In this document: positions 1 through 64,000 of the stretch, piece by piece
Layout of the letters: each line of letters opens with the position of its first letter
Position numbering within the stretch: the first letter of the stretch is position 1
Source: Patescibacteria group bacterium
GTDB taxonomy: Bacteria > Patescibacteriota > Patescibacteriia > Magasanikbacterales > GWA2-37-8
Length of the DNA: 64,000 nucleotides
Reading direction: 5' to 3'
Assembly: GCA_004321885.1 (NCBI GenBank)
Contig: SCQK01000014.1
Location: 95,464 to 159,463, forward strand
The notes under the pieces: model-generated
The model's input: the letters and a program-made list of their open reading frames with translations, nothing else
What the model was told of the DNA's origin: nothing
The model's database searches: none
Program-made: the position numbers and the translations under genes

Positions 1-339
1 CGGCGAGGCGCTGACGGATAATTTCGCCAAACCGTATTCACGCGCCTTGCCCGATTCAACGCGCCCGCCAAAAAAATCTGCCATCAACTGATGCCCGTAG
101 CACAGACCCAAAATCGGCGCGCTGAGCGTAAAAATTTTTTTATCAAAAGGCAAACGCGCGTCGCGCACCAGCGAACGCGGACCGCCGGAAAGGATGATTC
201 CACACGCGTTTTTCAATCGTTCGGCTTTGACGTTATTCGGGTAAATACGTGAAATAACGCCCAGTTCGCGCACGCGACGGGCGATGAGATGGGTGTACTG
301 GGAACCGAAATCAAGGATGGCGATTTCACTTTTTGGCAT
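1..339 (-). CDS. guaA: GMP synthase (glutamine-hydrolysing), N-terminal class-I glutamine amidotransferase domain; gene continues beyond window start (partial)
   Basis: Reverse-strand translation from ATG at 339 reads MPKSEIAILDFGSQYTHLIARRVRELGV...GIILSGGPRS...LGLCYGHQLM, which matches the GuaA GATase N-terminus. It is not in the ORF track because it is cut by the window edge. It is divergent from guaB. Confidence 0.8.
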   Translation of the reverse strand, partial: MPKSEIAILDFGSQYTHLIARRVRELGVISRIYPNNVKAERLKNACGIILSGGPRSLVRDARLPFDKKIFTLSAPILGLCYGHQLMADFFGGRVESGKAREYGLAKLSVSASP

Positions 340-394
340 ACTTGCAATAAAATCGGCTATACTATACCATACAACCAATTTACAGCCAATATTT

Positions 395-1858
395 ATGCGT
401 GAAACACTTACATTTGATGATGTTTTGCTGGTGCCGCAGAAGTCCGACGTTCTGCCCAAAGACGCCCATCTGACCAGTTTTTTAACACACGAAATCAAAT
501 TGAATTTGCCGTTTTTGAGCGCGCCCATGGACACGGTCACCGAACACGGTATGGCTATTGCTTTGGCCCTCTCCGGCGGCCTGGGCATTATCCACAAAAA
601 TTTGTCTTTGGAACAGCAGGTAGCCGAGGTGCGTTGCGTAAAAAGATTTGAAAACGGTTTTATAGAAAATCCGGTTACGGTAAAACCGGATGACAAAATT
701 TTGAAAGTTGACAAAATAAAAAGCGAGCTGGGTTTTAAGAAAGTGCCGGTCTGCGACGAAGGCGGCCGGCTGGTCGGCCTTATTTCCGACGTGGATTATT
801 ATATGCCCGACGACGCCGAGGCGCCGGTGCGGGAAAGAATGCGCCCGCTTGGCGAACTGAAAATCGCGGTGGGTAAAATTGAACTGGACGAAGCCAACAG
901 ATTATTGCGGATGTTTCGCCTCAAAACTTTGTGCGTGGTGGATGAGAGCGGCAAGTTGGCGAGCATTGTCACGCGCAAGGATTTGGAAAAAAATCAAACC
1001 TATCCATTGGCCTGCAAGAACAAGCATAAGCAATTGCGGGTGGGCGCGGCCATTGGCGCCGGCGAGTTTGCTTTGGCGCGGGCCGACGCCCTGGTGGCGG
1101 CCGGCGCCGACGCTCTGGTGATAGACACGGCCCACGGACACTCCGAGGGCGTTTTGGAAACCCTGCGCCGGGTCAAGCAAAAATATCCTTATCAGCCGGT
1201 GCTCGCCGGCAATATCGCCACCGGCGCCGCGGCCAGGGATTTGATAGAAGCCGGCGCCGACGCTATAAAAGTTGGTATCGGGCCCGGTTCAATCTGTACC
1301 ACGCGCGTTGTTTCTGGCGTGGGCATGCCCCAGCTCACGGCCATTATGGACGTGGCCGAAACCGTCAGGGCCATGGGCAGCCAAACGCCGCTCATTGCCG
1401 ACGGAGGCATTAAAAATTCCGGCGATATCGTGAAAGCCCTGGCCGCCGGCGCCAGCTCGGTGATGATGGGCAATATGTTCGCCGGCACCGACGAAGCCCC
1501 GGGCCGCGTGGAATTTTTGAACGGGCGCATGTATAAAGTCTATCGCGGCATGGGCAGTTTGGAAGCGATGGACAGGGGAAGTAAAGACCGCTATGGCCAA
1601 TGCGATGTCAGCGAAAAAAATAAGCTCGTGCCCGAAGGCGTCAGCGGCCGCGTGCCGTACAAGGGCCACGTGGCGCGCATTATTTTTCAGCTGGCCGGCG
1701 GGGTAAAAAGCGGCATGGGCTACCTGGGGGCGCGCACCATTCCAGCACTTCAGCAAAAAGCCGAATTTATAAAAATTTCTTCGTCAGGCGTGCGCGAAAA
1801 TCATCCGCACGACCTGCTTTCGTTTGACGCGGCGCCCAACTACCGCGCCGATGAATAG
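395..1858 (+). CDS. guaB: Inosine-5'-monophosphate dehydrogenase with CBS pair
   Basis: [18 protein letters not shown]-terminus, catalytic [11 protein letters not shown] loop, CBS region. The ORF-track start at 284 is probably an upstream extension; ATG at 395 fits the canonical N-terminus. Confidence 0.93.
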
Positions 1859-1860
1859 CG

Positions 1861-3237
1861 TTGACAATAATTTTTTATATGACCGAGCCAATCAATCAAA
1901 CAGAAACACCAAAGGAACAGCGTAATTTCATCAGGGTCACAAAAAAAATCGCGGCGATTTTTGTGATACTTTTGCTCATTGGTTTGGGTGCGATGCTTTA
2001 CGTGGGCGCCCAGGCCGGCCATTGGGCCTATGCTAATTTTTTGCATTGGAAAAATAAAAATGCCGGGTCGTTTATTTTTAATCCGGCGCAAAAAATAAAA
2101 GACTTGTTTCGGGCGCCGCAAAAAACCGCGCCGGCAGCCGCGCCGGCGCAAACCGTGCGCGTGGTCAGCGAGGAGTCGGCCGTGATAGATGTGGTAAAAA
2201 AAGCCTCGCCGGCCGTGGTCAGCGTCATCGCCAGCGAGGAAGTGCCCAAATTGGAGCAGTGTTTTGAGGATTACAACAGCGGCTTGCCGCCCCAGTTGCG
2301 CGATTTTTTTAATTTTGATTTCCGGGTGCCCGGCTTGTGCCAGCGCGGCACTGAAATTCAGCGGGTGGGCGCGGCCTCGGGTTTTATCGCTTCCGCCGAC
2401 GGCTATATTCTGACCAACAAGCACGTGGTGGAAAATGATAGGGCCGAGTACACCGTGGTGCTAAACGATGAGAAAAATTTCGGCAAAAAAGTGAAGGCCC
2501 TGGTGGTGGCGCGCGACCCCGCTAACGACATTGCCGTGCTTAAAATAAATTTGAGCGGACTGCCTGAATTGGATTTCGGCGATTCGGATAAATTGCAGGT
2601 GGGGCAAACCGCCATTGCCATCGGCTATTCTTTGGGGCAGTTTGAAAATACCGTGAGCAAGGGAGTGGTTTCTGGCTTGCTTCGCTCCATCACCGCCGCG
2701 GGCTCGCGCGCCGGCGCGGAAAGACTGCGCGGCCTGATTCAAACCGACGCGGCCATCAATCCGGGCAATTCGGGCGGTCCGCTTTTGGATATCGGGGGCA
2801 ATGTCATTGGCATGAATGTGGCCGTGGCCGACGCGCAAAGCATTGGTTTCGCCATTCCGATAAATGCCGTGAAAAAAGTTTACGATGAAGTGAGAACGAC
2901 CGGCAAAATCAGCGCGGCCAAACAGCCGTTTTTGGGGGTGCGCTATGTGCCGGTAAATGAAGAACTAAAAAAGAATTATAAATTATCCTACGATTACGGT
3001 ATGCTTTTGGTGAAAGGCAAAGACGTCAGCGAGCCGGCTGTGGCGCCGGGTTCTCCGGCCGACCAAGCCGGGCTCAAAGAAGGGGATATTATTTTGGAAG
3101 CCGGCGGGAAAAAGTTGGATGAAAGAAATTTGCTTGGCGATGTGATAGCCGAACGCAAGATTGGCGATGACATTTCACTTTTGGTTTTTAGCGGGGGACA
3201 AACCAGAGATATAAAAGTAAAATTGGGAGAAAAATAG
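1861..3237 (+). CDS. HtrA/DegP-family trypsin-like serine protease with N-terminal TM anchor and C-terminal PDZ domain
   Basis: GNSGGPL catalytic Ser motif, H/D/S order typical of S1C; PDZ-like GSPADQAGLKEGDIILEAGG. Confidence 0.85.
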   Translation: MTIIFYMTEPINQTETPKEQRNFIRVTKKIAAIFVILLLIGLGAMLYVGAQAGHWAYANFLHWKNKNAGSFIFNPAQKIKDLFRAPQKTAPAAAPAQTVRVVSEESAVIDVVKKASPAVVSVIASEEVPKLEQCFEDYNSGLPPQLRDFFNFDFRVPGLCQRGTEIQRVGAASGFIASADGYILTNKHVVENDRAEYTVVLNDEKNFGKKVKALVVARDPANDIAVLKINLSGLPELDFGDSDKLQVGQTAIAIGYSLGQFENTVSKGVVSGLLRSITAAGSRAGAERLRGLIQTDAAINPGNSGGPLLDIGGNVIGMNVAVADAQSIGFAIPINAVKKVYDEVRTTGKISAAKQPFLGVRYVPVNEELKKNYKLSYDYGMLLVKGKDVSEPAVAPGSPADQAGLKEGDIILEAGGKKLDERNLLGDVIAERKIGDDISLLVFSGGQTRDIKVKLGEK

Positions 3238-3263
3238 TCTATTCATTCCGAAGAATTTAAGCT

Positions 3264-3989
3264 GTGAAAATATTTATTCGCGACGACGCGGACCAAAGCG
3301 TGTATAACGAAATTTTTAAGCTGGGCGAATATCGCGCCGCGGACAAAGCCATAAAAAACGCGCGTGAACCCGTTATAGACGTCGGCGCGCACGCCGGCTT
3401 TTTTAGTTTGTATTGCCGCGCGCTCAATCCCCAGGTGAAAATTTTCGCCATTGAACCCGAGCCGGAAAATTTTAAGCAGTTACAAAAACACATCGCGGGC
3501 AACAATATTAAGGGCGTGGAGCCGGTGCCAGCCGCTTTGGCCGGCGAGACCGGGGAGAGGGAGTTGATAATATCCAAAGACAATCATAATCATCGGCTCC
3601 GATTACCCCCTCCTCGCCTCCCCCTTATAAAGGGGGAGGACAATTTCCCTCCCCTTGATAAGGGGAGGGCGAGGGAGGGGTACTGGGTCGCGGCTTTTTC
3701 CTTGGGTGATTTTTGCCGGCGTTATAAAATCAAAAACGTCGCTTTGCTCAAAATGGACATAGAAGGAGGAGAGGAAGAAACGTTCAAAAGTGCGAGCGCG
3801 TCTGATTTGGCTATGGTAAAAAACGTAATTTTGGAGTATCATGGTAATAACTTCGCGCCAATAGAACAAAAATTGCGCGAAAACGGTTTTGGAGTACAGA
3901 AATTTCCGTCCAAGTTTGATAATAAAATGGGTTTTTTGTTTGCACGCAATAAAAGGTATGTCTCACCAAGCATGGATAGTGGCGGTTGA
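3264..3989 (+). CDS. FkbM-family SAM-dependent methyltransferase carrying an in-frame palindromic-repeat insertion
   Basis: VIDVGAHAGFFSLY and KMDIEGGE FkbM motifs. Residues ...HRLRLPPPRLPLIKGEDNFPPLDKGRAREGY... are encoded by two tandem family-A hairpin repeats (3600-3685). Confidence 0.7.
   Translation: MKIFIRDDADQSVYNEIFKLGEYRAADKAIKNAREPVIDVGAHAGFFSLYCRALNPQVKIFAIEPEPENFKQLQKHIAGNNIKGVEPVPAALAGETGERELIISKDNHNHRLRLPPPRLPLIKGEDNFPPLDKGRAREGYWVAAFSLGDFCRRYKIKNVALLKMDIEGGEEETFKSASASDLAMVKNVILEYHGNNFAPIEQKLRENGFGVQKFPSKFDNKMGFLFARNKRYVSPSMDSGG
3600..3685. repeat. Family-A GC-rich hairpin repeats (two tandem units) inside FkbM CDS
   Basis: CCTCCCCCTTATAAAGGGGGAGG and CCCTCCCCTTGATAAGGGGAGGG followed by GAGGGAGGGG tail. 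Confidence 0.85.
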
Positions 3990-5283
3990 CATGGGCTATG
4001 GCCACCAGCGCGCGGCCCACCCTTTGCGCCACTTGTCGCCCACGGGCAAGGTGATTACGGCCAACAACTACGCGGGCATTCCGGTCAAAGACCAGAAAAT
4101 CTGGCAGGATTCCGAGACTTTTTACGGGCATGTTTCGCGTCTGTCCAATCTGCCGCTTATTGGCCATTGGTTATTCGGCCTGTACGATAAATTGCAAAGC
4201 ATTGCCGAGTTTTATCCGCGCCGCGATTTGTCCAAACCCAATTTTCAGCTCAAACAAATGTACCGGCTGATTGGCAGGGGCTGGGGCAAAGATTTGGTGA
4301 ATTTTTTGAACACGCGGGATGTGCCGCTTATCACCACTTTTTTCTTGGTGGCTTTTTTCGCTGAAGAACACGGCTTCAAAAACGATATTTACTGCGTGCT
4401 CTGCGACGCCGACATCAGCCGCGCCTGGGTTGGTTTCAATCCGCCCAAGAGCAGAATCAAATATCTGGCGCCCTGCCGGCGCGTAGTGGAGAGGCTGAAG
4501 CTTTACGGCGTGCCCGAGAAAAATATCTATCTCACAGGCTTTCCCTTGCCCGAAGAAAATCTGGGCGGCGCCCAGCTGCATTCTCTAAAAAGCGATTTGT
4601 CCGAGCGCATTATTAATTTGGATCCCCAAAATCGGTATCGCCAAAAATATTTCCAGACCGTGAAGCATTTTTTGAAGGACGCGAACAAGGAAGAGGCGCA
4701 CAGCCATCCGCTCACCCTCACTTTCGCCGTGGGCGGAGCCGGCGCGCAGAGAAATCTGGCCAAGGACATTTTGCGCAGCTTAAAGAAAAAATTATTGGAT
4801 GAAGAAATCAATCTGAATCTGGTCGCCGGCAATCGCAACGACGTGTATTTGTATTTCCGCGACCATATCGCCGAGACTGGTTTGGGCAAGTTGGCGGGCC
4901 GTAATCTGAATATAATTTTTGATGTCAATAAGGAAGATTATTTTACCAAGTTTAACAGTTGTTTGCGCAGTACCGATATTTTGTGGACCAAGCCGAGCGA
5001 GCTGGTGTTTTACACGGCCCTGGGATTGCCCATTATTATGGCGCCGTCTCTGGGGTCGCAGGAGGTTTTCAACCGCACCTGGCTAAAAACCATCGGCGGG
5101 GGCATTTCGCAAAACGAGCCGCGCTACACGCGCGAGTGGCTGATGGACTGGGTGGATTCGGGCTGGCTGGCCGAAGCGGCCATGGCCGGTTTTCTTGACG
5201 GCCGGCAGTTCGGGGTGTACAACATTATGGACGTGGTTTTTAACGGCGTGAGAGAGCCGGCCAAGAGCTATCAGTTGTTGTAG
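3958..5283 (+). CDS. Putative GT-B glycosyltransferase (MGDG-synthase/UgtP-like N-terminal GxGH motif); overlaps upstream methyltransferase by ~32 nt
   Basis: IVAVDMGYGHQRAAHPL resembles the N-terminal G-x-G-H nucleotide-sugar motif of the GT28/MGDG synthase family; the rest is unrecognised. Start chosen to keep the first beta-strand. Confidence 0.4.
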   Translation: MSHQAWIVAVDMGYGHQRAAHPLRHLSPTGKVITANNYAGIPVKDQKIWQDSETFYGHVSRLSNLPLIGHWLFGLYDKLQSIAEFYPRRDLSKPNFQLKQMYRLIGRGWGKDLVNFLNTRDVPLITTFFLVAFFAEEHGFKNDIYCVLCDADISRAWVGFNPPKSRIKYLAPCRRVVERLKLYGVPEKNIYLTGFPLPEENLGGAQLHSLKSDLSERIINLDPQNRYRQKYFQTVKHFLKDANKEEAHSHPLTLTFAVGGAGAQRNLAKDILRSLKKKLLDEEINLNLVAGNRNDVYLYFRDHIAETGLGKLAGRNLNIIFDVNKEDYFTKFNSCLRSTDILWTKPSELVFYTALGLPIIMAPSLGSQEVFNRTWLKTIGGGISQNEPRYTREWLMDWVDSGWLAEAAMAGFLDGRQFGVYNIMDVVFNGVREPAKSYQLL

Positions 5284-5294
5284 TCGTCAATAGA

Positions 5295-5332
5295 CCCTCT
5301 CCTATTAGGAGAGGGATACAGGGTGGGGTTTG
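5295..5332. repeat. Family-A hairpin repeat (intergenic)
   Basis: CCCTCTCCTATTAGGAGAGGG + ATACAGGGTGGGGTTTG tail. Confidence 0.8.
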
Positions 5333-5350
5333 TATTAAATAATTTTTTGA

Positions 5351-7285
5351 TTGCTTATGCCCATAAGACTTTCGCCGGAAGTCAATATACCAGAGCCGAA
5401 AATGGAACAAAAGCCAGTCTCGGAATTATCGCGATTGCGCCATGAGTTGGATTTTGCGGACAAGATAAAAGGTTTTGAGGCCGGAGTGGAAAGTCCGAAT
5501 GATGGGCGGATAATGGCCGATGTTTTGGAAAGGCGCGATTGGGGGCATTTGTTCAGGGAAGCCAAGAAAGGACGAAGAATACTCACGTTCAAGACGCCAA
5601 GCGACGAGGTTTATAATTTAAAGAAAATGAATGACAAGGTTTTGGGCCCGACCAGGGTTGATGAAATCTTTATTTTTCGGCGTAAATTAATGGATGAAGC
5701 GGCAAAGAAAATCGGGGCGAAAGTCGTCATCAATCCGGTTGTCGCCGATGTCATGATTATAGATGAAGCTCGGAAGAATATAACCGAGGATGAATTAACA
5801 GAGATTGCGCGGGAAATTAAAGAGAAAATGACAGCCAAGATTTTGGCCCTGGCCGAGTCGGCGCAAGAGCCGGGCCGTCGCGAGGCGGCCGCGGCCTTTA
5901 TAAAAGAATTTAAGAAAAGCGGGTATGAAGTCAGGTTTGGTGTGGCCGATATTGAAGGCGACGACGAAGCGGCTAAAATTTCGGCTGTCAGCCGGTCTTT
6001 GCAAGCGTGTAAAATGGCAGCCGAGGGCGAATTTGGAAGCGTGTACAATCCGGAAAAAATCCTGCAAACCTTAGAGAGGATTTCGGTTTTAACGGAAGAA
6101 ATTGATAAAGCGGGCAATGAAATTACCGATGCAAATGGCTTTTCGTATTACATTATGATACAAGGAAGCATAAACATAGATGTTTTGCGCATGGCGCGCA
6201 GTTATTCCTTGAAAGTCAAAAAAGGCGACACAGACGGGGCAAAACAGCTAAGCCGTATTTTGGAGTATCTCAGCTTGATAAATAATTTGGATAATGTCAA
6301 ACCCTTTACGATGAAAGAGGTTGACGCGGGCGAGACCAAAAAACGAATAGCCCGCCATGAAGCGTTGGCAGAGAAAGTTAGAAGCGGCGATCTATCGGAT
6401 GACGAGAGAGCCGAGGCGGCCAAAAGCATTGAGAGAGATGAAAAGGACGGCCGCTTCACCGCCAGGAGCATTTTTCACCAAAGGGCTTCCGCGATGAGCC
6501 ATTGCCATTACATATTGATAGACGTTCGCGATATCGGAGTTGAGCAGTTAAAAAAATACGAGAGAAGGACTTTGGCTATCGCCCAGTTGAAAGACGACGC
6601 CACCAAAGTTGAGGCGTATGAGCAGGCGTCATTGGAGGCGGACGATGACACTACGGAAAAATTGCGTCGTTTTAGGGATGTCATCGTGGAGACAGTCAGG
6701 GAAAAATTTTCTTTGTCCGAGGCGGAAGAAATTTTGGGTTTTGTGGGCGGGGACGAGCTTAACTTGGCGATTGACGGCGACAAGTTTGGCCAGGAAAAAG
6801 TGGATGAATTGATTTTTGCGATAAAAGCCAGGCTGGCGGCGGGCGGAGTGGAAGCGAGAATCCAGACAGTTGTTTCACAGGCCGAGAAAGACATTGACAG
6901 CGCGAGCGGCCAGGAAGAAAAATTACAGGCTCATTTTGAATCGCTTAAAATGGCCGAAGAAGGCGCGGATATCGCCAAAGCCGTGGAGGATTTGGAGCGG
7001 AAATTGAATTACTATTTAATTAGGGGAGAAGAATATCCGGAGGAAGGAGTGGCGCCGGAGCGGCTGAAGGACTTTTTGGGCGACTTGAATTGGCTTTTTG
7101 AATTTCAAAATAAGAAGTTTAAGTGCGTTGATTTTAAGGTTGAAGCGCTCGGCGATGAACGGGTCAATATTGTGGGCCGCAAATCGTCTTTGCAATATTC
7201 CAAAAAGGAAATTAAGGCAAAATTGGAGAGTTTTATAACTCCGAACGATGTGGCAAAGATGCCAAAGGAGCTGAAGATGGCGTAA
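5351..7285 (+). CDS. Large acidic hypothetical protein (644 aa), mostly helical
   Basis: Long ORF, coding-like composition, strong terminator downstream. No confident family; see finding on possible palm-like D..D / GGDE motif pair. Confidence 0.6.
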   Translation: MLMPIRLSPEVNIPEPKMEQKPVSELSRLRHELDFADKIKGFEAGVESPNDGRIMADVLERRDWGHLFREAKKGRRILTFKTPSDEVYNLKKMNDKVLGPTRVDEIFIFRRKLMDEAAKKIGAKVVINPVVADVMIIDEARKNITEDELTEIAREIKEKMTAKILALAESAQEPGRREAAAAFIKEFKKSGYEVRFGVADIEGDDEAAKISAVSRSLQACKMAAEGEFGSVYNPEKILQTLERISVLTEEIDKAGNEITDANGFSYYIMIQGSINIDVLRMARSYSLKVKKGDTDGAKQLSRILEYLSLINNLDNVKPFTMKEVDAGETKKRIARHEALAEKVRSGDLSDDERAEAAKSIERDEKDGRFTARSIFHQRASAMSHCHYILIDVRDIGVEQLKKYERRTLAIAQLKDDATKVEAYEQASLEADDDTTEKLRRFRDVIVETVREKFSLSEAEEILGFVGGDELNLAIDGDKFGQEKVDELIFAIKARLAAGGVEARIQTVVSQAEKDIDSASGQEEKLQAHFESLKMAEEGADIAKAVEDLERKLNYYLIRGEEYPEEGVAPERLKDFLGDLNWLFEFQNKKFKCVDFKVEALGDERVNIVGRKSSLQYSKKEIKAKLESFITPNDVAKMPKELKMA

Positions 7286-7299
7286 AATACTTAATACAA

Positions 7300-7331
7300 A
7301 AATAGCCTTGAATTTAGGGCTATTTTTTTGC
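7300..7331 (+). terminator. Rho-independent terminator after 5351..7285
   Basis: Hairpin ATAGCCTTGAATTTAGGGCTAT followed by TTTTTTT. Confidence 0.7.
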
Positions 7332-7419
7332 GTTTAGTTTATCCACAGGCCAGCCCTTGATTTTTTTTCGGCTTTATGCTATGTTGGTTTGTCCCTATAA
7401 TGGGGAAGAGAGGAGACCC

Positions 7420-7995
7420 TACGGATGTGTGCTCGGCGATGGTTTTTTAGAATCGCCGGGCTGAAAGTCCGGCGGGTTGCATGGGACCCGCGTTCGCGGG
7501 AACTATGCTTGGAGTTTTGTTGCAGTGAGCTTGGAAACGGAGTTTCCAGCCCACTGCTTAGCCGCAAGGTCTGGCACGGGATTTTTGGGGATTTGCGCAA
7601 GCTTATCCTCAAGCCAGACCACATAGACACGTATACGTTGAAGCCAGTGTCTATGAGGCCGTTGGTGCCGGGCAGTTTGGCGCCTGATCCCGGGGGCGAA
7701 ATGCGAGTGAGACTCGTTTTCGCCGTTGGCCCGGGCGGGGCGAGCACTGACAGGGCCGGTGCGGAAAACGCGGCCGCGTTAATAGAATGGGAGTGGCCGC
7801 GTTGGTGGCGCAAGATGCTCTTCTTTTTTAAGGGAGAAGAGCAAGCCATGAGCTTGACGCCCGTGGATGACGTTGCCGCGGACACAATCGCGGCAAACAA
7901 ATAAAATTACGCCCGACAGAGCATCAGAGCATCGCCGGGCGAGCACATCAAGGAGAAAGGAGGAAAACCCGGCAGTTCGTCTGACCGGGTTTCGT
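7420..7995 (+). ncRNA. Candidate structured ncRNA (~570 nt) with RNase P RNA-like motifs; identity unresolved
   Basis: Perfect -10 TATAAT at about 7404-7409 with a weak -35. The region is GC-rich and non-coding-looking (the ORF 7425..7904 has a nonsense-like composition). It ends in hairpin AAACCCGG-N12-CCGGGTTT plus a T-run at about 7960-7995. It contains GAAAGTCCGG (P4 5' strand-like) after a P3-like hairpin GGCGAT..ATCGCC, and GGCACGG ... GCAAG..CCA.AUAG resembling CR-III of RNase P RNA. No T-loop, so it is not tmRNA. Confidence 0.4.
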
Positions 7996-8003
7996 ATTTT
8001 TAC

Positions 8004-8052
8004 TGTCATTCCAGCCCGCCTTTAGTCCCAGCGAAAGCTGGGATGGAATCCA
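8004..8052. repeat. Family-B repeat variant (TGTCATTCC-hairpin-GGAATCCA)
   Basis: TGTCATTCCAGCCCGCCTTTAGTCCCAGCGAAAGCTGGGATGGAATCCA. Confidence 0.7.
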
Positions 8053-8060
8053 TTCGCTGG

Positions 8061-9215
8061 TCATTTTTTCTCCTGCCCCAGCCAGTAGGCCGCCAGCAAA
8101 GTGGCGATGGGCACGGATAGGGCCACGCCGATACTGCCCACCAGGGTGCGCACGATTTCCGTGGCAATGGTTTCGTTGTTTATGGCTTGGGCCCAAGAGA
8201 GCGGCGGGTCGCGTTGAATATGAAACAGCAGTAAAACAGGCAAAGACGCTCCGGCGTAGGTTAAAAACAAAGTATTGACCAAGGCGCCCAAATGCGCGTT
8301 GCCGATTTTATAGGCTGATGTAAAAACTTGCGCGGGCGACAGCGACGGATTCGCGTTTTTTATTTCCCGCACTGCTTCAATTTGCCCCACGATTACATCA
8401 TCAAGCACGCCGATGGCGCCGATAAGTATGCCGGATAGTAACAGGCCCTGAAAATTTATGGCGCCCTTGTTCGCGCCGATTAAAAACATGGCCTCTTCCT
8501 GCCCCAGGCCGGAAAGCCGCGCCAGTTTCGTGAAAAGCCAAGACAGAAAAAACGTGGCCGCCAGCGAGAGCAAAACACTGACAATGGCCAGGTGGGATTT
8601 TTTATTCCAGCCTTCGTTTAAGTAAATAATGATGGCCAGCACCGCGAAGGCGCCAAACAAGGCGATGGGCAGGGGACTGACGCCTTTCATGAGCAAGGGC
8701 ACAATTATTTTGATAATTAAAAAAAAGCTGATGGCCAAGCCGACCAGGGCCAGCAGGCCTTTTTTCTTGCCCACCAAAAGAACCACGAGCGCGAAAATGA
8801 GAGTCAGCCACAACAGGGGAGTCTGGCGCACGTAATCTACTGCGTAAAAATTTTCCGTGCCATCGCTGCGCTTGACATAATTTACCAAAACCTTGTCGTT
8901 GACTTTATAAACTCCGGACGAGAGCACATCCAAATCGGAAATGCCGCTCACATTAAATTCTTTGTCTTCCCATTTTCCCTCCAGCCCGCGCAGAAGCAGA
9001 TTTTGTTGGACGGCTTGGCGGCCGTCCGGGCGCGTCGTTTCTTTTTGTTCCAGTATTTTTATTACTTTGGCTTTGAAAACCGCTTCTGTTTCATTGGCCG
9101 CATACGTACCGGCTGGCAGAAACAAAATAAAAAACAGCGTCAAAATAAAAATAATGAATCGTTTACGTCCCTCCCTTAGGGGGAGGATAGAAGGGGTATG
9201 CATGATGTTATACAA
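8061..9215 (-). CDS. YibE/F-family polytopic membrane protein
   Basis: N-terminal signal/TM, extracytoplasmic region, then 6-7 TM helices with the YibE/F-like layout (…SGLGQEEAMFLIGANKGAINFQG…). Confidence 0.55.
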   Translation of the reverse strand: MYNIMHTPSILPLREGRKRFIIFILTLFFILFLPAGTYAANETEAVFKAKVIKILEQKETTRPDGRQAVQQNLLLRGLEGKWEDKEFNVSGISDLDVLSSGVYKVNDKVLVNYVKRSDGTENFYAVDYVRQTPLLWLTLIFALVVLLVGKKKGLLALVGLAISFFLIIKIIVPLLMKGVSPLPIALFGAFAVLAIIIYLNEGWNKKSHLAIVSVLLSLAATFFLSWLFTKLARLSGLGQEEAMFLIGANKGAINFQGLLLSGILIGAIGVLDDVIVGQIEAVREIKNANPSLSPAQVFTSAYKIGNAHLGALVNTLFLTYAGASLPVLLLFHIQRDPPLSWAQAINNETIATEIVRTLVGSIGVALSVPIATLLAAYWLGQEKK

Positions 9216-9218
9216 CAG

Positions 9219-9252
9219 TCATTCCCCCGACTTAGTCGGGGGAATCCAGTCG
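9219..9252. repeat. Family-B repeat
   Basis: GTCATTCCCCCGACTTAGTCGGGGGAATCCAGTC. Confidence 0.85.
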
Positions 9253-9256
9253 TCAA

Positions 9257-9895
9257 CTAAAACAATATCGCCGCATGCGGCATTCTCGCTTTCAAAGTCC
9301 TAATCGCGCTCTTGGGAATGGGATTGCCGATAAGGTTCAGCTCGGTCAGATTTTTTAATCCGGCGATGCCGGCGGGAACGGACGTTAATTTGTTGTAAGA
9401 AAAATCCAAAATTTGCAGTGATTTAATTTCTAAAATTTTTGCCGGGATTGAGCGGTAGGTATTTTTGGCCAGAGATAAATGTGTGAGTTTTTTCAGGTTG
9501 GCGATTTCATCGGGCATGGTGTCAATTTTGTTTTCGCCGTAGTTTAGGGTTTCCAGGTTGCCGAGCTGGCCGATTTCGGCCGGGATGCCGGTCATATTAT
9601 TATTGCTCGCGTCCAAGAATTTCAAATTTTGCAAATGGCGGATTTCGGCCGGCAAGGCGCCGGTGAGATTGTTGCCGGACAAGTCCAAAATTTCCAGCGC
9701 GGTTTTGCTAAAAATATCCATGGGTACTTTGGATAAGCCGCGCTCGCTAAGGTCAAGCTGGGTCTGGCTTTGCGGTATGCGCGGCGCGAAAGTTTTCAGC
9801 GCCCCATCCCGCGATTTGGCAAAGTATAAAATACCGGCCGCGGCCACAACGAGCAAAGCAATAATCGCTCCAAGCGTTACTTTTTTTTGAGGCAT
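9257..9895 (-). CDS. Membrane-anchored leucine-rich-repeat (LRR) protein
   Basis: Tandem LxxLxLxxNxL repeats (LDLSGNNLTG, LDASNNNMTG, LSLAKNTYRS, LDFSYNKLTS). Start at MPQKK (9895) chosen because the upstream ORF-track extension to 9994 is encoded by a family-D repeat. Confidence 0.75.
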   Translation of the reverse strand: MPQKKVTLGAIIALLVVAAAGILYFAKSRDGALKTFAPRIPQSQTQLDLSERGLSKVPMDIFSKTALEILDLSGNNLTGALPAEIRHLQNLKFLDASNNNMTGIPAEIGQLGNLETLNYGENKIDTMPDEIANLKKLTHLSLAKNTYRSIPAKILEIKSLQILDFSYNKLTSVPAGIAGLKNLTELNLIGNPIPKSAIRTLKARMPHAAILF

Positions 9896-9907
9896 ATATT
9901 TGTGGTT

Positions 9908-9987
9908 CCTCTCCCCTTTACAAGGGGGAGGCTTGTCACCACACCAAAAATTTTGGTGTGGTGACAGAGAGGGGGTAATCCTCTCAC
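9908..9987. repeat. Family-D palindromic repeat (CACACCAAAAATTTTGGTGTG core flanked by CCCCT/AGGGG arms)
   Basis: Near-identical core to 26953..27025; generates an N-terminal ORF extension of the LRR gene. Confidence 0.85.
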
Positions 9988-10232
9988 ATTTCAATATCTT
10001 TTCTCATTTCCGCGAATTGCGCTTTGGTTATTTCGCCTTTGACGTATCTCTCTTTGAGAATGGCGAGCGCGTCGGCGCGCGTTGGGCTAGTTCTGGGCGG
10101 TTCGTGGTCGCGGCGCTCGCGCGAACCCTGCACCAGTGAAACAATACCCCATATCAGCGCCATCCAAAAAAGCAGCATAAACACCGGGCCGATAATTCCG
10201 TATCCTCCCCAGTTGGTAAATGGGAACATCAT
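9984..10232 (-). CDS. SHOCT-domain small membrane protein
   Basis: One TM plus C-terminal ILKERYVKGEITKAQFAEMRKDI, the SHOCT signature. Confidence 0.7.
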   Translation of the reverse strand: MMFPFTNWGGYGIIGPVFMLLFWMALIWGIVSLVQGSRERRDHEPPRTSPTRADALAILKERYVKGEITKAQFAEMRKDIEM

Positions 10233-10240
10233 AAATTATT

Positions 10241-10275
10241 GTCATTCCGGTCGCCTGCGGCGGCCGGAATCCAGT
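10241..10275. repeat. Family-B repeat
   Basis: GTCATTCCGGTCGCCTGCGGCGGCCGGAATCCAGT. Confidence 0.85.
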
Positions 10276-10321
10276 TAATTAGCTCATTCTATCTTAACAG
10301 ATTATAATTTTTTGTCCATAA

Positions 10322-10349
10322 TTGACATTTTCGCTATTTTTTTCTATAA
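10322..10349 (+). promoter_or_regulatory. Consensus sigma70-type promoter (TTGACA-17-TATAAT) driving GIY-YIG ORF / tRNA-Asn
   Basis: TTGACAttttcgctatttttttcTATAAT seen directly. Confidence 0.65.
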
Positions 10350-10353
10350 TAGT

Positions 10354-10383
10354 TGTCATTCCGGACTTGATCCGGAATCCAGC
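10354..10383. repeat. Family-B repeat just downstream of promoter 10322
   Basis: TGTCATTCCGGACTTGATCCGGAATCCAGC. Confidence 0.85.
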
Positions 10384-10444
10384 TCCTTTGAAAATAAATT
10401 CCGGGGTAGCGCTCCGCCAGCCGGCGGAGGTAGCGCAGTTGGCT

Positions 10445-10693
10445 GTGTATACTGTTTACGCTATTTACAATCAAAAAAACGATAAAATTTATATTGGACA
10501 AACAAAAGACATGGCCGAACGATTAAGGTTGCATAATGAAAAAATCCTTCTTGGTTATACTTATAGATTTGATGGAAATTGGAAATTAATTTATAGTGTA
10601 CAGATCGAGAATAGACAAAAAGCTTTACAAAGAGAGAGACAACTTAAAAGTTTTAGAGGCAGAGAATTTATAAAACAATTTATTCCGGGGTAG
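10445..10693 (+). CDS. GIY-YIG nuclease-domain protein (stand-alone, YhbQ/UPF0213-like)
   Basis: VYTVYAIYNQKNDKIYIGQTKDMAERLRLHN is a canonical GIY-YIG motif with Arg and downstream Glu (IENRQKA). GTG start at 10445 with GGAGG 14 nt upstream; the ORF track begins at TTG 10322 inside the promoter. Its stop codon lies inside tRNA-Asn. Confidence 0.65.
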   Translation: MYTVYAIYNQKNDKIYIGQTKDMAERLRLHNEKILLGYTYRFDGNWKLIYSVQIENRQKALQRERQLKSFRGREFIKQFIPG

Positions 10694-10755
10694 CGCAGCG
10701 GTAGCGCAGAGGACTGTTAATCCTTTGGTCGTGGGTTCGAATCCCACCCCCGGAG
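10684..10755 (+). tRNA. tRNA-Asn (anticodon GTT)
   Basis: Cloverleaf by hand: acceptor TCCGGGG/CCCCGGA, D-arm GCGC-AGCGGTA-GCGC, anticodon loop CTGTTAA, T-arm GTGGG-TTCGAAT-CCCAC, discriminator G; no encoded CCA. Confidence 0.85.
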
Positions 10756-10761
10756 CAAAAA

Positions 10762-10888
10762 CAAAAATACTGGTAATATCCAGTATTTTTGCTTTTGCTC
10801 GGAATACACGAAAAAATACGAACGGATTTGGGCGAATTTTAGGGCGCGGGCGAAATTCCCTCCCCACACCCCTTCCTTTCGCCCGCGA
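10762..10888. repeat. Left terminal inverted repeat of island
   Basis: Reverse complement of 15960..16086; spurious ORFs 10625..10924(-) and 15902..16105(+) share the peptide GRGVGREFRPRPKIRPNPFV because of it. Confidence 0.85.
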
Positions 10889-11065
10889 AGCGAAACGGGG
10901 GCTCTGGTGGACAAAAACTGCCAAAGAACCCGTAAAAAATGTCGGCCGAACTTTATGTTGGCCAAAAGCAAACTTTTCTCTTTGATATTGAATTACGATT
11001 GTTAAAGTGATATAATCAAGTCAATGAGCGTCCCATTCTTGCTATCTTATGTATACTATCATACT

Positions 11066-11272
11066 ATGGAAGAAAAGAAAACAATCGGCGAAAAAATAAA
11101 AAAATGGAGAGCGAAGAAAGATTTGACACAAGACGCCTTGGCAAAAAAGGCGGATATTCCATATAGCACGATTGCTAAAATTGAATCAGATGTTATTACG
11201 AGGCCAACAATACAGACAGTGCAAAAGCTGGCCGTTGGTTTGGGTATAACACTTGATGAATTATTAAAATAG
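11066..11272 (+). CDS. XRE-family helix-turn-helix transcriptional regulator
   Basis: IKKWRAKKDLTQDALAKKADIPYSTIAKIESD is a Cro/C1-type HTH. Extended -10 promoter (TGaTATAAT) with TTGAAT -35 at about 10989-11017. Confidence 0.8.
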   Translation: MEEKKTIGEKIKKWRAKKDLTQDALAKKADIPYSTIAKIESDVITRPTIQTVQKLAVGLGITLDELLK

Positions 11273-11273
11273 T

Positions 11274-12155
11274 ATGGTTAAAGGTCACAAAGTGAAAAAT
11301 GAAAAAATCGATAAAAAAATAGCTTTTGGTTGGTATGGCGGTAAGTTTAGTCATCTTGACTGGCTTTTGCCGCTGTTGCCGGAAACCGATCATTTTTGTG
11401 AGCCGTTTGGTGGCTCTGCTGCCGTTATCATAAACAGAAATCCTTCTTTAATCGAAACATATAATGATTTAGATGGCGAGGTAGTTAATTTCTTCAGAGT
11501 ATTAAGGGAACATCCTAACGATCTTATAAGACAAATTGGGCTTACTCCATTTTCGAGGGAAGAATTCAAATATGCTATTGAACACGAAGATGATAAAAAT
11601 CTTTCAGATATTGAGAGGGCTAGGTCTTTTTTTATCCGCGCAAGGCAGGTTAGGACTGGACTTGCTCAAAAAGCTACTTCTGGTAGATGGGCAAATTGTA
11701 AATTAACTTCCAGAGCCGGAATGTCAGGTGCGGTCTCGAGGTGGTTGGGAAGTGTTGACGGGCTAACAGAGATTGCGGAAAGGCTTTTACGAATACAAAT
11801 TGAAAATGCTCCTGCAATTGAAGTTGTAAGGCGATATGATAGCCCACAGACCTTATTTTACTGTGATCCTCCGTATACACATGATTCTCGAGGTGATATA
11901 AATGCCTATAAATTTGAAATGGACAGGGATGCGCATGTCGAACTGGCCGAAACACTAAAACAGGTTAAGGGGTTAGTCGCTATATCGGGTTACGACTCTC
12001 CCCTAATGAACGAGCTGTATCAAGGATGGAAAAAAATCGCTGGGCCAGTAAAAAATGCAAATTCTATACAACAACCTAGACAAGAAATTTTATGGGTTAA
12101 TTATAATATTAATGATAAATCTTTATGGAAAAAGCAGCAAAGATCCTTGATATAA
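11274..12155 (+). CDS. Dam-family (D12 class) N6-adenine DNA methyltransferase
   Basis: N-terminal WYGGK...EPFGGSAAV (SAM-binding motif I) and catalytic DPPY (FYCDPPYTHDS). Confidence 0.85.
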   Translation: MVKGHKVKNEKIDKKIAFGWYGGKFSHLDWLLPLLPETDHFCEPFGGSAAVIINRNPSLIETYNDLDGEVVNFFRVLREHPNDLIRQIGLTPFSREEFKYAIEHEDDKNLSDIERARSFFIRARQVRTGLAQKATSGRWANCKLTSRAGMSGAVSRWLGSVDGLTEIAERLLRIQIENAPAIEVVRRYDSPQTLFYCDPPYTHDSRGDINAYKFEMDRDAHVELAETLKQVKGLVAISGYDSPLMNELYQGWKKIAGPVKNANSIQQPRQEILWVNYNINDKSLWKKQQRSLI

Positions 12156-13246
12156 TTTTGAAAAAAACTAATGGGCATCTAGAAAAACCTTTTATAAAAA
12201 ATAGGGAGATTTTGCGGAAAATAGAATTTATTTCTCATAATATTCAAAATCGAGCCGGCGTCCGCCTTATTATGTCTTGCTTACTGGCGAAACTTGACGA
12301 TCCAAAAGTTGATGTAAGAAAACCTTATACGGAGATTGGCAGTCGTGATAGTTTTTCGGGCAGAACATATGACGAGGCCTATGTCGGCAGTTTTATCACT
12401 AAACATCACTTGCCGTGTAATCCAACAACAGCGTTTTTGACGCCAGCTCTACGTAATAGAAATATTGTACTTACGCCAAAAGTAAATTTAGTCGGCAGGC
12501 CACCAGAAATTTATCAATACGTTCTCGACCTCCTAGAATTAGTATTTAAAGGATTTCTTGCCCCAGCCATTCTGCTTGCGGAAATAATGCGACAACTTGT
12601 TCTTTTACGAGATGAAAATCAAAAACGTATAAAATCTTTGTTAAAGAATCTCGGGAAAAATGGTAGTGTGCCTCTTTCGGGTGAAGACATAATAAAACTT
12701 ATTGAGCAACATTTAAATTGCAAAGGAGCCAGCAGACTTCCCGTACTTATCGTGGCCGCTGCTTACAACACTATTGGAAATTTCATCCAAGAAAAAGTAT
12801 TACCTATCTTTTCTCACAATTCTGCAGATAAACAAACTGGTGCGCTCGGCGATATACAAATTACGTTAATTAATGACGAGAATGTAGTAACTAGTTATGA
12901 GATGAAGATGAAGAAGGTCACAAAGGACGACATTGATATCGCTCTGCAAAAAATTTCGGGAGTTAAGTACAAAATAGATAATTATATTTTTATAACGACG
13001 GATATAATAGATGATTCGGTAAAAGAATATGCGAAATCACTTTATGAGCAAACCGGCGGAATAGAGATAGTTGTCTTAGATTGTATTAGTTTTCTTAGGC
13101 ATTTTATTCATTTATTCCACCGCTTCAGATTGCCATATCTTGAAGAGTATCAAAAGTTGGTGATGGGTGAAGCAGACAGCGCGGTCAGTCAGCCCCTTAA
13201 AGAGGCATTTCTTGCTCTTCGACAGGCAACAGAAAGCGCGAATTAA
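12125..13246 (+). CDS. Putative type II restriction endonuclease (PD-(D/E)xK) cognate to the Dam-like MTase
   Basis: Overlaps MTase stop (translational coupling). GD-x17-YEMKMK fits a D...ExK nuclease core. No family recognised by eye; assignment is by context. Confidence 0.45.
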   Translation: MEKAAKILDIILKKTNGHLEKPFIKNREILRKIEFISHNIQNRAGVRLIMSCLLAKLDDPKVDVRKPYTEIGSRDSFSGRTYDEAYVGSFITKHHLPCNPTTAFLTPALRNRNIVLTPKVNLVGRPPEIYQYVLDLLELVFKGFLAPAILLAEIMRQLVLLRDENQKRIKSLLKNLGKNGSVPLSGEDIIKLIEQHLNCKGASRLPVLIVAAAYNTIGNFIQEKVLPIFSHNSADKQTGALGDIQITLINDENVVTSYEMKMKKVTKDDIDIALQKISGVKYKIDNYIFITTDIIDDSVKEYAKSLYEQTGGIEIVVLDCISFLRHFIHLFHRFRLPYLEEYQKLVMGEADSAVSQPLKEAFLALRQATESAN

Positions 13247-13327
13247 TGCAATAAAATAGTAAAAATGCAACCTTTTTCGGTGTGCGACGTTATATTATTG
13301 GGAGCTAAATATGACGATTATTAAAAA

Positions 13328-13984
13328 GTGTTTATCTTTATGGATATTGAAGCCGAAAAAGAACAAATCGTGAAGGCCCAAAGTAATATCAAGGAGTTTG
13401 CGCCTTTATTTGATGAATATTACCCCCAAATACTTAAATATTTAATAGGGCGTATCCGCAGTGTGGAAATTGCCCAGGATATTGCATCTGTTACATTCTT
13501 GAAAGCCTTAGAGAATATAAAAAAATTTAACTGTCGGGGGATTAGCATATCATCGTGGCTGTACCGAATAGCTACGAACGAGGTCACTACATATTTTAGA
13601 AAAAATAAAACCCTTTCACTCGATGAGATAAGGGCATGTGAAAATTTTGATCCGCCCGCTATCGGCAACCCGTACATTGAAATTGTCCAGGCGCAGGAAA
13701 AAATTGAAAATGATAAAAAATTTTTGAATCTACAAAATGAGATTCTAAAATTACATATAAATTATCAAGAAGTCATAATGTTGCGATATTTCGAGAAAAA
13801 ACAAATAAATGAGATAGCAGAAATTTTAAATAAAAGCGAGGGGACGATTAAATCTCTCCTCCATCGAGGTTTGAAAAAATTAAAAAAAAATTTTCAACTA
13901 CACAACAGTGACGCCAGAACGCAACCTTTTCAAAATAAAAACGTTCTAAATATAGAACAGGTACTAGTACCCATAAAATTATGA
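13328..13984 (+). CDS. ECF-subfamily RNA polymerase sigma factor
   Basis: Region 2 (ISSWLYRIATNEV) and region 4 HTH (INEIAEILNKSEGTIKSLLHRGLKKLK). Confidence 0.8.
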   Translation: MFIFMDIEAEKEQIVKAQSNIKEFAPLFDEYYPQILKYLIGRIRSVEIAQDIASVTFLKALENIKKFNCRGISISSWLYRIATNEVTTYFRKNKTLSLDEIRACENFDPPAIGNPYIEIVQAQEKIENDKKFLNLQNEILKLHINYQEVIMLRYFEKKQINEIAEILNKSEGTIKSLLHRGLKKLKKNFQLHNSDARTQPFQNKNVLNIEQVLVPIKL

Positions 13985-14223
13985 ATGACCTACAGGAGTT
14001 AGAAAAAATGTTAGAGGAGATCGAGGTTCCGTCTGTGGACTTAAATATAAATAAGGAGTTGTTGAAGAGTTACCTATTTAGAAATGAGCGGGTTGAATTT
14101 GAGAGCAGCAAACAAGATAACTCCATATTTGCCCCGCAGTTTGAATTTTTACCTTGTCCGTCATTTACGTATGATTATTTAATTAATGATTTTAATTCAA
14201 CTACATATGTCCTTAGTTATTAA
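13981..14223 (+). CDS. Small hypothetical protein (80 aa), start overlaps sigma-factor stop (ATGA); possible anti-sigma/adaptor
   Basis: ATGA overlap with upstream sigma gene and 17-38 nt overlap with downstream hydrolase. No TM segment and no recognisable domain. Confidence 0.4.
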   Translation: MNDLQELEKMLEEIEVPSVDLNINKELLKSYLFRNERVEFESSKQDNSIFAPQFEFLPCPSFTYDYLINDFNSTTYVLSY

Positions 14224-15169
14224 TGTAACCACACCCGAAGGAATTGTGTTAGCAGCTGATAGTCGTCAAAGCTACCGCAACCAAAAAGGCGCAGCCCGTA
14301 TAGGCAGCGATAACGCTTCGAAACTGTTTAAATTAAACGACCGGATAGCTGTTGCAGCTACAGGCATGGCCTTTTTACCTGAAAAAGGAATGCTTAAAAA
14401 TATAAGTAAATTTATAGAACAATTTAAAAAAATTGAAATTGAAAAAATAGAAAATATATCAGTTAAGGAAACGGCAGAAAAAATTCATGAATATTTCAAA
14501 AGTATATACAAAGTAGAAGACCAGATAAGGGCAATTGAGCAGCAAATTACAAATGATATCGCAAAAAACGGGGGTAAAATATTGAGAACAGACGCTAAAA
14601 AAAATATAGTTATTGTAGAGTTTGAAGATGCAAATGGGAAAAAAGGTGTTGCCAACGTAGTTCTGGAGCCCTTGAATTTCATGGTGGCTGGTTTTAATAG
14701 CAATTTCGATTCGCACGAGGTTTACACGTGTAGAATACCGGGGGGGATAGAATTAAAAAGAAATAGTAGCGTGGATAATAAAGAGTATGGCGCCTCGTGG
14801 GAAGGGCAAAATGATGTGGTAGCGCGAATTGTCTTGGGTTTTGATCCTAGGATAGGGAATATAAAATTTGTACAAGAAGCAGCGGAAAAAATTGGGAAGG
14901 ATCAAATTAATGAACAGCTTAGAAATTTAGAATACGCAATACAATGGGGCACCATGACTTTGCAAGATGCTATCGACTTTTGTGTGTTAATTATAAAAAC
15001 AACCTCAGCCATTCAAAGATTTTCGGATGGCATTAAAGCTGATCCTGGTGCAATCCCTGGCGTGGGCGGCTCCATCGATGTGGTGGTCATCAGACCAGAA
15101 GAGGGGTTTAATTGGGTAAGTAAAAAGAAGTTATCTATCAATGAAAATTGTTCAGAAATAAATTTTTAA
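14186..15169 (+). CDS. Proteasome-beta/HslV-like Ntn threonine hydrolase (elongated, 327 aa)
   Basis: After a short propeptide (MILIQLHMSLVINV) the sequence TTPEGIVLAADSRQS...SKLFKLNDRIAVAATGMA matches the proteasome-beta N-terminal nucleophile Thr plus the Lys33 region. C-terminal GVGGSIDVVVIRPEEG matches the beta-subunit SGG...VxVI motif. About 100 aa inserted between. Confidence 0.65.
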   Translation: MILIQLHMSLVINVTTPEGIVLAADSRQSYRNQKGAARIGSDNASKLFKLNDRIAVAATGMAFLPEKGMLKNISKFIEQFKKIEIEKIENISVKETAEKIHEYFKSIYKVEDQIRAIEQQITNDIAKNGGKILRTDAKKNIVIVEFEDANGKKGVANVVLEPLNFMVAGFNSNFDSHEVYTCRIPGGIELKRNSSVDNKEYGASWEGQNDVVARIVLGFDPRIGNIKFVQEAAEKIGKDQINEQLRNLEYAIQWGTMTLQDAIDFCVLIIKTTSAIQRFSDGIKADPGAIPGVGGSIDVVVIRPEEGFNWVSKKKLSINENCSEINF

Positions 15170-15193
15170 TAAATTATTTTTAACTAATAGTTT

Positions 15194-15838
15194 ATGAAAA
15201 AACCTCTTTATATAATGCTCCATCACTCGGCTGTTTCATACGACAAAAATCCAGATCAATTTGATGCAAATAATAATTACCATAAAGCACAGTGGAATTT
15301 TAAAGGTTCCCTTGGTTTTTATCTTGGTTACAATTACGAAATATCTAAAACCGGCCTGACACGACAAGCCCGAGCAGACGGTGAAGTTACGGCAGCATGC
15401 TATCAAAAAGATATGAACGATGGTAGGTGTATACATATTTGTATGGATGGCCACTTCGATCAAGAAAAACCAACGCCAGAACAAATAGAGGCGTTAAGAA
15501 AATTGCTAAAACAAAAATTCGAGGAGCACAATATCAAAAGAGAGAACTTAATTTTTCATAGGGATTACGCCCCTAAAACCTGTCCGGGGTCTAATTTAGA
15601 CATAAAAAATATTCGCGATCTTGCCACACCGGAAGGCAATGAATTGTACGCAGCCGCATTGACGCTTATGAAAGAGAATAATTCACCAGCTATTTACTTT
15701 TTCGGTTTTGATAATATGTGGCACGGACTTGGGGATATGGATATTTTAAAATCATTAAAAGGAAACTATAATCCAGTAGAAATAATGAAAGTAGAAAATC
15801 TCCCTGATAATATTTCATTTTCAATAGGCAAACAATAA
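15194..15838 (+). CDS. N-acetylmuramoyl-L-alanine amidase (Amidase_2/PGRP fold, zinc-dependent)
   Basis: IMLHHSA ... HICMDGHFD ... HRDYAPKTCPG carries the His/His/Cys zinc ligands of the T7-lysozyme/PGRP family. Confidence 0.75.
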   Translation: MKKPLYIMLHHSAVSYDKNPDQFDANNNYHKAQWNFKGSLGFYLGYNYEISKTGLTRQARADGEVTAACYQKDMNDGRCIHICMDGHFDQEKPTPEQIEALRKLLKQKFEEHNIKRENLIFHRDYAPKTCPGSNLDIKNIRDLATPEGNELYAAALTLMKENNSPAIYFFGFDNMWHGLGDMDILKSLKGNYNPVEIMKVENLPDNISFSIGKQ

Positions 15839-15959
15839 AAAGCTGCGTTTCCGCCAAAGCCGAGCGAAGCTCGGTATCCCGCCGCAACAAGTAGCGTCGG
15901 GATGAAAAACTGGAAATCGTCATTCGTCGGAGATCCCTCCGCCCAAGGCGGGCAGGCAC

Positions 15960-16086
15960 CGCGGGCGGAAGGAAGGGGTGTGGGGAGGGAATTCCGCCCG
16001 CGCCCTAAAATTCGCCCAAATCCGTTCGTATCTTTTCATAAGTCCCGAGCAAAAGTAAAAATACTGGTAATATCCAGTATTTTTTG
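15960..16086. repeat. Right terminal inverted repeat of island
   Basis: See left IR. Confidence 0.85.
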
Positions 16087-16110
16087 TTACTATGTTAGTA
16101 AATAAAATTT

Positions 16111-16734
16111 ATGCTTGGCCTGACAAAATCCGAACTGAAAATTTTAAAAAGACTCAACACGCCCATAAAAATTCAGAATTTTTTGGATACCTTTCCGATA
16201 AATTGGGAAAAGAAAGGCGAGACATACATGTCGCCCGGCCGGTCGCTTGGCGCGCGCAAGATACATTGTTTTGAGGGCGCGCTTTTGGCGGCCGCGGCTT
16301 TGTGGATAAACGGCGAACAGCCGTTGCTTTTAGACCTAAAAGCCAAAGGCGACTTTGACCATGTGGTGGCGCTGTACAAACGAAACGGCTATTGGGGGGC
16401 GATAAGCAAAACCAATCACGCCACTCTGCGTTGGCGCGACCCGGTGTATAAAACCCTGCGTGAGCTGGCCGTGTCGTATTTCCACGAATACTTTGACAAC
16501 AAGTTTTACAAAAAACGCCTGGTCAGTTTTTCCCGGCCGTTTAACTTAAAAAAATACGGCGCCAAGTGGATGGCGGCCGAAGAAGACCTGCACGAGCTGG
16601 TGGATGCTTTGGACCACTGCCCGCACGAAAAAATCTGCCCGCCCAAAAACGCGAAATATATCCGCCGGGCGGACAAAATGGAGCGTCGCGCCGGCCGGCT
16701 GATTGAGTGGAAAAAATCTCATCCGCGTACTTGA
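16111..16734 (+). CDS. Hypothetical protein; possible transglutaminase-like/papain-fold cysteine peptidase
   Basis: KIHCFEGALLAAAAL ... DFDHVVALY ... resembles a Cys-His-(Asp) transglutaminase-like core; weak. Confidence 0.3.
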   Translation: MLGLTKSELKILKRLNTPIKIQNFLDTFPINWEKKGETYMSPGRSLGARKIHCFEGALLAAAALWINGEQPLLLDLKAKGDFDHVVALYKRNGYWGAISKTNHATLRWRDPVYKTLRELAVSYFHEYFDNKFYKKRLVSFSRPFNLKKYGAKWMAAEEDLHELVDALDHCPHEKICPPKNAKYIRRADKMERRAGRLIEWKKSHPRT

Positions 16735-16890
16735 CGTTAGTAGGCGCGTCTCCGATATGGGGCGCGCTGTTTGCGCGGAGTAAGATTTTTTGCTATAATG
16801 GAAATGAGCGAAAATAATAAATTGCTTGCAGTTTACTATTGAGCGAATGACATTATATGTGGCCGTAGGCCACCTATACTAATTTCATTT

Positions 16891-17811
16891 ATGCAAGCCC
16901 AAAGCTATCTGTTAATCGTATTCGCCGGTATTATTATCGGTTTTTTGATATTTGACCTGGGTTTTCTAAATCGTCAAAGCCACAAAATTGAATTCAAGCC
17001 CGCTTTACTTCAGTCCATTTTTTGGATCGCGGTCGCCCTTATTTTCGGGCTTTTGATTTTAAGATTCATGGACCAAACCCTGGCCGCGGAATTTTTCAGC
17101 GCCTATGTCACCGAAAAAATGCTGTCCGTGGACAATCTGTTCGTGATGATGCTCATATTCAGCTATTTCGGTCTGGAAGAAAAGTACCACCACAAGGCGC
17201 TGTTTTGGGGAATAATGGGAGCCATCATTTTTCGCGGCATTTTTATCAGCGCCGGCTCTTTCATCGTCGGCCAGTTTCATTGGGTGCTTTACATTTTTGG
17301 CGCGATTTTAATTTACACGGCCTTCAAAATTTTGAAAGACAAAAAAGAAGAGCATATTGATTTCAGCCGCAACAAAGTTATCAGGCTGGCGCGCAAATAT
17401 CTGCCCTTCACCGCCAGCCATCACGGGGGCAAATTTTTCTTCAGAGAAAAAGGCAAATTTTTCTTCACCTCGCTGTTTTTGGTGGTACTGCTCGTGGAAG
17501 CCACCGACATAATTTTCGCCGTTGATTCCATTCCGGCCGTGTTCGCCATATCGCAAAATTTATTCATCGTGTTCACCTCCAACATTTTCGCCATCATGGG
17601 TTTGCGCGCCCTTTTCTTCCTCATAGAAAACGTCTTGCACCAATTTCACCACCTGCAAAAGGGACTGTCCTTTATTTTATTTTTCATCGGCGCTAAAATG
17701 CTTTCCGGCATTTTCGGTCTGCACATCTCTTCGCTTATCTCTTTTGGCATAATCATGTTAGCCCTCGCTTTATCCATAATTCTCTCGGTTGTGTTCCCGA
17801 AAAAGATTTGA
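16891..17811 (+). CDS. TerC/Alx-family integral membrane protein
   Basis: Multiple TM helices with the TerC signature EKMLSVDNLFVMMLIF and a repeated second half. Confidence 0.8.
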   Translation: MQAQSYLLIVFAGIIIGFLIFDLGFLNRQSHKIEFKPALLQSIFWIAVALIFGLLILRFMDQTLAAEFFSAYVTEKMLSVDNLFVMMLIFSYFGLEEKYHHKALFWGIMGAIIFRGIFISAGSFIVGQFHWVLYIFGAILIYTAFKILKDKKEEHIDFSRNKVIRLARKYLPFTASHHGGKFFFREKGKFFFTSLFLVVLLVEATDIIFAVDSIPAVFAISQNLFIVFTSNIFAIMGLRALFFLIENVLHQFHHLQKGLSFILFFIGAKMLSGIFGLHISSLISFGIIMLALALSIILSVVFPKKI

Positions 17812-17919
17812 CCGCCCCGGCTTGATTATTTCGCCCTTTTGTGGTATACTGTTGGCATACCTTAATAGAAATGTCGTCAATTTCTGTTCGGTATATTTTA
17901 TTCACCAGAGAACATTTCT

Positions 17920-18120
17920 ATGAAAGGCACCATCAAGACCATCATTGCCGAGAAGAATTTTGGCTTTATCACGCCCGAAGACGGCGCCAAAGACATCTTC
18001 TTTCACGCCACTTCTTTAAGCGGCGTTGAATTCAGCCAGTTAAAGACCGGCGATGCCGTAAACTTTGATGTGGAAGAATCGGAAAAAGGCCCGCGCGCGG
18101 CCAATGTCACGTTAGCTTAA
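17920..18120 (+). CDS. Cold-shock protein (CspA family)
   Basis: GTIKTIIAEKNFGFITPEDGAKDIFFHATSL...GDAVNFDVEESEKGPRAANV has the RNP1/RNP2 cold-shock domain. Confidence 0.92.
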   Translation: MKGTIKTIIAEKNFGFITPEDGAKDIFFHATSLSGVEFSQLKTGDAVNFDVEESEKGPRAANVTLA

Positions 18121-18133
18121 CATCAAAAAAAAC

Positions 18134-18171
18134 AAACCCTGCGCCGACAAAGCGCGGGGTTTTGTTTTTTT
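18134..18171 (+). terminator. Rho-independent terminator after csp
   Basis: ACCCTGCGC-CGACAAA-GCGCGGGGT hairpin followed by TTTGTTTTTTT. Confidence 0.8.
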
Positions 18172-18270
18172 GAAAAATTGTGCTATACTATTTAGGGCCT
18201 GTCGCCGGATACGCTTTCGTGACGAAATGGTATTCGGCGACAGGCCCATTTATGAAGAAGAATCATTTGT

Positions 18271-19110
18271 ATGAAAAAAATCATTGTCTCTTTGCTCGTG
18301 CTGGGAATCGCGGTTTTGGGTTTTGTGTTGTTCAGGGAATTTAGAAAAAATTTCGGGCGCGTGGCCGGGCCCGCGGGACAGACCGGCGAAACCGCCGGGC
18401 CCGAGGCAGGGGCCTACAAAATTTCCGACGCCGCGCTTAAAGAAGACAGCGCGCGTTATGTTATCATCGCCAAGTATCCGCGCCTCTTGGGCTTGTCGCC
18501 TGCGGCCGACAAAAATTTCAATGACGCGATGTTGGCCTTAATCAATCAGAATGTCAGCGATTTTAAGAAAAATGTGGCCGAAACGCCCGACACGCAGGTA
18601 AACAGCAGTCTGGAAACCAACTTTGACATCGTGGAAGAAAATGAAAATTTTGTCAGCATTCTTTTGATTGTTGATTCGTACGTGGCAGGCGCGGCTCATC
18701 CCGCGCGCCGTCTGGCCAGCTTTAATTTTGATTTGGAAAAAGGCGCGGTGTTTGGGCTCAAAGATGTTTTCAAATCCGGCGCGCCATATTTGGAACGGCT
18801 GTCGCAATTCGCGCGCGCCGAGCTTTTAGAGTCCAACAAACAGGAGCCGTTTACCGACGAAGCCACCATCAACGCCGGCACCGAGCCGAAAGAGGAAAAC
18901 TTTCAGGTGATAAATTTTTCCGCGGCTGGCATTGCGATAGTTTTTAATGAATATCAGGTGGCGGCCTACGCGGCCGGGCCGCAAATGGTGGAGATTGATT
19001 ACGAAAGCGTGAAGGATATTTTGAACGAAGAAGGCCCGCTGGCGCTGTTTTTAGCCAAGACCGAGGAGGAAGCGGAGCCGTCGCTGGATTCAGGGTCAAG
19101 CCCGGAATGA
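18271..19110 (+). CDS. Membrane-anchored DUF4163/DUF3298-like (RsiV-like) domain protein
   Basis: N-terminal TM; YQVAAYAAGP and surrounding pattern typical of DUF3298. C-terminal residues SGSSPE plus stop TGA are encoded by a partial family-B repeat. Confidence 0.5.
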   Translation: MKKIIVSLLVLGIAVLGFVLFREFRKNFGRVAGPAGQTGETAGPEAGAYKISDAALKEDSARYVIIAKYPRLLGLSPAADKNFNDAMLALINQNVSDFKKNVAETPDTQVNSSLETNFDIVEENENFVSILLIVDSYVAGAAHPARRLASFNFDLEKGAVFGLKDVFKSGAPYLERLSQFARAELLESNKQEPFTDEATINAGTEPKEENFQVINFSAAGIAIVFNEYQVAAYAAGPQMVEIDYESVKDILNEEGPLALFLAKTEEEAEPSLDSGSSPE

Positions 19111-19139
19111 CAATAAAAATATTTTTTAATAAATAAACT

Positions 19140-19170
19140 GGATTTTCCCGACTTAGTCGGGGGAATGACA
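19140..19170. repeat. Family-B repeat 5 nt upstream of M4 peptidase start
   Basis: GGATTTTCCCGACTTAGTCGGGGGAATGACA; partial copy at 19096..19115 supplies the stop of the upstream gene. Confidence 0.85.
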
Positions 19171-19175
19171 AGTGT

Positions 19176-22052
19176 ATGCCTAAGAGAAAAAAGAGGGATA
19201 GACGCGTAAGGTACGCGTTTTTGGCGATAGTTTTGTGTTTGGCCGCGGGCGGTGCCGGCGCGGCCGTGTATTTAACATCAAAGGCCAGTTCGGCGAATTT
19301 TAGCGCGCAAATTTACGGCGCGGTTTCGCCGCGATTAAACGTTATAGACGTGGATTTTTTGCGCGACAATAATTTGAAGTTCACGCAGGACAAAAAAACC
19401 AATTTCGTGCGCTCGCTTTCGGCCCTGGGCCAGCCCATTCCTTTAAGCAAAGGAAATTTGGTCAGCGACTTGGCGGTCAGCAATCAATTTTTGAAAGACT
19501 ACGCGCGCTTTTTCGGAGTGGGCGACAGCAAACAACTCATACTGCATTCGTCCAAGAAAGACGAGCTGGGGCTAAGTCACATAAAATACCAGCAAAAAAT
19601 CGGCGGGGTGCCGGTGTTTGGCGCACAGATGCTGGTGCACGTAAAAGAGGACCTGTCCGTCAATTCAGCGGCCGGCAAACTATTGGCCAATGTTTCCATC
19701 AATACCAATCCCAAAATCACGGGGCGCGCGGCCGGCGACGCGGTGAAGCGTTCGTGGCAAAAGAGCGACAAGGCGCCCAAAGTTTCGGCGGGCAAGCTGT
19801 ATATTTTCAACAAGAACCTTTTGGACGCTCGGTTTGAAAATAAAAATCATCTAACCTGGGAGATAAAGGCCGTGGACGCGGATTCGGGCTTTTCCGAAAC
19901 CTATTACATAGACGCAACCAGCGGAGCAATTTTGCAGAAAATTTCCAATGTCAAACAGATTAGCCGTCGGATTTTTAATTGCGGCAACAATCGCAACCGT
20001 ACTACCTGCCGAAACATGCTGGGCGCCGCGGCCAGCCGGGCGCAAAACGACCGGGCCGAGGGCTGGGCCGCCGCGGGCGTGGCCGAGGTTGACAACGTCT
20101 ATCAAATGATGAACCAGGCGCATAATTATTTTCAAAACACCTTTGGCATAGACGGCGCCAACGGCCGCGACGGCATTGGCGACAACACCGACGGCCATCC
20201 GCGCACCTCCACCGACGTTTATGCTGATTGGCTTATCCCCGCCAGCTGGGGTTTTAATTGTCCCAATTCTTTCTTTTTCGAAAACAAGCTGATGTTCTGC
20301 AACAACACGGTCAATCTGCCGGTGGTGGGACACGAATACATGCACGGCGTGGCGCACTTCAACGGCCCGCCCCTCACTTACGCCTACGAGTCCGGCGCCA
20401 TTGAAGAGGCCAATGCCGACATCTTTGGCCAGGCCCTGGAAAATGCCGTGACCGGCTCTTCCAGCTGGCGCATCGGCCCCACTGGCGGAAATCTGTGGCG
20501 CAATATCGTCAATCCCGCTTCGCTCAATGACCCGGACCGGTTTTACAGCAACAATTTTTATTGCGGAGATAATGACGAGGGCGGGGTGCACAACAATTCC
20601 AATGTCATTTCACACGCCGCGTATTTGCTTGCCACCGGCGGCAGTTTCAACGGCTGTTCCATAGACAGCATCGGCCAAAACAGAATGGAAAGAATTTTCT
20701 ACCGCGCCCTGACAGTTTACCTCACGGCCAGTTCGGATTTCAATGATTTGTACGACGCGCTGGACAATGCCTGCGGCGACCTGTATTCCGACGCGATTTG
20801 CGCGCAAGTGCGCCGCGCCTTGCAGGCCGCGGAAATAGACCAGCCCGGGCGATGCAGCGGCACAGCGGCCGCGCCCAAGCCAACCTGTTTTCCGCCGTAT
20901 ATTCTTTCGGTGTCGGCGAATGCCGGGCATTATCGGGCCAATCAAAGTATTACATTGAGGTTTAAGTTTTCCAAGCCCGTGCGCACGGCCGGCGCCGTGG
21001 ATGTGTTCGCGGTCTTAAACGGCCGCACGGCCGAAAAAATTTGCTCCCTTGATTTGAGCTCGCGCGCCGACGACGTGTCATGCTCGTTTAAGGTAAATGA
21101 CGGCGACAGCGGCCGTCTGCGCGTGGACAGAATTGAGTGGGATGTCAAGAGGCCGATTTTGGACGCTGATTCAAGCGAGCTTACCGATATGGTGCCGGCC
21201 GAGCAGTTTCCCAAGGGCGACGTGATTATAGACACCGCCAAGCCAACCGGAAGCGTTACCATCAATAGCGGGGCTAAAACCACGGCCAGCCATATAGTGG
21301 AGCTGGCGCTAAGTTCAAACGACGACAAAGCCGGGTTGCTATACCGCGTTTCCAACAACGGCGTCAGTTACAGCCGTTGGGATGATTTTGCGGCAACGAC
21401 GTCGTGGAATTTGTACAACGCGGACGCGGGCGGCGGGGTGTTTCCCACCACCAACAGTGGATATCCGCGCACGGTTTATGTTCAGTTCAAAGACCAGGCC
21501 GGCAATGTTTCCGACACGTATTCGGCCAATATCACCTTTAGCCGGCTGACGATTTTAATAGAAGAGCCGGCGCAACTTGCGGTTCCAACTTCATCACAGC
21601 CGAATGGCGCGAATCTCCTACTCAATATTCCCCCCAGCGCCCTGACCATCCCCGGCGTCAATGTTACAGTTACGCAGACAAGCGCGGTGGTTCTGCCGCA
21701 GATTTCCACGACCACTGTCAATTTGAATCCGGCGATTTCTTCTTCGCTTATTGATGTTGTCAGTGTTCCGGATTTCACGATTTCCGTAAAGCAGGGCGGG
21801 CTGACAACATATTTGAGCGGCGCCATAAATTATTGGGGCAAGGGGGCAAAATGCGAGGGCCCGCGAACTTATGACGCGGTAGTAGCGAACTGGGGCGATG
21901 GCGCATCAGCCAAGCCCGCGCGCAAGGATAAAACATTCTATGCTTCGCATACTTACGCCAAGACCTTTGGCTCGTACAAGATTTTGGTAAAGGTTTACAA
22001 CAGTTGCGGTGGCAGCGCGAGCAAATCTTTGTACGTAAAGCCGCAGATATAA
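19176..22052 (+). CDS. Large membrane-anchored thermolysin-like (M4) zinc metallopeptidase with long C-terminal beta-rich extension
   Basis: HEXXH as VVGHEYMHGV; downstream EGGVHNNSNVISHAAYLL matches the thermolysin GGVHxNSGIxNKAAY active-site His region. N-terminal TM; 958 aa. Confidence 0.7.
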   Translation: MPKRKKRDRRVRYAFLAIVLCLAAGGAGAAVYLTSKASSANFSAQIYGAVSPRLNVIDVDFLRDNNLKFTQDKKTNFVRSLSALGQPIPLSKGNLVSDLAVSNQFLKDYARFFGVGDSKQLILHSSKKDELGLSHIKYQQKIGGVPVFGAQMLVHVKEDLSVNSAAGKLLANVSINTNPKITGRAAGDAVKRSWQKSDKAPKVSAGKLYIFNKNLLDARFENKNHLTWEIKAVDADSGFSETYYIDATSGAILQKISNVKQISRRIFNCGNNRNRTTCRNMLGAAASRAQNDRAEGWAAAGVAEVDNVYQMMNQAHNYFQNTFGIDGANGRDGIGDNTDGHPRTSTDVYADWLIPASWGFNCPNSFFFENKLMFCNNTVNLPVVGHEYMHGVAHFNGPPLTYAYESGAIEEANADIFGQALENAVTGSSSWRIGPTGGNLWRNIVNPASLNDPDRFYSNNFYCGDNDEGGVHNNSNVISHAAYLLATGGSFNGCSIDSIGQNRMERIFYRALTVYLTASSDFNDLYDALDNACGDLYSDAICAQVRRALQAAEIDQPGRCSGTAAAPKPTCFPPYILSVSANAGHYRANQSITLRFKFSKPVRTAGAVDVFAVLNGRTAEKICSLDLSSRADDVSCSFKVNDGDSGRLRVDRIEWDVKRPILDADSSELTDMVPAEQFPKGDVIIDTAKPTGSVTINSGAKTTASHIVELALSSNDDKAGLLYRVSNNGVSYSRWDDFAATTSWNLYNADAGGGVFPTTNSGYPRTVYVQFKDQAGNVSDTYSANITFSRLTILIEEPAQLAVPTSSQPNGANLLLNIPPSALTIPGVNVTVTQTSAVVLPQISTTTVNLNPAISSSLIDVVSVPDFTISVKQGGLTTYLSGAINYWGKGAKCEGPRTYDAVVANWGDGASAKPARKDKTFYASHTYAKTFGSYKILVKVYNSCGGSASKSLYVKPQI

Positions 22053-22063
22053 CGAGTAAAAAA

Positions 22064-22096
22064 ACAAGGCCTTGGGATAATCCCCAAGGCCTTTTG
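22064..22096 (+). terminator. Rho-independent terminator after M4 peptidase
   Basis: AAGGCCTTGGG-ATAAT-CCCCAAGGCCTT + TTTGG. Followed by a second hairpin GGCCGCCCCGC..GCGGGGCGGCC serving the convergent minus-strand gene. Confidence 0.65.
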
Positions 22097-22163
22097 GTTG
22101 TGCCTGCCCGTGGCAGGCAGGGGCCGCCCCGCGTGAAGAAGCGGGGCGGCCATGAGGCGCTGG

Positions 22164-22856
22164 TCAGGTACAACCCGGGATCGGGTTGTTTTTGCACCCG
22201 ATGCTGGGAATGCACTCGTTGGTGGTGCAGGCATTCCCATCATCGCAGAAGTCCGGACAAGAGCCGCAACTTCCGGCGATACTGGTCCAGGTGCAAAATC
22301 CGTTGACGCACCCGACTTGGGTACACCCCACGTAGTAGTTGACGCATGGGGTCGTCGGGAGCGAACAAGCGACCTTGGCGCAAGCGCCTGACACACAGTG
22401 CAGCCCCTTGTTACAGAAGCTGTTGTTGCCGCTACACTTGCCGCTGGGCAGGCAGTTGTAGCACCGCGCGCCCTCGGAGCCCTGGGCCGGCTGGACATCG
22501 GGCTTGACCACGATGCTGTCCGGCGGCGGTTTCTTGTCTGGCGCCGGCTTGTCCGGCAGTGGCTTAGTGTCGTGCGTCGGCTTGGTGTCTGGCGTGCCCT
22601 TGTCCGGGCCAAGGTCCGCGCCCAGCTCGCGGCCTGCTTCACGCTTCGGCGTGAACGCGTCAGCCGCCATGTCGGGCATGCCGCCCTCCACGCTGGCTGC
22701 GCTGTCTTGCCAGCTGTCAGCGACAGCGGCGTCAATGCCGCTGTCCAGCCGGTTCTTGTCGGCCTGGGCGTCCACCGACGCCGCCGGGTTGTAGCCAAAG
22801 AGCAGGTGGCACCCGCCGGCGCCCAGCGCCAGCATTGCGATGAAAAGAGCCTTCAT
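22164..22856 (-). CDS. Cys-rich secreted lipoprotein with Pro/Lys/Asp linker and myxococcal-type cysteine-rich repeats; very GC-rich
   Basis: Signal peptide with lipobox-like LGAGGC; PDKPAPDKKPPPD linker; 21 Cys in the C-terminal half including CDDGNACTTNEC (cf. the CDDGNxCTxDxC repeat). Local GC well above surroundings, which generates spurious overlapping ORFs in other frames. Confidence 0.6.
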   Translation of the reverse strand: MKALFIAMLALGAGGCHLLFGYNPAASVDAQADKNRLDSGIDAAVADSWQDSAASVEGGMPDMAADAFTPKREAGRELGADLGPDKGTPDTKPTHDTKPLPDKPAPDKKPPPDSIVVKPDVQPAQGSEGARCYNCLPSGKCSGNNSFCNKGLHCVSGACAKVACSLPTTPCVNYYVGCTQVGCVNGFCTWTSIAGSCGSCPDFCDDGNACTTNECIPSIGCKNNPIPGCT

Positions 22857-23055
22857 GTTCTCTCCTTTTCTTGAAGCGCCCTATCCATAAGGACGCTTGT
22901 TTGTTTTTGTCAAGTTTTGCCTATTTTGGCCAAAACTCGGGCGTATCATATCTTGCGCCTGGCCAAAAAACAAGCAGAACCTATTATTTAATACACAAAA
23001 AGCGAGAGTTGTCAACCTTGCGCCAATATGGTAAATATGGTAAAATTGTTGGCGA

Positions 23056-23084
23056 TGGATTCCGGCTCGGGGGCCGGAATGACA
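23056..23084. repeat. Family-B repeat upstream of PAP2 gene
   Basis: TGGATTCCGGCTCGGGGGCCGGAATGACA. Confidence 0.85.
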
Positions 23085-23093
23085 CGACTGGTT

Positions 23094-23630
23094 ATGTTTG
23101 AAAAAATTGTTCAGTTGGATAAATATCTAAATCAGGAGTTCGTCGGTTCCGGCGGAAAATTTTTGCAGGGATTGGGAATTTTTATTGATTCGGCTTCGGG
23201 CATGGTTGTTTTTGGCGTCATCGGCCTAATCGCGGCGCTGTATTTTTGCAAAACAAAAAAATGGCGCGAGCTGGCCTTGTTTTTCGCGGCCGGGGCCGGC
23301 GCGGTTTTTTGGGAATTATTTTTGAAATGGGTTTTTGGCCGGCCGCGCCCGGGCGCGCTGTCGCCGACCGATGGTTTTAGTTTCCCCAGCGGGCACGCGA
23401 CTGTTTCCCTGGCTGTCTTTGGCGCTATAATATATTTGTTTGCTCCGCGCATAAAAAATAAAAATTGGCGCAAGATTTTTATCGGCGCTTGCGCTCTGTT
23501 TATTCTTCTCATCGGCGTCAGCCGCGTGTATCTGGGGGTGCATTGGTTTAGCGATGTAGTGGCCGGCTTTGCTCTCGGTTTAGTTTGGCTTTGGCTGGTA
23601 ATTTTTGGCTTCAAACGATTTTGGCGATAG
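23094..23630 (+). CDS. PAP2-family phosphatase (undecaprenyl-diphosphatase/phosphatidate phosphatase type)
   Basis: KWVFGRPRP, PSGHA and SRVYLGVHWFSDV are the three PAP2 motifs. The ORF-track N-terminal extension (from 23028) is encoded by a family-B repeat. Confidence 0.85.
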   Translation: MFEKIVQLDKYLNQEFVGSGGKFLQGLGIFIDSASGMVVFGVIGLIAALYFCKTKKWRELALFFAAGAGAVFWELFLKWVFGRPRPGALSPTDGFSFPSGHATVSLAVFGAIIYLFAPRIKNKNWRKIFIGACALFILLIGVSRVYLGVHWFSDVVAGFALGLVWLWLVIFGFKRFWR

Positions 23631-23634
23631 TGAT

Positions 23635-23686
23635 ACCCCTCCCTTTAACCCTCCCCTTAATAAGGGGAGGGAGGGGTGGGGTTTGC
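23635..23686. repeat. Family-A hairpin repeat (intergenic)
   Basis: CCCTCCCCTTAATAAGGGGAGGG + AGGGGTGGGGTTTGC, then T-run. Confidence 0.85.
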
Positions 23687-23719
23687 TTTTTTAGGTTCGC
23701 GAGTATATTATAAAAATGT

Positions 23720-24829
23720 ATGGACGAGCAATTTTCCTACAAATTTTTTAATACCACCAGGACGGCCTGGGACGCGATGTACGCCGCCATTTCCCGCGCC
23801 CAAAAATCCATTTATTGGGAGGTGTATATTTTTGTTGACGATGCTTCGGGCGCGCGCTTCGTGGATTTGCTTTGCGAAAAAGCCCGGGCCGGTCTGGACG
23901 TAAAAATCGTGGTGGACGCGCTGGGTAGCAAAGGGCTTTCCAACTCGGGCATCAAGCGCCTGAAATCCAGCGGCGCGAAAGTGCTGGCGTTTCACCGCCT
24001 GGCGCCGGATTTTAATTTGCGCGGCTGGTGGAACGATGTCTGGCGCCGCACCCACCGCAAGGTGCTTATCATAGACAGCGCCGAGGCGTTTATCGGCGGG
24101 GTGAACGTGGAGCACGGCTCGGCCGAATGGGACGACCTGCTCTTGGAGCTGTCCGGAGAAAAAATCATCCGGCCGCTGGCGCGCGGATTCGCCAAAAGTT
24201 ATTTGCGTTCGGGCGGGGAGCGCAAAGACGTGCGCGAACTGCTGCACCCCAAAATCACGCGCGGCCTGGAAGAGTGGCGCGAGAAAATAAATTTTATTTT
24301 GCACTCGCCGGTAAAAGTAACGCGCCATTCGCCCCTGCAGAATTTTTACGCCAAGGCCCTGGGGGTGGCCAAAGAAAGTTTTAATTTGCTCACGCCCTAC
24401 TACGCGCCGGACCGGAATTTTTTGGAGCTGGTGTCGCGCGCGCGCAAGCGGGGAGTGAAAGTAAATATCATTATGCCCTGGCGCACCGACGTGAAGCTGA
24501 TGGAATATATGGCGCGCGCCCTGTATGGGGTTTCGGAAAAAGCCGGCGCCGCCTTTCATTTTTTGCGCAAAATGAATCACGGCAAGGCTGTTAGTGTTGA
24601 CAGCGCCCTGGGCATGGTAGGCAGCGCCAATCTCACCCCGCGCAGTTTATTTATGAACCAGGAAGCGGGCGTGGTTTTTTCCGATGCCAAAATGGTGGAC
24701 GAACTCAACCATATTTTGGACGACTGGAAAAGCCAGGCCGACCCGCTTTTGGAAGTGGGTTTCAAAAAGCGCGGCTGGGCCAAGCGGTTTAAGGATTGGT
24801 GGGTAAAAAGATTACGCGATTATGTCTAA
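23720..24829 (+). CDS. Phospholipase D-family protein (cardiolipin-synthase-like), two HKD motifs
   Basis: HRKVLIID and HGKAVSVD are HxK(x)4D motifs. Confidence 0.85.
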   Translation: MDEQFSYKFFNTTRTAWDAMYAAISRAQKSIYWEVYIFVDDASGARFVDLLCEKARAGLDVKIVVDALGSKGLSNSGIKRLKSSGAKVLAFHRLAPDFNLRGWWNDVWRRTHRKVLIIDSAEAFIGGVNVEHGSAEWDDLLLELSGEKIIRPLARGFAKSYLRSGGERKDVRELLHPKITRGLEEWREKINFILHSPVKVTRHSPLQNFYAKALGVAKESFNLLTPYYAPDRNFLELVSRARKRGVKVNIIMPWRTDVKLMEYMARALYGVSEKAGAAFHFLRKMNHGKAVSVDSALGMVGSANLTPRSLFMNQEAGVVFSDAKMVDELNHILDDWKSQADPLLEVGFKKRGWAKRFKDWWVKRLRDYV

Positions 24830-26039
24830 CGCGCCTTTGGCCGACCGCCTGCGCCCGCGCGATTTTTCCGAATTCGCGGGACAGTCGGAAATCGTCGGCC
24901 CGGACAAATTACTGCGCAAGCTGATAGAAAACGACGAGCTGTCGTCAATTATTTTTTGGGGCCCGCCGGGCACGGGCAAGACCACGTTGGCGCGCATTAT
25001 CGCCGGCGAAACCGCGGCGCGATTTGAAATGCTCTCGGCTGTGATGAGCGGCAAAGAGGAACTGCGCCGGATAATCGCCGAGGCGAAAAAATTGCTGGAG
25101 CAGGAAAAGCGCACCGTGCTGTTTGTGGATGAAATCCATCGTTGGAACAAGGCCCAGCAGGACGCGCTGCTGCCTTTCGTGGAAAACGGCACGATTATTT
25201 TAATCGGCGCCACGACCGAAAATCCGTCTTTTGAAATCATCGGCGCCCTCTTGTCGCGCTCGCGCGTTTTTATTTTGAAACATTTAAGTCGAGGGGATAT
25301 AATAAAGATAATTGAACGGGCTCTAACCGACGAAGACAGGGGATTGGGTAGATTAAAAATAAAAATGCCGGACGAGACGAAGGAATTACTGGCCGAGCTG
25401 TCGGGCGGCGATGCGCGCGTGGCCCTAAACGGTTTGGAGCTGGCGGCCAAGGCGATGGGGAATAAAAAATCCATTCTCGGCGAGGACATCAAAGAAGCCC
25501 TGCAACGCACGCATCTCATTTTTGACAAAAGGGGAGAGGAGTTTTACAATTTAATATCAGCCCTGCACAAATCCATGCGCGGGTCTGACGCCAACGCGGC
25601 GTTGTACTGGCTGGCGCGCATGCTGGAAGGCGGGGCCGATCCGCTCTACGTGGCGCGCCGGGTACTACGTTTTGCCAGCGAAGACATTGGCATGGCCAAC
25701 AGCGAAGCCCTGGTGCAGGCCAATGCGGCCTATGACGCCTGCCACAAAATCGGCATGCCAGAGTGCGCGGTGCATCTGGCCCAGGCCGTTGTTTATTGCG
25801 CCAAGTCCACAAAATCAAATTTGCTCTATGTCGGTTACGGACGGGCGGCGTCTGACGCGCGCCAGACATCGCATTTGGGCGTGCCCCTGCACTTGCGCAA
25901 CGCCCCCACTGATTTTATGAAAGATATCGGTTACGGCAAGGATTATAAATATTCCCCCGAATTCGACTATAAAGAAAAGCAGGAGTATATGCCGAAAGAA
26001 TTAAAGGGGAGAAATTATTTAAAATTCAATTCCCAATGA
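24822..26039 (+). CDS. rarA: Replication-associated recombination protein A (AAA+ ATPase)
   Basis: [12 protein letters not shown]..., Walker [12 protein letters not shown], Walker B LFVDEIHR, MgsA C-terminal domain. Confidence 0.9.
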
Positions 26040-26110
26040 CCAATGTCCAATCAATTTCCAAGTTTCAATGTTCAAAACGGACATTGGAAATTGTGATTTG
26101 GAAATTTAAA
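26037..26110. promoter_or_regulatory. AT-rich intergenic motif block (CCAATGTC...GACATTGG inverted repeat plus TTGGAAATT repeats) upstream of queH
   Basis: Shares GGACATTGgAAATTG..TTTGGAAATTT with 30630..30692; see finding. Confidence 0.4.
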
Positions 26111-26117
26111 AAATTTT

Positions 26118-26669
26118 ATGTCAATAAAATTTTTATTACATGCCTGCTGCGCGCCGTGCAGTATCGCGGTGATAGATGAGCTGAAATCAAAGTTCGTTTT
26201 GACCGTGTTTTTTTACAATCCCAACATCCATCCGGAAGAAGAATACAAAAAAAGAAAAGCCGAATTGGTGAAAGTTTGTAAAGAATGGGGCGTGCCGATG
26301 GTGGACATGGATTACGACGCAGACCGGTGGCACAAGATCGTGGGTGAAGGCCTGTCTGCCGAGGGCGAGGGCGGCACGCGCTGTTTCTTGTGTTTCAAAT
26401 TTCGTTTAGCCAAGGTGGCCGATTATGCCGCCAAAAACTGTTTTCAGTATTTCGGCACCTCGCTTTCCAGCGGCCGCAATAAAAACGCCGAGGTAATAAA
26501 CGACGTTGGCCGGTCTTTCGCGGCGCATTATAAAATAAAATACTACGCCGCTGATTGGAAAAAAGGCGGACGGCAGGAAAAGGCGCGCCAGATGGCGGCC
26601 GAGCGGGGGATTTACCGCCAGGATTATTGCGGCTGTGTTTATTCTTTTCGCGACAAGCGCGAGGAATAG
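26118..26669 (+). CDS. queH: Epoxyqueuosine reductase QueH (DUF208)
   Basis: LLHACCAPCS N-terminus, YNPNIHP, C-terminal YRQDYCGCVYS. Confidence 0.8.
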   Translation: MSIKFLLHACCAPCSIAVIDELKSKFVLTVFFYNPNIHPEEEYKKRKAELVKVCKEWGVPMVDMDYDADRWHKIVGEGLSAEGEGGTRCFLCFKFRLAKVADYAAKNCFQYFGTSLSSGRNKNAEVINDVGRSFAAHYKIKYYAADWKKGGRQEKARQMAAERGIYRQDYCGCVYSFRDKREE

Positions 26670-26673
26670 GCGT

Positions 26674-26742
26674 GCGCCCTCCTCCCCCTTTTAGAGCCTG
26701 TCCCGAACTTGTTTCGGGAGGGAGGATAGAGGAGGGAGTATG
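26674..26742. repeat. Family-A-like nested hairpin between queH and tsaE
   Basis: CCCTCCTCCCCC...TCCCGAACTTGTTTCGGGA...GGAGGGAG. Confidence 0.7.
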
Positions 26743-27245
26743 TGTATTTTTCTCTTGTTCCCTCCCGCGTATTCAATTCTGACGGTTATTATTTTCGGCC
26801 CTTGGCCGATATTTTTCAAAAGCTCTTTTATTTTCTCCGGCCACTCAATCGCGCAAATCGTATCCGGCCTGCCCAAATAATCCAGCGCGCCGATTTCCAC
26901 AAGTTCGTGCTCATTTTTTAGCCGGTAGGTATCTATATGGACGAATTTTTGTGTCCCCCTGCCCCCACACCAAAATTTTTGGTGTGGGGGCCTGCCCGAG
27001 GGGGACTTTGAGGGGGGTGGGAGCAAGTACACATTCATCAACGCGAACGTCGGACTGGTAATTTTTTCTTTGACGCCCAAGCCGGCGGCAATGCCTTTCA
27101 CCAATGCAGTTTTGCCCGCGCCCAGTTCGCCGTAAAGCAATAAAATATCGCCGCCGCGCAATTTTCGCGCCAAAGCCGCGCCAAACGCAAATGTTTCTTT
27201 TTCGTTTTTCGTGATAATTTTTTGATTGTTTTGACGGGTTGACAT
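26691..27245 (-). CDS. tsaE: tRNA threonylcarbamoyladenosine biosynthesis protein TsaE with in-frame repeat insertion
   Basis: P-loop GELGAGKT, SPTFALMN. Segment LLPPPSKSPSGRPPHQKFWCGGRGTQ is encoded by family-D palindromic repeat 26953..27025. Start at MSTRQ (27245); the ORF track extends to 27320. Confidence 0.8.
   Translation of the reverse strand: MSTRQNNQKIITKNEKETFAFGAALARKLRGGDILLLYGELGAGKTALVKGIAAGLGVKEKITSPTFALMNVYLLPPPSKSPSGRPPHQKFWCGGRGTQKFVHIDTYRLKNEHELVEIGALDYLGRPDTICAIEWPEKIKELLKNIGQGPKIITVRIEYAGGNKRKIHILPPLSSLPKQVRDRL
26953..27025. repeat. Family-D palindromic repeat inside tsaE
   Basis: GTCCCCCTGCCCCCACACCAAAATTTTTGGTGTGGGGGCCTGCCCGAGGGGGAC... Confidence 0.85.
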
Positions 27246-27519
27246 AGAAAAGCGATTACCTGTAATATATAGATGGTGGGCGCGGAGCGGCGGAAAAAAT
27301 GTTCTACAACTTTTTTTCATAGGTTCGCCAATATCTGTTTGGCCCTTGGGTCAAACGTGCGGCTTACCACCTACTATCACGGGACACGTGACGCCGCTTG
27401 CGCGCTTAACCCTTTTTTGATTTTACAGTAAAACTGAAAAAAAGCAACGGGTTATACTGCGTATAGCCCGTTCTCGCTCGGAAACGCAAAATTAAAATTT
27501 TGCGTTTCGCTCGCTCGAA

Positions 27520-27592
27520 CGGGCTATAGCGAAGTTGGTATCGCGCATGCATGGGGTGCATGAGACCGTGGGTTCAAGTCCCACTAGCCCGA
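27520..27592 (+). tRNA. tRNA-Pro (anticodon GGG)
   Basis: Acceptor CGGGCTA/TAGCCCG, D-arm GCGA-AGTTGGTA-TCGC, anticodon stem CATGC/GCATG with loop ATGGGGT, T-arm GTGGG-TTCAAGT-CCCAC, discriminator A. Confidence 0.8.
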
Positions 27593-27599
27593 CTAACAC

Positions 27600-27632
27600 A
27601 AACTACTCCGCCCGGGCGGAGTAGTTTTTTGC
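27600..27632 (+). terminator. Rho-independent terminator after tRNA-Pro
   Basis: ACTACTCCGCCCGGGCGGAGTAGT + TTTTTT. Confidence 0.8.
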
Positions 27633-27634
27633 TA

Positions 27635-27671
27635 CTGGATTCCGGTCGCCTGCGACGACCGGAATGACAAT
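27635..27671. repeat. Family-B repeat
   Basis: CTGGATTCCGGTCGCCTGCGACGACCGGAATGACAA. Confidence 0.85.
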
Positions 27672-27673
27672 TT

Positions 27674-28204
27674 TTACTCAATGCAACAGTCAATCGCTTT
27701 TTTGACCAGCGTGCGCAAACGGCCCATCAGCCCGGCCTTTTCCTCGTCGTGCCGGTTGAGAGCGTTGTCGTCTATCTTTTTAATGTCGTCGGTTTTTATC
27801 AATTTCATGTTCACGCCCCAAAACAGCGAATACAAATCATAAGCCTTTTGAAACAAATCGCGCGCCTCGTCTTTTTTGCCCATGCCCATTTGCTTGGCGC
27901 CCACTTCCATCAGGCGCATGCTGGCGGCCAGCAAATGTTTGGAAATGCACCAGACTTCGCCTTCGTATTCTTTTATAATTTTTCGCAAAAGTTCTCCCCT
28001 TATCTGCCGCACTTCTTGAAGCAAATCATAATATTCGGGCTTGCCGGTTTTGGCGCCGGTAAAGAAAAAATGCTCTTCAATGCTAATCAGGTTCATGATG
28101 GCGATGGACAAATCCTGGTCCGAAGACAAATCCAGCTTGTCCTGTTTTTTCATGCCGTCAACTTTTTTGACGAGCTCGTCCAAATTTTGAATGGGATTGT
28201 CCAT
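27674..28204 (-). CDS. Hypothetical cytoplasmic helical protein (176 aa)
   Basis: ORF only; no recognisable motifs. Confidence 0.5.
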   Translation of the reverse strand: MDNPIQNLDELVKKVDGMKKQDKLDLSSDQDLSIAIMNLISIEEHFFFTGAKTGKPEYYDLLQEVRQIRGELLRKIIKEYEGEVWCISKHLLAASMRLMEVGAKQMGMGKKDEARDLFQKAYDLYSLFWGVNMKLIKTDDIKKIDDNALNRHDEEKAGLMGRLRTLVKKAIDCCIE

Positions 28205-28207
28205 AAT

Positions 28208-28714
28208 TTAACGTGTTATAAAATAAAACAGCGCGCTGAGGGCGACCAGCGGCCCCACGGACAGCGCTATTTTTTCAAAGGGAAAATGCGCGTGCCCGTT
28301 GTTTTTAGTTTTGAGATAAAAATATAAATTGGCGCCGGCGTAAAATACCACACTGCCGATGATGATGCCGAGCAGTAGTTTGTCCATGCCCCACAGGGTA
28401 TTGTATGGATGTCCTATGACATTCATCCAGAACAGGGGAACAATGGTGAGGCCATAATAAACAATCGCGAAAACAATGCCGCTTAATTTGAAGTTTTTGC
28501 CTTTTTTGATAAGCCAGTTTTTTGTCCACATTGTCAGCGCGGCCAGCAGGCCGCCCACCCACAAGCCGGTAATGGCATCATCCACGCCCAGCCAGCGCGA
28601 CAGCCCCACGCCCGCCCCCACGGCCACGGCGCAGACAGGGCACACTGCTTTGGCCGGAGCCGCGGCGGCAAGAATGACGAGGATACTAATTAGCGACGTT
28701 TTTTTGTTTAACAT
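28208..28714 (-). CDS. Polytopic membrane protein with CPVC motif (possible thiol-disulfide oxidoreductase partner)
   Basis: 4-5 TM helices; CxxC (AVCPVCAV) in the first hydrophobic segment. Confidence 0.5.
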   Translation of the reverse strand: MLNKKTSLISILVILAAAAPAKAVCPVCAVAVGAGVGLSRWLGVDDAITGLWVGGLLAALTMWTKNWLIKKGKNFKLSGIVFAIVYYGLTIVPLFWMNVIGHPYNTLWGMDKLLLGIIIGSVVFYAGANLYFYLKTKNNGHAHFPFEKIALSVGPLVALSALFYFITR

Positions 28715-29057
28715 ACTGAAATAAATAATCTCTCACCTGGTCTTCTCCGACGTGGCAAGAAGCGCCGTCTGACAAAAACGGCACCCCCACCTGCCCGCCC
28801 GGCAGACCGCATTTTTTGGCGGCCCTGGCCATGTCCAGGGCATTGCCCTGGTCGTGATAAACTTCTTTGCGGTTGATGGTTATTTTTTCGTCCAGCTTGT
28901 TGCTTTGAATGAAAGCGTCTATGTTGGCGCAGTGCGGGCATTCGCGACCGTAATATAAAACAATCTCTCCGGCCGCGGCTGGTTTTTCGCGGAAAAGAAA
29001 AATTACGCCGGCGATGGCCGCGAGAGAAATGATGACAAGCAGGGTTGTTTTTTTCAT
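28686..29057 (-). CDS. Membrane-anchored thioredoxin/glutaredoxin-fold protein (CPHC)
   Basis: MKKTTLLVIISLAAIAGVIF anchor, YYGRECPHCANI CxxC, later VGVPFL cis-Pro region. Start at 29057; the ORF-track extension to 29222 overlaps rpmB. Confidence 0.65.
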   Translation of the reverse strand: MKKTTLLVIISLAAIAGVIFLFREKPAAAGEIVLYYGRECPHCANIDAFIQSNKLDEKITINRKEVYHDQGNALDMARAAKKCGLPGGQVGVPFLSDGASCHVGEDQVRDYLFQYVKQKNVAN

Positions 29058-29065
29058 GTTAATCC

Positions 29066-29242
29066 TTAGGCCGCCTTTTTGGCCAGAGTGCGCCGGCAGG
29101 TGGAGCAGACGCGCGCGGAAACGCCGTCCAGCTTTATCATCTGCAAGTTCGGCTTTTGGCGCCGCGGCGTTTTGATGTTGGAGTGGCTGACGCTGTTGGC
29201 GCGGGCCGCTTTTTTTCCGCACAAGTCGCAGGTTCGGGACAT
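29066..29242 (-). CDS. rpmB: 50S ribosomal protein L28
   Basis: MSRTCDLCGKKAARANSVSHSNIKTPRRQKPNLQ matches the L28 consensus (M-R-C..GK...GN.VSHSN..T.R...PNLQ). Confidence 0.85.
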   Translation of the reverse strand: MSRTCDLCGKKAARANSVSHSNIKTPRRQKPNLQMIKLDGVSARVCSTCRRTLAKKAA

Positions 29243-29327
29243 AGTGAGCAAATTATACTAAACTTGGCATTTACTGTCAAGTATGGTATTATGAAGACAA
29301 TTCATTTTTTTCATATTTTGCGTTTGT

Positions 29328-30575
29328 ATGCCGTCAAAAATTCAAAAAGAAGGGCCGTTTGAAGGGGCGCTGAAACAACTGGAAAAAACGCGCAAGCTCA
29401 TCAGCCTGGAAGAAAATATTTACGCTCAGCTCAAAGCGCCGAAGCGGTTTTTGCAAGTGTCCATTCCGGTGCGCATGGACAATGGCTCGGTGCGGGTCTT
29501 TACCGGCTATCGTTCGCAGTATAACGACAGCCGCGGGCCGTACAAGGGCGGTATTCGTTTTCATCCGGATGTGAACGAAAGTGAAGTCAAGGCCTTGAGT
29601 ATGTGGATGACTTGGAAGTGCGCCGTGGTCGGCATTCCTTTGGGCGGCGGCAAGGGCGGGGTGATTGTCAATCCCCGCGAGCTGTCGGTCGGCGAGCTGG
29701 AGCGCCTGTCGCGCGGCTATATTCAGGCCGTGTTTGCGTTTTTGGGTCCGCAACTGGATGTGCCGGCCCCGGATGTTTACACTGACCCGAAAATCATGGG
29801 CTGGATGCTGGATGAATACGAAAAATTGCTGGGTCATCACGCGCCCGGAGTAATTACCGGCAAGCCCCTTTCTATCGGCGGTTCAGCGGCGCGCGGCTAC
29901 AGCACGGCCCAGGGCGGGGTTTATGTTTTAAGCAATGCCGCGGCCAAATTAAAATTAAGCAAAGACGCCAAGGTGGCTATCCAGGGTTTTGGCAACGCCG
30001 GTTCCAATATGGCTGATTTGCTGGCCAAAAAAGGATACAAAATTGTGGCTGTGAGCGATTCCAAGGGCGCTATTTACAAGGCCAAGGGATTGGACGTGGC
30101 GGCTTTAGCGGCGCACAAACAAAAAACCGGCGGGGTGGCCAATTTTGCCGGTGCGCAAAAATTGGAAGACATCATCGGCTGTGATTGCGATATTTTGGTT
30201 TTGGCGGCTTTGGAAAATTCCGTCACTTTGGAAAATGCGAAAAGCATCAAAGCGAAATTGGTGTTTGAGCTGGCCAATGGGCCGGTTTCGCCCGGGGCCG
30301 ATGAGGTTTTGGCAGGCGACGGAGTTTCGATAATACCGGATATTTTGGCCAACGCCGGCGGAGTGGCCGTGAGCTATTTTGAACAGGCGCAAAATGCGAG
30401 CAATTATTATTGGACCGAAGCAGAGGTTTTGCAAAAACTGGAAAAGCTGATGAACGATGCTTTTGACGCGGTATGGGAAAGAAAAGAAAAATATAAAACG
30501 ACCTTGCGCCTGGGCGCGCATATTTTGGCCGTGGAGCGCGTGGCCCAGGCGATGAGGGATAGGGGATTGAATTAA
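29328..30575 (+). CDS. Glutamate dehydrogenase (Glu/Leu/Phe/Val dehydrogenase family)
   Basis: Catalytic GGGKGG (IPLGGGKGGV), NAD(P)-binding GFGNAG. Confidence 0.9.
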   Translation: MPSKIQKEGPFEGALKQLEKTRKLISLEENIYAQLKAPKRFLQVSIPVRMDNGSVRVFTGYRSQYNDSRGPYKGGIRFHPDVNESEVKALSMWMTWKCAVVGIPLGGGKGGVIVNPRELSVGELERLSRGYIQAVFAFLGPQLDVPAPDVYTDPKIMGWMLDEYEKLLGHHAPGVITGKPLSIGGSAARGYSTAQGGVYVLSNAAAKLKLSKDAKVAIQGFGNAGSNMADLLAKKGYKIVAVSDSKGAIYKAKGLDVAALAAHKQKTGGVANFAGAQKLEDIIGCDCDILVLAALENSVTLENAKSIKAKLVFELANGPVSPGADEVLAGDGVSIIPDILANAGGVAVSYFEQAQNASNYYWTEAEVLQKLEKLMNDAFDAVWERKEKYKTTLRLGAHILAVERVAQAMRDRGLN

Positions 30576-30580
30576 AATGA

Positions 30581-30692
30581 CCAATTTCAAATTACAAATG
30601 TCAAATTAATGTCAAAATTACAATGTCCAATTTGATATTAAAATTAGTCATTGGACATTGATTGGAAATTGGAAATTTGGATTTTGAAATTT
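30581..30692. promoter_or_regulatory. AT-rich intergenic motif block (TGTCCAAT-N-ATTGGACA plus ATTGGAAATTGGAAATTTGGA) upstream of yidC
   Basis: Inverted repeat and TTTCCAA-type direct repeats seen directly. Confidence 0.4.
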
Positions 30693-30696
30693 TCGT

Positions 30697-31392
30697 ATGC
30701 TGTCTTACATCTGGTTCACTTTCCTGTATCAGCCGCTGTTTAATGCCTTGGTTTGGCTTTACGTAAACGTGGCGCATCAAAATTTGGGCTGGGCTGTGGT
30801 TTGGCTGACAATTTTTTTGCGCGTTCTGCTTTTGCCGTTCACAATAATTTCTTACCGCGACGTTGGGCGCCAGGAAAAAGCCCAGCTGGAGGCCTTAAAA
30901 GCGGCGCGGGCGTACCAGGGCGATTTAGTGGCGCAGAAAGAAATTATCCGCGATATCATGAGGAAAAACCGCATTTCGCCCTGGGCCAAGGTTTTGACTT
31001 TGGGCGTTCAGCTTTTGGTTTTGGTCCTGCTCTATCAGGTTTTCGTGCGCGGCATTACCGGCGAGAAGGTCATTAAAATTCTTTACCCGAGCATTGATTT
31101 TCCGGGCAAAATCAACACTGAATTTTACGGTTTTGACATCGGCGCTAGGCATGATTTTATCTGGGCCGGCGCGGCCGCGCTCTATTTGTTTATTTCCATA
31201 ATGTTCGCCAGCCGGCATCGCAAGCATTGGGACGGCGCTTCGGCCGTCTATGTGGTGCTTTTTCCGCTGGCCACTTTTTTCGCGCTTTGGCTTTTGCCTA
31301 TGGTTAAATCGCTCTTCATTTTGACAACCATGATTTTTTCTGATACAATATCCGTGTTAAAAGCGCTTTTATTCCCCGCTAAAAAAACCTAG
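30697..31392 (+). CDS. yidC: Membrane protein insertase YidC/Oxa1 family (short form)
   Basis: NLGWAVVWLTIFLRVLLLPF first TM, amphipathic region, then 4 further TMs as in YidC. Confidence 0.7.
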   Translation: MLSYIWFTFLYQPLFNALVWLYVNVAHQNLGWAVVWLTIFLRVLLLPFTIISYRDVGRQEKAQLEALKAARAYQGDLVAQKEIIRDIMRKNRISPWAKVLTLGVQLLVLVLLYQVFVRGITGEKVIKILYPSIDFPGKINTEFYGFDIGARHDFIWAGAAALYLFISIMFASRHRKHWDGASAVYVVLFPLATFFALWLLPMVKSLFILTTMIFSDTISVLKALLFPAKKT

Positions 31393-31398
31393 TATAAT

Positions 31399-31427
31399 TG
31401 TCATTCCCGCGAAAGCGGGAATCCAGC
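31399..31427. repeat. Family-B repeat upstream of SPFH gene
   Basis: TGTCATTCCCGCGAAAGCGGGAATCCAGC. Confidence 0.85.
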
Positions 31428-31431
31428 AAAT

Positions 31432-32004
31432 ATGTCCGCCGACTCATTGGACAAACTGATGTATTCGTTCGTGATGGAGGATGTTTTGAAAGGCATTTTT
31501 ATCACAGTGCCGCCCGGGTATGTGGCGTGCGTTTACGATTACGGCCGGGGAGTGCTGAAAAAAGTTTTGACTCCGGGTTTGCATTTGAAAATTCCGTTTT
31601 GGCAGAAGGCCAAATTGTTTAACACACAGACCTTGGAATACAGCATTTCGCGCAACTTTAATCCCGAGCACGAAAAGTCTTTGGGCGATATTCCCATCGC
31701 GGCCGTAACCAAAGACAGCCAGCGCGTGGGCGTGGAAGGCACAATTTTACTTCGCCTGGACGTGCACCAGATTCCCAGCATTTGGCAGACCATTGGCGAG
31801 GATTTTGTGGTCAAGATAGTGCGGCCCAGCATACGTAGCCGCATCCGCATGGTCTTTTCGCACTATGATTTTCAGGAAATTATCACGGTGAAGCGCGACG
31901 CCGTGGAAATGGAACTAAAAAACGAGCTTGAGCGCATCTTTTACGCGCGCGGCATTTACGTGGAGAATGTATTGCTCTCCGAGATTTCACAGATAAGGCA
32001 GTAA
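31432..32004 (+). CDS. SPFH/band-7 (stomatin/HflC-like) domain protein, short (190 aa), no obvious membrane anchor
   Basis: VPPGYVACVYDYGRGVLKKVLTPGLHLKIPFWQKAKLFNTQT... has the SPFH beta-sheet core. Ends right at family-B repeat 32005..32035; possibly truncated. Confidence 0.6.
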   Translation: MSADSLDKLMYSFVMEDVLKGIFITVPPGYVACVYDYGRGVLKKVLTPGLHLKIPFWQKAKLFNTQTLEYSISRNFNPEHEKSLGDIPIAAVTKDSQRVGVEGTILLRLDVHQIPSIWQTIGEDFVVKIVRPSIRSRIRMVFSHYDFQEIITVKRDAVEMELKNELERIFYARGIYVENVLLSEISQIRQ

Positions 32005-32035
32005 TGTCATTCTGGCTCGGGAGCCAGAATCCATC
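32005..32035. repeat. Family-B repeat at 3' end of SPFH gene
   Basis: TGTCATTCTGGCTCGGGAGCCAGAATCCATC. Confidence 0.85.
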
Positions 32036-32184
32036 ATTCAATTCAAACCGGCAGTATCACTGCCGGTTTTTATTATTGACTTTTTTATGTTAGTGGTATA
32101 TTATAATGGGTCTTTTCGGATTCACGTCCGAGGGATAGTTTGAAAACCAGCCGCTTGCAAGCGGCACAACGATGGAGGGAAATC

Positions 32185-32634
32185 ATGATCGCTCTTTTTA
32201 TCGTGCTGACGCTCTGTGCCTTGGCAGGCAAGGTGTACCTCACCTTCTTCAAAGAGGAGGAATGGTGGGGGAATGTTTGTCTGTTATTCGGGCTGGTCTT
32301 TAGTGTGGTCATCGCGACGTTTCTGGCGTATAATGACCAGAAACGTGACTGGGAGAAAAAAGTGGCAAATGCTAAAACTGTTACAGGAATCGTGCAAAGA
32401 GTGTCGGTGGAGGTTGCTACTCCAAGTAACTTCGCCACCTTCTATATCTACTTGCGCGGCGACTCTAAGCTCTATCGTTTGTCGAGGAATATTTCCGACG
32501 AGCTGCCGTCCACACGTGAAGGCGACAGGGTGCGTGTGAAGTATGTGGAAGGAAAAGATGAGACGATCTACTTCGACAACCTCGATCTCTCTCCCACTCC
32601 ACCGACCTCCACGGCCTGTCCGGAAAGGCAGTGA
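32185..32634 (+). CDS. Hypothetical membrane protein
   Basis: Start at ATG 32185 with GGAGGG 6 nt upstream (the ORF track starts at 32140). Two TM helices then a soluble domain. Promoter TTGACT-17-TATTAT at about 32076-32104. Confidence 0.5.
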   Translation: MIALFIVLTLCALAGKVYLTFFKEEEWWGNVCLLFGLVFSVVIATFLAYNDQKRDWEKKVANAKTVTGIVQRVSVEVATPSNFATFYIYLRGDSKLYRLSRNISDELPSTREGDRVRVKYVEGKDETIYFDNLDLSPTPPTSTACPERQ

Positions 32635-32882
32635 TAGAGATGACGAAGCTCAGGCGGTGCATGTTGTTGGCGGTTGAGATCGTGTTCTGGACGGTTGGTT
32701 CGTTGGTTTACGTTGCGGTTGTGCTGTTTCTGGCGCCGCCGTTGCCGGTAATCACCGCTACTCTCGGCGTGTTTGGCGCCCTGCTGTCGCCGTTGGGAGG
32801 GGTCGCCTTCGGAACGGCGCTGGTTCTGGGCGCTAACAAACTTGAAGAAAGGAGGCGGAAATCAAGGCGGTTCTTTGTGTGA
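32631..32882 (+). CDS. Hypothetical small membrane protein (2 TM)
   Basis: ATGA overlap with the preceding gene; hydrophobic. Confidence 0.4.
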   Translation: MIEMTKLRRCMLLAVEIVFWTVGSLVYVAVVLFLAPPLPVITATLGVFGALLSPLGGVAFGTALVLGANKLEERRRKSRRFFV

Positions 32883-33002
32883 TTTTTCAGGAGTGTTCCG
32901 GCGCGCTAGTAGCGAGGCGCTGGGCAGAGTGGGGAAAGGAGGAAATCTCGCTACCACTCAAAAGCAGCTTTTTACAAGGCTGTTTTTGTTTTTTCCATGC
33001 TC

Positions 33003-33055
33003 TTGACATTCCTTTCGCGCGTATGATATTATCACTCGTGTAGTGAGAGTGATAA
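33003..33055 (+). promoter_or_regulatory. sigma70-type promoter (TTGACA-18-TATTAT) overlapping a CIRCE-like HrcA operator
   Basis: TTATCACTC-gtgtagtga-GAGTGATAA is a perfect 9-N9-9 inverted repeat; it differs from canonical CIRCE (TTAGCACTC-N9-GAGTGCTAA) by one G to T change per arm. Immediately upstream of hrcA. Confidence 0.8.
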
Positions 33056-33060
33056 CGGAC

Positions 33061-33095
33061 GCTGGATTCCCCCGTACTTAGTCGGGGGAATGACA
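33061..33095. repeat. Family-B repeat in hrcA 5' UTR
   Basis: GCTGGATTCCCCCGTACTTAGTCGGGGGAATGACA. Confidence 0.85.
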
Positions 33096-33107
33096 CTTGG
33101 ATAAAGT

Positions 33108-33794
33108 ATGGATACTCGCAGACAAAAACTCCTTATTTTGGTGATAGAAAACTATATTGATTCAGCCGAGCCGGTTGGCTCCAAGTTTTTGGTGTCTGAC
33201 GCGGATCTGGATTGGAGCGAAGCCACGGTGCGAAACGACCTGCGCGCCCTGGAAGAAGAGGGTTATCTGACCCACCCGCACACTTCGGCCGGACGCGTGC
33301 CCACCGAGCGCGGCTACCGTTTTTATCTGAAAAATTTGGATTTGAACAAGGTCAAAATTTCCAAGCGCGACAACGATGTTTTGGGTATGAGCATGAAAGA
33401 AGCGCGCGACGTGGAACTGCGCTACAAAAATTTGGCCAGGTCGCTGGCCGAGCTTTCCGGCGAGACCGTGCTGTTTGCTGTCTCGCCCGAGAAAGTGTAT
33501 TTTACCGGTCTTTCCAATTTATTCAGCAAGCCGGAGTTTCACGCCCTGGAGCTGATAGCCGACTTGTCGCAGATTTTGGATCACTGCGACCGCTGTCTGG
33601 ACCAGTTTTTTTCCGAAGAAGAAGTGGGCGGCGAACCTAAGTTTTTTTTGGGGCGTGAACATTCTTTCGGCGACATGCTTTCGGCGTTGGCTTTCAGTGG
33701 CGGTCCGGAGAGTTTGCTGGTGATGCTTGGCCCCATGCGCATGGATTACCGCCGCAATTACGCCTTGATGAATAAGATAAAAGAATTGTTATAA
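33108..33794 (+). CDS. hrcA: Heat-inducible transcription repressor HrcA (short form)
   Basis: N-terminal winged helix IENYIDSAEPVGSKFL...EATVRNDLRALEEEGYLTHPHTSAGRVPTERGYRFY. Confidence 0.85.
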   Translation: MDTRRQKLLILVIENYIDSAEPVGSKFLVSDADLDWSEATVRNDLRALEEEGYLTHPHTSAGRVPTERGYRFYLKNLDLNKVKISKRDNDVLGMSMKEARDVELRYKNLARSLAELSGETVLFAVSPEKVYFTGLSNLFSKPEFHALELIADLSQILDHCDRCLDQFFSEEEVGGEPKFFLGREHSFGDMLSALAFSGGPESLLVMLGPMRMDYRRNYALMNKIKELL

Positions 33795-33796
33795 AT

Positions 33797-34303
33797 ATGG
33801 CTGAAGAAGAAAAAAAAGAGATAGAGGAAAAGGAAGAGGGAGCGCCTTGTGAAAAGTGTGAAGAGCACAAAGCCAATTGGAAGAGGGCGTTGGCCGATTA
33901 CAAGAATTTGCAAAACGAGATCGCCCGATGCAAATCAGATTGGGCGAAAATGAGCGAGGCGCAGATTTTGCAGGAGTTTATTCCGGTGTATGATAATCTG
34001 AAACGGGGGCTGGCGGTTTCTCTCCCCCTGCTCGAGGGGGAGAAGCCCGAAGAACAGAGGGGGTGGGAGCAGTTGAAACAGGGGATAGAGTACGTGAAAA
34101 AGCAATTTGGAGAGGTCTTGAAAGCGCACGGAGTGGAGGAAATAAAAACCATCGGCGAACAGTTTGACCCGCGTTGGCACGAAGCCGTGGGCGAGGAAGA
34201 AGCCGATGGCGCCGAGGCGGGCGCGATTGTTCGCGAGGTGGATTCGGGATATAAAGTGGGCGACAGGGTCATAAAACCGGCGAAAGTAATCGTGGCGAAA
34301 TAG
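33797..34303 (+). CDS. grpE: Nucleotide exchange factor GrpE
   Basis: RALADYKNLQNE coiled-coil start, C-terminal beta domain GDRVIKPAKV. Confidence 0.85.
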   Translation: MAEEEKKEIEEKEEGAPCEKCEEHKANWKRALADYKNLQNEIARCKSDWAKMSEAQILQEFIPVYDNLKRGLAVSLPLLEGEKPEEQRGWEQLKQGIEYVKKQFGEVLKAHGVEEIKTIGEQFDPRWHEAVGEEEADGAEAGAIVREVDSGYKVGDRVIKPAKVIVAK

Positions 34304-34432
34304 CACCTTAAAATTAGGTCTTGACAAACGGGTGGTTAGTGTTGTATAGTAAATTCACTAAAATCACCCACTCTGCTCCCGCAAGGGAGCACAGTGGGGC
34401 TTTTATTTTATAAAGAAAAAAGAAAATAAATT

Positions 34433-34489
34433 TTCTCCCTTAATTAGGGGGAGAACGCCAAACAGTTCCCTCCCCTAAAAGGGGAGGGT
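34433..34489. repeat. Two family-A hairpins upstream of dnaK
   Basis: TTCTCCCTTAATTAGGGGGAGAA and CCCTCCCCTAAAAGGGGAGGG. Confidence 0.8.
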
Positions 34490-34505
34490 GTAAAACAATG
34501 AAATT

Positions 34506-36413
34506 ATGTCAAAAGTACTCGGAATAGATTTGGGGACTACGAACAGCTGTATGGCTGTGATTGAAGGCGGCCAGCCGAAAGTGCTGGAAAACAAGGAAGG
34601 AGCGCGCACCACGCCCTCGGTGGTGGCGGTAAGCAAAAGCGGCGAGCGGCTGGTGGGCTTGCTGGCCAAACGTCAGGCCGTCACCAATCCGGAAAACACT
34701 TTGTATTCCATCAAGCGCTTGATAGGTCGCAGATGGGAAGACCCGGAAGTGCAAAAGGATTTGCAACTGATGCCTTATAAAATCGTGAAAGCCAATGGCG
34801 GAGTGAAAGTGGCTTTGCAGACCGAAGAAAAATCGCCGCAGGAAATTTCGGCCATGATACTGCAAAAAATGAAAACCGACGCCGAGGCGCGTTTGGGCGC
34901 GACCATCACCGAAGCGGTCATCACCGTGCCGGCGTATTTTGATGACAGTCAAAGACAGGCCACCAAAGACGCGGGCGAAATCGCGGGTCTCAAAGTTTTG
35001 CGTATTATCAACGAGCCGACCGCGGCCGCTCTGGCTTACGGTTTTGACAAAAAAGCCGAACAGAAAATCGCCGTGTATGATTTGGGCGGCGGCACTTTTG
35101 ACGTTTCCATTTTAGAAGTGGCGCCCGACACGGTGCAAGTGCTCTCCACCAATGGCGACACGCACTTGGGCGGCGATGATTTTGACCAGCGCGTGATTGA
35201 ATGGATTTTATCCGAGTTCAAGCGCGATAGCGGCATTGATTTGGGCAAGGACCCCCTATCTTTGCAGAGAATAAAAGAAGCCGCCGAGAAAGCCAAGATA
35301 GAATTGTCCACTGCCCAGGAAACCGAAATCAACCAGCCGTTTATCACTTCCGACGCCTCGGGCCCCAAACATTTAATGATGAAACTGACCCGCGCCAAAC
35401 TGGAAGAATTGGTGGGCGATTTGGTGGAAAAAACCTTGGAGCCCGCGCGCAAGGCCCTGGCCGACGCCAAACTGACAGCCAATGATTTGCACGAGGTGAT
35501 AATGGTGGGCGGCATGACCCGCATGCCCTTGGTGATGCAAACCGTGGAAAAGTTTTTCAACAAGAAACCGAACATCAGCGTGAACCCCGACGAAGTGGTG
35601 GCCATTGGCGCGGCCGTGCAAGGCGGCGTGCTTTCCGGCGACGTGAAAGACGTTCTGCTTTTGGACGTAACCCCGCTTTCGCTGGGCATAGAAACCCTGG
35701 GCGGCGTGATGACAAAATTAATAGAACGTAACACCACGGTTCCCACCAGCAAGTCGCAGGTGTTTTCCACGGCGGCCGATAATCAGCCGAGCGTGGAAAT
35801 TCACGTGCTTCAGGGCGAGCGTCCGATGTCTGGCGACAACAAGACCCTCGGCCGGTTTATCCTTAGCGGTTTGCCTCCGGCGCCGCGCGGAGTGCCGCAA
35901 GTTGAGGTGAGTTTTGACATAGACGCCAACGGCATTTTGAACGTCAAAGCCAAAGACAAGGCCACTAATGCCGAGCAGTCCATTCGCATTGAGGCCTCTT
36001 CGGGTTTGAATAAAGACGAAGTGGAAAAAATGAAAAAGGAAGCCGAGGCGCACGCCACCGAAGACAAGAAAAAACAGGAATTGATAGAGGCGCGTAATTT
36101 GGCCGACACCATGATTTACACCACGGAAAAAATGATGCGCGAGGTGGATGAAAAAAAAGTGGCCGTCACTGACGAAGAAAAAACAAAAGTAGACGACGCG
36201 CTCAAGGCCCTCAAAGACGTGAAAGATAAAGAAGACGTGGAAGCCATAAAAAAGTCCGCCGAAGAATTATCCAAAGCCGCGCAAACCGTGGGCATGAAGA
36301 TGTATCAGCAGGAGCAGGCAAACAAAGGCGGCCAGGCCGGCGGCAACCCAAGCGGCGAGGGAAAAAAAGACGAAGGCCCGATTGAGGGCGAGGTGGTTGA
36401 TGATAAGAAGTAA
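34506..36413 (+). CDS. dnaK: Molecular chaperone DnaK (Hsp70)
   Basis: [36 protein letters not shown]. Confidence 0.97.
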
Positions 36414-36470
36414 AGAGAGTAGAATAAAGAGGCCCTAATTAGGGCCTCTTGAATAATTAAGATAAAACGT

Positions 36471-36923
36471 ATGTCAGAAGGGTATACTAAAAATGGCACT
36501 CACGATAGGGTTAGCCGCTTGCTTGAAACAGAGGGGCAGTTGGCAATTTTCAGGGCGGAAATAGAAACGTTGAGAAACAGGTATGGCAGTAAAGATGCCA
36601 CTTTGGCCAATGTTAAAGATGTTGAAGAATTGGATGAGAAGGATATGGAAAGCTGGCAGATTTACAAGAAAATTTTAACAAATGTTAATAATTTGGTGAA
36701 TGACCCGGAAGCAATGCTGTCGGACTGCAAAGATTTGATGGCGAGAAATTTTGTCTCAAAAACCGAATCTGTCGCAGAGTCCGGAAGACAGTCAAAGTTG
36801 TCTTTTATGAGCTGGCTTAACAACAGAAATCCTTTCTCCTGGGCACAGCTTTTCACATCTGGCGATATCAGCGCTGAAGAATTAAAACTTACACTGACTC
36901 GCGATATTGGCAGGTATTTGTAA
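36471..36923 (+). CDS. AT-rich hypothetical protein inserted between dnaK and dnaJ
   Basis: ORF with lower GC than the flanking chaperone genes, bounded by hairpins (36421-36447 and 36940-37000). Confidence 0.45.
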   Translation: MSEGYTKNGTHDRVSRLLETEGQLAIFRAEIETLRNRYGSKDATLANVKDVEELDEKDMESWQIYKKILTNVNNLVNDPEAMLSDCKDLMARNFVSKTESVAESGRQSKLSFMSWLNNRNPFSWAQLFTSGDISAEELKLTLTRDIGRYL

Positions 36924-37050
36924 AAAAACATGTCCAAGGATTATTATATGGCCTGCGGCCATATAAGCTCCTTGACTCGGAAATTGCCATTCGTGGCAAT
37001 TTCTCTCGTCTGCGTTCGCTTATAAAATTTTAGGGCAAAAATGTCTGGGT

Positions 37051-38151
37051 ATGGCAAAAGATTACTATAAAATACTGGGTATTGATAAAAACGCCTCGCC
37101 CGAGGAAATAAAAAAAGCTTTCAAAAAGCTGGCTTTGGAGCACCATCCGGACAGGCCGGGCGGCAATGAGGCGAAGTTCAAGGAAATAAACGAGGCCTAT
37201 CAGGTGCTGGGCGACGCGGAAAAACGCCAGCGTTACGACCAGTTTGGCGCGGACTTTGAACAGCAAGGCGGTTTTGGCGGCGCCAGCTGGGAGGATTTTA
37301 TGCGGGCCGCGCGCGGGCAAAACGGTTTTAGCAACGGCGGATTTTCATTTAACTTCGGGGACTTGGATTTGGGGGATATTTTCGGCGATGTGTTTGGCGC
37401 GGGCCGTTCACGCCGAGGAGGACGTGAGCGCGGCCAGGACATTCAAATTGACGCGCAAATTGATTTCAAAGAAGCGGCTTTTGGCGTGGAAAAAACTTTT
37501 TCTTTGCGCAAGAAAAGCCAGTGCGACGTGTGCGGCGGCAGTGGCGCCGAGCCGGGCAGTAAAATGGAAACCTGCAAGACCTGCGGGGGACAGGGGCAGG
37601 TGGTACGCCAGCAAAGCAGTTTTTTTGGCATGGTGCAGACAGTGGGCGCCTGTCCCGATTGCGGCGGCCGCGGGCAAAAGCCGGGTAAAAAATGCAAGCA
37701 TTGCGGCGGCTCGGGCGCGCTGGCTAAAACCAGCGATATAAATGTGAAAATTCCGGCCGGCATTGACGATGGCCAGGCCATACGGTTGGCGGGTTATGGC
37801 GAGGCGGGCGAACATGGCGGGCAGGCCGGTGATTTGTTTGTGCGGGTGCGCGTAAAGCCGCTCAAAGGTTTTGAACGCGACAGCGATGACGTCTACACCG
37901 AGAGCGAGATTAGTTTTGTTCAGGCCGCGCTAGGCGATAATATCAGCGTGGAAACATTGGACGGTTTGCTCACGATTGTGGTGCCGGCTGGCACCGAGCA
38001 CGGGCAAATGATACGACTCAAAGGCCGCGGGATAGAACGAATAAACCGCGGGGGCCGGGGAGACCATTTCGTAAAAATAAAAATCCGCGTGCCGAAAAAA
38101 TTAAGCCGCTCGGCGCGGAAGTTGTTAGATGATTTAAGAGGGGAATTGTAA
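37051..38151 (+). CDS. dnaJ: Molecular chaperone DnaJ
   Basis: J-domain DYYKILGI...HPD; G/F-rich linker; four CxxCxGxG zinc-finger repeats. Confidence 0.95.
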
Positions 38152-38157
38152 TAATCG

Positions 38158-38252
38158 CTGGCTCCATAGTTGCGAAGCACTATGGAGCTCAAATGTTGGT
38201 CAGCAATTCGGCTCCACAGCCCCGACTGGGTCGGGGACTATGGAGCCAGCCA
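38158..38252. repeat. Family-C REP-like hairpins (2 units) after dnaJ
   Basis: GGCTCCATAGTTGCGAAGCACTATGGAGC and GGCTCCACAGCCCCGACTGGGTCGGGGACTATGGAGCC. Confidence 0.85.
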
Positions 38253-38273
38253 TAGGATAACACTGGATTCCCC

Positions 38274-38295
38274 CGACTAAGTCGGGGGAATGACA
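38274..38295. repeat. Family-B repeat 2 nt upstream of ECF sigma start
   Basis: TGGATTCCCCCGACTAAGTCGGGGGAATGACA. Confidence 0.85.
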
Positions 38296-38297
38296 AC

Positions 38298-38795
38298 ATG
38301 AATAAGAAAAAATTTGAAAAATTTTACAGCGACAACATAGACAAAATTTACCGTTTTGTCTTTTTTCGCGTGGGCGGGGACAAAGACCTGGCCGAGGATT
38401 TAGTTTCGGAAGTTTTCATGAAGGCGTACAACAGCTTTGCGGTCTACGATGAAAACATCAGCAAGTCGGCCTGGCTGATTACCATCGCCCGCAACCACTT
38501 GGCCAATTACTGGCGCGATCGTAAACTGACCTCGCCTTTGCCAACGGGCGAAGACGGCGAGGAAAGCGAATCGGTCTGGCTGGATTCGGGCATCGTCAAA
38601 TTCAAGCAGGAAGAGAACGGCCGCCAGGTTTACGAACTGCTGGAAAAGCTGAATCCGGACGAAAAAGAGGTTGTAACCTTTCATTATTTATTCGGGTATA
38701 GTTACTCGGAAATCGCCCAAATGAGGGGCTCCAGCGAAGGAGCGGTCAAGGTGGCGGCCCATCGGGCGATAAAAAAGATGAGGGGGAGACTATGA
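38298..38795 (+). CDS. ECF-subfamily RNA polymerase sigma factor
   Basis: Region 2 DLVSEVFMKAYN...AWLITIARNHLANYWR; region 4 YSEIAQMRGSSEGAVKVAAHRAIKKMR. Confidence 0.85.
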   Translation: MNKKKFEKFYSDNIDKIYRFVFFRVGGDKDLAEDLVSEVFMKAYNSFAVYDENISKSAWLITIARNHLANYWRDRKLTSPLPTGEDGEESESVWLDSGIVKFKQEENGRQVYELLEKLNPDEKEVVTFHYLFGYSYSEIAQMRGSSEGAVKVAAHRAIKKMRGRL

Positions 38796-38798
38796 ATA

Positions 38799-38842
38799 CC
38801 CCTCCCGCGCCCTCCCCTTAAAAAAGGGGAGGGGCAAACTAA
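38799..38842. repeat. Family-A hairpin repeat between ECF sigma and anti-sigma-like gene
   Basis: CCTCCCCTTAAAAAAGGGGAGG. Confidence 0.8.
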
Positions 38843-38844
38843 AT

Positions 38845-39540
38845 ATGAATCTCAAAGTTAGGTACAATTTATGGAAAGAACAGCGCCGGATGTCGCCGAA
38901 TTTTAAGTTTAAGCGCGCGCTTTTGGCGCGTGTGCTGGATTCTCGCCTGCGCGGGAATGACAGCGAGGACTGGCGCGGCAAACACCCTATTAGATTTTTT
39001 GCCTATTTCACCCACTTGCGCTGGGGCGTGGTTATGGCCAGTGTTTTGTTGTTGGCTTTGCTGGCCACCGGCGCATACGCCTACAACAGCGACGAAGTTA
39101 CCGAGGGTACTGTTTTGTATCCGGTAAAACAAAAGCTGGAAGAAGTGGAGGAACTGACCAAGCGCACGCCCGAAGCCAAGGCGGATTTTTATCTGAAACA
39201 GATTAAGCGGCGCGAAGCCGAGGAGGCGGCGCTGGAGCGCCGGCGCGCCAGGATTGAAAAAGCTAAAAATCGGCTGGACATGCTGGAAAAAAACATAGAA
39301 GCGTCCGAGGAAAAAGCCGAGCGCGTGCAGACCCAGCTTGAAGAAGTAAATAAAATATTGAGCGGCAAAAACAGCGCGCAGAACAAAGAATTGCGCCAGC
39401 GCGTGCAGGCGATTTTGGAAGCCAAAAAAATAAAAAGAGAGCGCGAATTGGACAAAAAAGTGGAAATGATACGGCGGAAAGCGGAAATGATTGACAAGTT
39501 ATACGCCAGCTTGGAAGAGGAAATGGAAAAAGAAGAATAA
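38845..39540 (+). CDS. Putative anti-sigma factor: single-TM protein with long charged coiled coil
   Basis: Directly follows the ECF sigma; TM MASVLLLALLATGAYAY; rest is K/E/R-rich helical. Assignment by context. Confidence 0.4.
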   Translation: MNLKVRYNLWKEQRRMSPNFKFKRALLARVLDSRLRGNDSEDWRGKHPIRFFAYFTHLRWGVVMASVLLLALLATGAYAYNSDEVTEGTVLYPVKQKLEEVEELTKRTPEAKADFYLKQIKRREAEEAALERRRARIEKAKNRLDMLEKNIEASEEKAERVQTQLEEVNKILSGKNSAQNKELRQRVQAILEAKKIKRERELDKKVEMIRRKAEMIDKLYASLEEEMEKEE

Positions 39541-39590
39541 AATAATTAAAGGTCGAGACAAAAAGTGTGTCTATTAAAATAAACATAAAT

Positions 39591-40418
39591 TATATGTTCA
39601 AAAAAATTATAACCCTAACACTGGTGGCCGCGATGGCTCTGGCCCTGGTCGCTCCGGCGTCGGCCTCTACTTTGGACGACACCACCACTACCCTGAAAAA
39701 CAAACTGAAAGATTTGAATAGTCAGATTAAGGATGTCAGGAAACAGTTGAATAAAGTGTCTGTCTTGAAAAGAATACTCGCCCGTCCGTTTGTTTTGAAA
39801 GGCGAATTGGTTTCTGTCGCTGGTCTCACGCCTCCGACCACGCTTACGGTAAAATTAACCGGCATGTCGCCGAAAAGACCAAATGACGCCGAAGCTGTTT
39901 GGCCTGAAATTGGGAAAGAATTGACCGTAAAAATAACCGAGAAAACACAGATTGTGCGCCGCTATTGGGGCAAGAGCTCGCTGGAAGAGCTGACTCCCGG
40001 CGATAAACTGCACATTGTCGCCAAGAGGGGCGAAGACGGCGTGTTCACGGCTACGGTGGTTAAAGACGAGTCAATCCATGTTACCTTCCGCGTGCACAAT
40101 GGCAAAATTGAGTCCATTGACGCGGCGGCCCAGACCTTTGTTTTGAAGCAGAACAACAAACGGCAGGTAACGGTGAAAGTTTCCGCCAAGACAAAACTGT
40201 TCGTGCTTGGCGTAACCAATCCGACATTCGCTGATTTGAAAGTCGGCATGAGGGCGCATGTGCGCGGAGTGATAAACAACCGAACCAAGACCATAGACGC
40301 TTCGCTCGTGCGCGCCAATTGGCCGCTCGTGGAAGCGACTCCCACCAGCACTCCTACTCCGGTGCCGGCGCCTGCCCCAACACCCACTCCCGCGCCGACC
40401 TCCACCACTTCAACCTGA
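39591..40418 (+). CDS. Secreted protein with internal duplicated beta-domain and Pro/Thr-rich C-terminal tail
   Basis: Signal peptide MFKKIITLTLVAAMALALVAPASA; repeated K-T/Q-hV-x-R motifs; tail TPTSTPTPVPAPAPTPTPAPTSTTST. Confidence 0.5.
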   Translation, partial: YMFKKIITLTLVAAMALALVAPASASTLDDTTTTLKNKLKDLNSQIKDVRKQLNKVSVLKRILARPFVLKGELVSVAGLTPPTTLTVKLTGMSPKRPNDAEAVWPEIGKELTVKITEKTQIVRRYWGKSSLEELTPGDKLHIVAKRGEDGVFTATVVKDESIHVTFRVHNGKIESIDAAAQTFVLKQNNKRQVTVKVSAKTKLFVLGVTNPTFADLKVGMRAHVRGVINNRTKTIDASLVRANWPLVEATPTSTPTPVPAPAPTPTPAPTSTTST

Positions 40419-40443
40419 TTGAGAATGAACGAAAAAAGGCGGC

Positions 40444-40854
40444 CTAACGGCCGTCTTTTTTTTTATCCAATATCTGATTCACAATCTTATCCGCTTCTTT
40501 ATTTTTTTCCCGAAACACATGCCGGTAATTCACTTTTTTGAATTTGGCGGCGACGTTGTAGGCGGCCACGAACATTTTTTGCAGGGTCGGTTCTTTCACT
40601 TTGTACTCCAGTTTCATCTGCTTGGTTACCAGCTCGCTGTCCAGCACGCAATCCACGGCTTCGGCCCCCAGCTCGGCCGCTTTTTTCAGCCCGGCGATAA
40701 GCGCCGCGTATTCGGCGTAGTTGTTGGTCTGCTCGCCAAGATACTCGCCGAAAGCCGCCACGGTTTTGCCGGCCTCATTTTTTACCACTACCCCGGCCGC
40801 CGCCGGCCCCGGGTTACCCCGCGCCCCCCCGTCAGAATAAATAATCAGTTTCAT
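40444..40854 (-). CDS. rnhA: Ribonuclease HI
   Basis: IYSDGGARGNPGPAAAGVV...TNNYAEYAALIAGL...DSELV has the DEDD RNase H1 motifs. Confidence 0.9.
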   Translation of the reverse strand: MKLIIYSDGGARGNPGPAAAGVVVKNEAGKTVAAFGEYLGEQTNNYAEYAALIAGLKKAAELGAEAVDCVLDSELVTKQMKLEYKVKEPTLQKMFVAAYNVAAKFKKVNYRHVFREKNKEADKIVNQILDKKKDGR

Positions 40855-40931
40855 ATTTTCAAAATTTTAGTCAATGATTTATCATTGGCGAGCTCGACCA
40901 ATATATCCAATTCGAGCGAGCGGAACTAAAA

Positions 40932-42272
40932 TTAATATTCCAAACGCCACAATCCTTCCACATTCCCAATTTTATCCACGTAATACAGCGCCTTCTGCCC
41001 CGGGTCAGCCGCGGCCACAGCCGCGTTTCCATCCGCCAATTCATGGGTCACGTAATAATACGGAAACAAGGCCGTAATTTTATTTTTCCAGACCAGCGCC
41101 AAAGTATTGTGCTTGTCCAGCGGAAATACGTTCATTAAATTTTCGCCGGAGCGGTTTAGCAAATAGGGCTCTTCGCCCGCGCTGTATGTCCACAGCTCCC
41201 ACGGCGTCCACATCAGCCACCAATTGTTGTATGGCGAGATATAAAATTTGTCGCCGGCAAAAGCAAATTTTTTGTCTCTTGTCACGAGCATCATCTCAGA
41301 CGCGTTGTTTTTTTTCAAAAGCGCGCTGTCGCGTTCGGCGTAAAGCAGCCGCCAATCTTCCGTGTTTTCCAGTTGGCCGATTTCGGATTGAAAACCCAAA
41401 GCGTCTTTTTTGACGAGTAGATTGTGGCTGGAGGTGGCGAATGTTAGAGTCCAGAGCTGGCCGTTGTCCATATACCAGTCGTAAAAATCGCGCTCGGAGA
41501 TTTTTTGCGCGCGTCCATTGGCTGGCGAAAAGGCGAACAGCCCGTCTCGCGTTTGATAATATAAACTCGGTCTGCTGCCGTCGCCCCATTGCGTTTTGAT
41601 GATTTTTACCCCGGCGATTTTGGTTAAATTGTAAATCTTGCCCGGATTATCCGGCGCCTGCCTGCCGGCAGGCAGGCAAAACGCGTAGACAACGTCATTG
41701 CCTGTCACGGAGGCGCAATTTTTTTCCTTTGCCCACGCCAGAGACGGCAATGTTTTTGGCATGGTTGTCACGCTCGCCAGCGCTTCGGTTTTGGTGTTTA
41801 ACAACCAAATTTTCCCGTCGGCCGACGAGGCAAAAAGAATATAGCGGCCGTCGCTGGAAAGCGCCAGCGCGGCAATTTGCCCGGGGGCCGCCAAGAGCGG
41901 CCTGGCATTTTTTTTGAGCAGGCTGATTTCCTTTATATACACGGTCAGCTTGTTAAAGACCTCTATTTCTTTGTTCCAGTCCGCGTAGCCGGGCGCTGTG
42001 ATGCGCAAGCTGTATTTGGCCGGCGCGATATTGTTTAGGCGCACCGGCATCTTGCTTTTGATTTTGATGCCGTTCAAATAAAGCGCCGCGTTTTTGGGCT
42101 CCACGTCCACGCTGATGGCGCCGGTCTGTTTCAAGAAGCCGTTTTTGAAATCATAGCGATAGCCGGCGGTGTAGGCGATTATTATCGGGGAAACGACAAA
42201 AAAAAGCGCGATGAGCGCGAGCAGAAAAGCGCGCCGGAAGGCGAAAGTAAATCTGGTGCCCGGGTATTCCAT
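40932..42272 (-). CDS. Membrane-anchored PEGA-domain protein with C-terminal beta-propeller-like region
   Basis: N-terminal TM; PEGA module ISVDVEPKNAALYLNGIKIKSKMPVRLNNIAPAKYSLRITAPGYADWNKEIEV. Confidence 0.6.
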   Translation of the reverse strand: MEYPGTRFTFAFRRAFLLALIALFFVVSPIIIAYTAGYRYDFKNGFLKQTGAISVDVEPKNAALYLNGIKIKSKMPVRLNNIAPAKYSLRITAPGYADWNKEIEVFNKLTVYIKEISLLKKNARPLLAAPGQIAALALSSDGRYILFASSADGKIWLLNTKTEALASVTTMPKTLPSLAWAKEKNCASVTGNDVVYAFCLPAGRQAPDNPGKIYNLTKIAGVKIIKTQWGDGSRPSLYYQTRDGLFAFSPANGRAQKISERDFYDWYMDNGQLWTLTFATSSHNLLVKKDALGFQSEIGQLENTEDWRLLYAERDSALLKKNNASEMMLVTRDKKFAFAGDKFYISPYNNWWLMWTPWELWTYSAGEEPYLLNRSGENLMNVFPLDKHNTLALVWKNKITALFPYYYVTHELADGNAAVAAADPGQKALYYVDKIGNVEGLWRLEY

Positions 42273-42334
42273 CTGTTTTGCTTATTTTTTTGAATTATAG
42301 TATAATTTAGCAAATATATAAAGGTAAGTAAAGT

Positions 42335-43636
42335 ATGCATCTAAAAATAACCGGTGGAAAAAAATTGCGCGGAGCCATAAATAACCAGTCGGCCAAAAAT
42401 AGCGCCACGCCCATCATCTGCGCCTGCGCTATGATTAAAGGCCCGGTTACGCTCGCCGACGTGCCTGATATTGAAGATGTCAATCGTATTTTAGAACTCA
42501 TCGCCAGCATCGGCGTGAAAGTAAAAAAAACCGGTGCGCGCGAATTTTTGTTAGACGCGTCGGGTTCTTTGGACGTAAAAAAAATGAATCGCGCGGCCGC
42601 CGAGGCCAATCGGTCGTCTCTTTTTCTGCTCGGCGCTTTGGCGGCGCGGGTAAAAAAATTTTCCCTGTACAAGCCCGGCGGCTGCAAGCTGGGTGAGCGC
42701 ACCATCCGTCCGCATTTGTTCGCCTTGGCGGATTTGGGCGCGCGCATAGAGGAGCGCGGAGATTGTTTCGCGGTCAAAGCGCCCGCGCTCAAAGGCAATA
42801 AAATAATAATGTACGAAAGCGGGGACACGGCCACGGAAAACGCGGTGTTGGCCGCGGCGCTGGCCCGCGGAGAGACGACCATCAAATTCGCTTCGGCCAA
42901 TTACCAGGTGCAGGATTTGTGTCATTTTCTAAATCGCGCCGGCGCCAAAATTTCCGGCATCGGCACATCCACCCTAAAAATTATCGGCGTCAAAAAATTA
43001 AAATCCGTAAAAAATTATTCCATCATGCCCGACCCCATCGTGGCCATGACTTTTATCGCCGCGGCTATCACGACCGGCTCGCGCCTTGTTGTTAAAAATT
43101 GCCCCATGGATTTTTTGGAGTTGGAATTGTACAAGCTAAAAAAAATGGGGCAGAAGTTCAAAATAAAAAATCAGCGCTTGTCAAAAAATGGCGCCTTTGC
43201 CATTGCCGATATAGAGATTATTCCTTCGGCGCTGACGGCCTCGCAGGATAAAATAGAAAGCCGTCCGTTTCCGGGCCTGAACATAGACAACCTGCCGCTG
43301 TTTGTGCCCATACTTTTGCGGGCCAGGGGTAAAACCCTGGTGCATGATTGGGCCTATGAAAACAGGGCCGCCTACAATTTGGAATTAAACAAGCTTGGCG
43401 CTAAAATATCTTTGCTTGACCCGCACCGCGTGTGGGTGGAGGGGCCCGCCACGCTGAAAGCGGCCGACATCGCCTCGCCCGATGCCCTGCGTTCGGCCGT
43501 GGTTATTCTGTTGGTCATGCTGGCGGCCAGGGGCAAATCAATTTTGCGTAATACCCGCCCCATAGAGCGCGGGTATGAAAATTTATACGCCACATTAAAT
43601 AAAGCCGGCGCGAACATAAAAATAATAAACGATTAA
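42335..43636 (+). CDS. murA: UDP-N-acetylglucosamine 1-carboxyvinyltransferase
   Basis: KLRGAINNQSAKNSATPIICACAM N-terminus and overall EPSP-synthase-fold length and motifs. Confidence 0.8.
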   Translation: MHLKITGGKKLRGAINNQSAKNSATPIICACAMIKGPVTLADVPDIEDVNRILELIASIGVKVKKTGAREFLLDASGSLDVKKMNRAAAEANRSSLFLLGALAARVKKFSLYKPGGCKLGERTIRPHLFALADLGARIEERGDCFAVKAPALKGNKIIMYESGDTATENAVLAAALARGETTIKFASANYQVQDLCHFLNRAGAKISGIGTSTLKIIGVKKLKSVKNYSIMPDPIVAMTFIAAAITTGSRLVVKNCPMDFLELELYKLKKMGQKFKIKNQRLSKNGAFAIADIEIIPSALTASQDKIESRPFPGLNIDNLPLFVPILLRARGKTLVHDWAYENRAAYNLELNKLGAKISLLDPHRVWVEGPATLKAADIASPDALRSAVVILLVMLAARGKSILRNTRPIERGYENLYATLNKAGANIKIIND

Positions 43637-43644
43637 AATATATT

Positions 43645-44907
43645 TTGTTTATGGATAATATCCCGGAAAAAAAACCAAGAAAATACGTTTGGCTCATTTT
43701 CGCGGTTGCCCTGTTCTCTTTGTCTTTTGGCACGGGCATTGTGGTGGGCCGGGTTTGGGGCATTAAAAAAGCCATTACCGGCGAGGGCGGCAATGTGGAA
43801 ATCAGCAAGGTGATAAACATCCAGCGCGCGCTGAACAAAAGCGACGAGGTGGAGTTTTCGCAATTTTGGGACGTATGGGACAAAGTGAAAGCGAAGTTCG
43901 TGAAACAGCCGATAAAAGACGCGGATTTATTTTACGGCTCAATGCAGGGAATGGTGGCGTCGCTTGGCGACCCGTACTCGGTTTATTTGCCGCCCAAAGA
44001 GGCAAACGAATTTGCCAAGGATTTGTCCGGCGAGCTGGAAGGCATTGGCGCGGAAATTGGCATAAAGAGCAGTCAGCTTTTGATAGTGTCGCCTTTGCCT
44101 GATTCGCCGGCCGAGAAAGCAGGCCTGCGCCCGGGCGATAAAATTTTAGCCATTGATAAAGTAATCACCCTGGGCATGGACGTAAACACCGCCGTAACAA
44201 AAATTCGCGGCCCGGCCGGCACCACGGTTGTGCTCACGATTTTGCGCGACGGGCTGGCCAAAGAAAAAGAAATCAGCATTATCCGTTCCAAAATCAACGT
44301 GCCCTCGGTTACTTTTTCCATGAAGCCAGGCAGTATCGCTTATTTGCGCGTCATGCAGTTCAACGGCGAGACCATGGATGATTTTAACAAGTATGTCAAG
44401 TCAATCAGCCGCGCGGCCAAGGGCATTATTTTGGACGTGCGCGGCAATCCGGGCGGTTACCTGGACGCGGCCATAGATATGGCCAGCGAATGGGTGGAAA
44501 ACGGGGTGATAGTTTCAGAAAAGGGCGCGGACGGCCGGGGGAGAGACCACAATACCAACGGCCGGCATCGGTTGGCGAAAATAAAGACCGTGGTGCTGGC
44601 CAATCGCGGTTCGGCCTCGGCCTCGGAAATCGTGGCCGGCGCTTTGCAAGACCATAAAAAAGCCGTGGTGCTCGGCGAGAAGACTTATGGCAAGGGCTCG
44701 GTGCAGGATTTTGAACTGTTGCCTGACGGCTCGGCTCTGAAGTTGACCGTGGCCGAGTGGTTTACCCCGAGCGGCAAAAATATCAATCAGTCCGGTATTA
44801 TGCCCAATATTGAGATGAAAGAAAATTGGGAAAAAGACAAGGTGGGCGAAGATAAAATGCTGGACGCGGCTTTGGGGTTGTTCGTCAGCTCCACTTTTGC
44901 TTGGTAG
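43645..44907 (+). CDS. Carboxyl-terminal processing protease (S41) with PDZ domain
   Basis: PDZ GLRPGDKILAIDKV; catalytic region VVLANRGSASASEIVAGALQD...GEKTYGKGSVQ. Confidence 0.9.
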   Translation: MFMDNIPEKKPRKYVWLIFAVALFSLSFGTGIVVGRVWGIKKAITGEGGNVEISKVINIQRALNKSDEVEFSQFWDVWDKVKAKFVKQPIKDADLFYGSMQGMVASLGDPYSVYLPPKEANEFAKDLSGELEGIGAEIGIKSSQLLIVSPLPDSPAEKAGLRPGDKILAIDKVITLGMDVNTAVTKIRGPAGTTVVLTILRDGLAKEKEISIIRSKINVPSVTFSMKPGSIAYLRVMQFNGETMDDFNKYVKSISRAAKGIILDVRGNPGGYLDAAIDMASEWVENGVIVSEKGADGRGRDHNTNGRHRLAKIKTVVLANRGSASASEIVAGALQDHKKAVVLGEKTYGKGSVQDFELLPDGSALKLTVAEWFTPSGKNINQSGIMPNIEMKENWEKDKVGEDKMLDAALGLFVSSTFAW

Positions 44908-44931
44908 CGTTTTCTTACGATGGTTCGTAAA

Positions 44932-44969
44932 TCCCTCCCCTATAAGAGGAGGGAGAGGGTGGGGTTCGC
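44932..44969. repeat. Family-A hairpin repeat
   Basis: TCCCTCCCCTATAAGAGGAGGGAGAGGGTGGGGTTCGC. Confidence 0.8.
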
Positions 44970-44975
44970 AATTAT

Positions 44976-45734
44976 ATGGGCCATGAAAAATGGTTAATTA
45001 AACACGAAGAGGAGTGGCGCGTTAAAGACGCTATTAGACGCGCCCTGTTTGAAACCCGTAGTTCTGATACGCCTGAAAGCATATATGCCGTGATGGTCGG
45101 AGTACTTAAAGATTTGGTGTCAAAAATGGACGAAATTTCCCTGTCTAAATTAAAAAGAGGCCGCGAATACGTGCTGTCTGATAAGATGCTAAAGGATTTA
45201 GCCGATGGAATGTTGGATTATGTAATTAAGAGAAACGAGTTGAAAGTTGATGATGAGATGATAAGGCGTAGAACAGCGTTGATTTTAGAAGCGCTTAGAG
45301 AATATTCGGATGGCGTTTCGCGCTCGCTTGCCGAGCCGGTAATAAATCGGGTCGAACAAAAATTAAGGGATAATCGTTTGGAGGAACAGTCTCAATTTTC
45401 TTTATTGGATGCCGATCAGATATTTATGCGGCTTAAGAGGTTGAGCATCCCTGGCATGAGAAAAATGCTTCTTAATCCACGTAGTAGCACTTTGCATAAT
45501 TTATTATTGCAATCTATTGTTGAGACCGATTTTTCGGAAACAAATATAACCGAGTCAGCCCGTATTTTTACGGATAAGTTATTCGGTAAAATAGATAAAG
45601 AAAATCCAGAAGCTAACGCTTTTTTAATTAAAATTGAGCAATGGTTAGGTGATGAAAAGAATCAACAATCATTGCATTTATTAAAACAAGAATGGGAAGC
45701 AACGCAAAGGGAAGGCAAGCCGCCCGTAAGATAA
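44976..45734 (+). CDS. AT-rich hypothetical protein (252 aa)
   Basis: ORF only; preceded by family-A repeat 44932..44969. Confidence 0.45.
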   Translation: MGHEKWLIKHEEEWRVKDAIRRALFETRSSDTPESIYAVMVGVLKDLVSKMDEISLSKLKRGREYVLSDKMLKDLADGMLDYVIKRNELKVDDEMIRRRTALILEALREYSDGVSRSLAEPVINRVEQKLRDNRLEEQSQFSLLDADQIFMRLKRLSIPGMRKMLLNPRSSTLHNLLLQSIVETDFSETNITESARIFTDKLFGKIDKENPEANAFLIKIEQWLGDEKNQQSLHLLKQEWEATQREGKPPVR

Positions 45735-45740
45735 CGGGAG

Positions 45741-46601
45741 TTAAACCCTCTCCTGCCAGCGCGCGTCTTTTTCCACTTCCAGTTCCAGATAAACTTTTTT
45801 GTTGAGCGCGGTTTCCAGTTCTTTGCGCGCCGCGATGCCGATTTCTTTGATGGCTCGTCCGCCCGCGCCGATAATCATTTTTTTGTAGCGGCTGTCATTG
45901 GTGTAGATGACGGCTTTAATCACGAAGAGCTCGGGTTTTTCTTCCACGTCCATTATTTCCACGTGCGTGGAATAAGGCACTTCTTTACGCAGGGCTTTGA
46001 AGATTTTTTCGCGGATAATTTCCGCCAGCCAAAAGTCGCGGCCGATGTTGGTGATTTGGTTGTCGGTGTAAAGCGGTTCGCCTTCGGGCAAAAGTTCAAA
46101 AACTTTTTCCACCAAGGGCTGAACGTGACGGTTGCGCAGGGCCGACAATTCAAACATGGCCGTGAAATCCGGCGCGAGCGCTTTGTAATCGTCCAAAAAT
46201 TGTTTTTCTTCTTCTGGCAAATCGGATTTGTTGAGCACCAGCAGTTTGGGAACCGTCAAATTTCTTATCAGCGACAGGGCGTATCTTTCTTCCGCACCGA
46301 TGGAATTCGCCGGGTCAACGATGTAAATAATAAGGTCAACGTTTTTGGTGGCTTCCTTGGCGCGTTCGGTAAGCTTGCCCGACATCGGTCCTCTTTTTTC
46401 TTTGAAAATTCCCGGGGTATCAACAAAAACCGCCTGGCCTTGCGCCGAGTTCAGCACACCGTGTATAATATTTCTGGTGGTTTGGGGTTTGTCGGTGACT
46501 GCCGCCAGCTTGGTGCCCACCATGGTGTTCATCAGCGTGGATTTGCCCACGTTACTGCGGCCGATAATGGTGACAAAACCGGATTTGAAATTTGAAGTCA
46601 T
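45741..46601 (-). CDS. era: GTPase Era
   Basis: GRSNVGKST (G1), DTPG (G3), NKSD (G4), C-terminal KH domain. Confidence 0.92.
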   Translation of the reverse strand: MTSNFKSGFVTIIGRSNVGKSTLMNTMVGTKLAAVTDKPQTTRNIIHGVLNSAQGQAVFVDTPGIFKEKRGPMSGKLTERAKEATKNVDLIIYIVDPANSIGAEERYALSLIRNLTVPKLLVLNKSDLPEEEKQFLDDYKALAPDFTAMFELSALRNRHVQPLVEKVFELLPEGEPLYTDNQITNIGRDFWLAEIIREKIFKALRKEVPYSTHVEIMDVEEKPELFVIKAVIYTNDSRYKKMIIGAGGRAIKEIGIAARKELETALNKKVYLELEVEKDARWQERV

Positions 46602-46649
46602 AGTTGGTATACTATGTTATAGGAAAATGGAGGAATTGACAAGGGTGAT

Positions 46650-47090
46650 ATGAAGGTTGTCTTGGTTCAAAATGTTTCGGGCTTGGGGAAAGCCGATGAA
46701 GTGAAGGAAGTGGCCGACGGCTACGCGCGCAATTTTTTGTTTGCCAAAAATTTGGCGGTGCCGGCGACCAGCAAGATTTTGAGCGATTTGGCGGCGCGTC
46801 AGGCCAAGAAAACAAAAAACGCCGAGCAAGATTTGCGCGACCAGCAGGCGACGGCGGAAAAATTAGACGGGCGCGAAGTGTTTGTAAAAGAAAAGGCCAG
46901 CGAGAGCGGCGCTTTGTACGCGGCCGTGGGTCCGCAAAAAATCAGCGAGGCCCTGAAAAAGATGGGGTTTGCAGTGAATAAAAACAAGATAATTTTGAAA
47001 CCAATAAAAGAAGCCGGGGAGTACAAAGCCAAAATAAAATTAGGGCATGGTTTGGAAGCCGAGATCACAATCGTAGTGAATTTGGTCTGA
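46650..47090 (+). CDS. rplI: 50S ribosomal protein L9
   Basis: MKVVLVQNVSGLGKADEVKEVADGYARNFL matches the L9 N-domain consensus. Confidence 0.9.
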   Translation: MKVVLVQNVSGLGKADEVKEVADGYARNFLFAKNLAVPATSKILSDLAARQAKKTKNAEQDLRDQQATAEKLDGREVFVKEKASESGALYAAVGPQKISEALKKMGFAVNKNKIILKPIKEAGEYKAKIKLGHGLEAEITIVVNLV

Positions 47091-47122
47091 ATGCATTAAA
47101 TTATTTGTTTTCTTAATTCAGT

Positions 47123-48748
47123 ATGCGCACGAAATACATTTTTGTCATAGGAGGAGTTTTGTCGGGAGTGGGAAAGGGGATAACAACGGCTTCCATCGGC
47201 CGCATTTTCAAAAATCGAGGTTTTAATGTTTCGGCCGTAAAAATAGACCCATACATCAACGTTGACGCCGGCACCATGAATCCAGTGGAGCATGGCGAGG
47301 TCTTTGTCACCGAAGACGGCGACGAAACCGACCAGGATATCGGCAATTACGAGCGTTTTTTGGACGAAAATATTTTGTCGGTAAATTACATGACTACCGG
47401 GCGAGTATATTTGAGCGTGATTCAAAAAGAGCGCAGTATGGGGTATAAAGGGCACTGCGTGCAGGTGGTGCCGCACGTGCCCATGGAAGTGATTGAGCGC
47501 ATTAAAACCGCGGCCAAGAAAGCCGCGGCCGAAATAATGGTGGTTGAAGTGGGCGGCACCGTGGGCGAATACGAAAATATCCTGTATCTGGAAGCGGCGC
47601 GTATGATGAAGTTGGACAATCCGGACGATGTGGCGTTTGTGCTGGTGAGCTATTTGCCCGTGCCCGGTCATTTGGGCGAGATGAAGACCAAACCCACCCA
47701 GCACGCGGCTCGCGCCCTAAACAACTGCGGCATTCAGCCGGATTTTATCATCGCCCGCGGCAAGTACGAGCTGGACAAGCCCCGTCGCGAGAAGCTGGCC
47801 TTTTTTTGCTGGCTGCCCTCGCGAGAATGCGTGATTTCCGTGCCCGACATGCCCACCACTTATGAAATTCCTTTGCTTTTGGAAAAAAATAAATTTTGCC
47901 AGCTGCTGGCCAAGAAATTAAGCATTGATTTGGGTGACAAGTACGACACGCAATGGGACAAGTTCATCGCTAAAATGAAAACCGCGGAGCGCAAGATAAA
48001 AATCGCGGTGGTCGGCAAGTATTTTTCCACCGGCGATTTTACTTTGGCCGATTCTTACACCTCGGTGATTCACGCGGTCAAGCACGCCTGCTGGAAAAAT
48101 GGCGTGGTGGCGGACATGACTTGGATTGACAGCGAGGACTATGAAAAAAATCCGAAAAAAGTGAAGGAGTTGGCGAAGTATGGCGCGTTAATAGTGCCGG
48201 GCGGGTTTGGCACGCGCGGCATAGAGGGGATAATTACGGCCATCCGCTGGGCGCGAGAAAATAATCTGCCGTATTTGGGTTTGTGCTATGGCATGCAGTT
48301 GGCGAGCGTGGAGTTCGCGCGCAATGTGCTCGGCTACGCCGACGCCCATACCGTGGAATGTGCCTCGGAAAGCAAGCATTTGATTATCAACATCAACCTC
48401 ACACAGAAAGAAAACGTAAAAAATAACCGCTATGGCGGCACCATGCGGCTGGGCGCGTACAATTGCGTTTTGAAAAAGGGGAGCGCGGCGCAAAAATTGT
48501 ACGGCGAAGAAAAAATCAGCGAGCGCCACCGCCATCGCTATGAGTTTGACAACAAATTCCGCGCCGAGATGGAAGCCAAAGGGATGGAAGTGGTGGGTAT
48601 AAATCCCGAGTCGGATTTGGTGGAAATAATCCAGTTCAAAAATCATCCTTTTTTCGTGGGCACGCAATTTCATCCGGAATTCAAATCCCGCCCCTTGCGC
48701 GCCCACCCGCTGTTTGACGGTCTAATCAAAGCGGCGCTGGGGAAATAG
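47123..48748 (+). CDS. pyrG: CTP synthase
   Basis: KYIFVIGGVLSGVGKGITTASIG N-terminus, C-terminal GATase with LGLCYGMQL. Confidence 0.96.
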   Translation: MRTKYIFVIGGVLSGVGKGITTASIGRIFKNRGFNVSAVKIDPYINVDAGTMNPVEHGEVFVTEDGDETDQDIGNYERFLDENILSVNYMTTGRVYLSVIQKERSMGYKGHCVQVVPHVPMEVIERIKTAAKKAAAEIMVVEVGGTVGEYENILYLEAARMMKLDNPDDVAFVLVSYLPVPGHLGEMKTKPTQHAARALNNCGIQPDFIIARGKYELDKPRREKLAFFCWLPSRECVISVPDMPTTYEIPLLLEKNKFCQLLAKKLSIDLGDKYDTQWDKFIAKMKTAERKIKIAVVGKYFSTGDFTLADSYTSVIHAVKHACWKNGVVADMTWIDSEDYEKNPKKVKELAKYGALIVPGGFGTRGIEGIITAIRWARENNLPYLGLCYGMQLASVEFARNVLGYADAHTVECASESKHLIININLTQKENVKNNRYGGTMRLGAYNCVLKKGSAAQKLYGEEKISERHRHRYEFDNKFRAEMEAKGMEVVGINPESDLVEIIQFKNHPFFVGTQFHPEFKSRPLRAHPLFDGLIKAALGK

Positions 48749-48764
48749 GCGCCGGGATGGGTCG

Positions 48765-48872
48765 CTGGCTCCACAGTCCCCGACAAAGTCGGGGCTGTGG
48801 AGCCGAAATGCTGGCCAACATTATGGCTCCACAGCCTCGGTCGCCTGCGGCGACCTCGGACTATGGAGCCAG
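48765..48872. repeat. REP-like hairpin array (family C), upstream flank of RAYT
   Basis: GGCTCCACAGTCCCCGACAAAGTCGGGGCTGTGGAGCC and GGCTCCACAGCC-TCGGTCGCCTGCGGCGACC-TCGGACTATGGAGCC; nested palindromes. Confidence 0.8.
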
Positions 48873-48913
48873 CCGATGAACAGTCAGCGATAAAAATATT
48901 CTTCTATAAACTT

Positions 48914-49459
48914 ATGCCGACGCCGCGGATAAATGAAGCGTATGAAAATTTGACGCATTTTTTGACGATAACGGTAGTAGAATGGATTGATATTTTTACA
49001 AAGAGAGAATATTTTGAGGCGATAGCAGAGAGTTTAAAATTTTGCAGAGAAAATAAAGGATTGTTGCTCTACGAATATGTGATAATGACCAATCATTTGC
49101 ATTTAATCGTAAGGGCCAAAGAAGGTTTCAAATTATCTCAAATAATCAGTGATTTTAAAAAATACACCGCAAGAGAAATCTGTAAATTATTGGCAACAGA
49201 TAATCGCAGGTATATTTTAAATCTGCTCAAAAATAGTTTTTCCAAAAAAGAGGGTTATCAAAATCAACTTTGGCAAAGGGAAAATTACGCCGAGCCGATG
49301 ACTTCCGGTAAATTTTTGGATGAAAAAATAACCTATATTTACAATAATCCAGTAAAAAAGGGTTTTGTGGCAAAGTCGGAGGACTGGCTTTATTCATCGG
49401 CAAGAAATAGGATATTGGGTGACCATTCAATATTGCGAGTGGATGATTTGGAAGGTTAG
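48914..49459 (+). CDS. REP-associated tyrosine transposase (RAYT; IS200/Y1 HUH-family)
   Basis: HUH motif in YVIMTNHLHLIVRA; catalytic Tyr candidate in FKKYTAREI; size about 180 aa; flanked on both sides by REP-like hairpin arrays. Start could be 48863 (inside the REP). Confidence 0.65.
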   Translation: MPTPRINEAYENLTHFLTITVVEWIDIFTKREYFEAIAESLKFCRENKGLLLYEYVIMTNHLHLIVRAKEGFKLSQIISDFKKYTAREICKLLATDNRRYILNLLKNSFSKKEGYQNQLWQRENYAEPMTSGKFLDEKITYIYNNPVKKGFVAKSEDWLYSSARNRILGDHSILRVDDLEG

Positions 49460-49690
49460 CTCGCTGGCTGCACGCTGGCTCCATAGTTTTTCGCGAAGCG
49501 AAAACTGTGGAGCCAGAATGCCAGCACTATGGCTCCACAGCCCCGACTTTGTCGGGGACTATGGAGCCAGCGACAACGCCAAGATGCCGGACAGCACTAT
49601 GGCTCCACAGCCCCGACTTTGTCGGGGACTATGGAGCCAGCGATAACAAAATGCCAGCACTGCGGCAGCGATTGCTATGGAGCCAGCGAC
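49460..49690. repeat. REP-like hairpin array (family C, 5-6 units), downstream flank of RAYT
   Basis: Repeated GGCTCCA(C/T)AGCCCCGACTTTGTCGGGGACTATGGAGCC units, with variant inner loops (e.g. TTTTTCGCGAAGCGAAAA). Confidence 0.85.
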
Positions 49691-49691
49691 T

Positions 49692-51008
49692 TTATCTCCC
49701 TTTTAGCCGTATCACAACGTTTATCGTGCGCAGAAGAATCGCGAGGTCCAAGAGTGGCCCGCGGTTTTTGATGTAATATAAATCGTATTCCAATTTGCGC
49801 AGGTTTTCTTCCAGGGTGCCGTAGTAGTCGCGGCGCAGTTGAGCCCAGCCGGTCATGCCCGGCTTGATTAAATGGCGCAAATTATAATACGGCATTTGCC
49901 CTGTTAGCTGCGCCACAAACTCCGGCCGTTCCGGGCGTGGACCAATCACCGACATTTCTCCCTTCAAGATGTTTATAAACTGCGGCACTTCGTCCAGCCG
50001 GGTTTTGCGCAAAATTTTACCCACGCCCGTTACTCGCGGGTCGTCCGTGGCGGCAAAACGCGGGCCTTCGGTTTCGGCGCTGCCGTCGGCTGAGAGCGCT
50101 TTCATAGTGCGGTATTTATAAACGGTAAATTCGCCGCCCAGCCGCCCCACCCGTTTTTGCTTGAAAAATATGGGCCCGGGCGAAGATAGCTTTACGCCGA
50201 GCGCCACCAGCGGAAATGAAATTATAAAAATCGCGCCGATAACAAAAGCCGCCAGATAGTCAACCAAAATCCTAAATCGGTCCCAGATTTTTTTCTGCTG
50301 TTCCTGCAGGTGTGAAATAAACCAGGACTCGGAAAAAGTAAAGGGCGGGATGCGGCCAAACACCGCGGCGTAAAAATCAGCCAGCTCCATCACGCTTGTC
50401 TGCGCGAACAGGCTGTCGTACAGTTCTTTCAGCAGTTCGTTGTTTTTTTCCAGGCCCGGCGCCAGCACAATGATGTCGGCGCGCTCGTTGGATTGTTTTT
50501 GTATAGTCCTAAATCCTCGTTGTGGTTCTTTATTAAAAATATCTATTAACTCTTGCACCTCGGGCGTATAACCCATGAAAATAACTTTTTGCGCTAAAAA
50601 TTTCACGGAAACAAATTGGTTGTAGAGGTATCGCCACAAATACATCAGCCCCACGCCGAGCGCGAAATTCAGGCCCAAAATGGTTTTTGGGGTAACTAAA
50701 TTGCGGTAAGAGGCAAAGTAAAAATAAATGAAACCGGCGAATAGCCAAATGGCGCCGGCGATGGCGATTTGAATGAAGTATCCTTTGCTGTTTTTGATTT
50801 TGAACAAATCATAAAGCCCGACAATGAAGTTTATGACCGCGGCCAGCAAGAACAAAAAAGTCATGGGCCTTAGCAAAATCAAAAGTTGTTCGCCGGGAAA
50901 AGACAGGTAACGCAAAAAAATGGCAAAATACAGGCCGATGTACAGGCAGGCCAGGTCGCCGGCTAGCAGGGTGAGTTGTTTAACGCGGTACATAACAGCA
51001 ATTTCCAA
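49692..51008 (-). CDS. Polyprenyl-phosphate glycosyl-1-phosphate transferase (bacterial sugar transferase, WbaP/CpsE-like)
   Basis: C-terminal FKQKRVGRLGGEFTVYKYRTM...DEVPQFINILKGEMSVIGPRPERPEF...YYIKNRGPLLDLAILLRT; N-terminal TM bundle. Confidence 0.9.
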   Translation of the reverse strand: MEIAVMYRVKQLTLLAGDLACLYIGLYFAIFLRYLSFPGEQLLILLRPMTFLFLLAAVINFIVGLYDLFKIKNSKGYFIQIAIAGAIWLFAGFIYFYFASYRNLVTPKTILGLNFALGVGLMYLWRYLYNQFVSVKFLAQKVIFMGYTPEVQELIDIFNKEPQRGFRTIQKQSNERADIIVLAPGLEKNNELLKELYDSLFAQTSVMELADFYAAVFGRIPPFTFSESWFISHLQEQQKKIWDRFRILVDYLAAFVIGAIFIISFPLVALGVKLSSPGPIFFKQKRVGRLGGEFTVYKYRTMKALSADGSAETEGPRFAATDDPRVTGVGKILRKTRLDEVPQFINILKGEMSVIGPRPERPEFVAQLTGQMPYYNLRHLIKPGMTGWAQLRRDYYGTLEENLRKLEYDLYYIKNRGPLLDLAILLRTINVVIRLKGR

Positions 51009-51028
51009 TTTCCAATTTTTGATGTATA

Positions 51029-53017
51029 ATGACAGGGCAAAATATGCCTCAATGTTACTCTAAAATTCTTAAAAAATCAACTATAACGGGTTTGCTGACA
51101 TTTTTTATATTTACTCAAAACGCCGCGGCCATTGTGCCCAATGACGCCAGTTACGCTTATCAAAGCAAAATTTGGCAGCAGGTGGGCGCCGAGGCGGCTT
51201 GGGAAAAAACCACCGGCTCGGCCGATGTGGCGCTCGCCGTAATTGACACCGGGTTGGACGCCAGGCACGCGGATTTGGCCGGAAATTTGTGGCAAAATCC
51301 GGGTGAAATCTTGAACGGCGAGGATGATGATAATAATGGTTTTGTGGATGACATAAACGGCTGGAATTTTGTCGAAGAAAACAACAACATTGAAACCCCG
51401 ACCACGGACGCCGGCGATGACCCGGGAGCGGTGCACCACGGCACGGTTACGGCCGGCCTGGCCGGCGCTGTCGGCAACAACGGCCTGTACGGCACGGGCA
51501 TAAATTGGCAGGTAAAAATAATGCCTTTGCGGGCCATAAAAAATAACGGCAGCGGGTCGTTGCTTAATGTGGCCAAAGCCGTGGATTACGCCATGAAAAA
51601 GGGCGCGGATGTGATTAGTTTGAGCCTGGTGGGAAGCGACCAGGATGAATTTTTGGAAAAAACATTGCGGCGCGCCTATGACAAGGGCATTGTGCTGGTG
51701 GCCGCGGCCGGCAACAAGCGCAAAGAAGGAGAGGGTAATTTGGATGAGTATCCAATTTACCCGATTTGCGCTGATTTAAGCGCGGCGGGGAGTGTCGGCT
51801 CTGTTGGCGAAAACTGGCTGCTCGGCGCGACTTCGGTGGATGGATTTGACAGGCTTAGCGACTTTGCCAGTTATGGAAAGTGCGTTGATTTGGCTGCGCC
51901 CGGGGAGGGTATTTACAGCACTGAAAGATATTCGCCCGCAGCTGGCTACAACGAGCAATTTGGCGGGGCCTGGGGCGGCACTTCTTTTGCCGTGCCCATC
52001 GTGGCCGGGGCCGCGGCCCTGGTAAAATCCGCGCGTCCCGAGTGGCGGGCCAAAGAAATTATTAACGCCCTGCTTTCCACGGCTGATAAAATTGATGCGC
52101 AAAATCCCGGGTTCGCGGGCAAATTGGGGTATGGCCGGTTGAACATCGCGAAAGCGGTGGACGAAGCGTTGAAGCCAGGGGCCTTGGCCGACCAATTCCG
52201 CGACGTGTATTTTATTTCGCAAAACGTTGTGTATCGGCGCGATTTGGCCGGTGATTCACAAACCATTGTTTCCAAAGTGGGCGAGGCGCGCGCCCTGTCG
52301 CTGGCCATGCTGGATACAGACGCTGACGGCGCCAGGGAAATCGCGGTTTTATTGCAGAGAGGGAAGTTTTATTATATTCGTTTGATGTACGCGAACGGCG
52401 CGTTCATCAGGGAATTTTCTTTGCCGCCTGAGATAGAAAAAAAGCCGGCCGTGGCCGTGGAAATAAAGGCTTACCCGGCCGGGTCGGGGATTGTGGCGCG
52501 TATGCGCAAGAATGGCGATGGCAACGACAGGTTTTATTTGTTTGATTTAACGGGCAAACAAAAATTGTCCGTGAAAGCAGCGCGATCGGCCGCGTGGGAG
52601 ATGACATCAGCGGGCGAGCTGGCGCTGGCGTATGCAAACAAAGGAAAGATGCGTCTGGAAATTCGGGATTGGAAAGGCAAGCGCGCGCAGTCGTGGAATT
52701 TGAACCGCGGCGCGAACAAGATATGGTCTCTGCAACGGGCGAACTTGTGGGGCGAGGGCGCGCAGTGGGCGCTTGTCACCGCGCGTGGAAATGACATTGA
52801 ATATACCGTCGCTGATTTTGAAAATAGCAGTTTTTTTACCGCGTCAATCGGGGAGAACAAGAAAGGGGTGAGCTGGGGAATGATGATTGGGCCATTGGGT
52901 ACGTTGGTTTTGCCGTATAATTCGGCCGGCGGCGCTTTCGGCGCCCTGGACGGCCGCGCCAACGGCTTGAAATATTTTGAATTGCCGGCAGGGATGGGGA
53001 GCGCGGCGGCGGATTGA
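51029..53017 (+). CDS. Secreted subtilisin-like serine protease (S8) with large C-terminal extension
   Basis: Asp VAVIDTGLD, His HGTVTAGLAG, Ser GTSFAVPIVAGAAAL; signal peptide. Confidence 0.85.
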   Translation: MTGQNMPQCYSKILKKSTITGLLTFFIFTQNAAAIVPNDASYAYQSKIWQQVGAEAAWEKTTGSADVALAVIDTGLDARHADLAGNLWQNPGEILNGEDDDNNGFVDDINGWNFVEENNNIETPTTDAGDDPGAVHHGTVTAGLAGAVGNNGLYGTGINWQVKIMPLRAIKNNGSGSLLNVAKAVDYAMKKGADVISLSLVGSDQDEFLEKTLRRAYDKGIVLVAAAGNKRKEGEGNLDEYPIYPICADLSAAGSVGSVGENWLLGATSVDGFDRLSDFASYGKCVDLAAPGEGIYSTERYSPAAGYNEQFGGAWGGTSFAVPIVAGAAALVKSARPEWRAKEIINALLSTADKIDAQNPGFAGKLGYGRLNIAKAVDEALKPGALADQFRDVYFISQNVVYRRDLAGDSQTIVSKVGEARALSLAMLDTDADGAREIAVLLQRGKFYYIRLMYANGAFIREFSLPPEIEKKPAVAVEIKAYPAGSGIVARMRKNGDGNDRFYLFDLTGKQKLSVKAARSAAWEMTSAGELALAYANKGKMRLEIRDWKGKRAQSWNLNRGANKIWSLQRANLWGEGAQWALVTARGNDIEYTVADFENSSFFTASIGENKKGVSWGMMIGPLGTLVLPYNSAGGAFGALDGRANGLKYFELPAGMGSAAAD

Positions 53018-53066
53018 TTTTGTGCCGGAAGAATGGTAAAATAAATATAATTGAAAATTTTTATAT

Positions 53067-54095
53067 ATGGACACCCCTATTTTTGAGAAAAAAAACGTGG
53101 TCGTTACCGGCGGCGCCGGCTTTATCGGCTCGCATTTGTGCGAGCGCCTGCTTAAAGAAGCCAAGGTAATTTGCCTAGACGATTTTTCCAATTCAGACCC
53201 GGCCAACATCAAGCACCTCTTGCAGTATCCGGATTTTGAGTTTATAAAATTGGACGTGAATCAGCCCATTGATTTGGAAAAATTTGACGAGCTGGAAAAA
53301 TTCAAGGTGAAATTTCAGGGCGTGCAGGAAATTTATCATCTGGCCTGCCCCACCAGCCCCAAGGATTTTGAAAAATTGAAAATGAAATCGCTGTGGGCCA
53401 ACTCGGCCAGCATGCTTTATACACTGGACTTGGCCGTGAAGTACAAGGCCAAGTATGTGTTTACTTCCAGCTCGGTGGTCTATGGCGAGGCGCCCGGGGA
53501 AAACGCGCTTCTGCCGGAAACTTTTCAGGGCGTGGTGGACCATCTGACCCCGCGCGCCTGCTATGACGAGGGCAAGCGGTTTGCCGAGACCTGCGTGGAA
53601 ACCTATCGCCAGGTATATGGCGTGGACGCCAAGATAGCGCGCGTGTTCACCACCTTTGGGCCGCGCATGAAACTGTTTGAGGGCCAACTGATTCCGGATT
53701 TTATCATCAACGCGCTGGAGGGCAAAGACCTGGTGATTTACGGGGATGAGAATTTTTCCACCTCGCTGTGTTATATCTCCGACACGATAGACGGTTTGGC
53801 GCGCCTGATGGCGACTGGGCCCGAGGTGAAAATCGTGAACCTGGGTGGTGATATTATTTACAAGATGAAAGATGTGGCGCAAACGATAATTGACATTACC
53901 AATTCTGAATCAAAAATTATTTTTGAAGCCCCGCTGTTGTTTTTAACCAAAAAAGGCGCGCCGGATTTGCACTACACCAAAGACGCGCTGGGCTGGATGC
54001 CGCTGGTGCGTTTGCCAGACGGCTTGCAGAAGACCGTGGATTACACCATCGCCAACAAGGAAGCGCTGATGTTTGGCAATCATTTGTCATCTTGA
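53067..54095 (+). CDS. NAD-dependent nucleotide-sugar epimerase/dehydratase (UDP-glucuronate decarboxylase-like SDR)
   Basis: VVVTGGAGFIGSHLCERLL Rossmann motif; catalytic YDEGKRFAE (YxxxK). Confidence 0.85.
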   Translation: MDTPIFEKKNVVVTGGAGFIGSHLCERLLKEAKVICLDDFSNSDPANIKHLLQYPDFEFIKLDVNQPIDLEKFDELEKFKVKFQGVQEIYHLACPTSPKDFEKLKMKSLWANSASMLYTLDLAVKYKAKYVFTSSSVVYGEAPGENALLPETFQGVVDHLTPRACYDEGKRFAETCVETYRQVYGVDAKIARVFTTFGPRMKLFEGQLIPDFIINALEGKDLVIYGDENFSTSLCYISDTIDGLARLMATGPEVKIVNLGGDIIYKMKDVAQTIIDITNSESKIIFEAPLLFLTKKGAPDLHYTKDALGWMPLVRLPDGLQKTVDYTIANKEALMFGNHLSS

Positions 54096-54111
54096 ATTAA
54101 GCGCGCGGCCG

Positions 54112-54189
54112 GATGTGTTCTCGCTTTCCTCGGCCGCGAGGCCTCGGCCATCCCGACTGAGTCGGGATAAGGCGCTACGAACACATCCA
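54112..54189. repeat. 78-bp inverted-repeat element, left copy, flanking glycosylation cassette
   Basis: Reverse complement of 57577..57653 (about 70/78 matches). Internally partly palindromic (GGATGTGTT...AACACATCC ends; core CCCGACTGAGTCGGG). Confidence 0.85.
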
Positions 54190-54208
54190 GCCGCGTTTAT
54201 CTTTCGCT

Positions 54209-54880
54209 ATGATTTGCATCGTTGTCCCAGCGTACAATGAAGAGAAAAAAATAGGTCGCGTGGTGCGCGGCCTTTTTGAACATGGGTTTGAAAATGTGGT
54301 GGTGGTTGACGATGGGTCGGATGATCGAACGGCCGAGGAGGCGCTGGCTGCCGGAGCGACGGTTTTGCGCCACGAGTTAAACCGCGGACAGGGCGCGGCT
54401 TTGCAGACGGGAAATGAGTACGCGCTGGCGCGCGGCGCGGAGATGGCGGTGCATTTTGACGCCGACGCCCAACATAACCCGGCCGACATCGGGCCGGCCA
54501 CAGAGACCCTGCGTCAGAGCGGGGCGGATATTTTGCTCGGTTCGCGTTTTTTGGACAATCGTTCCAAAATGCCGTGGTTTAAAAAACATGTTTTACTACC
54601 CGTCGGCCGATGGATAAATTATGTGTTCACCGGTTTGAAGCTGTCGGACGCGCACAACGGCTTCAGAATTTTGACGCGCCGCGCTTTGGAAAAACTAAAC
54701 ATCACCCAGGACCGCATGGCGCACAACACCGAGCTGGTGGCGCAGATAAAAAAGCACGGATTAAAGCACATTGAATTTCCGGTGGAGGTGACGTACCATG
54801 AGTACGGGCAAAGAGCGGGGGACGGGTTTAAGATTATAGGGGAATTATTGTTGGAATCGTTTGGCAGGAAAAAGATGTGA
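54209..54880 (+). CDS. GT2-family glycosyltransferase (dolichyl/polyprenyl-phosphate sugar synthase-like)
   Basis: IVVPAYNEEKKIGRVV, VVVVDDGSDDRT, ILLGSRF. Confidence 0.85.
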   Translation: MICIVVPAYNEEKKIGRVVRGLFEHGFENVVVVDDGSDDRTAEEALAAGATVLRHELNRGQGAALQTGNEYALARGAEMAVHFDADAQHNPADIGPATETLRQSGADILLGSRFLDNRSKMPWFKKHVLLPVGRWINYVFTGLKLSDAHNGFRILTRRALEKLNITQDRMAHNTELVAQIKKHGLKHIEFPVEVTYHEYGQRAGDGFKIIGELLLESFGRKKM

Positions 54881-54883
54881 GGT

Positions 54884-54932
54884 TTGAATTTCCAATTACC
54901 AATTTCCAATAAATTTCCAATTTCCAAATTTA
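54884..54932. promoter_or_regulatory. TTTCCAATTTCCAA direct-repeat block downstream of GT2 gene
   Basis: GAATTTCCAATTACCAATTTCCAATAAATTTCCAATTTCCAAATTT; related short copy at 51001..51020. Confidence 0.35.
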
Positions 54933-55142
54933 AAACTCGCCATACGATTATGAAAATCGCTTTGTGTCACAGCATGCAGTTTGCCGAAAAGGCAAAAGAG
55001 GTACAGGATTGGTTCGCGGCCAATAGAAAATTGTGATGTGGCTGCCGATTTATTTGCTCAATCCAATTCCGGCCATGCCGTATTACGAAACAGAGATTAT
55101 CGCCATGAAACCCATAATAATAAACAGTGATTTAAATAAAAT

Positions 55143-55511
55143 ATGTTGATACAAATTTTTCTGGTTATCTTCTTCGTTTTCGCCATGGTGAAAGTGATCG
55201 GGCGATGGCGCGGAGGAGAGTTAAGCGCTCGCGCGGCGGTTTTGTGGATTTTGTTTTGGCTGGCTGGCGTCGTAGTCGTGATTTTGCCCCACAGCACGTC
55301 ATACTTCGCCAATTTGTTGGGCGTGGGGCGCGGCGTTGATTTGGCTGTTTATTTGTCCGTGGCGCTATTGTTTTTCGCGGTGTTTAGATTGACAGTAAGA
55401 ATAGAGCGGTTGAATAAAGACATAACGAAGTTGACGAGGAGGACGGCGCTAGAAGAAAAAGAATTACCCCTCTCTAACTCTCCCCTTATAAAGGGGAGAG
55501 AGAACCTATGA
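55143..55511 (+). CDS. Small membrane protein (DUF2304-like, commonly paired with GT2)
   Basis: 3 TM helices; the C-terminal 10 aa are encoded by a family-A repeat. Confidence 0.5.
   Translation: MLIQIFLVIFFVFAMVKVIGRWRGGELSARAAVLWILFWLAGVVVVILPHSTSYFANLLGVGRGVDLAVYLSVALLFFAVFRLTVRIERLNKDITKLTRRTALEEKELPLSNSPLIKGRENL
55466..55506. repeat. Family-A hairpin encoding C-terminus of DUF2304-like ORF
   Basis: CCCCTCTCTAACTCTCCCCTTATAAAGGGGAGAGAGAACC. Confidence 0.8.
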
Positions 55512-56731
55512 AAATAGCTCACGTTATTTCAACGTTTCCGCCGCGAATCGGCGGAATGGGAAAAGTGTGTTTTGAAGAGGCGAAGGAATTGGCCAAGCGC
55601 GGGCACGATGTGACCGTGTTTACTTTGAGGTATGCGGATACCCCCTCCTCTGTCCCCCCCCTAAGAGGGGGAGGAATAAATGTGGTGCGAATGTGGCCGG
55701 TGGTGAGGGCAGGCGACGCGGGTTGGGCGCCGCAATTATTTTGGAAGTTGAAAAATTTTGACATCGTTCATTTACACTATCCGTTTTACGGCGGGGCGCA
55801 TTGCGTGTTGTTGGCCCGGCTTTTTCGGAAGCAAAAATATGTGCTCACGTATCACATGGACGCTCGGCCCGCAGGATTGTTAAAAAAATTTTTTCAAAAA
55901 ATTTACGATTTTATTTTCGCGAAAGCGATTTTGAGGAACGCGGAGAAAATGATTGTGATGGATAGGAAGTATTTTGAGGCCAGCACAAATACGACCGTTG
56001 GTTCCATAGTTCCCGACTCAGTCCGGACTGTGGAACCCAATGCCGGCACTTTGGCTCCACAGCCCCGACGTAAAGTCGGGGACTATGGAGCCAGCGTGAT
56101 AGAAATCGCGCCGGGCGTGGATGCGGAGATCTACCAGCCGTCAGGTGGCTGGCCTCAAGGGGGCCACTTCGGGGCCGGGAAAAAAACAATTTTGTTCGCG
56201 GCCAATCCCATGCCGTTGAAGCGGTTGGATTTGTTACTGAAGGCGTTGCGGTTGATGAACGAAGATGTTTCGCTTTTAGTGGTGGGAGGCGGTTACGCGC
56301 TTGAGGATTACAAAAAAATGGCCGAGGAGCTGGGGATAAAAAACAAAGTGGTTTTCGCCGGCCGGTGCGACAGCGAACAAAAAATGGCCGAGTATTATAA
56401 CTCCGCTTCTTGTCTGGCCATACCATCGCAATCCGAATCGTTTTCTTTGTCAGCGATTGAAGCAATGGCTTGCGGTTGCCCGGTGGTGGCGCGTGATATG
56501 CCGGCTATGGCCGGACGCGTGACACACGGAGTTGATGGTTGGCTGGTAAACAGCGATAAGCCCGAGGATTGGGCGCGCGTTCTTCGCGAAGCTGTGGGAC
56601 TTACCGCGGAAGAGCGCGAGCGCATAGGCGCGGCGGGCAGAAAAAAAGTCGTGGAAAATTATGATTGGAATAGACATGTGGATGAATTGGAGAAAGTGTA
56701 CAGTATGGATTCCGGCTCAAGGCCGGAATGA
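55508..56731 (+). CDS. GT4-family glycosyltransferase with two in-frame repeat insertions
   Basis: ESFSLSAIEAMACGCPVVA is the GT4 E-x7-E region. Family-A repeat (55640..55677) encodes DTPSSVPPLRGGG; family-C REP pair (56000..56096) encodes ...SIVPDSVRTVEPNAGTLAPQPRRKVGDYGAS... Confidence 0.8.
   Translation: MKIAHVISTFPPRIGGMGKVCFEEAKELAKRGHDVTVFTLRYADTPSSVPPLRGGGINVVRMWPVVRAGDAGWAPQLFWKLKNFDIVHLHYPFYGGAHCVLLARLFRKQKYVLTYHMDARPAGLLKKFFQKIYDFIFAKAILRNAEKMIVMDRKYFEASTNTTVGSIVPDSVRTVEPNAGTLAPQPRRKVGDYGASVIEIAPGVDAEIYQPSGGWPQGGHFGAGKKTILFAANPMPLKRLDLLLKALRLMNEDVSLLVVGGGYALEDYKKMAEELGIKNKVVFAGRCDSEQKMAEYYNSASCLAIPSQSESFSLSAIEAMACGCPVVARDMPAMAGRVTHGVDGWLVNSDKPEDWARVLREAVGLTAEERERIGAAGRKKVVENYDWNRHVDELEKVYSMDSGSRPE
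55640..55677. repeat. Family-A hairpin inserted in-frame in GT4 gene
   Basis: CCCCCTCCTCTGTCCCCCCCTAAGAGGGGGAGG. Confidence 0.8.
56000..56096. repeat. Family-C REP-like hairpins (2 units) inserted in-frame in GT4 gene
   Basis: GGTTCCATAGTTCCCGACTCAGTCCGGACTGTGGAACC and GGCTCCACAGCCCCGACGTAAAGTCGGGGACTATGGAGCC. Confidence 0.85.
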
Positions 56732-56733
56732 CA
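56706..56733. repeat. Family-B repeat providing the stop (TGA) of GT4 and the start (ATG) of MTase
   Basis: TGGATTCCGGCTCAAGGCCGGAATGACA; ATGA within GGAATGACA. Confidence 0.85.
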
Positions 56734-57555
56734 ATGATGTGTATGGCGTTTGATTACGAACAATCAATTTGGGGAGCGGGCGAGGCTACTTTGCACTACG
56801 CGGACCCGGCCAGTTTTCGTTTGCTTCAGGCGCTGGACGCTTTGGCGCGTGTGAAAGAAGGCCGGGTGCTGGAAGTAGGTTGCGGGGCCGGACAATTTAT
56901 TCGCGCCATCAAAAGAGCGCGGCCGGAATTGGAATGTTGCGGGTGTGATATCAGCGCTGCGGCTGTAGCCAAAGCAAAAGAAACCGGCGAAGGCGTGCGT
57001 TACGACCAAAGCCTCGAAGTGGAACTTCCATATGTGAATGTTTGTTTTGACGCTGTGCTGGTGTTTGACGTTTTGGAACACGCGCAGAACACAGACGCTT
57101 TGTTGGCCGAGATAAATCGCGTGCTGGCGCCGGGCGGGGTGTTTTATTGCTTTGTGCCGTGCGAAGGCGACTGGCTGTCGCTCTGGAATTTGCTTAGAAA
57201 ATTAAACATCAAACCCGACTTAACAAAAAAATACGCTGGCCACATAAATTATTTTTCCCGTTGCTCGCTGTATGATTTGCTGAAAAAAAATAATTTCCGC
57301 TTAAAACAACTTCGCTACAGTGAACACAGTCTGGGACAAATACTTGGCGTACTGACATTTATTTTAATGGCTCGGGCCGCCAAAAAACAAAATATCTCGC
57401 AGATGAACAATGAAGCGTTTTTCGCGCGAATGAAACATGGCTCCAAATTTTATTCCGCGCTAAAAAAAGTAGTGAATTTTTTGGTAAATTTGGAGTCAGT
57501 GCTTTTGTGCCGCGTTCCATCGCCGAATGTGCATGTAATTTCCATTAAGAAATAG
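56728..57555 (+). CDS. Class I SAM-dependent methyltransferase
   Basis: VLEVGCGAGQF motif I, VLVFDVLEH, LAPGGVFY; start/stop ATGA overlap with the GT4 gene, supplied by a family-B repeat. Confidence 0.8.
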   Translation: MTMMCMAFDYEQSIWGAGEATLHYADPASFRLLQALDALARVKEGRVLEVGCGAGQFIRAIKRARPELECCGCDISAAAVAKAKETGEGVRYDQSLEVELPYVNVCFDAVLVFDVLEHAQNTDALLAEINRVLAPGGVFYCFVPCEGDWLSLWNLLRKLNIKPDLTKKYAGHINYFSRCSLYDLLKKNNFRLKQLRYSEHSLGQILGVLTFILMARAAKKQNISQMNNEAFFARMKHGSKFYSALKKVVNFLVNLESVLLCRVPSPNVHVISIKK

Positions 57556-57576
57556 GTGAAACAGCGCGCGGCGGTC

Positions 57577-57653
57577 GGATGTGTTTGAACGCCTTATCCC
57601 GACTCAGTCGGGATGGCCGAGGCCTCGCGGCCGAGGGAAGTGAGAACACATCC
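57577..57653. repeat. 78-bp inverted-repeat element, right copy
   Basis: See 54112..54189. Confidence 0.85.
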
Positions 57654-57679
57654 GACCGTCGCGAGCGATTCAACGAGTG

Positions 57680-57711
57680 TGGATTCCCCCGACTAAGTCG
57701 GGGGAATGACA
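57680..57711. repeat. Family-B repeat
   Basis: TGGATTCCCCCGACTAAGTCGGGGGAATGACA. Confidence 0.85.
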
Positions 57712-57717
57712 AGTGAT

Positions 57718-58278
57718 ATGAAAGTAGTTCACATAATTCCATCGGCCTTCCGCTACTTTGACGACATCCGCGGCAAGGCCTTTGAATTAGTTGAAGAACT
57801 CTCTGATTTAGGCGTGGAAACGGAGGCGTTTACAATTCAGTACGGCGATACGACTAGAGCCATCAAAAGTGAGGTAAGCGGAAAAGCCCCGTCGCGTAAA
57901 TTCATGGGCAACGCGGATTTGGCGCGCGCCCTGGCCGGGCTGGGGGTCGGCGATATTGTCCACGTCCATTGCCCGCTTTTTGGCGCGGCCGGGCCGGTTC
58001 TGCGGCTAAAAAAGAACAAGCCGCAAATTCCTTTGCTGGCCACTTTTTACCGTCCCGCGCGCCTGCCTGATTTTTTTTCTTTGCTCATCAAATTTTATAA
58101 TGGCTATTATTTGCCCAAAATTTTTGGAGCGGCCGACGCGATTTTCTCTTATGCGCCAGCTGTCCACTTGACTCGCTGGGCCAATAAGGTACAATTAATA
58201 GACATAGCGCGGCCGGATTCGCCGCGGCCGATTGATTTTTATAGTGATTTTTTTAATAATCCGTATGCCAGAGAATAA
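57718..58278 (+). pseudogene. Orphan GT4-type N-terminal (GT-B Rossmann) domain only; likely truncated glycosyltransferase remnant
   Basis: MKVVHIIPSAFRYF... VHVHCPLFGAAGPVLRLKK resembles the Glyco_trans_4-like N-domain, but no C-terminal E-x7-E domain follows; the next ORF overlaps its end. Confidence 0.35.
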
Positions 58279-59140
58279 TGTCGGGCCACAGGGCGGGCCA
58301 GTCGGAGGCAACAAAACTTTTTTTGAAAGCTTGCGTCCCAAAAGCGCGTTTATGGTCGGCGTCGCGGCCGGAGTGCTCATTATCGGCACGGTCGGATTTA
58401 TAGTTTTGGGAGTAATGGTTCTAAAGGGTAAAATCGCTCCGGGCGGCAAAGCCGGCGCGACGACTCAAAACGCGCCTGTGGCCGCGGCTCCGCCAAACCA
58501 GCAGCCAACGCCGGCCGCGGTTCCAAAAACGTCAAGGCCCAAGGCTGAGCTGTTTGTGATGTCCTATTGCCCTTATGGCTTGCAGATGGAAAAAGCCTAT
58601 CTGCCGGTGATGTCGCTTTTGCGAGAAAAAGCCGACCTGGAAATCAAATTTGTTTCTTATGCCATGCACGGCCTGAAAGAAATTGAAGAAAACACCAGGC
58701 AATACTGCATTGCCGCCGAGCAAAGCGACAAGCATATCGCCTATATGAATTGTTTTACCATGAAAGATGATTACCAGGGTTGTTTGACTGTTGCCAAAAT
58801 CAATCAAAGCAAGTTGAATTCGTGCGTGGCGGCGACAAACAAAAAATTCGGCGTCATGGAAAAATATAATGACCAGAGTACCTGGCTAAGCGGCCAGTTT
58901 CCATTGTACCCGGTGCATCAAGACTTAAACGCGCAGTACAATGTGCAGGGTTCGCCCACGCTGATAATAAACGGGGTGGAGGTACAGACGGCCAGGAGTC
59001 CGGAGGCGGTAAAGAAAGCCGTGTGCGACGCGTTTGAAAAGGCGCCGGCCGAGTGCGGCCGGGCGCTGGAAGCTAACCAGGCATCCCCCAGCTTTGGCGC
59101 CGGCGACGGGCACAAAACCGGCGACGCGACTTGCGGATAA
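58232..59140 (+). CDS. Membrane-anchored DsbA/thioredoxin-fold thiol-disulfide oxidoreductase with Pro/Ala-rich linker
   Basis: TM, linker APVAAAPPNQQPTPAAVP, then ELFVMSYCPYGLQ (CxxC) and GSPTLIING cis-Pro region. Confidence 0.6.
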   Translation: MIFIVIFLIIRMPENNVGPQGGPVGGNKTFFESLRPKSAFMVGVAAGVLIIGTVGFIVLGVMVLKGKIAPGGKAGATTQNAPVAAAPPNQQPTPAAVPKTSRPKAELFVMSYCPYGLQMEKAYLPVMSLLREKADLEIKFVSYAMHGLKEIEENTRQYCIAAEQSDKHIAYMNCFTMKDDYQGCLTVAKINQSKLNSCVAATNKKFGVMEKYNDQSTWLSGQFPLYPVHQDLNAQYNVQGSPTLIINGVEVQTARSPEAVKKAVCDAFEKAPAECGRALEANQASPSFGAGDGHKTGDATCG

Positions 59141-59162
59141 TTTAAAAAATAACTTATTTCGT

Positions 59163-59471
59163 ATGGGCAGATTCAAAAAAGGATTATTACTCGGCGGGTT
59201 GGTGGGCGCGGCCCTGGTGTGGCTGAATTTAAGCCCCAAGGGCAAAGAGATGCGCGACAAAATGAAAGAACATCTGGAAAATCTTTTCGCGCAACTCAAA
59301 GAAAGCATTAAAAAATTGGAGGGGCCGACGCGCGAAATGTACGACGCGCTGGTGGAGCGGGCCGTGGAAGAATACGCGGCCAAAAAAGAGCTGGCCATAG
59401 AATGGAAGAACAAGCTGGTGAAGGAGTTGAAGAGAAAATGGGAAGACGTGGAAGACGAATTAAGGCGCTAA
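59163..59471 (+). CDS. YtxH-like small protein (glycine-zipper TM + coiled coil)
   Basis: MGRFKKGLLLGGLVGAALVWL followed by charged helical EKxxE repeats. Confidence 0.5.
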   Translation: MGRFKKGLLLGGLVGAALVWLNLSPKGKEMRDKMKEHLENLFAQLKESIKKLEGPTREMYDALVERAVEEYAAKKELAIEWKNKLVKELKRKWEDVEDELRR

Positions 59472-61252
59472 GTTTTTCTTAAATCTTCCACTTTCATTTC
59501 CAGCTGGCGGTTTCCGTTCCATTCGTTTGCGCCGATGGAAAACACCAGGTCTATTTTGTCGCCGATATTCAGGCGCGCCCGCCAGTCATCCGGGTGGCGG
59601 TTCACATCGCCCAGGCCAAAGCCGATCATCTTGTGGCAAATATGGGAATTGTGGCGCACAGTCAGACGCAGGTGTTTGCCGTCCTGGCCGATCGGTTCAA
59701 TATTTACGACAGAGAGGCCGGCCGCCAGGTAGCGCGGCTCCTCGTTGAACTGGCCAAACGGTTCAAATTTTTGCAATAAATCGTAGAGCTTCCAGTCTAC
59801 TTCATCCACGGAAATTTCGCCGTCAATGATAATTTGCGGCGCCAGTTCAACGCCGGCCGTGTCGGCCGCGCATTTGGCGGCCAGTTTTTTTTTGAACTCT
59901 TCCAGCACGGACGGTTCTTTCAGGGTAAATCCGCAGGCCGCCGGATGCCCGCCGAATTTATCAAACATTTCCGGCATGGATTGCAAAGCCGCGATTAAAT
60001 TGAATTCGCGGATACTGCGGCCCGAGCCGTTTATTTCGTCGCCGGCGGCGTTCATCACGAGCGCCGGCTTGTAAAATTCGTCTTTGATTTTGCCCGAGAT
60101 AAGCCCGAGGATGCCGGTGGGCCAGTCACTGCCCAAGACAAAAATAAGCGGATTTTTATTCTGGGCTGTTTCTTTGATTTGTTTTCTGGCTTCGGCTATG
60201 TATTGTTCGGTGAGCCGCTGGCGGTCGGAGTTGTTTTTGTTGAGTTGTTCTGATAGTTCGGTCGCTTCTTTTTCATCTTTGGCGACCAGCAGGGCAAGGG
60301 CGGTGTTGGCGTGGTCCATGCGCCCGGCCGCGTTTAACCGCGGGACTATCTGAAAAGACAGCGTGGCAGAATCATAGCTTCCGCGTCTGGGCCGGCCGTT
60401 TTCATCGGCAATGCCGGCCGCGCTCAATAATTTTTTCAGTCCGATATTGCGGGTTTTGTTTAGCACAGTCAGCCCATAGCGCGCCAAAGTGCGCGATTCG
60501 CCCAGGAGAGGCACCATATCGCCGACCGTGGCGATGGCCACCAAATCCAGCATCCATTTTTCAAAGGCTTCGGGCGATTGGCCGTCTTTTAGTTTATTTC
60601 CCAGCGCGGCATTTTTTTTGAGCAACCCCTGCGTCAGCTTGAAAGCCACCGCCCCGCCGCACAGGCCCTTGTCCGGATATTTTTCGCCTTTGACCAGCGG
60701 GTGAATGATAGCGTCGGCCGGCGGCAATTTGGCCGGCACTGTATGATGGTCAGTGACTATTATTTTCATGCCGGCTTTTTTGGCGGCCTTTACTTCTTCA
60801 ACGTTGCTGATGCCGCAGTCGCAGGTGATAATCAAATTCGCGCCACGGTTTTTCAAAAATTCCACTGTTTTCAAGTTCAAACCATAGCCGTCTATTTCGC
60901 GATGGGGGATAAAGACGTCCACATTTTCCGCGCCCAGATTTTTTAAGCACAAAATAAGCAGAGCCGCCGAGCAAACCCCGTCCGCGTCATAATCGCCGTG
61001 CACGATGATTTTTTCTTTTTTGTCAATGGCCCTAAAAATCAAAGACGCGGCTTTTTCCATGTCTTTGAAGAGAAACGGGTCGTGGATGTCGGCCGAGTAG
61101 TCCGGGTTTAGGAATTCGTCAATCTCTTCCTGGGAGCGCAAATTTCTATTCCAAAGCAGGCGCGCGATAATGGCGGGCAGTTCGGGGTGAGAGTTTAGAA
61201 ATTCTTTTGGGGCCTCGGGCAGAACAATCCATTTTTTCGGCATATAATGCAC
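59468..61252 (-). CDS. recJ: Single-stranded-DNA-specific exonuclease RecJ
   Basis: DHH motifs HGDYDADGVCSAA, ITCDCG, IVTDHH; DHHA1 GGHPAACG. Confidence 0.92.
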   Translation of the reverse strand: MHYMPKKWIVLPEAPKEFLNSHPELPAIIARLLWNRNLRSQEEIDEFLNPDYSADIHDPFLFKDMEKAASLIFRAIDKKEKIIVHGDYDADGVCSAALLILCLKNLGAENVDVFIPHREIDGYGLNLKTVEFLKNRGANLIITCDCGISNVEEVKAAKKAGMKIIVTDHHTVPAKLPPADAIIHPLVKGEKYPDKGLCGGAVAFKLTQGLLKKNAALGNKLKDGQSPEAFEKWMLDLVAIATVGDMVPLLGESRTLARYGLTVLNKTRNIGLKKLLSAAGIADENGRPRRGSYDSATLSFQIVPRLNAAGRMDHANTALALLVAKDEKEATELSEQLNKNNSDRQRLTEQYIAEARKQIKETAQNKNPLIFVLGSDWPTGILGLISGKIKDEFYKPALVMNAAGDEINGSGRSIREFNLIAALQSMPEMFDKFGGHPAACGFTLKEPSVLEEFKKKLAAKCAADTAGVELAPQIIIDGEISVDEVDWKLYDLLQKFEPFGQFNEEPRYLAAGLSVVNIEPIGQDGKHLRLTVRHNSHICHKMIGFGLGDVNRHPDDWRARLNIGDKIDLVFSIGANEWNGNRQLEMKVEDLRKT

Positions 61253-61313
61253 CTTAGTTTTGTGGGCCTCTGTCCGCCTTTGGCGGAAGGGGAGAGATAG
61301 AGAGGGGTAAATT

Positions 61314-61706
61314 TTATTTCCTAAACATTGTCTTTAATGTAAGCGCCCGAAAATCCCAGTAAGAGTCGGCCAACAGCAGAGTGAAGGCGATAAACAGGGC
61401 GTTGGAAGACCAAAAGTCTTTGGCCGGAATGGGCGCGGCGTAAGTGGCGAACAAGGCGACGCCGAGCGCTATCCAGTAGGTTAGCGATTTGGCGCAGACG
61501 CTGCGCTGTTCTGATTTGTTGATTTTAGCGCGCAATTCCAAAAGATAGCCTGCGAAAAGCGCGAGCAAAGGGCCGGCGATATACCATTCGTAATCGTGCG
61601 GGTCCAGACCCAGGCCTTGTATGATATAAAAACTTATCCAGGCAATGAGCATGAAAGCGAAAAACAAGAACACGATGTCCAGTTGGTACTTGCGCAGGGG
61701 AGACAT
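61314..61706 (-). CDS. Hypothetical membrane protein (4 TM)
   Basis: Hydrophobic ORF; operonic with the upstream 31-aa peptide. Confidence 0.5.
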   Translation of the reverse strand: MSPLRKYQLDIVFLFFAFMLIAWISFYIIQGLGLDPHDYEWYIAGPLLALFAGYLLELRAKINKSEQRSVCAKSLTYWIALGVALFATYAAPIPAKDFWSSNALFIAFTLLLADSYWDFRALTLKTMFRK

Positions 61707-61712
61707 ATTCCT

Positions 61713-61808
61713 ACTGGAAAGCGGGCAGGATGGTGAACAAGAGCATGGCCAAAATGCCGATGAGCGCCACCACCACCCATAGTTGTTTTATTGTTTTTGG
61801 TTTCATAT
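61713..61808 (-). CDS. 31-aa single-TM peptide (MKPKTIKQLWVVVALIGILAMLLFTILPAFQ)
   Basis: Hand translation of the reverse strand; its stop is 7 nt before the next gene's ATG. Below the ORF-track length cutoff. Confidence 0.35.
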
Positions 61809-61826
61809 TGTTATGTTTGAAAAATA

Positions 61827-63701
61827 TTATCTTTTCAATACAGCCAAATACGTCTCGGCCGGTATGTCAATTTTTCCGTGCGAAAGCAGGCGTCTCTTAC
61901 CTTTTTTCTGCTTTTGCAAAAGTTTCATCTTGCGCGTGTAATCGCCGCCGCTCATTTTGGCCAGCACGTCTTTGCGTAAAGCCGACAGCCGTTCGGCCGC
62001 GATAATTTTTCCGCCCACCGCCGCCTGGATTTTAAGCACGAATTGTTGGCGGGGAAGCGAATCACGGAGTGACTCCACGACTTTCTTCCCGGCCTTGTAG
62101 GCCTCGTCGCGCCAGACCAGCGTGGCCAGGGCCTCCACCGGTTCTTCGGCCACCAGCACGTCCAGTTTTACCACATCGGTTGGTTCGTAATCAATGTATT
62201 CGTAGTTCATGGAAGCGTAACCCGACGTGACGGTTTTAAGTTTATCATAAAAGTCGGTAATAAGCGAGGCCAGGGGAATTTGGTAATGCAACATGGCGCG
62301 CTGGTCGGCTCCGGCGCTTAAATATTCGGTGTTGACATAGCGCCCTTTGCGTTCGGACACCAGTCCCATGATATTGCCTACGAAGTCCTTGGGCGTGATA
62401 ATATCCAAGTCCATCCATGGTTCGGTGATGGATTTTATTTCCGCCGGCGAGGGCATTTCCTGGGGGCCGCGGATTAAAATATTTTGCCCGTTGGTTTTTT
62501 CGGCTTTGTACACCACGCTCGGCACGGTGATGATAATTTCCAAACCGTGTTCGCGCTTGAGTCGCTCCTGAAAAATATCCAGATGCAAGAGACCCAAGAA
62601 ACCGCAGCGAAAACCGAATCCCAGCGCCTGCGAATGCTCGGGTTCGTAGGTCAAAGAAGAATCGCTTAAGCGCAGTTTGTCTATGGCGTCGCGCAGTTCG
62701 CCGTAGGCATCGCCTTCTTTGGGAAAAATGCCGGCGAATACCATGGGCTTTACCTCCTTGTATCCCGGCAACGGTGTCTCGCTCATTGGGCATTGCTCAT
62801 TGGGATTTGGGATTTTCGCGATGGTGTCGCCCACGCGACAGTCGCGCACTTCTTTGAGTCCCGTGACCACGTAGCCGATCTCACCGTTCAAGAGTTTTTC
62901 CGCCGCTTTGAATTTGGGCGTGTAGTATCCCAATTCCAATACCTCGGCCGGCGTTTTGGTGGTCATCAAAAATATTTTGTCGCCTTTTTTCAATTCGCCG
63001 TCGGACACGCGTACTGAAGCCACCACGCCTTTGTATTCGTTGAACTCCGAATCAAAAATCAGGGAGCGCGTCGGTTTGCCGATGTTGTCCTTCGGCGCCG
63101 GCACGCGCTCTATCACGGCGGTTAAGATTTCTTCCACGCCCTGGCCGGTTTTGGCCGAAGCCAAAATTATTTCCTCTTCTTTACAGCCCAACAGGTGGAT
63201 TATTTCTTCTTTGGTTTTTTGCACGTTGGCGATGGGCATGTCAATCTTGTTGATGACCGGAATGATGGTCAGATTTTGCTCAATCGCCAGATACAAGTTG
63301 CCTATGGTTTGCGCCTGCACGCCTTGGGTGGCGTCCACGAGCAAAATAGCGCCTTCCACGGCGGCCAAAGAACGCGAAACCTCGTAGTTAAAATCCACAT
63401 GCCCGGGGGTGTCTATCAGGTTCAGGATGTATTCACTGTCATTGCGAGCGCCCGCAGGGCGCGTGGCAATCTCATTCTTGTTTGGGATTGCTTCGCTCTG
63501 CTCGCAATGACACTTGTACGACATGCGCACGGGCGTGAGTTTGATGGTGATGCCGCGTTCGCGTTCCAGGTCCATGCTGTCAAGCAGTTGCGCTTTCATG
63601 TCACGCTTGTTCACCGTGCCCGTGAATTCTAAAAATCTATCCGCCAATGTGGATTTTCCATGGTCAACATGACTTATGATGCAAAAATTTCTGATGTTCA
63701 T
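61827..63701 (-). CDS. lepA: Elongation factor 4 (LepA) with in-frame palindromic-repeat insertion in the G domain
   Basis: NFCIISHVDHGKSTL, DTPGHVDFNYEV, C-terminal LepA domain. About 27 aa (CHCEQSEAIPNKNEIATRPAGARNDSE) inserted between ...RMSYK and YILNLIDTPGH, encoded by two opposed family-B repeats 63427..63501. Start at MNIRNF (63701). Confidence 0.9.
   Translation of the reverse strand: MNIRNFCIISHVDHGKSTLADRFLEFTGTVNKRDMKAQLLDSMDLERERGITIKLTPVRMSYKCHCEQSEAIPNKNEIATRPAGARNDSEYILNLIDTPGHVDFNYEVSRSLAAVEGAILLVDATQGVQAQTIGNLYLAIEQNLTIIPVINKIDMPIANVQKTKEEIIHLLGCKEEEIILASAKTGQGVEEILTAVIERVPAPKDNIGKPTRSLIFDSEFNEYKGVVASVRVSDGELKKGDKIFLMTTKTPAEVLELGYYTPKFKAAEKLLNGEIGYVVTGLKEVRDCRVGDTIAKIPNPNEQCPMSETPLPGYKEVKPMVFAGIFPKEGDAYGELRDAIDKLRLSDSSLTYEPEHSQALGFGFRCGFLGLLHLDIFQERLKREHGLEIIITVPSVVYKAEKTNGQNILIRGPQEMPSPAEIKSITEPWMDLDIITPKDFVGNIMGLVSERKGRYVNTEYLSAGADQRAMLHYQIPLASLITDFYDKLKTVTSGYASMNYEYIDYEPTDVVKLDVLVAEEPVEALATLVWRDEAYKAGKKVVESLRDSLPRQQFVLKIQAAVGGKIIAAERLSALRKDVLAKMSGGDYTRKMKLLQKQKKGKRRLLSHGKIDIPAETYLAVLKR
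63427..63501. repeat. Two opposed family-B-like repeats inside lepA
   Basis: TGTCATTGCGAGCGCCCGCAGGGCGCGTGGCAATC and GGGATTGCTTCGCTCTGCTCGCAATGACA. Confidence 0.8.
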
Positions 63702-63936
63702 ACCCAAAATTCTATCACAGAGCATTACAATATTCAATGGCTGGCAAAAACAAAAACAGCCTTTGAAAAAGCTGCTTTTGTAATAGTGCGAACCTCCCTG
63801 TTCCTCCAAATCTTGCCCGGCGGCTTCGCACAGCGCGCGCCGGGATGAATGTGCGATTGATTACGCTGGGAGCGTGGAGGTGGTGTGTACCCCGTATACT
63901 GTACACATATTCTCGTTTCGCCTATCATAAAGGGAT

Positions 63937-64000
63937 ATGGCCAAACAACACGATCTATCGCTCAAGCACGAAGTGCTTACAGCGATCAAAAACGGCACGA
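63937..64000 (+). CDS. Start of an ORF (MAKQHDLSLKHEVLTAIKNGT...) running off the window end; function unknown
   Basis: ATG at 63937; only 21 codons visible. Confidence 0.25.
   Translation, partial: MAKQHDLSLKHEVLTAIKNGT

Follow-up and report, generated by a model that had tools for sequence, protein, structure and literature searches.

A probable REPtron in a Patescibacteria bacterium, with a RAYT gene set between inverted copies of its cognate REP

The RAYT/REP systems characterised so far are mainly those of Proteobacteria, Cyanobacteria and Bacteroidetes. In the REPtron of E. coli K-12 (4ER8; PMC3333891, PMC3479197), the RAYT, TnpAREP, is a single-domain HUH/Y1 nuclease with a C-terminal extension, whose catalytic tyrosine lies in a Y-I-x-x-N-P helix together with an asparagine metal ligand; its gene is flanked by inverted imperfect palindromes (REPs) that have a mismatch or bulge in the stem and are also dispersed as inverted doublets. 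In Pseudomonas, RAYTs are flanked by inverted REP doublets with a short spacer, foldable as one long hairpin and known as REPINs (Bertels & Rainey, 2011; PMC3116915). A further group, TnpAY1 subclass 2.6 (Quentin et al., 2018; PMC6006769), is the same as RAYT Group 5 (Bertels et al., 2017; PMC5581495) and comes mostly from Bacteroidetes. Two other systems bear on the comparison: firstly, IS200/IS605 elements (IS608, ISDra2), whose TnpA has the same fold and chemistry and recognises subterminal hairpins on single-stranded DNA; secondly, intragenic REPs (Di Nocera et al., 2013; PMC3733652) and the RPEs of R. conorii, which are palindromes lying in frame in otherwise intact genes.

We analysed a stretch of 64 kb (the window) from a bacterium of the Patescibacteria, or candidate phyla radiation (CPR), and conclude that it very probably contains a REPtron, in which a RAYT gene lies between inverted copies of its cognate REP. 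The initial annotation had proposed this reading, and profile, fold and comparative evidence now agree with it, as do copies of the same REP elsewhere, one of them in frame within a GT4 glycosyltransferase gene. Because full-text literature searches yielded no description of RAYT/REP systems in Patescibacteria, the locus extends the known system to the CPR.

The RAYT gene, encoding a TnpAREP-type Y1 HUH nuclease, occupies positions 48914–49459 of the forward strand, from an ATG at 48914 to a TAG at 49457–49459, and is the only RAYT ORF in the window. Its 181-aa product carries the HUH motif that had been seen at the outset (H61-L62-H63, or HLH; nt 49094–49102, forward strand). The profile search that had been suggested as a check placed the ORF above the cut-offs of both the NCBIfam model REP_Tyr_transpos NF047646 (97.1 bits; cut-off 80) and Pfam Y1_Tnp PF01797 (35.6; cut-off 23), and below that of the NCBIfam IS200/IS605 model NF033573 (29.6 bits; cut-off 55); it also gave a profile match to 4ER8, the E. 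coli TnpAREP, to which the protein is only ~20% identical. When an AF2 model of the protein (pLDDT 83.9) was compared with known structures by Foldseek, 4ER8 was the best PDB match (E 1.4e-7, TM 0.63–0.69), followed by IS200/IS605 TnpAs. The modelled fold is thus of the RRM-like HUH type and closest to TnpAREP. An NCBI protein 100% identical to this RAYT bears the name 'transposase [Patescibacteria group bacterium]'.

Alignment with 4ER8 places Y141 (nt 49334–49336, forward strand), which lies in YIYNNPVKKG, on E. coli Y115, places N145 on N119, and matches the HUH histidines with H59 and H61; the E. coli active site includes Y115 and the metal ligand N119 (PMC3479197). H61, H63 and N145 are invariant across 26 RAYT homologues, Y141 is conserved in at least 90%, and the third residue of the YIYNNP motif is Y or H across them. 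From these alignments, we predicted Y141 to be the catalytic tyrosine and N145 to be the equivalent of the metal ligand N119. The initial annotation had instead pointed to the tyrosine of KKYTAREI (Y84), a choice that we abandoned: this residue is H or F in most homologues and does not fall on E. coli Y115. Another candidate, the invariant Y100, was rejected as well, as it sits in a clade-specific insertion without a 4ER8 counterpart (residues 83–104, ~22 in all, are unmatched in that structure).

Judged on its motifs, the RAYT appears closest to subclass 2.6/Group 5. Members of this group have ~179 aa and the motifs NH[LIV]H, WQ and YIH[QN]NP, and the protein described here has 181 aa with NHLH, W120-Q121 and YIYNNP; moreover, the conserved Ser-Ser of the subclass 2.6 C-terminal extension is present as S161-S162, of which S162 is invariant and S161 is found in at least 90% of the homologues. 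The nearest matches in a plasmid collection were from Bacteroidota, at 38–44% identity (Bernardetia 44%). In tblastn searches, plasmids gave only distant matches, to Bacteroidota and other RAYT-like genes, and phage records gave none. Two features set the locus apart from this group: its host belongs to the Patescibacteria, and its flanks, described as 'atypical' for subclass 2.6, form a well-defined REP doublet, with a foot that is retained down to ~50% RAYT identity.

As had been proposed, one and the same palindromic repeat, in inverted copies, brackets the gene on its left and right. The left REP doublet, or REPIN (48761–48877), is made up of unit L1 (48767–48804; T-bulge orientation, arms perfect) and unit L2 (48825–48870; C·A orientation, apex replaced by GGTCGCC-TGC-GGCGACC), separated by a 20-nt spacer with the palindromic centre TGCTGG/CCA, and folds at −45 kcal/mol (z −8.7). 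Directly 3' of the RAYT stop codon lies a short duplicate of the REP 5' foot, CTCGCTGGCTGCA (49460–49472, forward strand; 11–13 nt). The right REPIN spans 49469–49575 (z −12.9). Here a 16-nt spacer separates unit R1 (49477–49514; T·G orientation, apex TTTTCGC-GAA-GCGAAAA) from unit R2 (49531–49568; C·A orientation, apex CCCCGAC-TTT-GTCGGGG). Two further units follow on the forward strand: R3 (49584–49646, hairpin 49601–49638) is a tandem duplicate of R2 with a 70-nt period and 98% identity over 56 nt, and the truncated R4 (49647–49690) has kept its 5' flank AAAATGCCAGCACT and its 3' arm CTATGGAGCC-AGCGAC and has lost its 5' arm and apex. The earlier estimate of 2–3 units therefore held on the left, where two are complete; that of 5–6 on the right was slightly generous, since this side has three complete units, one truncated unit and the foot duplicate. 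We also considered the right-hand array as a CRISPR-like or tandem repeat and rejected this, as its units are inverted palindromes and only R2 and R3 are tandem copies.

We built a REP consensus from 150 unique units. Read on the T·G strand, it consists of 5'-G-Y-T, GGCTCCATAG, an unpaired T, a variable G+C-rich apex hairpin, CTGTGGAGCC and N4-TGC-3'. The foot, GGCTCCAYAG/CTRTGGAGCC, is flanked by G-Y-T on the outside and by TGC on the inside, with G at −3 in 93% and T at −1 in 71% of the 150 units, and TGC at +5 to +7 in 68–83%. The unpaired T is present in 97% of units, and 174 of ~238 units have the T·G or C·A pair at position 8 of the stem. This wobble and bulge make the REP an imperfect palindrome with strand asymmetry, as in E. 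coli; the E. coli REP, however, has a 4-base internal bulge, whereas the foot described here, a stem of 10 bp, departs from perfect pairing by a single wobble and a single unpaired T. As single-stranded DNA, each unit forms a strong hairpin (z −4.9 to −7.6). In an Rfam search, only two tRNAs reached the gathering threshold, and the REP region, which gave two sub-threshold miRNA chance matches, corresponds to no described RNA family.

The initial annotation had called for a search for the 5' GT/tetranucleotide guide typical of REP recognition. No such tag of the GTAG type was found: GTAG (or GT[AG]G) at the hairpin foot is absent from the consensus of 150 units, and the conserved flanks are instead G-Y-T, which adjoins the foot, and TGC, which lies 4 nt beyond it on the other side. 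The GTAG tag is required by E. coli TnpAREP, and its absence here means that the E. coli recognition rules cannot simply be transferred.

Across the window, the exact sequence GGCTCCAYAG occurs 16 times, as compared to 0.06 expected from shuffles. An nhmmer profile of the REP units located nine complete units and one truncated unit at four places (38152–38255, 48761–48877, 49469–49690 and 55992–56099), and the four doublets have spacers of 15–20 nt with a palindromic centre and fold at −30 to −45 kcal/mol (z −6 to −12.9). The locus resembles the Pseudomonas REPIN-RAYT system, both in its inverted doublets, which have a short spacer and can fold as one long hairpin, and in a RAYT flanked by these same doublets, but belongs to another RAYT group and has another REP sequence. 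The presence of the REP at other sites, also part of the initial annotation, was confirmed by two doublets within the 64-kb window, at 38152–38255 and 55996–56096. The first is intergenic, between dnaJ (37051–38151) and a sigma-factor gene (38298–38795), and comprises units at 38160–38189 (short apex TGC-GAA-GCA) and 38210–38247. A palindrome of a different family, family B, follows it at 38264–38296. At none of the four doublets could we see a target-site duplication or a conserved target. The REP copies of the window have diverged from one another, with different apexes and substitutions in the arms, and the sole near-identical pair is the tandem duplicate; on this basis, we see no sign of recent transposition.

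The second doublet (55996–56096) lies within the ORF of the GT4 glycosyltransferase (55508–56731), with units at 56000–56037 (arms GGTTCC/GGAACC) and 56053–56092. As the initial annotation had stated, it keeps the reading frame: the ORF stays open through the doublet, which encodes approximately residues 163–197 and includes the peptide VGSIVPDSVRTVEPNAGTLAPQPRRKVGDYGAS. This segment is absent from 17 orthologues (orthologues have 365–381 aa). It falls between the Pfam N-domain (14–152) and C-domain (223–379), both of which are intact, and in an AF2 model residues 162–194 have pLDDT <50 while the remainder is well folded. In-frame REP units also occur elsewhere in CPR loci, in genes for ValRS, a Mur ligase, BacA/UppP, a GT2 and a reverse transcriptase. 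These insertions are like the intragenic REPs and RPEs, which are often dimers encoding 20–30 aa and likewise count a tRNA synthetase and cell-envelope genes among their hosts. Those elements, by contrast, are either REPs with a GTAG or CGTC tag or RPEs, for which no transposase is known, whereas the insert described here is a REP whose cognate RAYT is adjacent.

To place the locus among its relatives, we compared it with 37 metagenome loci whose RAYT is at least about 59% identical. The same REP lies within ~10–120 nt of the RAYT gene at ~31 of the 37, and in each of the 11 loci where either side has a single unit, the T·G unit precedes the gene and the C·A unit follows it. This arrangement was also seen at GTDB loci L069, L048, L012, L112 and L028; when the window was compared by blastn with the 116 GTDB loci listed, no match reached 1e-10. 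The REP varies as the RAYT diverges: beside RAYTs of 50–58% identity, the flanking variants keep GYT-GGCTCCA...TGGAGCC and differ at stem positions 8–10 and in the apex. In base composition, the RAYT gene stands out from its neighbours, with a GC3 of 36% as compared to 57–65%, and a similar deficit was found at 14 other loci. Such a strong deficit relative to the host, together with near-identical REP feet in many class-level lineages, is unlike the Pseudomonas REPIN-RAYT system and argues against purely vertical descent; the low GC3 looks more like that of a horizontally moving gene than that of a domesticated, vertically inherited RAYT.

These features raise the alternative that the gene is an autonomous IS200-like insertion sequence which spreads horizontally among CPR bacteria, with the hairpins as its ends and the dispersed doublets as solo ends or MITE derivatives, and not a resident domesticated RAYT/REPIN. 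Inverted hairpins do bracket the gene tightly (10–60 nt) at many loci, GC and GC3 of the RAYT are well under host values at every locus checked, and RAYTs of different CPR classes are 60–77% identical while the best homologue of the neighbouring GT4 reaches only 51–55%. We nevertheless consider this alternative unlikely. The ORF fails the IS200/IS605 model and passes the RAYT model; the hairpins of IS200/IS605 elements are on the same strand, whereas the flanking units here are reverse complements of each other, and there is no tnpB; moreover, gene-less REP doublets outnumber the gene in the window (two versus one), with a single RAYT copy in 64 kb.

The initial annotation had gone further and suggested that family B (TGGATTCC-apex-GGAATGAC) and the REP described above, family C, are perhaps mobilised by one RAYT, because they share nested apex hairpins. 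The sharing itself was upheld. Unit L2 carries GGTCGCCTGCGGCGACC, which agrees at 16 of 17 bases with the copies of family B that lie at 10249 and 27644 (0.00 expected); the apex core CCCCGAC-N3-GTCGGGG occurs four times in each family within the window, and GGTCGCC-TGC-GRCGRCC occurs twice in family B and once in family C, both far above chance. For a common transposase, on the other hand, we found nothing that would lift it above the very improbable. The apex is not read by the E. coli enzyme, which recognises the REP foot together with the 5' bases (PMC3479197), and the family-B foot is unrelated to that of family C. The units detected beside the RAYT, here and at ~31 other loci, are all of family C (in a scan for the C pattern only), and the flank sequences examined at 19 related loci show no family-B unit. 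Family B has at least nine different apexes among 15 copies, and apex sharing between the families was found in this window only and at none of the other loci examined. Finally, no transposase gene in the window is bracketed by family-B units; the gene at 31432–32004, which lies between two minus-orientated B units, was considered as a candidate and discarded, as it encodes an SPFH/Band-7 protein.

That the hairpins are mainly selected by the host as RNA stabilisers, terminators or DNA-level protein-binding sites, with RAYT proximity secondary, seems scarcely credible: the T·G (U·G) wobble, whose retention Di Nocera et al. took as a hint of RNA function (PMC3733652), is kept in most units and the right-hand array lies between convergent genes, but no T-tract follows the hairpins, an otherwise uninformative promoter and terminator scan of 48600–49900 gave one terminator site versus 1.8 expected, Rfam gave no match, REP units occur inside coding regions, and the RAYT-REP bracket is conserved with a REP that varies with RAYT divergence.

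For the REPtron, the data establish the protein family, fold, active-site residues and repeat anatomy, the RAYT-REP bracket at many related loci, the way in which the REP varies as the RAYT diverges, and the in-frame insertions; catalysis, the recognised strand, the cleavage site and present-day mobility we infer. Two REP units placed head to head, with their TGC sides facing, make up a REPIN of ~100 nt, and at the RAYT locus the gene takes the place of its spacer. If the E. coli TnpAREP is a guide, the RAYT may bind the REP hairpin folded on single-stranded DNA, recognising the foot with its mismatch or bulge and the conserved bases beside it, and may then cleave nearby through Y141, with a metal held by H61, H63 and N145, and rejoin the strands. 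Such cleavage and rejoining would allow REPINs to spread to new sites; copies that land in tolerant gene loops without breaking the frame could be retained as inserted peptides, the GT4 linker being an example. The right-flank array also grew by the 70-nt tandem duplication.

The prevailing view of REPtron function is unchanged by this locus. More tentatively, we propose that one RAYT clade with a near-invariant foot (G-Y-T GGCTCCA...TGGAGCC, with one wobble, one unpaired T and no GTAG) may have spread through many class-level Patescibacteria lineages, partly horizontally, as the GC3 deficit at every locus checked suggests; that REP doublets may be a recurrent source of in-frame insertions in CPR housekeeping proteins (ValRS, Mur ligase, UppP, glycosyltransferases); and that apex modules may be exchanged between two unrelated palindrome families within a genome. 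If true, this exchange would imply a templated 'apex-swapping', for example by strand switching between hairpins. The wobble, the unpaired T, and the G-Y-T and TGC flanks in place of GTAG are candidate REP recognition features that can be tested. The REPtron also shows, in concrete terms, how some of the unusual peptide insertions of CPR proteins could arise, insertions that bear on the annotation and structure prediction of these reduced genomes.

The initial annotation described a REP-associated tyrosine transposase (RAYT) flanked by its own REP hairpins, and this main finding is correct. The RAYT gene runs on the plus strand from an ATG at 48914 to a TAG at 49457–49459 and encodes 181 amino acids; the extra length of a GTG-started longer ORF (220 aa) is mere read-through of the left repeat. 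Profile searches confirmed the family: the protein scores 97.1 bits against NCBIfam NF047646 'REP-associated tyrosine transposase' (cut-off 80) and above the cut-off of Pfam Y1_Tnp, and does not pass the IS200/IS605 model (29.6 bits, cut-off 55). E. coli TnpAREP (4ER8) is the sole PDB match of a profile of 26 homologues and the best structural match of the AlphaFold model (pLDDT 83.9), followed by IS200/IS605 TnpAs. A 100% identical NCBI entry is titled 'transposase [Patescibacteria group bacterium]', and hundreds of homologues (58–77% identical, ~181 aa), some bearing the JGI name RayT, come from Patescibacteria MAGs and metagenomes.

The HUH motif is H61-L62-H63. We rejected the catalytic tyrosine originally proposed, Y84 in KKYTAREI, as most homologues have H or F at this position. 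YIYNNPVKKG of RAYT aligns onto DYIYINPVKHG of 4ER8, in which Y115 and N119 have been named as catalytic tyrosine and metal ligand (PMC3479197); Y141 and N145 are therefore their respective equivalents. RAYT has a ~22-residue insertion (83–104), which contains an invariant Y100 and is without counterpart in 4ER8.

As first described, REP arrays flank the gene: two complete hairpins on the left (L1, 48767–48804; L2, 48825–48870), and on the right three complete units (R1, 49477–49514; R2, 49531–49568; R3, 49601–49638) and a truncated one (R4, 49647–49690) retaining the 5' flank and 3' arm only. An 11–13-nt duplicate of the foot, or outer stem, immediately follows the stop codon (49460–49472). 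A profile built from the units found exactly nine complete units plus the truncated one in the window, at four places (38152–38255, 48761–48877, 49469–49690 and 55992–56099), the first and last of which bear out the claim that the same REP, family C, occurs at other loci. Shuffles predict 0.06 occurrences of its 10-nt arm GGCTCCAYAG in the window, where 16 were counted. All units are strong single-stranded DNA hairpins on either strand (folding z −4.9 to −7.6), the T·G-wobble strand being more stable than the C·A-mismatch strand by 0.9–1.7 kcal/mol. They are arranged as head-to-head inverted pairs, that is, REPINs, with spacers of 15–20 nt and a palindromic centre, TGCTGG-CCAGCA. R2 and R3 form a tandem duplicate (70-nt period, 98% identity over 56 nt); the right-hand array therefore grew partly by local duplication, not transposition. 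The window's REP copies have diverged from one another, and no target duplication is visible at them.

On the T·G strand, the consensus of 150 unique family-C units consists of G (93%) Y T (71%), GGCTCCATAG, an unpaired T (97%) and a CCC...GGG apex (the inner hairpin), followed by CTGTGGAGCC and N4 T (83%) G (79%) C (68%). A search of this consensus for a 5' GT/tetranucleotide guide revealed neither GTAG nor CGTC; G-Y-T stands at the foot and N4-TGC on the other side.

Scanning GTDB, with one genome for each species, for the two arms returned at least 116 loci, many of those listed coming from Parcubacteria/Paceibacteria, Falkow-, Magasanik-, Morani-, Kuenen-, Doudna-, Peri/Peregrini- and Saccharibacteria MAGs; at least five of the matches listed have a RAYT homologue adjoining the hairpin, and two MAGs among them are labelled Nitrospinota. 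Nitrospinia/Nitrospinota-labelled MAGs contain many copies of this same CPR-type REP (loci L008, L011, L033, L055, L074, L082 and L115 of MAG OFTM173; L046, L095); horizontal transfer may explain this, as may faulty binning or taxonomic labelling of genomes from the small-cell fraction.

A metagenome-contig scan centred on RAYT gave 74 loci, 37 of them with RAYT identity of at least ~59%; in ~31 of these 37, a family-C REP lies ~10–120 nt from the gene. Where a single unit stands on each side, the upstream one is T·G-orientated and the downstream one C·A-orientated (11/11 loci), and the RAYT gene thus occupies the place of a REPIN spacer. The remaining RAYT loci, like the window, have entire doublets on one or both sides. 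Beside RAYTs of 50–58% identity, variants retain G-Y-T GGCTCCA...TGGAGCC and differ at stem positions 8–10 and in the apex; more distant RAYTs adjoin unrelated palindromes. Joint evolution of enzyme and repeat would produce such variation with RAYT divergence. At L135, a RAYT of 66% identity (4001–4537) has a variant REP on its flanks; the foot of this REP is GGTTCAAYAG and its apex, GCCTGCCTGCGCAGGCAGG, is long and nested, a further instance of a large hairpin module placed in a REP apex.

In the RAYT gene, GC is 34.6% and GC3 is 36%, versus GC3 of 57–65% in neighbouring genes, and at 14 other loci (within L117–L172) the gene's GC lies 1 to 14 points under that of its flanks, 8–14 in most. 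This composition points to horizontal spread or to a codon bias peculiar to the family; the GC3 deficit appears to fit horizontal spread better than the domesticated, vertical descent drawn for Proteobacteria. Separately, positions 12001–16000 of the window are low in GC (35–38% vs about 50% window-wide).

The in-frame REP reported in the glycosyltransferase (GT4) gene also held up. The doublet (55996–56096) lies within ORF 55508–56731, annotated by NCBI as a glycosyltransferase of 407 aa, and leaves the frame open throughout; 17 of 17 aligned orthologues, most of 365–384 aa, are without the segment, and the few longer ones have their own insertions at other positions. Between FEAS and VIEI the GT4 of the window has 37 residues, versus about 10 in orthologues. 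The inserted residues fall between the Pfam N-terminal (14–152) and C-terminal (223–379) domains, and residues 162–194 have pLDDT <50 in an otherwise confident AlphaFold model. No target site is definable: the insertion borders are too imprecise, and even the closest orthologue is only 55% identical. Orthologues P0129, P0130, P0166, P0168, P0180 and P0203 carry long low-complexity insertions of their own elsewhere in the protein (e.g. ..SPLERGKG.., ..LHPPEHPLGRPPRGGISRR..), which resemble the translation products of other palindromic repeat families.

In-frame copies are not peculiar to GT4: ~12% of exact units among the GTDB-scan loci listed lie in long open frames. The Pfam domain continues past the insertion in a valyl-tRNA synthetase (L085, 2487–5429, minus strand), a Mur ligase (L026, 6124–7707, plus), BacA/UppP (L112, 3220–4116, minus) and a GT2 (L070, 2296–3561, plus); in a reverse transcriptase (L009, 1903–3231, minus) the unit falls immediately upstream of the domain match. 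In other CPR genomes, a giant surface protein and a transporter (L066, L043) also carry in-frame units or doublets. Predicted peptides include GSTALRGLWSQ, WLHSPDRAVEP and GSIVP...DYGA. In-frame REP dimers encoding 20–30 aa are known from other bacteria (PMC3733652; PMC6006769).

A second palindrome family, B (TGGATTCC-apex-GGAATGAC), has 15 window copies (8005–8052, 9218–9248, 10241–10273, 10355–10381, 19085–19111, 19139–19169, 23056–23083, 27636–27668, 31400–31425, 32006–32033, 33063–33094, 38264–38294, 38936–38961, 56706–56732 and 57680–57710) with at least nine different apexes. Many other CPR loci contain it too, mostly in the form TGGATTCCCGC-YTYC-GCGGGAATGAC, and we take it to resemble the ATTCCC-N8-GGGAAT dRS3 repeats of Neisseria. 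The initial annotation held that families B and C share apex cores and perhaps a transposase. The first part stands: in the window, CCCCGAC-N3-GTCGGGG occurs four times in each family and GGTCGCC-TGC-GRCGRCC twice in B and once in C, both confined to B or C units and far above chance; no such sharing was found in other loci among the matches listed, each ≤8 kb. A common transposase is unlikely, because the feet are unrelated; the RAYT-adjoining units detected are all family C, in a scan for the C pattern only; no transposase is among the genes bracketed by B units in the window; and the E. coli enzyme touches the foot and 5' bases, not the apex (PMC3479197). Apexes may have passed between hairpin tops through strand switching or gene conversion.

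Family B also supplies codons: GT4 (stop codon 56729–56731, copy 56706–56732) and gene 18271–19110 (copy 19085–19111) both terminate at the TGA of GGAATGAC, the ORFs at 56728 and 57706 have the ATG of GGAATGAC as their first start codon (copies 56706–56732 and 57680–57710), and copy 38936–38961 is in frame within ORF 38845–39540 (..LDSRLRGNDS..). A third palindrome family, A (CCCTCCCC-TTAWAA-GGGGAGGG), lies at 3604–3640, 5294–5315, 23636–23681, 34467–34488, 38797–38833, 44931–44963, 55465–55501 and 55639–55675, the last in frame in GT4 (..TPSSVPPLRGGG..) and matching a low-confidence loop of its AF2 model (residues 47–51). GT4 alone therefore combines material of all three families: the C doublet, the in-frame A copy and the B-unit stop.

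By analogy, the most likely working of this system would be TnpAREP-like. RAYT would bind the REP folded on single-stranded DNA, recognising the foot, wobble, unpaired T and conserved flanking bases; Y141 would cleave, with H61, H63 and N145 holding the metal, and strand transfer would disseminate doublets. The lack of a GTAG guide, the diverged copies, the lack of target duplication and the GC3 deficit of RAYT counsel caution. On its motifs, RAYT comes closest to subclass 2.6/Group 5, reported mostly in Bacteroidetes and with 'atypical secondary structures' (PMC6006769); its nearest plasmid-collection matches are Bacteroidota RAYTs (38–44% identity). Full-text literature searching turned up no account of RAYT/REP systems in Patescibacteria. 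We consider the system moderately interesting for three reasons: firstly, its REP foot is conserved widely over CPR lineages; secondly, the REP is untagged; thirdly, its in-frame insertions are recurrent.

What the first reader, a model, noticed from the sequence alone, without database searches (positions are those of the whole stretch)
63427..63501. RPE-like behaviour: palindromic repeats inserted in-frame inside essential and conserved genes (lepA, tsaE, FkbM-MTase, GT4)
Seen directly: lepA carries a 27-aa insertion (CHCEQSEAIPNKNEIATRPAGARNDSE) exactly where two opposed family-B repeats lie. It falls in the loop that in E. coli LepA is ...[20 protein letters not shown]. tsaE carries LLPPPSKSPSGRPPHQKFWCGGRGTQ from a family-D repeat (26953-27025). 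The FkbM methyltransferase carries two tandem family-A hairpins (3600-3685). The GT4 gene carries one family-A and two family-C units (55640-55677, 56000-56096). All preserve the reading frame. The same family-D repeat also yields the HQNFWCG peptide in a spurious N-terminal extension of the LRR gene. In-frame insertion of palindromic elements into ORFs is the hallmark of Rickettsia palindromic elements (RPEs, established). Seeing it with at least four unrelated repeat families in one 64-kb window is unusual.
Basis: partly seen in the sequence, partly recalled or inferred. Interest (0 to 1): 0.7.

Follow-up and report, generated by a model that had tools for sequence, protein, structure and literature searches.

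The report
In-frame palindromic repeats inside essential genes
Small hairpin-forming mobile DNA repeats sit in frame in surface loops of four intact genes of a Patescibacteria genome; this kind of event is known from Rickettsia and other bacteria, but here it is in a new phylum and hits the same protein loop repeatedly.

Summary
lepA, tsaE, an FkbM methyltransferase and a GT4 glycosyltransferase each carry a palindromic repeat unit or inverted dimer, in frame and without stop codons. Their Pfam domains continue on both sides.

Orthologue alignments show four inserts are lineage-specific additions of about 16-27 residues. The fifth, the family-A unit in GT4, adds only 3-5. AlphaFold models put the LepA and TsaE inserts at low-confidence beta-hairpin tips.

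The repeats belong to known kinds:
- Family B (the lepA insert) is a TGTC/CGTC-tagged REP. This is the dRS3/NTS/"Ssn-related motif" superfamily, which the literature equates with Rickettsia RPE-4/-6. A gene for its partner, a small GIY-YIG nuclease, lies in the window.
- Family C is a REP family whose RAYT transposase gene also lies in the window, flanked by inverted C arrays.

So "RPE-like" is right. In-frame intragenic REP dimers were already catalogued in several phyla (Di Nocera 2013).

Two things are new: the phylum, and a hot spot. Among the 120 closest LepA homologues, 27 carry different palindromic inserts at the same hairpin tip, scattered over the tree. TsaE shows 29 of 120 in one loop.

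Verdict: new member of a known kind, moderate interest.

The parts
63435..63512 (-). 78-nt in-frame insert in lepA: inverted dimer of TGTC-tagged REP units (family B, GCGAG subtype), TGTC heads outward, 10-12-nt spacer; encodes CHCEQSEAIPNKNEIATRPAGARNDS
61827..63701 (-). lepA (elongation factor 4), intact, 624 aa
   Evidence: (100% to an NCBI protein named elongation factor 4)
26952..27023 (-). in-frame insert in tsaE from the nested family-D palindrome (core CCACACCAAAAATTTTGGTGTGG)
26691..27320 (-). tsaE, intact (Pfam TsaE in two stretches around the insert)
3604..3682 (+). family-A inverted dimer (TACCCCCTCC..hairpin / hairpin..GGGAGGGGTA) in frame in the FkbM methyltransferase
3264..3989 (+). 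FkbM-type methyltransferase; Methyltransf_21 domain spans the insert in one stretch
55639..55675 (+). single family-A unit in a variable loop of GT4 (weak case, net +3-5 aa)
56000..56096 (+). family-C inverted dimer (REPIN-like) in frame in GT4, just before the C-terminal domain
56706..56734 (-). family-B unit that supplies the C-terminal tail MDSGSRPE and the TGA stop of GT4, and the first ATG of the next ORF
55508..56731 (+). GT4 glycosyltransferase, intact
48914..49459 (+). RAYT (REP-associated tyrosine transposase) gene; HUH = HLH, Tyr motif YIYNNPVKKG; start codon inferred (the ORF is open from 48797)
   Evidence: only PDB hit is 4ER8 TnpA-REP; NF047646, 96.8 bits against a cutoff of 80
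48761..48873 (.). family-C REP array upstream of the RAYT gene
   Evidence: (I5: 55 nt, 93% complementary to 49520-49574)
49473..49690 (.). family-C REP array downstream of the RAYT gene (70-nt period, BIME-like)
38155..38250 (.). intergenic family-C dimer
10448..10693 (+). small GIY-YIG nuclease gene, Ssn-like; likely partner of family B
   Evidence: hhalign 97% to REP-flanked GIY-YIG proteins
10239..10275 (+). family-B unit upstream of the GIY-YIG gene
10353..10383 (+). family-B unit upstream of the GIY-YIG gene
31399..31428 (+). intergenic family-B unit; matches the Neisseria NTS consensus with 1 mismatch
8005..8050 (+). intergenic family-B unit
9218..9250 (+). intergenic family-B unit
19083..19113 (-). 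family-B unit forming the C-terminal tail LDSGSSPE and the stop of the DUF3298 gene
19137..19171 (-). intergenic family-B unit
23058..23083 (-). family-B unit at the 5' end of the PAP2 ORF (coding or not depends on the true start)
27634..27670 (-). intergenic family-B unit
33062..33095 (-). intergenic family-B unit
38262..38296 (-). intergenic family-B unit
38933..38962 (-). family-B unit in frame 88 nt into the DUF5667 ORF (VLDSRLRGNDS); possible sixth in-frame insertion, not checked against orthologues
57680..57712 (-). intergenic family-B unit
9909..9961 (.). family-A hairpin followed by a family-D palindrome upstream of the LRR gene (inside the spurious N-terminal ORF extension)
5294..5315 (.). 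intergenic family-A hairpin
23651..23669 (.). intergenic family-A hairpin
34467..34488 (.). intergenic family-A hairpin
38797..38833 (+). intergenic family-A unit
44932..44953 (.). intergenic family-A hairpin
55465..55501 (+). family-A unit just upstream of the GT4 start
61287..61309 (-). intergenic family-A unit

Best explanation
The lepA insert is a gene-less inverted dimer of a TGTC/CGTC-tagged repetitive palindrome (REP). It belongs to the superfamily known as dRS3/NTS in Neisseria, as "Ssn-related motifs" across bacteria, and as RPE-4/-6 in Rickettsia. The other inserts are dimers or units of three further palindrome families of this Patescibacteria genome.

Shown:
- The genome carries many copies of these elements, mostly between genes.
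- The window encodes two enzymes of the kinds known to partner such repeats. One is a RAYT (HUH/Y1 transposase) flanked by inverted family-C arrays. The other is a small GIY-YIG nuclease of the Ssn type next to family-B units.
- In other genomes the same GTCATTGCGAG units bracket such a GIY-YIG gene. The lepA dimer therefore looks like the gene-less form of that unit.

Inferred:
- The elements are copied as hairpin-forming single-stranded DNA by these enzymes and land at many places.
- Selection removes disruptive insertions.
- The survivors inside genes have a length that is a multiple of three, are stop-free in the host frame, and sit at beta-hairpin tips or inter-domain loops. There they add 16-27 disordered residues without harming the fold.

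Shown: in Magasanikbacteria-like lineages the LepA beta2-beta3 hairpin tip and one TsaE hairpin have been hit many times independently by different families.

Open: whether that hot spot reflects structural tolerance alone or DNA-level targeting.
For: Real repeats
- 13 family-B pattern matches against 0.27 expected.
- 6 family-B units match the published SRM degenerate motif, against 0.19 expected.
- The NTS consensus is matched with 1 mismatch.
- Families A, C and D are multi-copy.

Lineage-specific and in frame
- The empty site is TACAAA|GAATAC in L004, against a 78-nt insert in the window.
- Solved LepA and TsaE structures have no counterpart for about 20 and about 23 residues respectively.
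- Orthologue alignments agree.

Loops
- LepA insert: pLDDT <50 for residues 68-86, between strands 58-64 and 89-96.
- TsaE insert: between strands 95-100 and 124-130, with pLDDT falling to about 48.

Independent, recurrent events
- 27 of 120 LepA homologues have different inserts at one loop. They are scattered on the NJ tree and their nearest neighbours are mostly empty.
- Seven were confirmed at DNA level as TGTC-type units or dimers, in two reading frames.
- Two genes 90% identical in DNA carry unrelated inserts.
- Relative L005 has the identical 24-mer of its lepA insert in an intergenic dimer, plus at least 6 more dimers in 21.8 kb. Empty-site relatives have 0-1 units.

Partner enzymes
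- RAYT: NCBIfam NF047646 at 96.8 bits against a cutoff of 80; the only PDB hit is 4ER8 TnpA-REP; flanking arms are 93% complementary.
- GIY-YIG is the only recurrent neighbour family in 120 loci from many phyla. It lies between inverted units in L032, L079 and L089.
- Reciprocally, 64 of 80 GIY-YIG loci have GTCATTGCGAG units, 44 of 80 have B-like units on both sides, and 34 of 80 have the canonical orientation.
- Published association and ssDNA-specific cleavage: Chenal et al. 2025.

Selection filter: 15 of 31 element loci lie in the roughly 9% of the window that is non-coding, and 5 of 31 lie deep inside genes.
Against: - No transposition has been shown for CGTC/SRM repeats. Chenal et al. 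only note that the NTS-ssnA-NTS layout resembles an insertion sequence.
- The two lepA units do not fit the published SRM degenerate motif. They are a GCGAG subtype, and no GIY-YIG gene flanked by that subtype is in the window.
- Family C lacks the canonical GTAG tag; it has CTGTGG/CTATGG instead.
- No partner enzyme was found for families A and D.
- No target-site duplication or common target motif was seen.
- The GIY-YIG query set was drawn from REP-adjacent genes, which biases the reciprocal test.
- Retention of the inserts in the mature proteins is not shown.
- The hot spot is not explained by the model as it stands.
Confidence: 0.8

Rival explanations
1. The palindromes spread not by enzyme-driven transposition but by recombination or replication errors. 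Candidates are template switching or illegitimate recombination at hairpins, and gene conversion between copies. The nearby RAYT and GIY-YIG genes would be bystanders or domesticated for other roles.
For: - No target-site duplication or target motif was found.
- Inner hairpins are swapped between families B and C.
- Two 90%-identical lepA genes carry different inserts of similar length at one codon, as in-situ replacement would give.
- Ssn in Neisseria modulates transformation, and mobility has not been shown.
Against: - The layout REP - GIY-YIG gene - inverted REP recurs in 34 of 80 loci.
- A RAYT flanked by inverted REPs is the layout of mobile units.
- IS200/IS605-type ssDNA transposition leaves no duplication in any case (established knowledge).
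Confidence: 0.12
2. The inserts are ordinary fast-evolving loop expansions of these proteins, ancestral or functional, that merely look palindromic.
For: The loops vary in length in many homologues.
Against: - The inserted DNA matches dispersed intergenic families of the same genome.
- The empty site is precise.
- Inserts differ between near neighbours on the tree.
- Model confidence is low and there is no conservation.
Confidence: 0.03
3. The host genes are pseudogenes, or the inserts are metagenome-assembly artefacts at repeats.
For: The sequence is a metagenome-assembled genome, and repeats can mislead assemblers.
Against: - All four ORFs are full length, with domains on both sides of the insert.
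- The same kind of insert at the same lepA codon appears in independent assemblies from different samples and sources.
- One such protein was seen on several contigs.
Confidence: 0.03
4. The inserts are removed after transcription or translation, so the mature proteins lack them.
For: The insert RNAs fold into very stable hairpins.
Against: - No intron or intein features are present, and the inserts are only 72-97 nt.
- Rfam finds nothing there.
- According to Di Nocera et al., R. conorii proteins carrying RPE-1 at the N-terminus are expressed in vivo.
Confidence: 0.02

Closest known systems
Rickettsia palindromic elements (RPEs; Ogata et al. 2000, 2002, as summarised in PMC10969869 and PMC3733652)
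   Same: - Palindromic repeats inserted in frame into unrelated, functional genes at positions compatible with the fold.
- Several families occur in one small genome.
- By Di Nocera's classification, RPE-6 and RPE-4 are CGTC-1 and CGTC-4 REPs, the superfamily of family B here.
   Different: - The host is Patescibacteria, not Rickettsia.
- The units are 25-45 nt and the dimers 75-100 nt, whereas the classical RPE-1 is about 150 bp.
- No direct sequence comparison with RPE consensus sequences was made here.
CGTC- and GTAG-tagged REPs with intragenic copies (Di Nocera et al. 2013, PMC3733652)
   Same: - TGTC/CGTC tag, a stem beginning with AT, a GAAA-type loop and a CCA tail.
- Inverted dimers predominate.
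- Intragenic dimers encode 20-30 aa.
- REP ends supply stop codons.
- Copies at ORF 5' ends may be non-coding.
   Different: - That survey lists five phyla for CGTC repeats and does not include Patescibacteria.
- In the passages read, it does not report repeated hits at one orthologous loop.
NTS / Ssn-related motifs and the SsnA GIY-YIG ssDNA nuclease (Chenal et al. 2025, PMC11893778)
   Same: - A window copy matches the NTS consensus with one mismatch.
- Six units fit the SRM degenerate motif.
- A small single-domain GIY-YIG gene sits next to the units.
- The repeat-gene-repeat layout was recovered independently here.
   Different: - The paper contains none of the terms 'intragenic', 'in-frame' or 'Patescibacteria'.
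- The lepA units are a GCGAG subtype outside the published SRM motif.
- The nuclease activity of the window protein is untested.
REPIN-RAYT systems (Bertels & Rainey 2011; Nunvar et al. 2010; E. coli TnpA-REP structure 4ER8)
   Same: - A RAYT gene flanked by inverted REP arrays.
- The dispersed unit is an inverted REP dimer.
- Copies are mostly extragenic.
   Different: - The tag is CTGTGG/CTATGG rather than GTAG.
- One dimer lies in frame inside a gene.
- The host is a CPR bacterium.
Coxiella burnetii QMITEs and intragenic ERIC/BOX elements
   Same: Small non-autonomous repeats that can fuse in frame with host ORFs.
   Different: Those are MITEs with terminal inverted repeats, and usually with target-site duplications. 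No duplication was seen here.

Membership tests
CGTC-tagged REP / dRS3 / NTS / Ssn-related motif (for family B) | Tetranucleotide tag CGTC (or TGTC/CCTC) at one end | tested here: met
   All 13 pattern matches start with GTCATT. Where the preceding base is shown in the sequences it is T (A at 9217). The feature comes from PMC3733652.
CGTC-tagged REP / dRS3 / NTS / Ssn-related motif (for family B) | Stem of 8-9 bp beginning with AT, loop of 4-5 nt, unpaired tail CCA | tested here: met
   The copy at 31399 reads TGTC ATTCCCGC GAAA GCGGGAAT CCAG. Other copies keep the AT start and the CCA tail but have longer stems or other loops.
CGTC-tagged REP / dRS3 / NTS / Ssn-related motif (for family B) | Fits the NTS consensus CGTCATTCCCGCGMAVGCGGGAATCYRG or the SRM degenerate motif | tested here: inconclusive
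   Two copies match the NTS consensus with 1-2 mismatches, against 0 expected. Six B units match the SRM motif, against 0.19 expected. The two units inside lepA (GCGAG subtype) do not match the SRM motif.
CGTC-tagged REP / dRS3 / NTS / Ssn-related motif (for family B) | Inverted dimers predominate | tested here: met
   The lepA insert and the inserts of four relatives are inverted dimers. Most hits in 120 genomic loci are dimers. Within the window, most intergenic B copies are single units.
CGTC-tagged REP / dRS3 / NTS / Ssn-related motif (for family B) | Associated gene for a small single-domain GIY-YIG nuclease (SsnA, cd10448) flanked by the repeats | tested here: met
   The window GIY-YIG gene (10448-10693) has two B units within 210 nt upstream. 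hhalign gives 97% to REP-flanked GIY-YIG proteins. Of 80 related loci, 44 have units on both sides. Assignment to cd10448 itself was not tested.
CGTC-tagged REP / dRS3 / NTS / Ssn-related motif (for family B) | Cleavage of the repeat as single-stranded DNA by the nuclease | not testable with these tools
   Biochemical feature.
REP/REPIN-RAYT system (for family C) | RAYT gene with HUH and catalytic Tyr motifs | tested here: met
   NF047646 scores 96.8 bits against a cutoff of 80. The HLH and YIYNNPVKKG motifs are present. The only PDB hit is 4ER8.
REP/REPIN-RAYT system (for family C) | RAYT gene flanked by REPs in inverted orientation | tested here: met
   Arms 48761-48815 and 49520-49574 are 55 nt long and 93% complementary.
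REP/REPIN-RAYT system (for family C) | Conserved GTAG tag at one end of the REP | tested here: not met
   The units carry CTGTGGAGCC / CTATGGAGCC and have no GTAG.
REP/REPIN-RAYT system (for family C) | Dispersed copies are inverted dimers (REPINs), mostly extragenic | tested here: met
   Dimers lie at 38155-38250 (intergenic) and 56000-56096 (inside GT4). Only 4 loci fall in the window, so genome-wide abundance is not tested.
Rickettsia palindromic elements (RPE) | In-frame insertion into ORFs that stay functional, at surface positions | tested here: met
Rickettsia palindromic elements (RPE) | Sequence membership in RPE-1 to RPE-10 | not tested
   No RPE consensus sequence was available. The link B = CGTC-1 = RPE-6 rests on PMC3733652 together with the NTS/dRS3 match.
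MITE | Terminal inverted repeats plus a target-site duplication | tested here: not met
   The dimers have inverted ends TGTCATT/AATGACA, but no duplication appears at the lepA junctions.

The most novel reading that the evidence does not exclude
The tips of one LepA beta-hairpin and one TsaE beta-hairpin are preferred landing sites for hairpin-forming REP dimers across Magasanikbacteria-like CPR bacteria. Gain, loss and in-situ replacement occur fast enough that genes 90% identical in DNA differ in their insert. This would mean one of two things. Either there is a DNA-level targeting mechanism for REP integration inside coding sequence, or there is selection for variable surface loops on essential translation and tRNA-modification proteins in these episymbionts.
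Probability: 0.2. Interest if true: 0.65.

Novelty: new member of a known kind. Interest (0 to 1): 0.4.

Why it matters
It extends "protein-coding palindromes" from Rickettsia and a few other lineages to the Candidate Phyla Radiation, where genomes are small and intergenic space is scarce.

It also places three things side by side in one 64-kb stretch:
- two REP systems, one RAYT-linked and one GIY-YIG/Ssn-linked;
- their likely enzyme genes;
- their in-frame insertions in essential genes.

The recurrent hits at one LepA loop and one TsaE loop give a natural series of independent insertions. That series could be used to ask how REP dimers integrate and how much extra loop an essential protein tolerates.

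On the practical side, such inserts inflate protein lengths, create spurious ORF extensions, and can mislead annotation and phylogenetic marker alignments of CPR genomes.

Tried and rejected
- **Rfam on the whole window:** only two tRNAs, nothing at the inserts.
- **RAYT near family-B units:** none found in 120 genomic loci, so RAYT is not the partner of family B there.
- **Target-site duplication or shared target motif at the lepA junctions:** none convincing. There are only weak resemblances between the R-M codons (CGNATG) and the REP head GGAATGACA, and I do not rely on them.
- **"Stop-free in all frames" as a special property:** units have 2-5 of 6 frames open, which is unremarkable for GC-rich 30-100-mers.
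- **The GT4 family-A unit as a clear insertion:** not supported, since it adds only +3-5 aa and its hairpin has z -0.8.
- **Locus search with the six-sequence GIY-YIG alignment:** failed because no block was conserved enough. It was repeated with four sequences.
- **Literature searches:** nothing found on Patescibacteria plus REP or on GIY-YIG plus COG2827.
Full report
**Source and host genes**

The window comes from a Patescibacteria MAG close to Candidatus Magasanikbacteria. Its LepA, TsaE and GT4 proteins are 100% identical to NCBI proteins from a 159,463-bp contig.

The four host genes are intact:
- lepA, 61827-63701 (minus strand): GTP_EFTU, D2, EFG_C and LepA_C domains.
- tsaE, 26691-27320 (minus strand): the TsaE domain, matched in two stretches.
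- FkbM methyltransferase, 3264-3989: Methyltransf_21 in one stretch across the insert.
- GT4, 55508-56731: Glyco_transf_4 plus Glycos_transf_1.

**Observation**

The lepA translation contains VRMSYK-CHCEQSEAIPNKNEIATRPAGARNDS-EYILNLIDTPGH.
- The closest insert-free relative (L004) reads TACAAA|GAATAC at this point. The window has TACAAG, then 78 nt, then GAATAC, which places the insert at 63435-63512.
- The insert is TGTCATTGCGAGC..GCAATCC, a spacer of 10-12 nt, then GAGATTGC..GCTCGCAATGACA. This is an inverted dimer.
- As RNA it folds at -42.8 kcal/mol (z = -6.8).

The other inserts:
- The tsaE insert is a nested palindrome (z = -3.4).
- The FkbM insert is an inverted family-A dimer (z = -6.3).
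- The second GT4 insert is an inverted family-C dimer (z = -9.1).
- The first GT4 unit is a small hairpin that is not significant on its own (z = -0.8).

**Are the inserts lineage-specific?**

- *LepA.* The solved Aquifex LepA aligns as residues 2-64 and 85-200 of the query, so about 20 residues have no counterpart.
- *TsaE.* Thermotoga TsaE has one residue where the window protein has about 23. The loop is 45 aa, against a median of 29 in 119 homologues.
- *GT4.* The family-C dimer has no counterpart in the other 119 listed homologues; only P0300 carries an unrelated 14-aa insert at that position. The family-A unit lies in a loop that varies in all homologues and adds only 3-5 aa.
- *FkbM.* The loop after HNHRL is 29 aa, against 10-16 in homologues. 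The nearest homologue carries a different, family-B-type dimer in the same loop.

**Structure**

AlphaFold2 models with 79-sequence alignments were made for LepA and TsaE.
- The LepA insert lies between strands 58-64 and 89-96, with pLDDT below 50 for residues 68-86.
- The TsaE insert lies between strands 95-100 and 124-130, with pLDDT near 48-69 while its neighbours exceed 87.
- Both inserts are beta-hairpin tips.

**What the repeats are: family B**

Family B has the form (T)GTCATT-SS-stem/loop-SS-AATCCAG. It gives 13 matches in the window against 0.27 expected.
- The copy at 31399 matches the Neisseria NTS consensus CGTCATTCCCGCGMAVGCGGGAATCYRG with one mismatch.
- Six units fit the published degenerate "Ssn-related motif", against 0.19 expected.
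- These are the CGTC-tagged REPs of Di Nocera et al. 2013: a tag often changed to TGTC, a stem beginning with AT, a loop of 4-5 nt, a CCA tail, and mostly inverted dimers.
- That paper equates CGTC-1 with Neisseria dRS3 and with R. conorii RPE-6, and CGTC-4 with RPE-4.

**The GCGAG subtype and the GIY-YIG partner**

- The hits span Proteobacteria, Chloroflexota, Bacteroidota, Cyanobacteria, Firmicutes, Planctomycetota, Spirochaetes and several CPR groups.
- Most hits are inverted dimers.

Unbiased clustering of neighbouring ORFs found a single recurrent family, a roughly 90-aa GIY-YIG protein. In three loci this gene lies between two inverted units.

The reciprocal search gave the same picture:
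- Of 80 metagenomic loci encoding this protein, 64 carry GTCATTGCGAG units.
- 44 have B-like units on both sides, and 34 have the canonical orientation.

This reproduces the association published by Chenal et al. 2025. They showed that SsnA is an ssDNA-specific nuclease cutting next to NTS, and they noted that the NTS-ssnA-NTS layout looks like an insertion sequence.

The window has such a gene at 10448-10693, with two family-B units upstream.

**What the repeats are: families C, A and D**

Family C flanks, in inverted orientation (55-nt arms, 93% complementary), an ORF that passes the NCBIfam model for REP-associated tyrosine transposases (96.8 bits against a cutoff of 80).
- That ORF has HUH and Tyr motifs, and its only PDB relative is E. 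coli TnpA-REP, 4ER8.
- Family C is therefore a RAYT-associated REP, although its tag is CTGTGG/CTATGG rather than GTAG.

No partner enzyme was identified for families A and D.

Families B and C share inner hairpins, so the four families are not fully independent.

**Distribution in the window**

Of 31 element loci:
- 15 lie strictly between ORFs, although only about 9% of the window is non-coding.
- 11 touch gene ends. There they supply C-terminal tails and TGA stops (GT4, the DUF3298 gene), sit in ORF 5' extensions (the LRR, GIY-YIG, RAYT and PAP2 genes), or, at 38933-38962, lie in frame 88 nt inside the DUF5667 ORF.
- 5 lie deep inside genes.

This is the pattern Di Nocera et al. described for REP-rich genomes.

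**Hot spot**

Among the 120 closest LepA homologues, 27 carry inserts of 4-37 aa at the same hairpin tip. Only two inserts occur anywhere else in the protein.
- The inserts differ from one another, are scattered over a neighbour-joining tree, and usually have an insert-free nearest neighbour.
- At DNA level, seven are TGTC-type units or dimers. They use two reading frames and positions two codons apart, so they are separate events.
- Others derive from unrelated palindrome families.
- Two lepA genes 90% identical in DNA carry unrelated inserts of similar length at the same codon.
- A relative whose lepA holds a dimer has the same 24-mer in an intergenic dimer, and many more dimers nearby. Relatives with an empty site have 0-1 units in 10-22 kb.
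- TsaE shows the same behaviour, with 29 of 120 homologues carrying inserts in one loop.

I found no target-site duplication and no shared target motif. Whether this is structural tolerance or targeting stays open.

**Mechanism**

Shown:
- The elements are multi-copy.
- Their likely partner enzymes are encoded nearby.
- The inserts are derived, in frame, and located in disordered loops.
- The same sites have been hit repeatedly.

Inferred:
- The elements are mobilised as ssDNA hairpins by RAYT (family C) and by a GIY-YIG nuclease (family B).
- Selection then leaves only non-disruptive copies.

The elements are moderately ORF-compatible, with 2-5 of 6 frames open. This is not exceptional.

**Comparison and novelty**

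In-frame palindromic inserts are established for Rickettsia RPEs and for GTAG/CGTC REPs in several species. The REP-RAYT and SRM-Ssn partnerships are also published.
- The Ssn paper contains none of the terms 'Patescibacteria', 'intragenic' or 'in-frame'.
- Di Nocera et al. list five phyla for CGTC repeats, without Patescibacteria.
- My library search found nothing on REPs in Patescibacteria.

The finding is therefore a new member of a known kind. The recurrent LepA and TsaE hot spots are the part worth following up.

Noticed in passing
window 10402-10756: The first 14 nt of tRNA-Asn (TTCCGGGGTAGCGC, 10683-10696) are repeated at 10402-10415, just upstream of the small GIY-YIG ORF. The GIY-YIG cassette looks inserted at the 5' end of the tRNA gene, with that end duplicated.
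   Followed up: partly
window 10763-10887 and 15960-16084: A 125-nt inverted repeat (90%) brackets a roughly 5-kb low-GC island (37% against about 50%) next to tRNA-Asn. The island holds a Dam-like methyltransferase, an ECF sigma factor and unannotated ORFs. It is probably an integrated element.
   Followed up: partly
window 54106-54174 and 57590-57658: A 69-nt inverted repeat (96%) brackets the GT2-GT4-methyltransferase cluster. Each arm ends in a family-B-like hairpin, CATCCCGACTGAGTCGGGAT.
   Followed up: no
window 56706-56734, 19083-19113, 57680-57712: The family-B head GGAATGACAA supplies the TGA stop of GT4 and of the DUF3298 gene. It also supplies the first in-frame ATG of ORFs 56728 and 57706, so annotated gene ends here are shaped by the repeats.
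   Followed up: partly
window 9218, 38262, 57680 (B) against 48778, 49541, 49611 (C); 10239, 27634 (B) against 48838 (C): The same inner hairpins (CCCCGACTTNGTCGGGG and GGTCGCCTGCGGCG) occur inside the different outer frames of families B and C. This suggests nesting or module exchange between REP families.
   Followed up: no
window 38933-38962: A family-B unit lies in frame (VLDSRLRGNDS) between the N-terminal segment and the predicted membrane helix of the DUF5667 protein. It is a possible sixth in-frame insertion, not checked against orthologues.
   Followed up: no
window 32959-32997 and 63742-63780: A shared 39-45-nt element (ACAAAAGCAGCTTTTT.CAAAGGCTGTTTTTGTTTTT) sits just upstream of promoter-like -35/-10 pairs, one of them in front of lepA.
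   Followed up: no
L001/L002 (lepA of two relatives); P0096, P0112: Two lepA genes 90% identical in DNA carry unrelated inserts at the same codon. P0096 has a second palindrome-derived insert (PPLKKGGHGEPPLFK) at another LepA site.
   Followed up: partly
TsaE homologues P0126, P0134, P0142, P0146, P0187, P0224: A second recurrent insert (IRQRRTRLG-type peptide) lies in another TsaE loop, near query residue 170.
   Followed up: no
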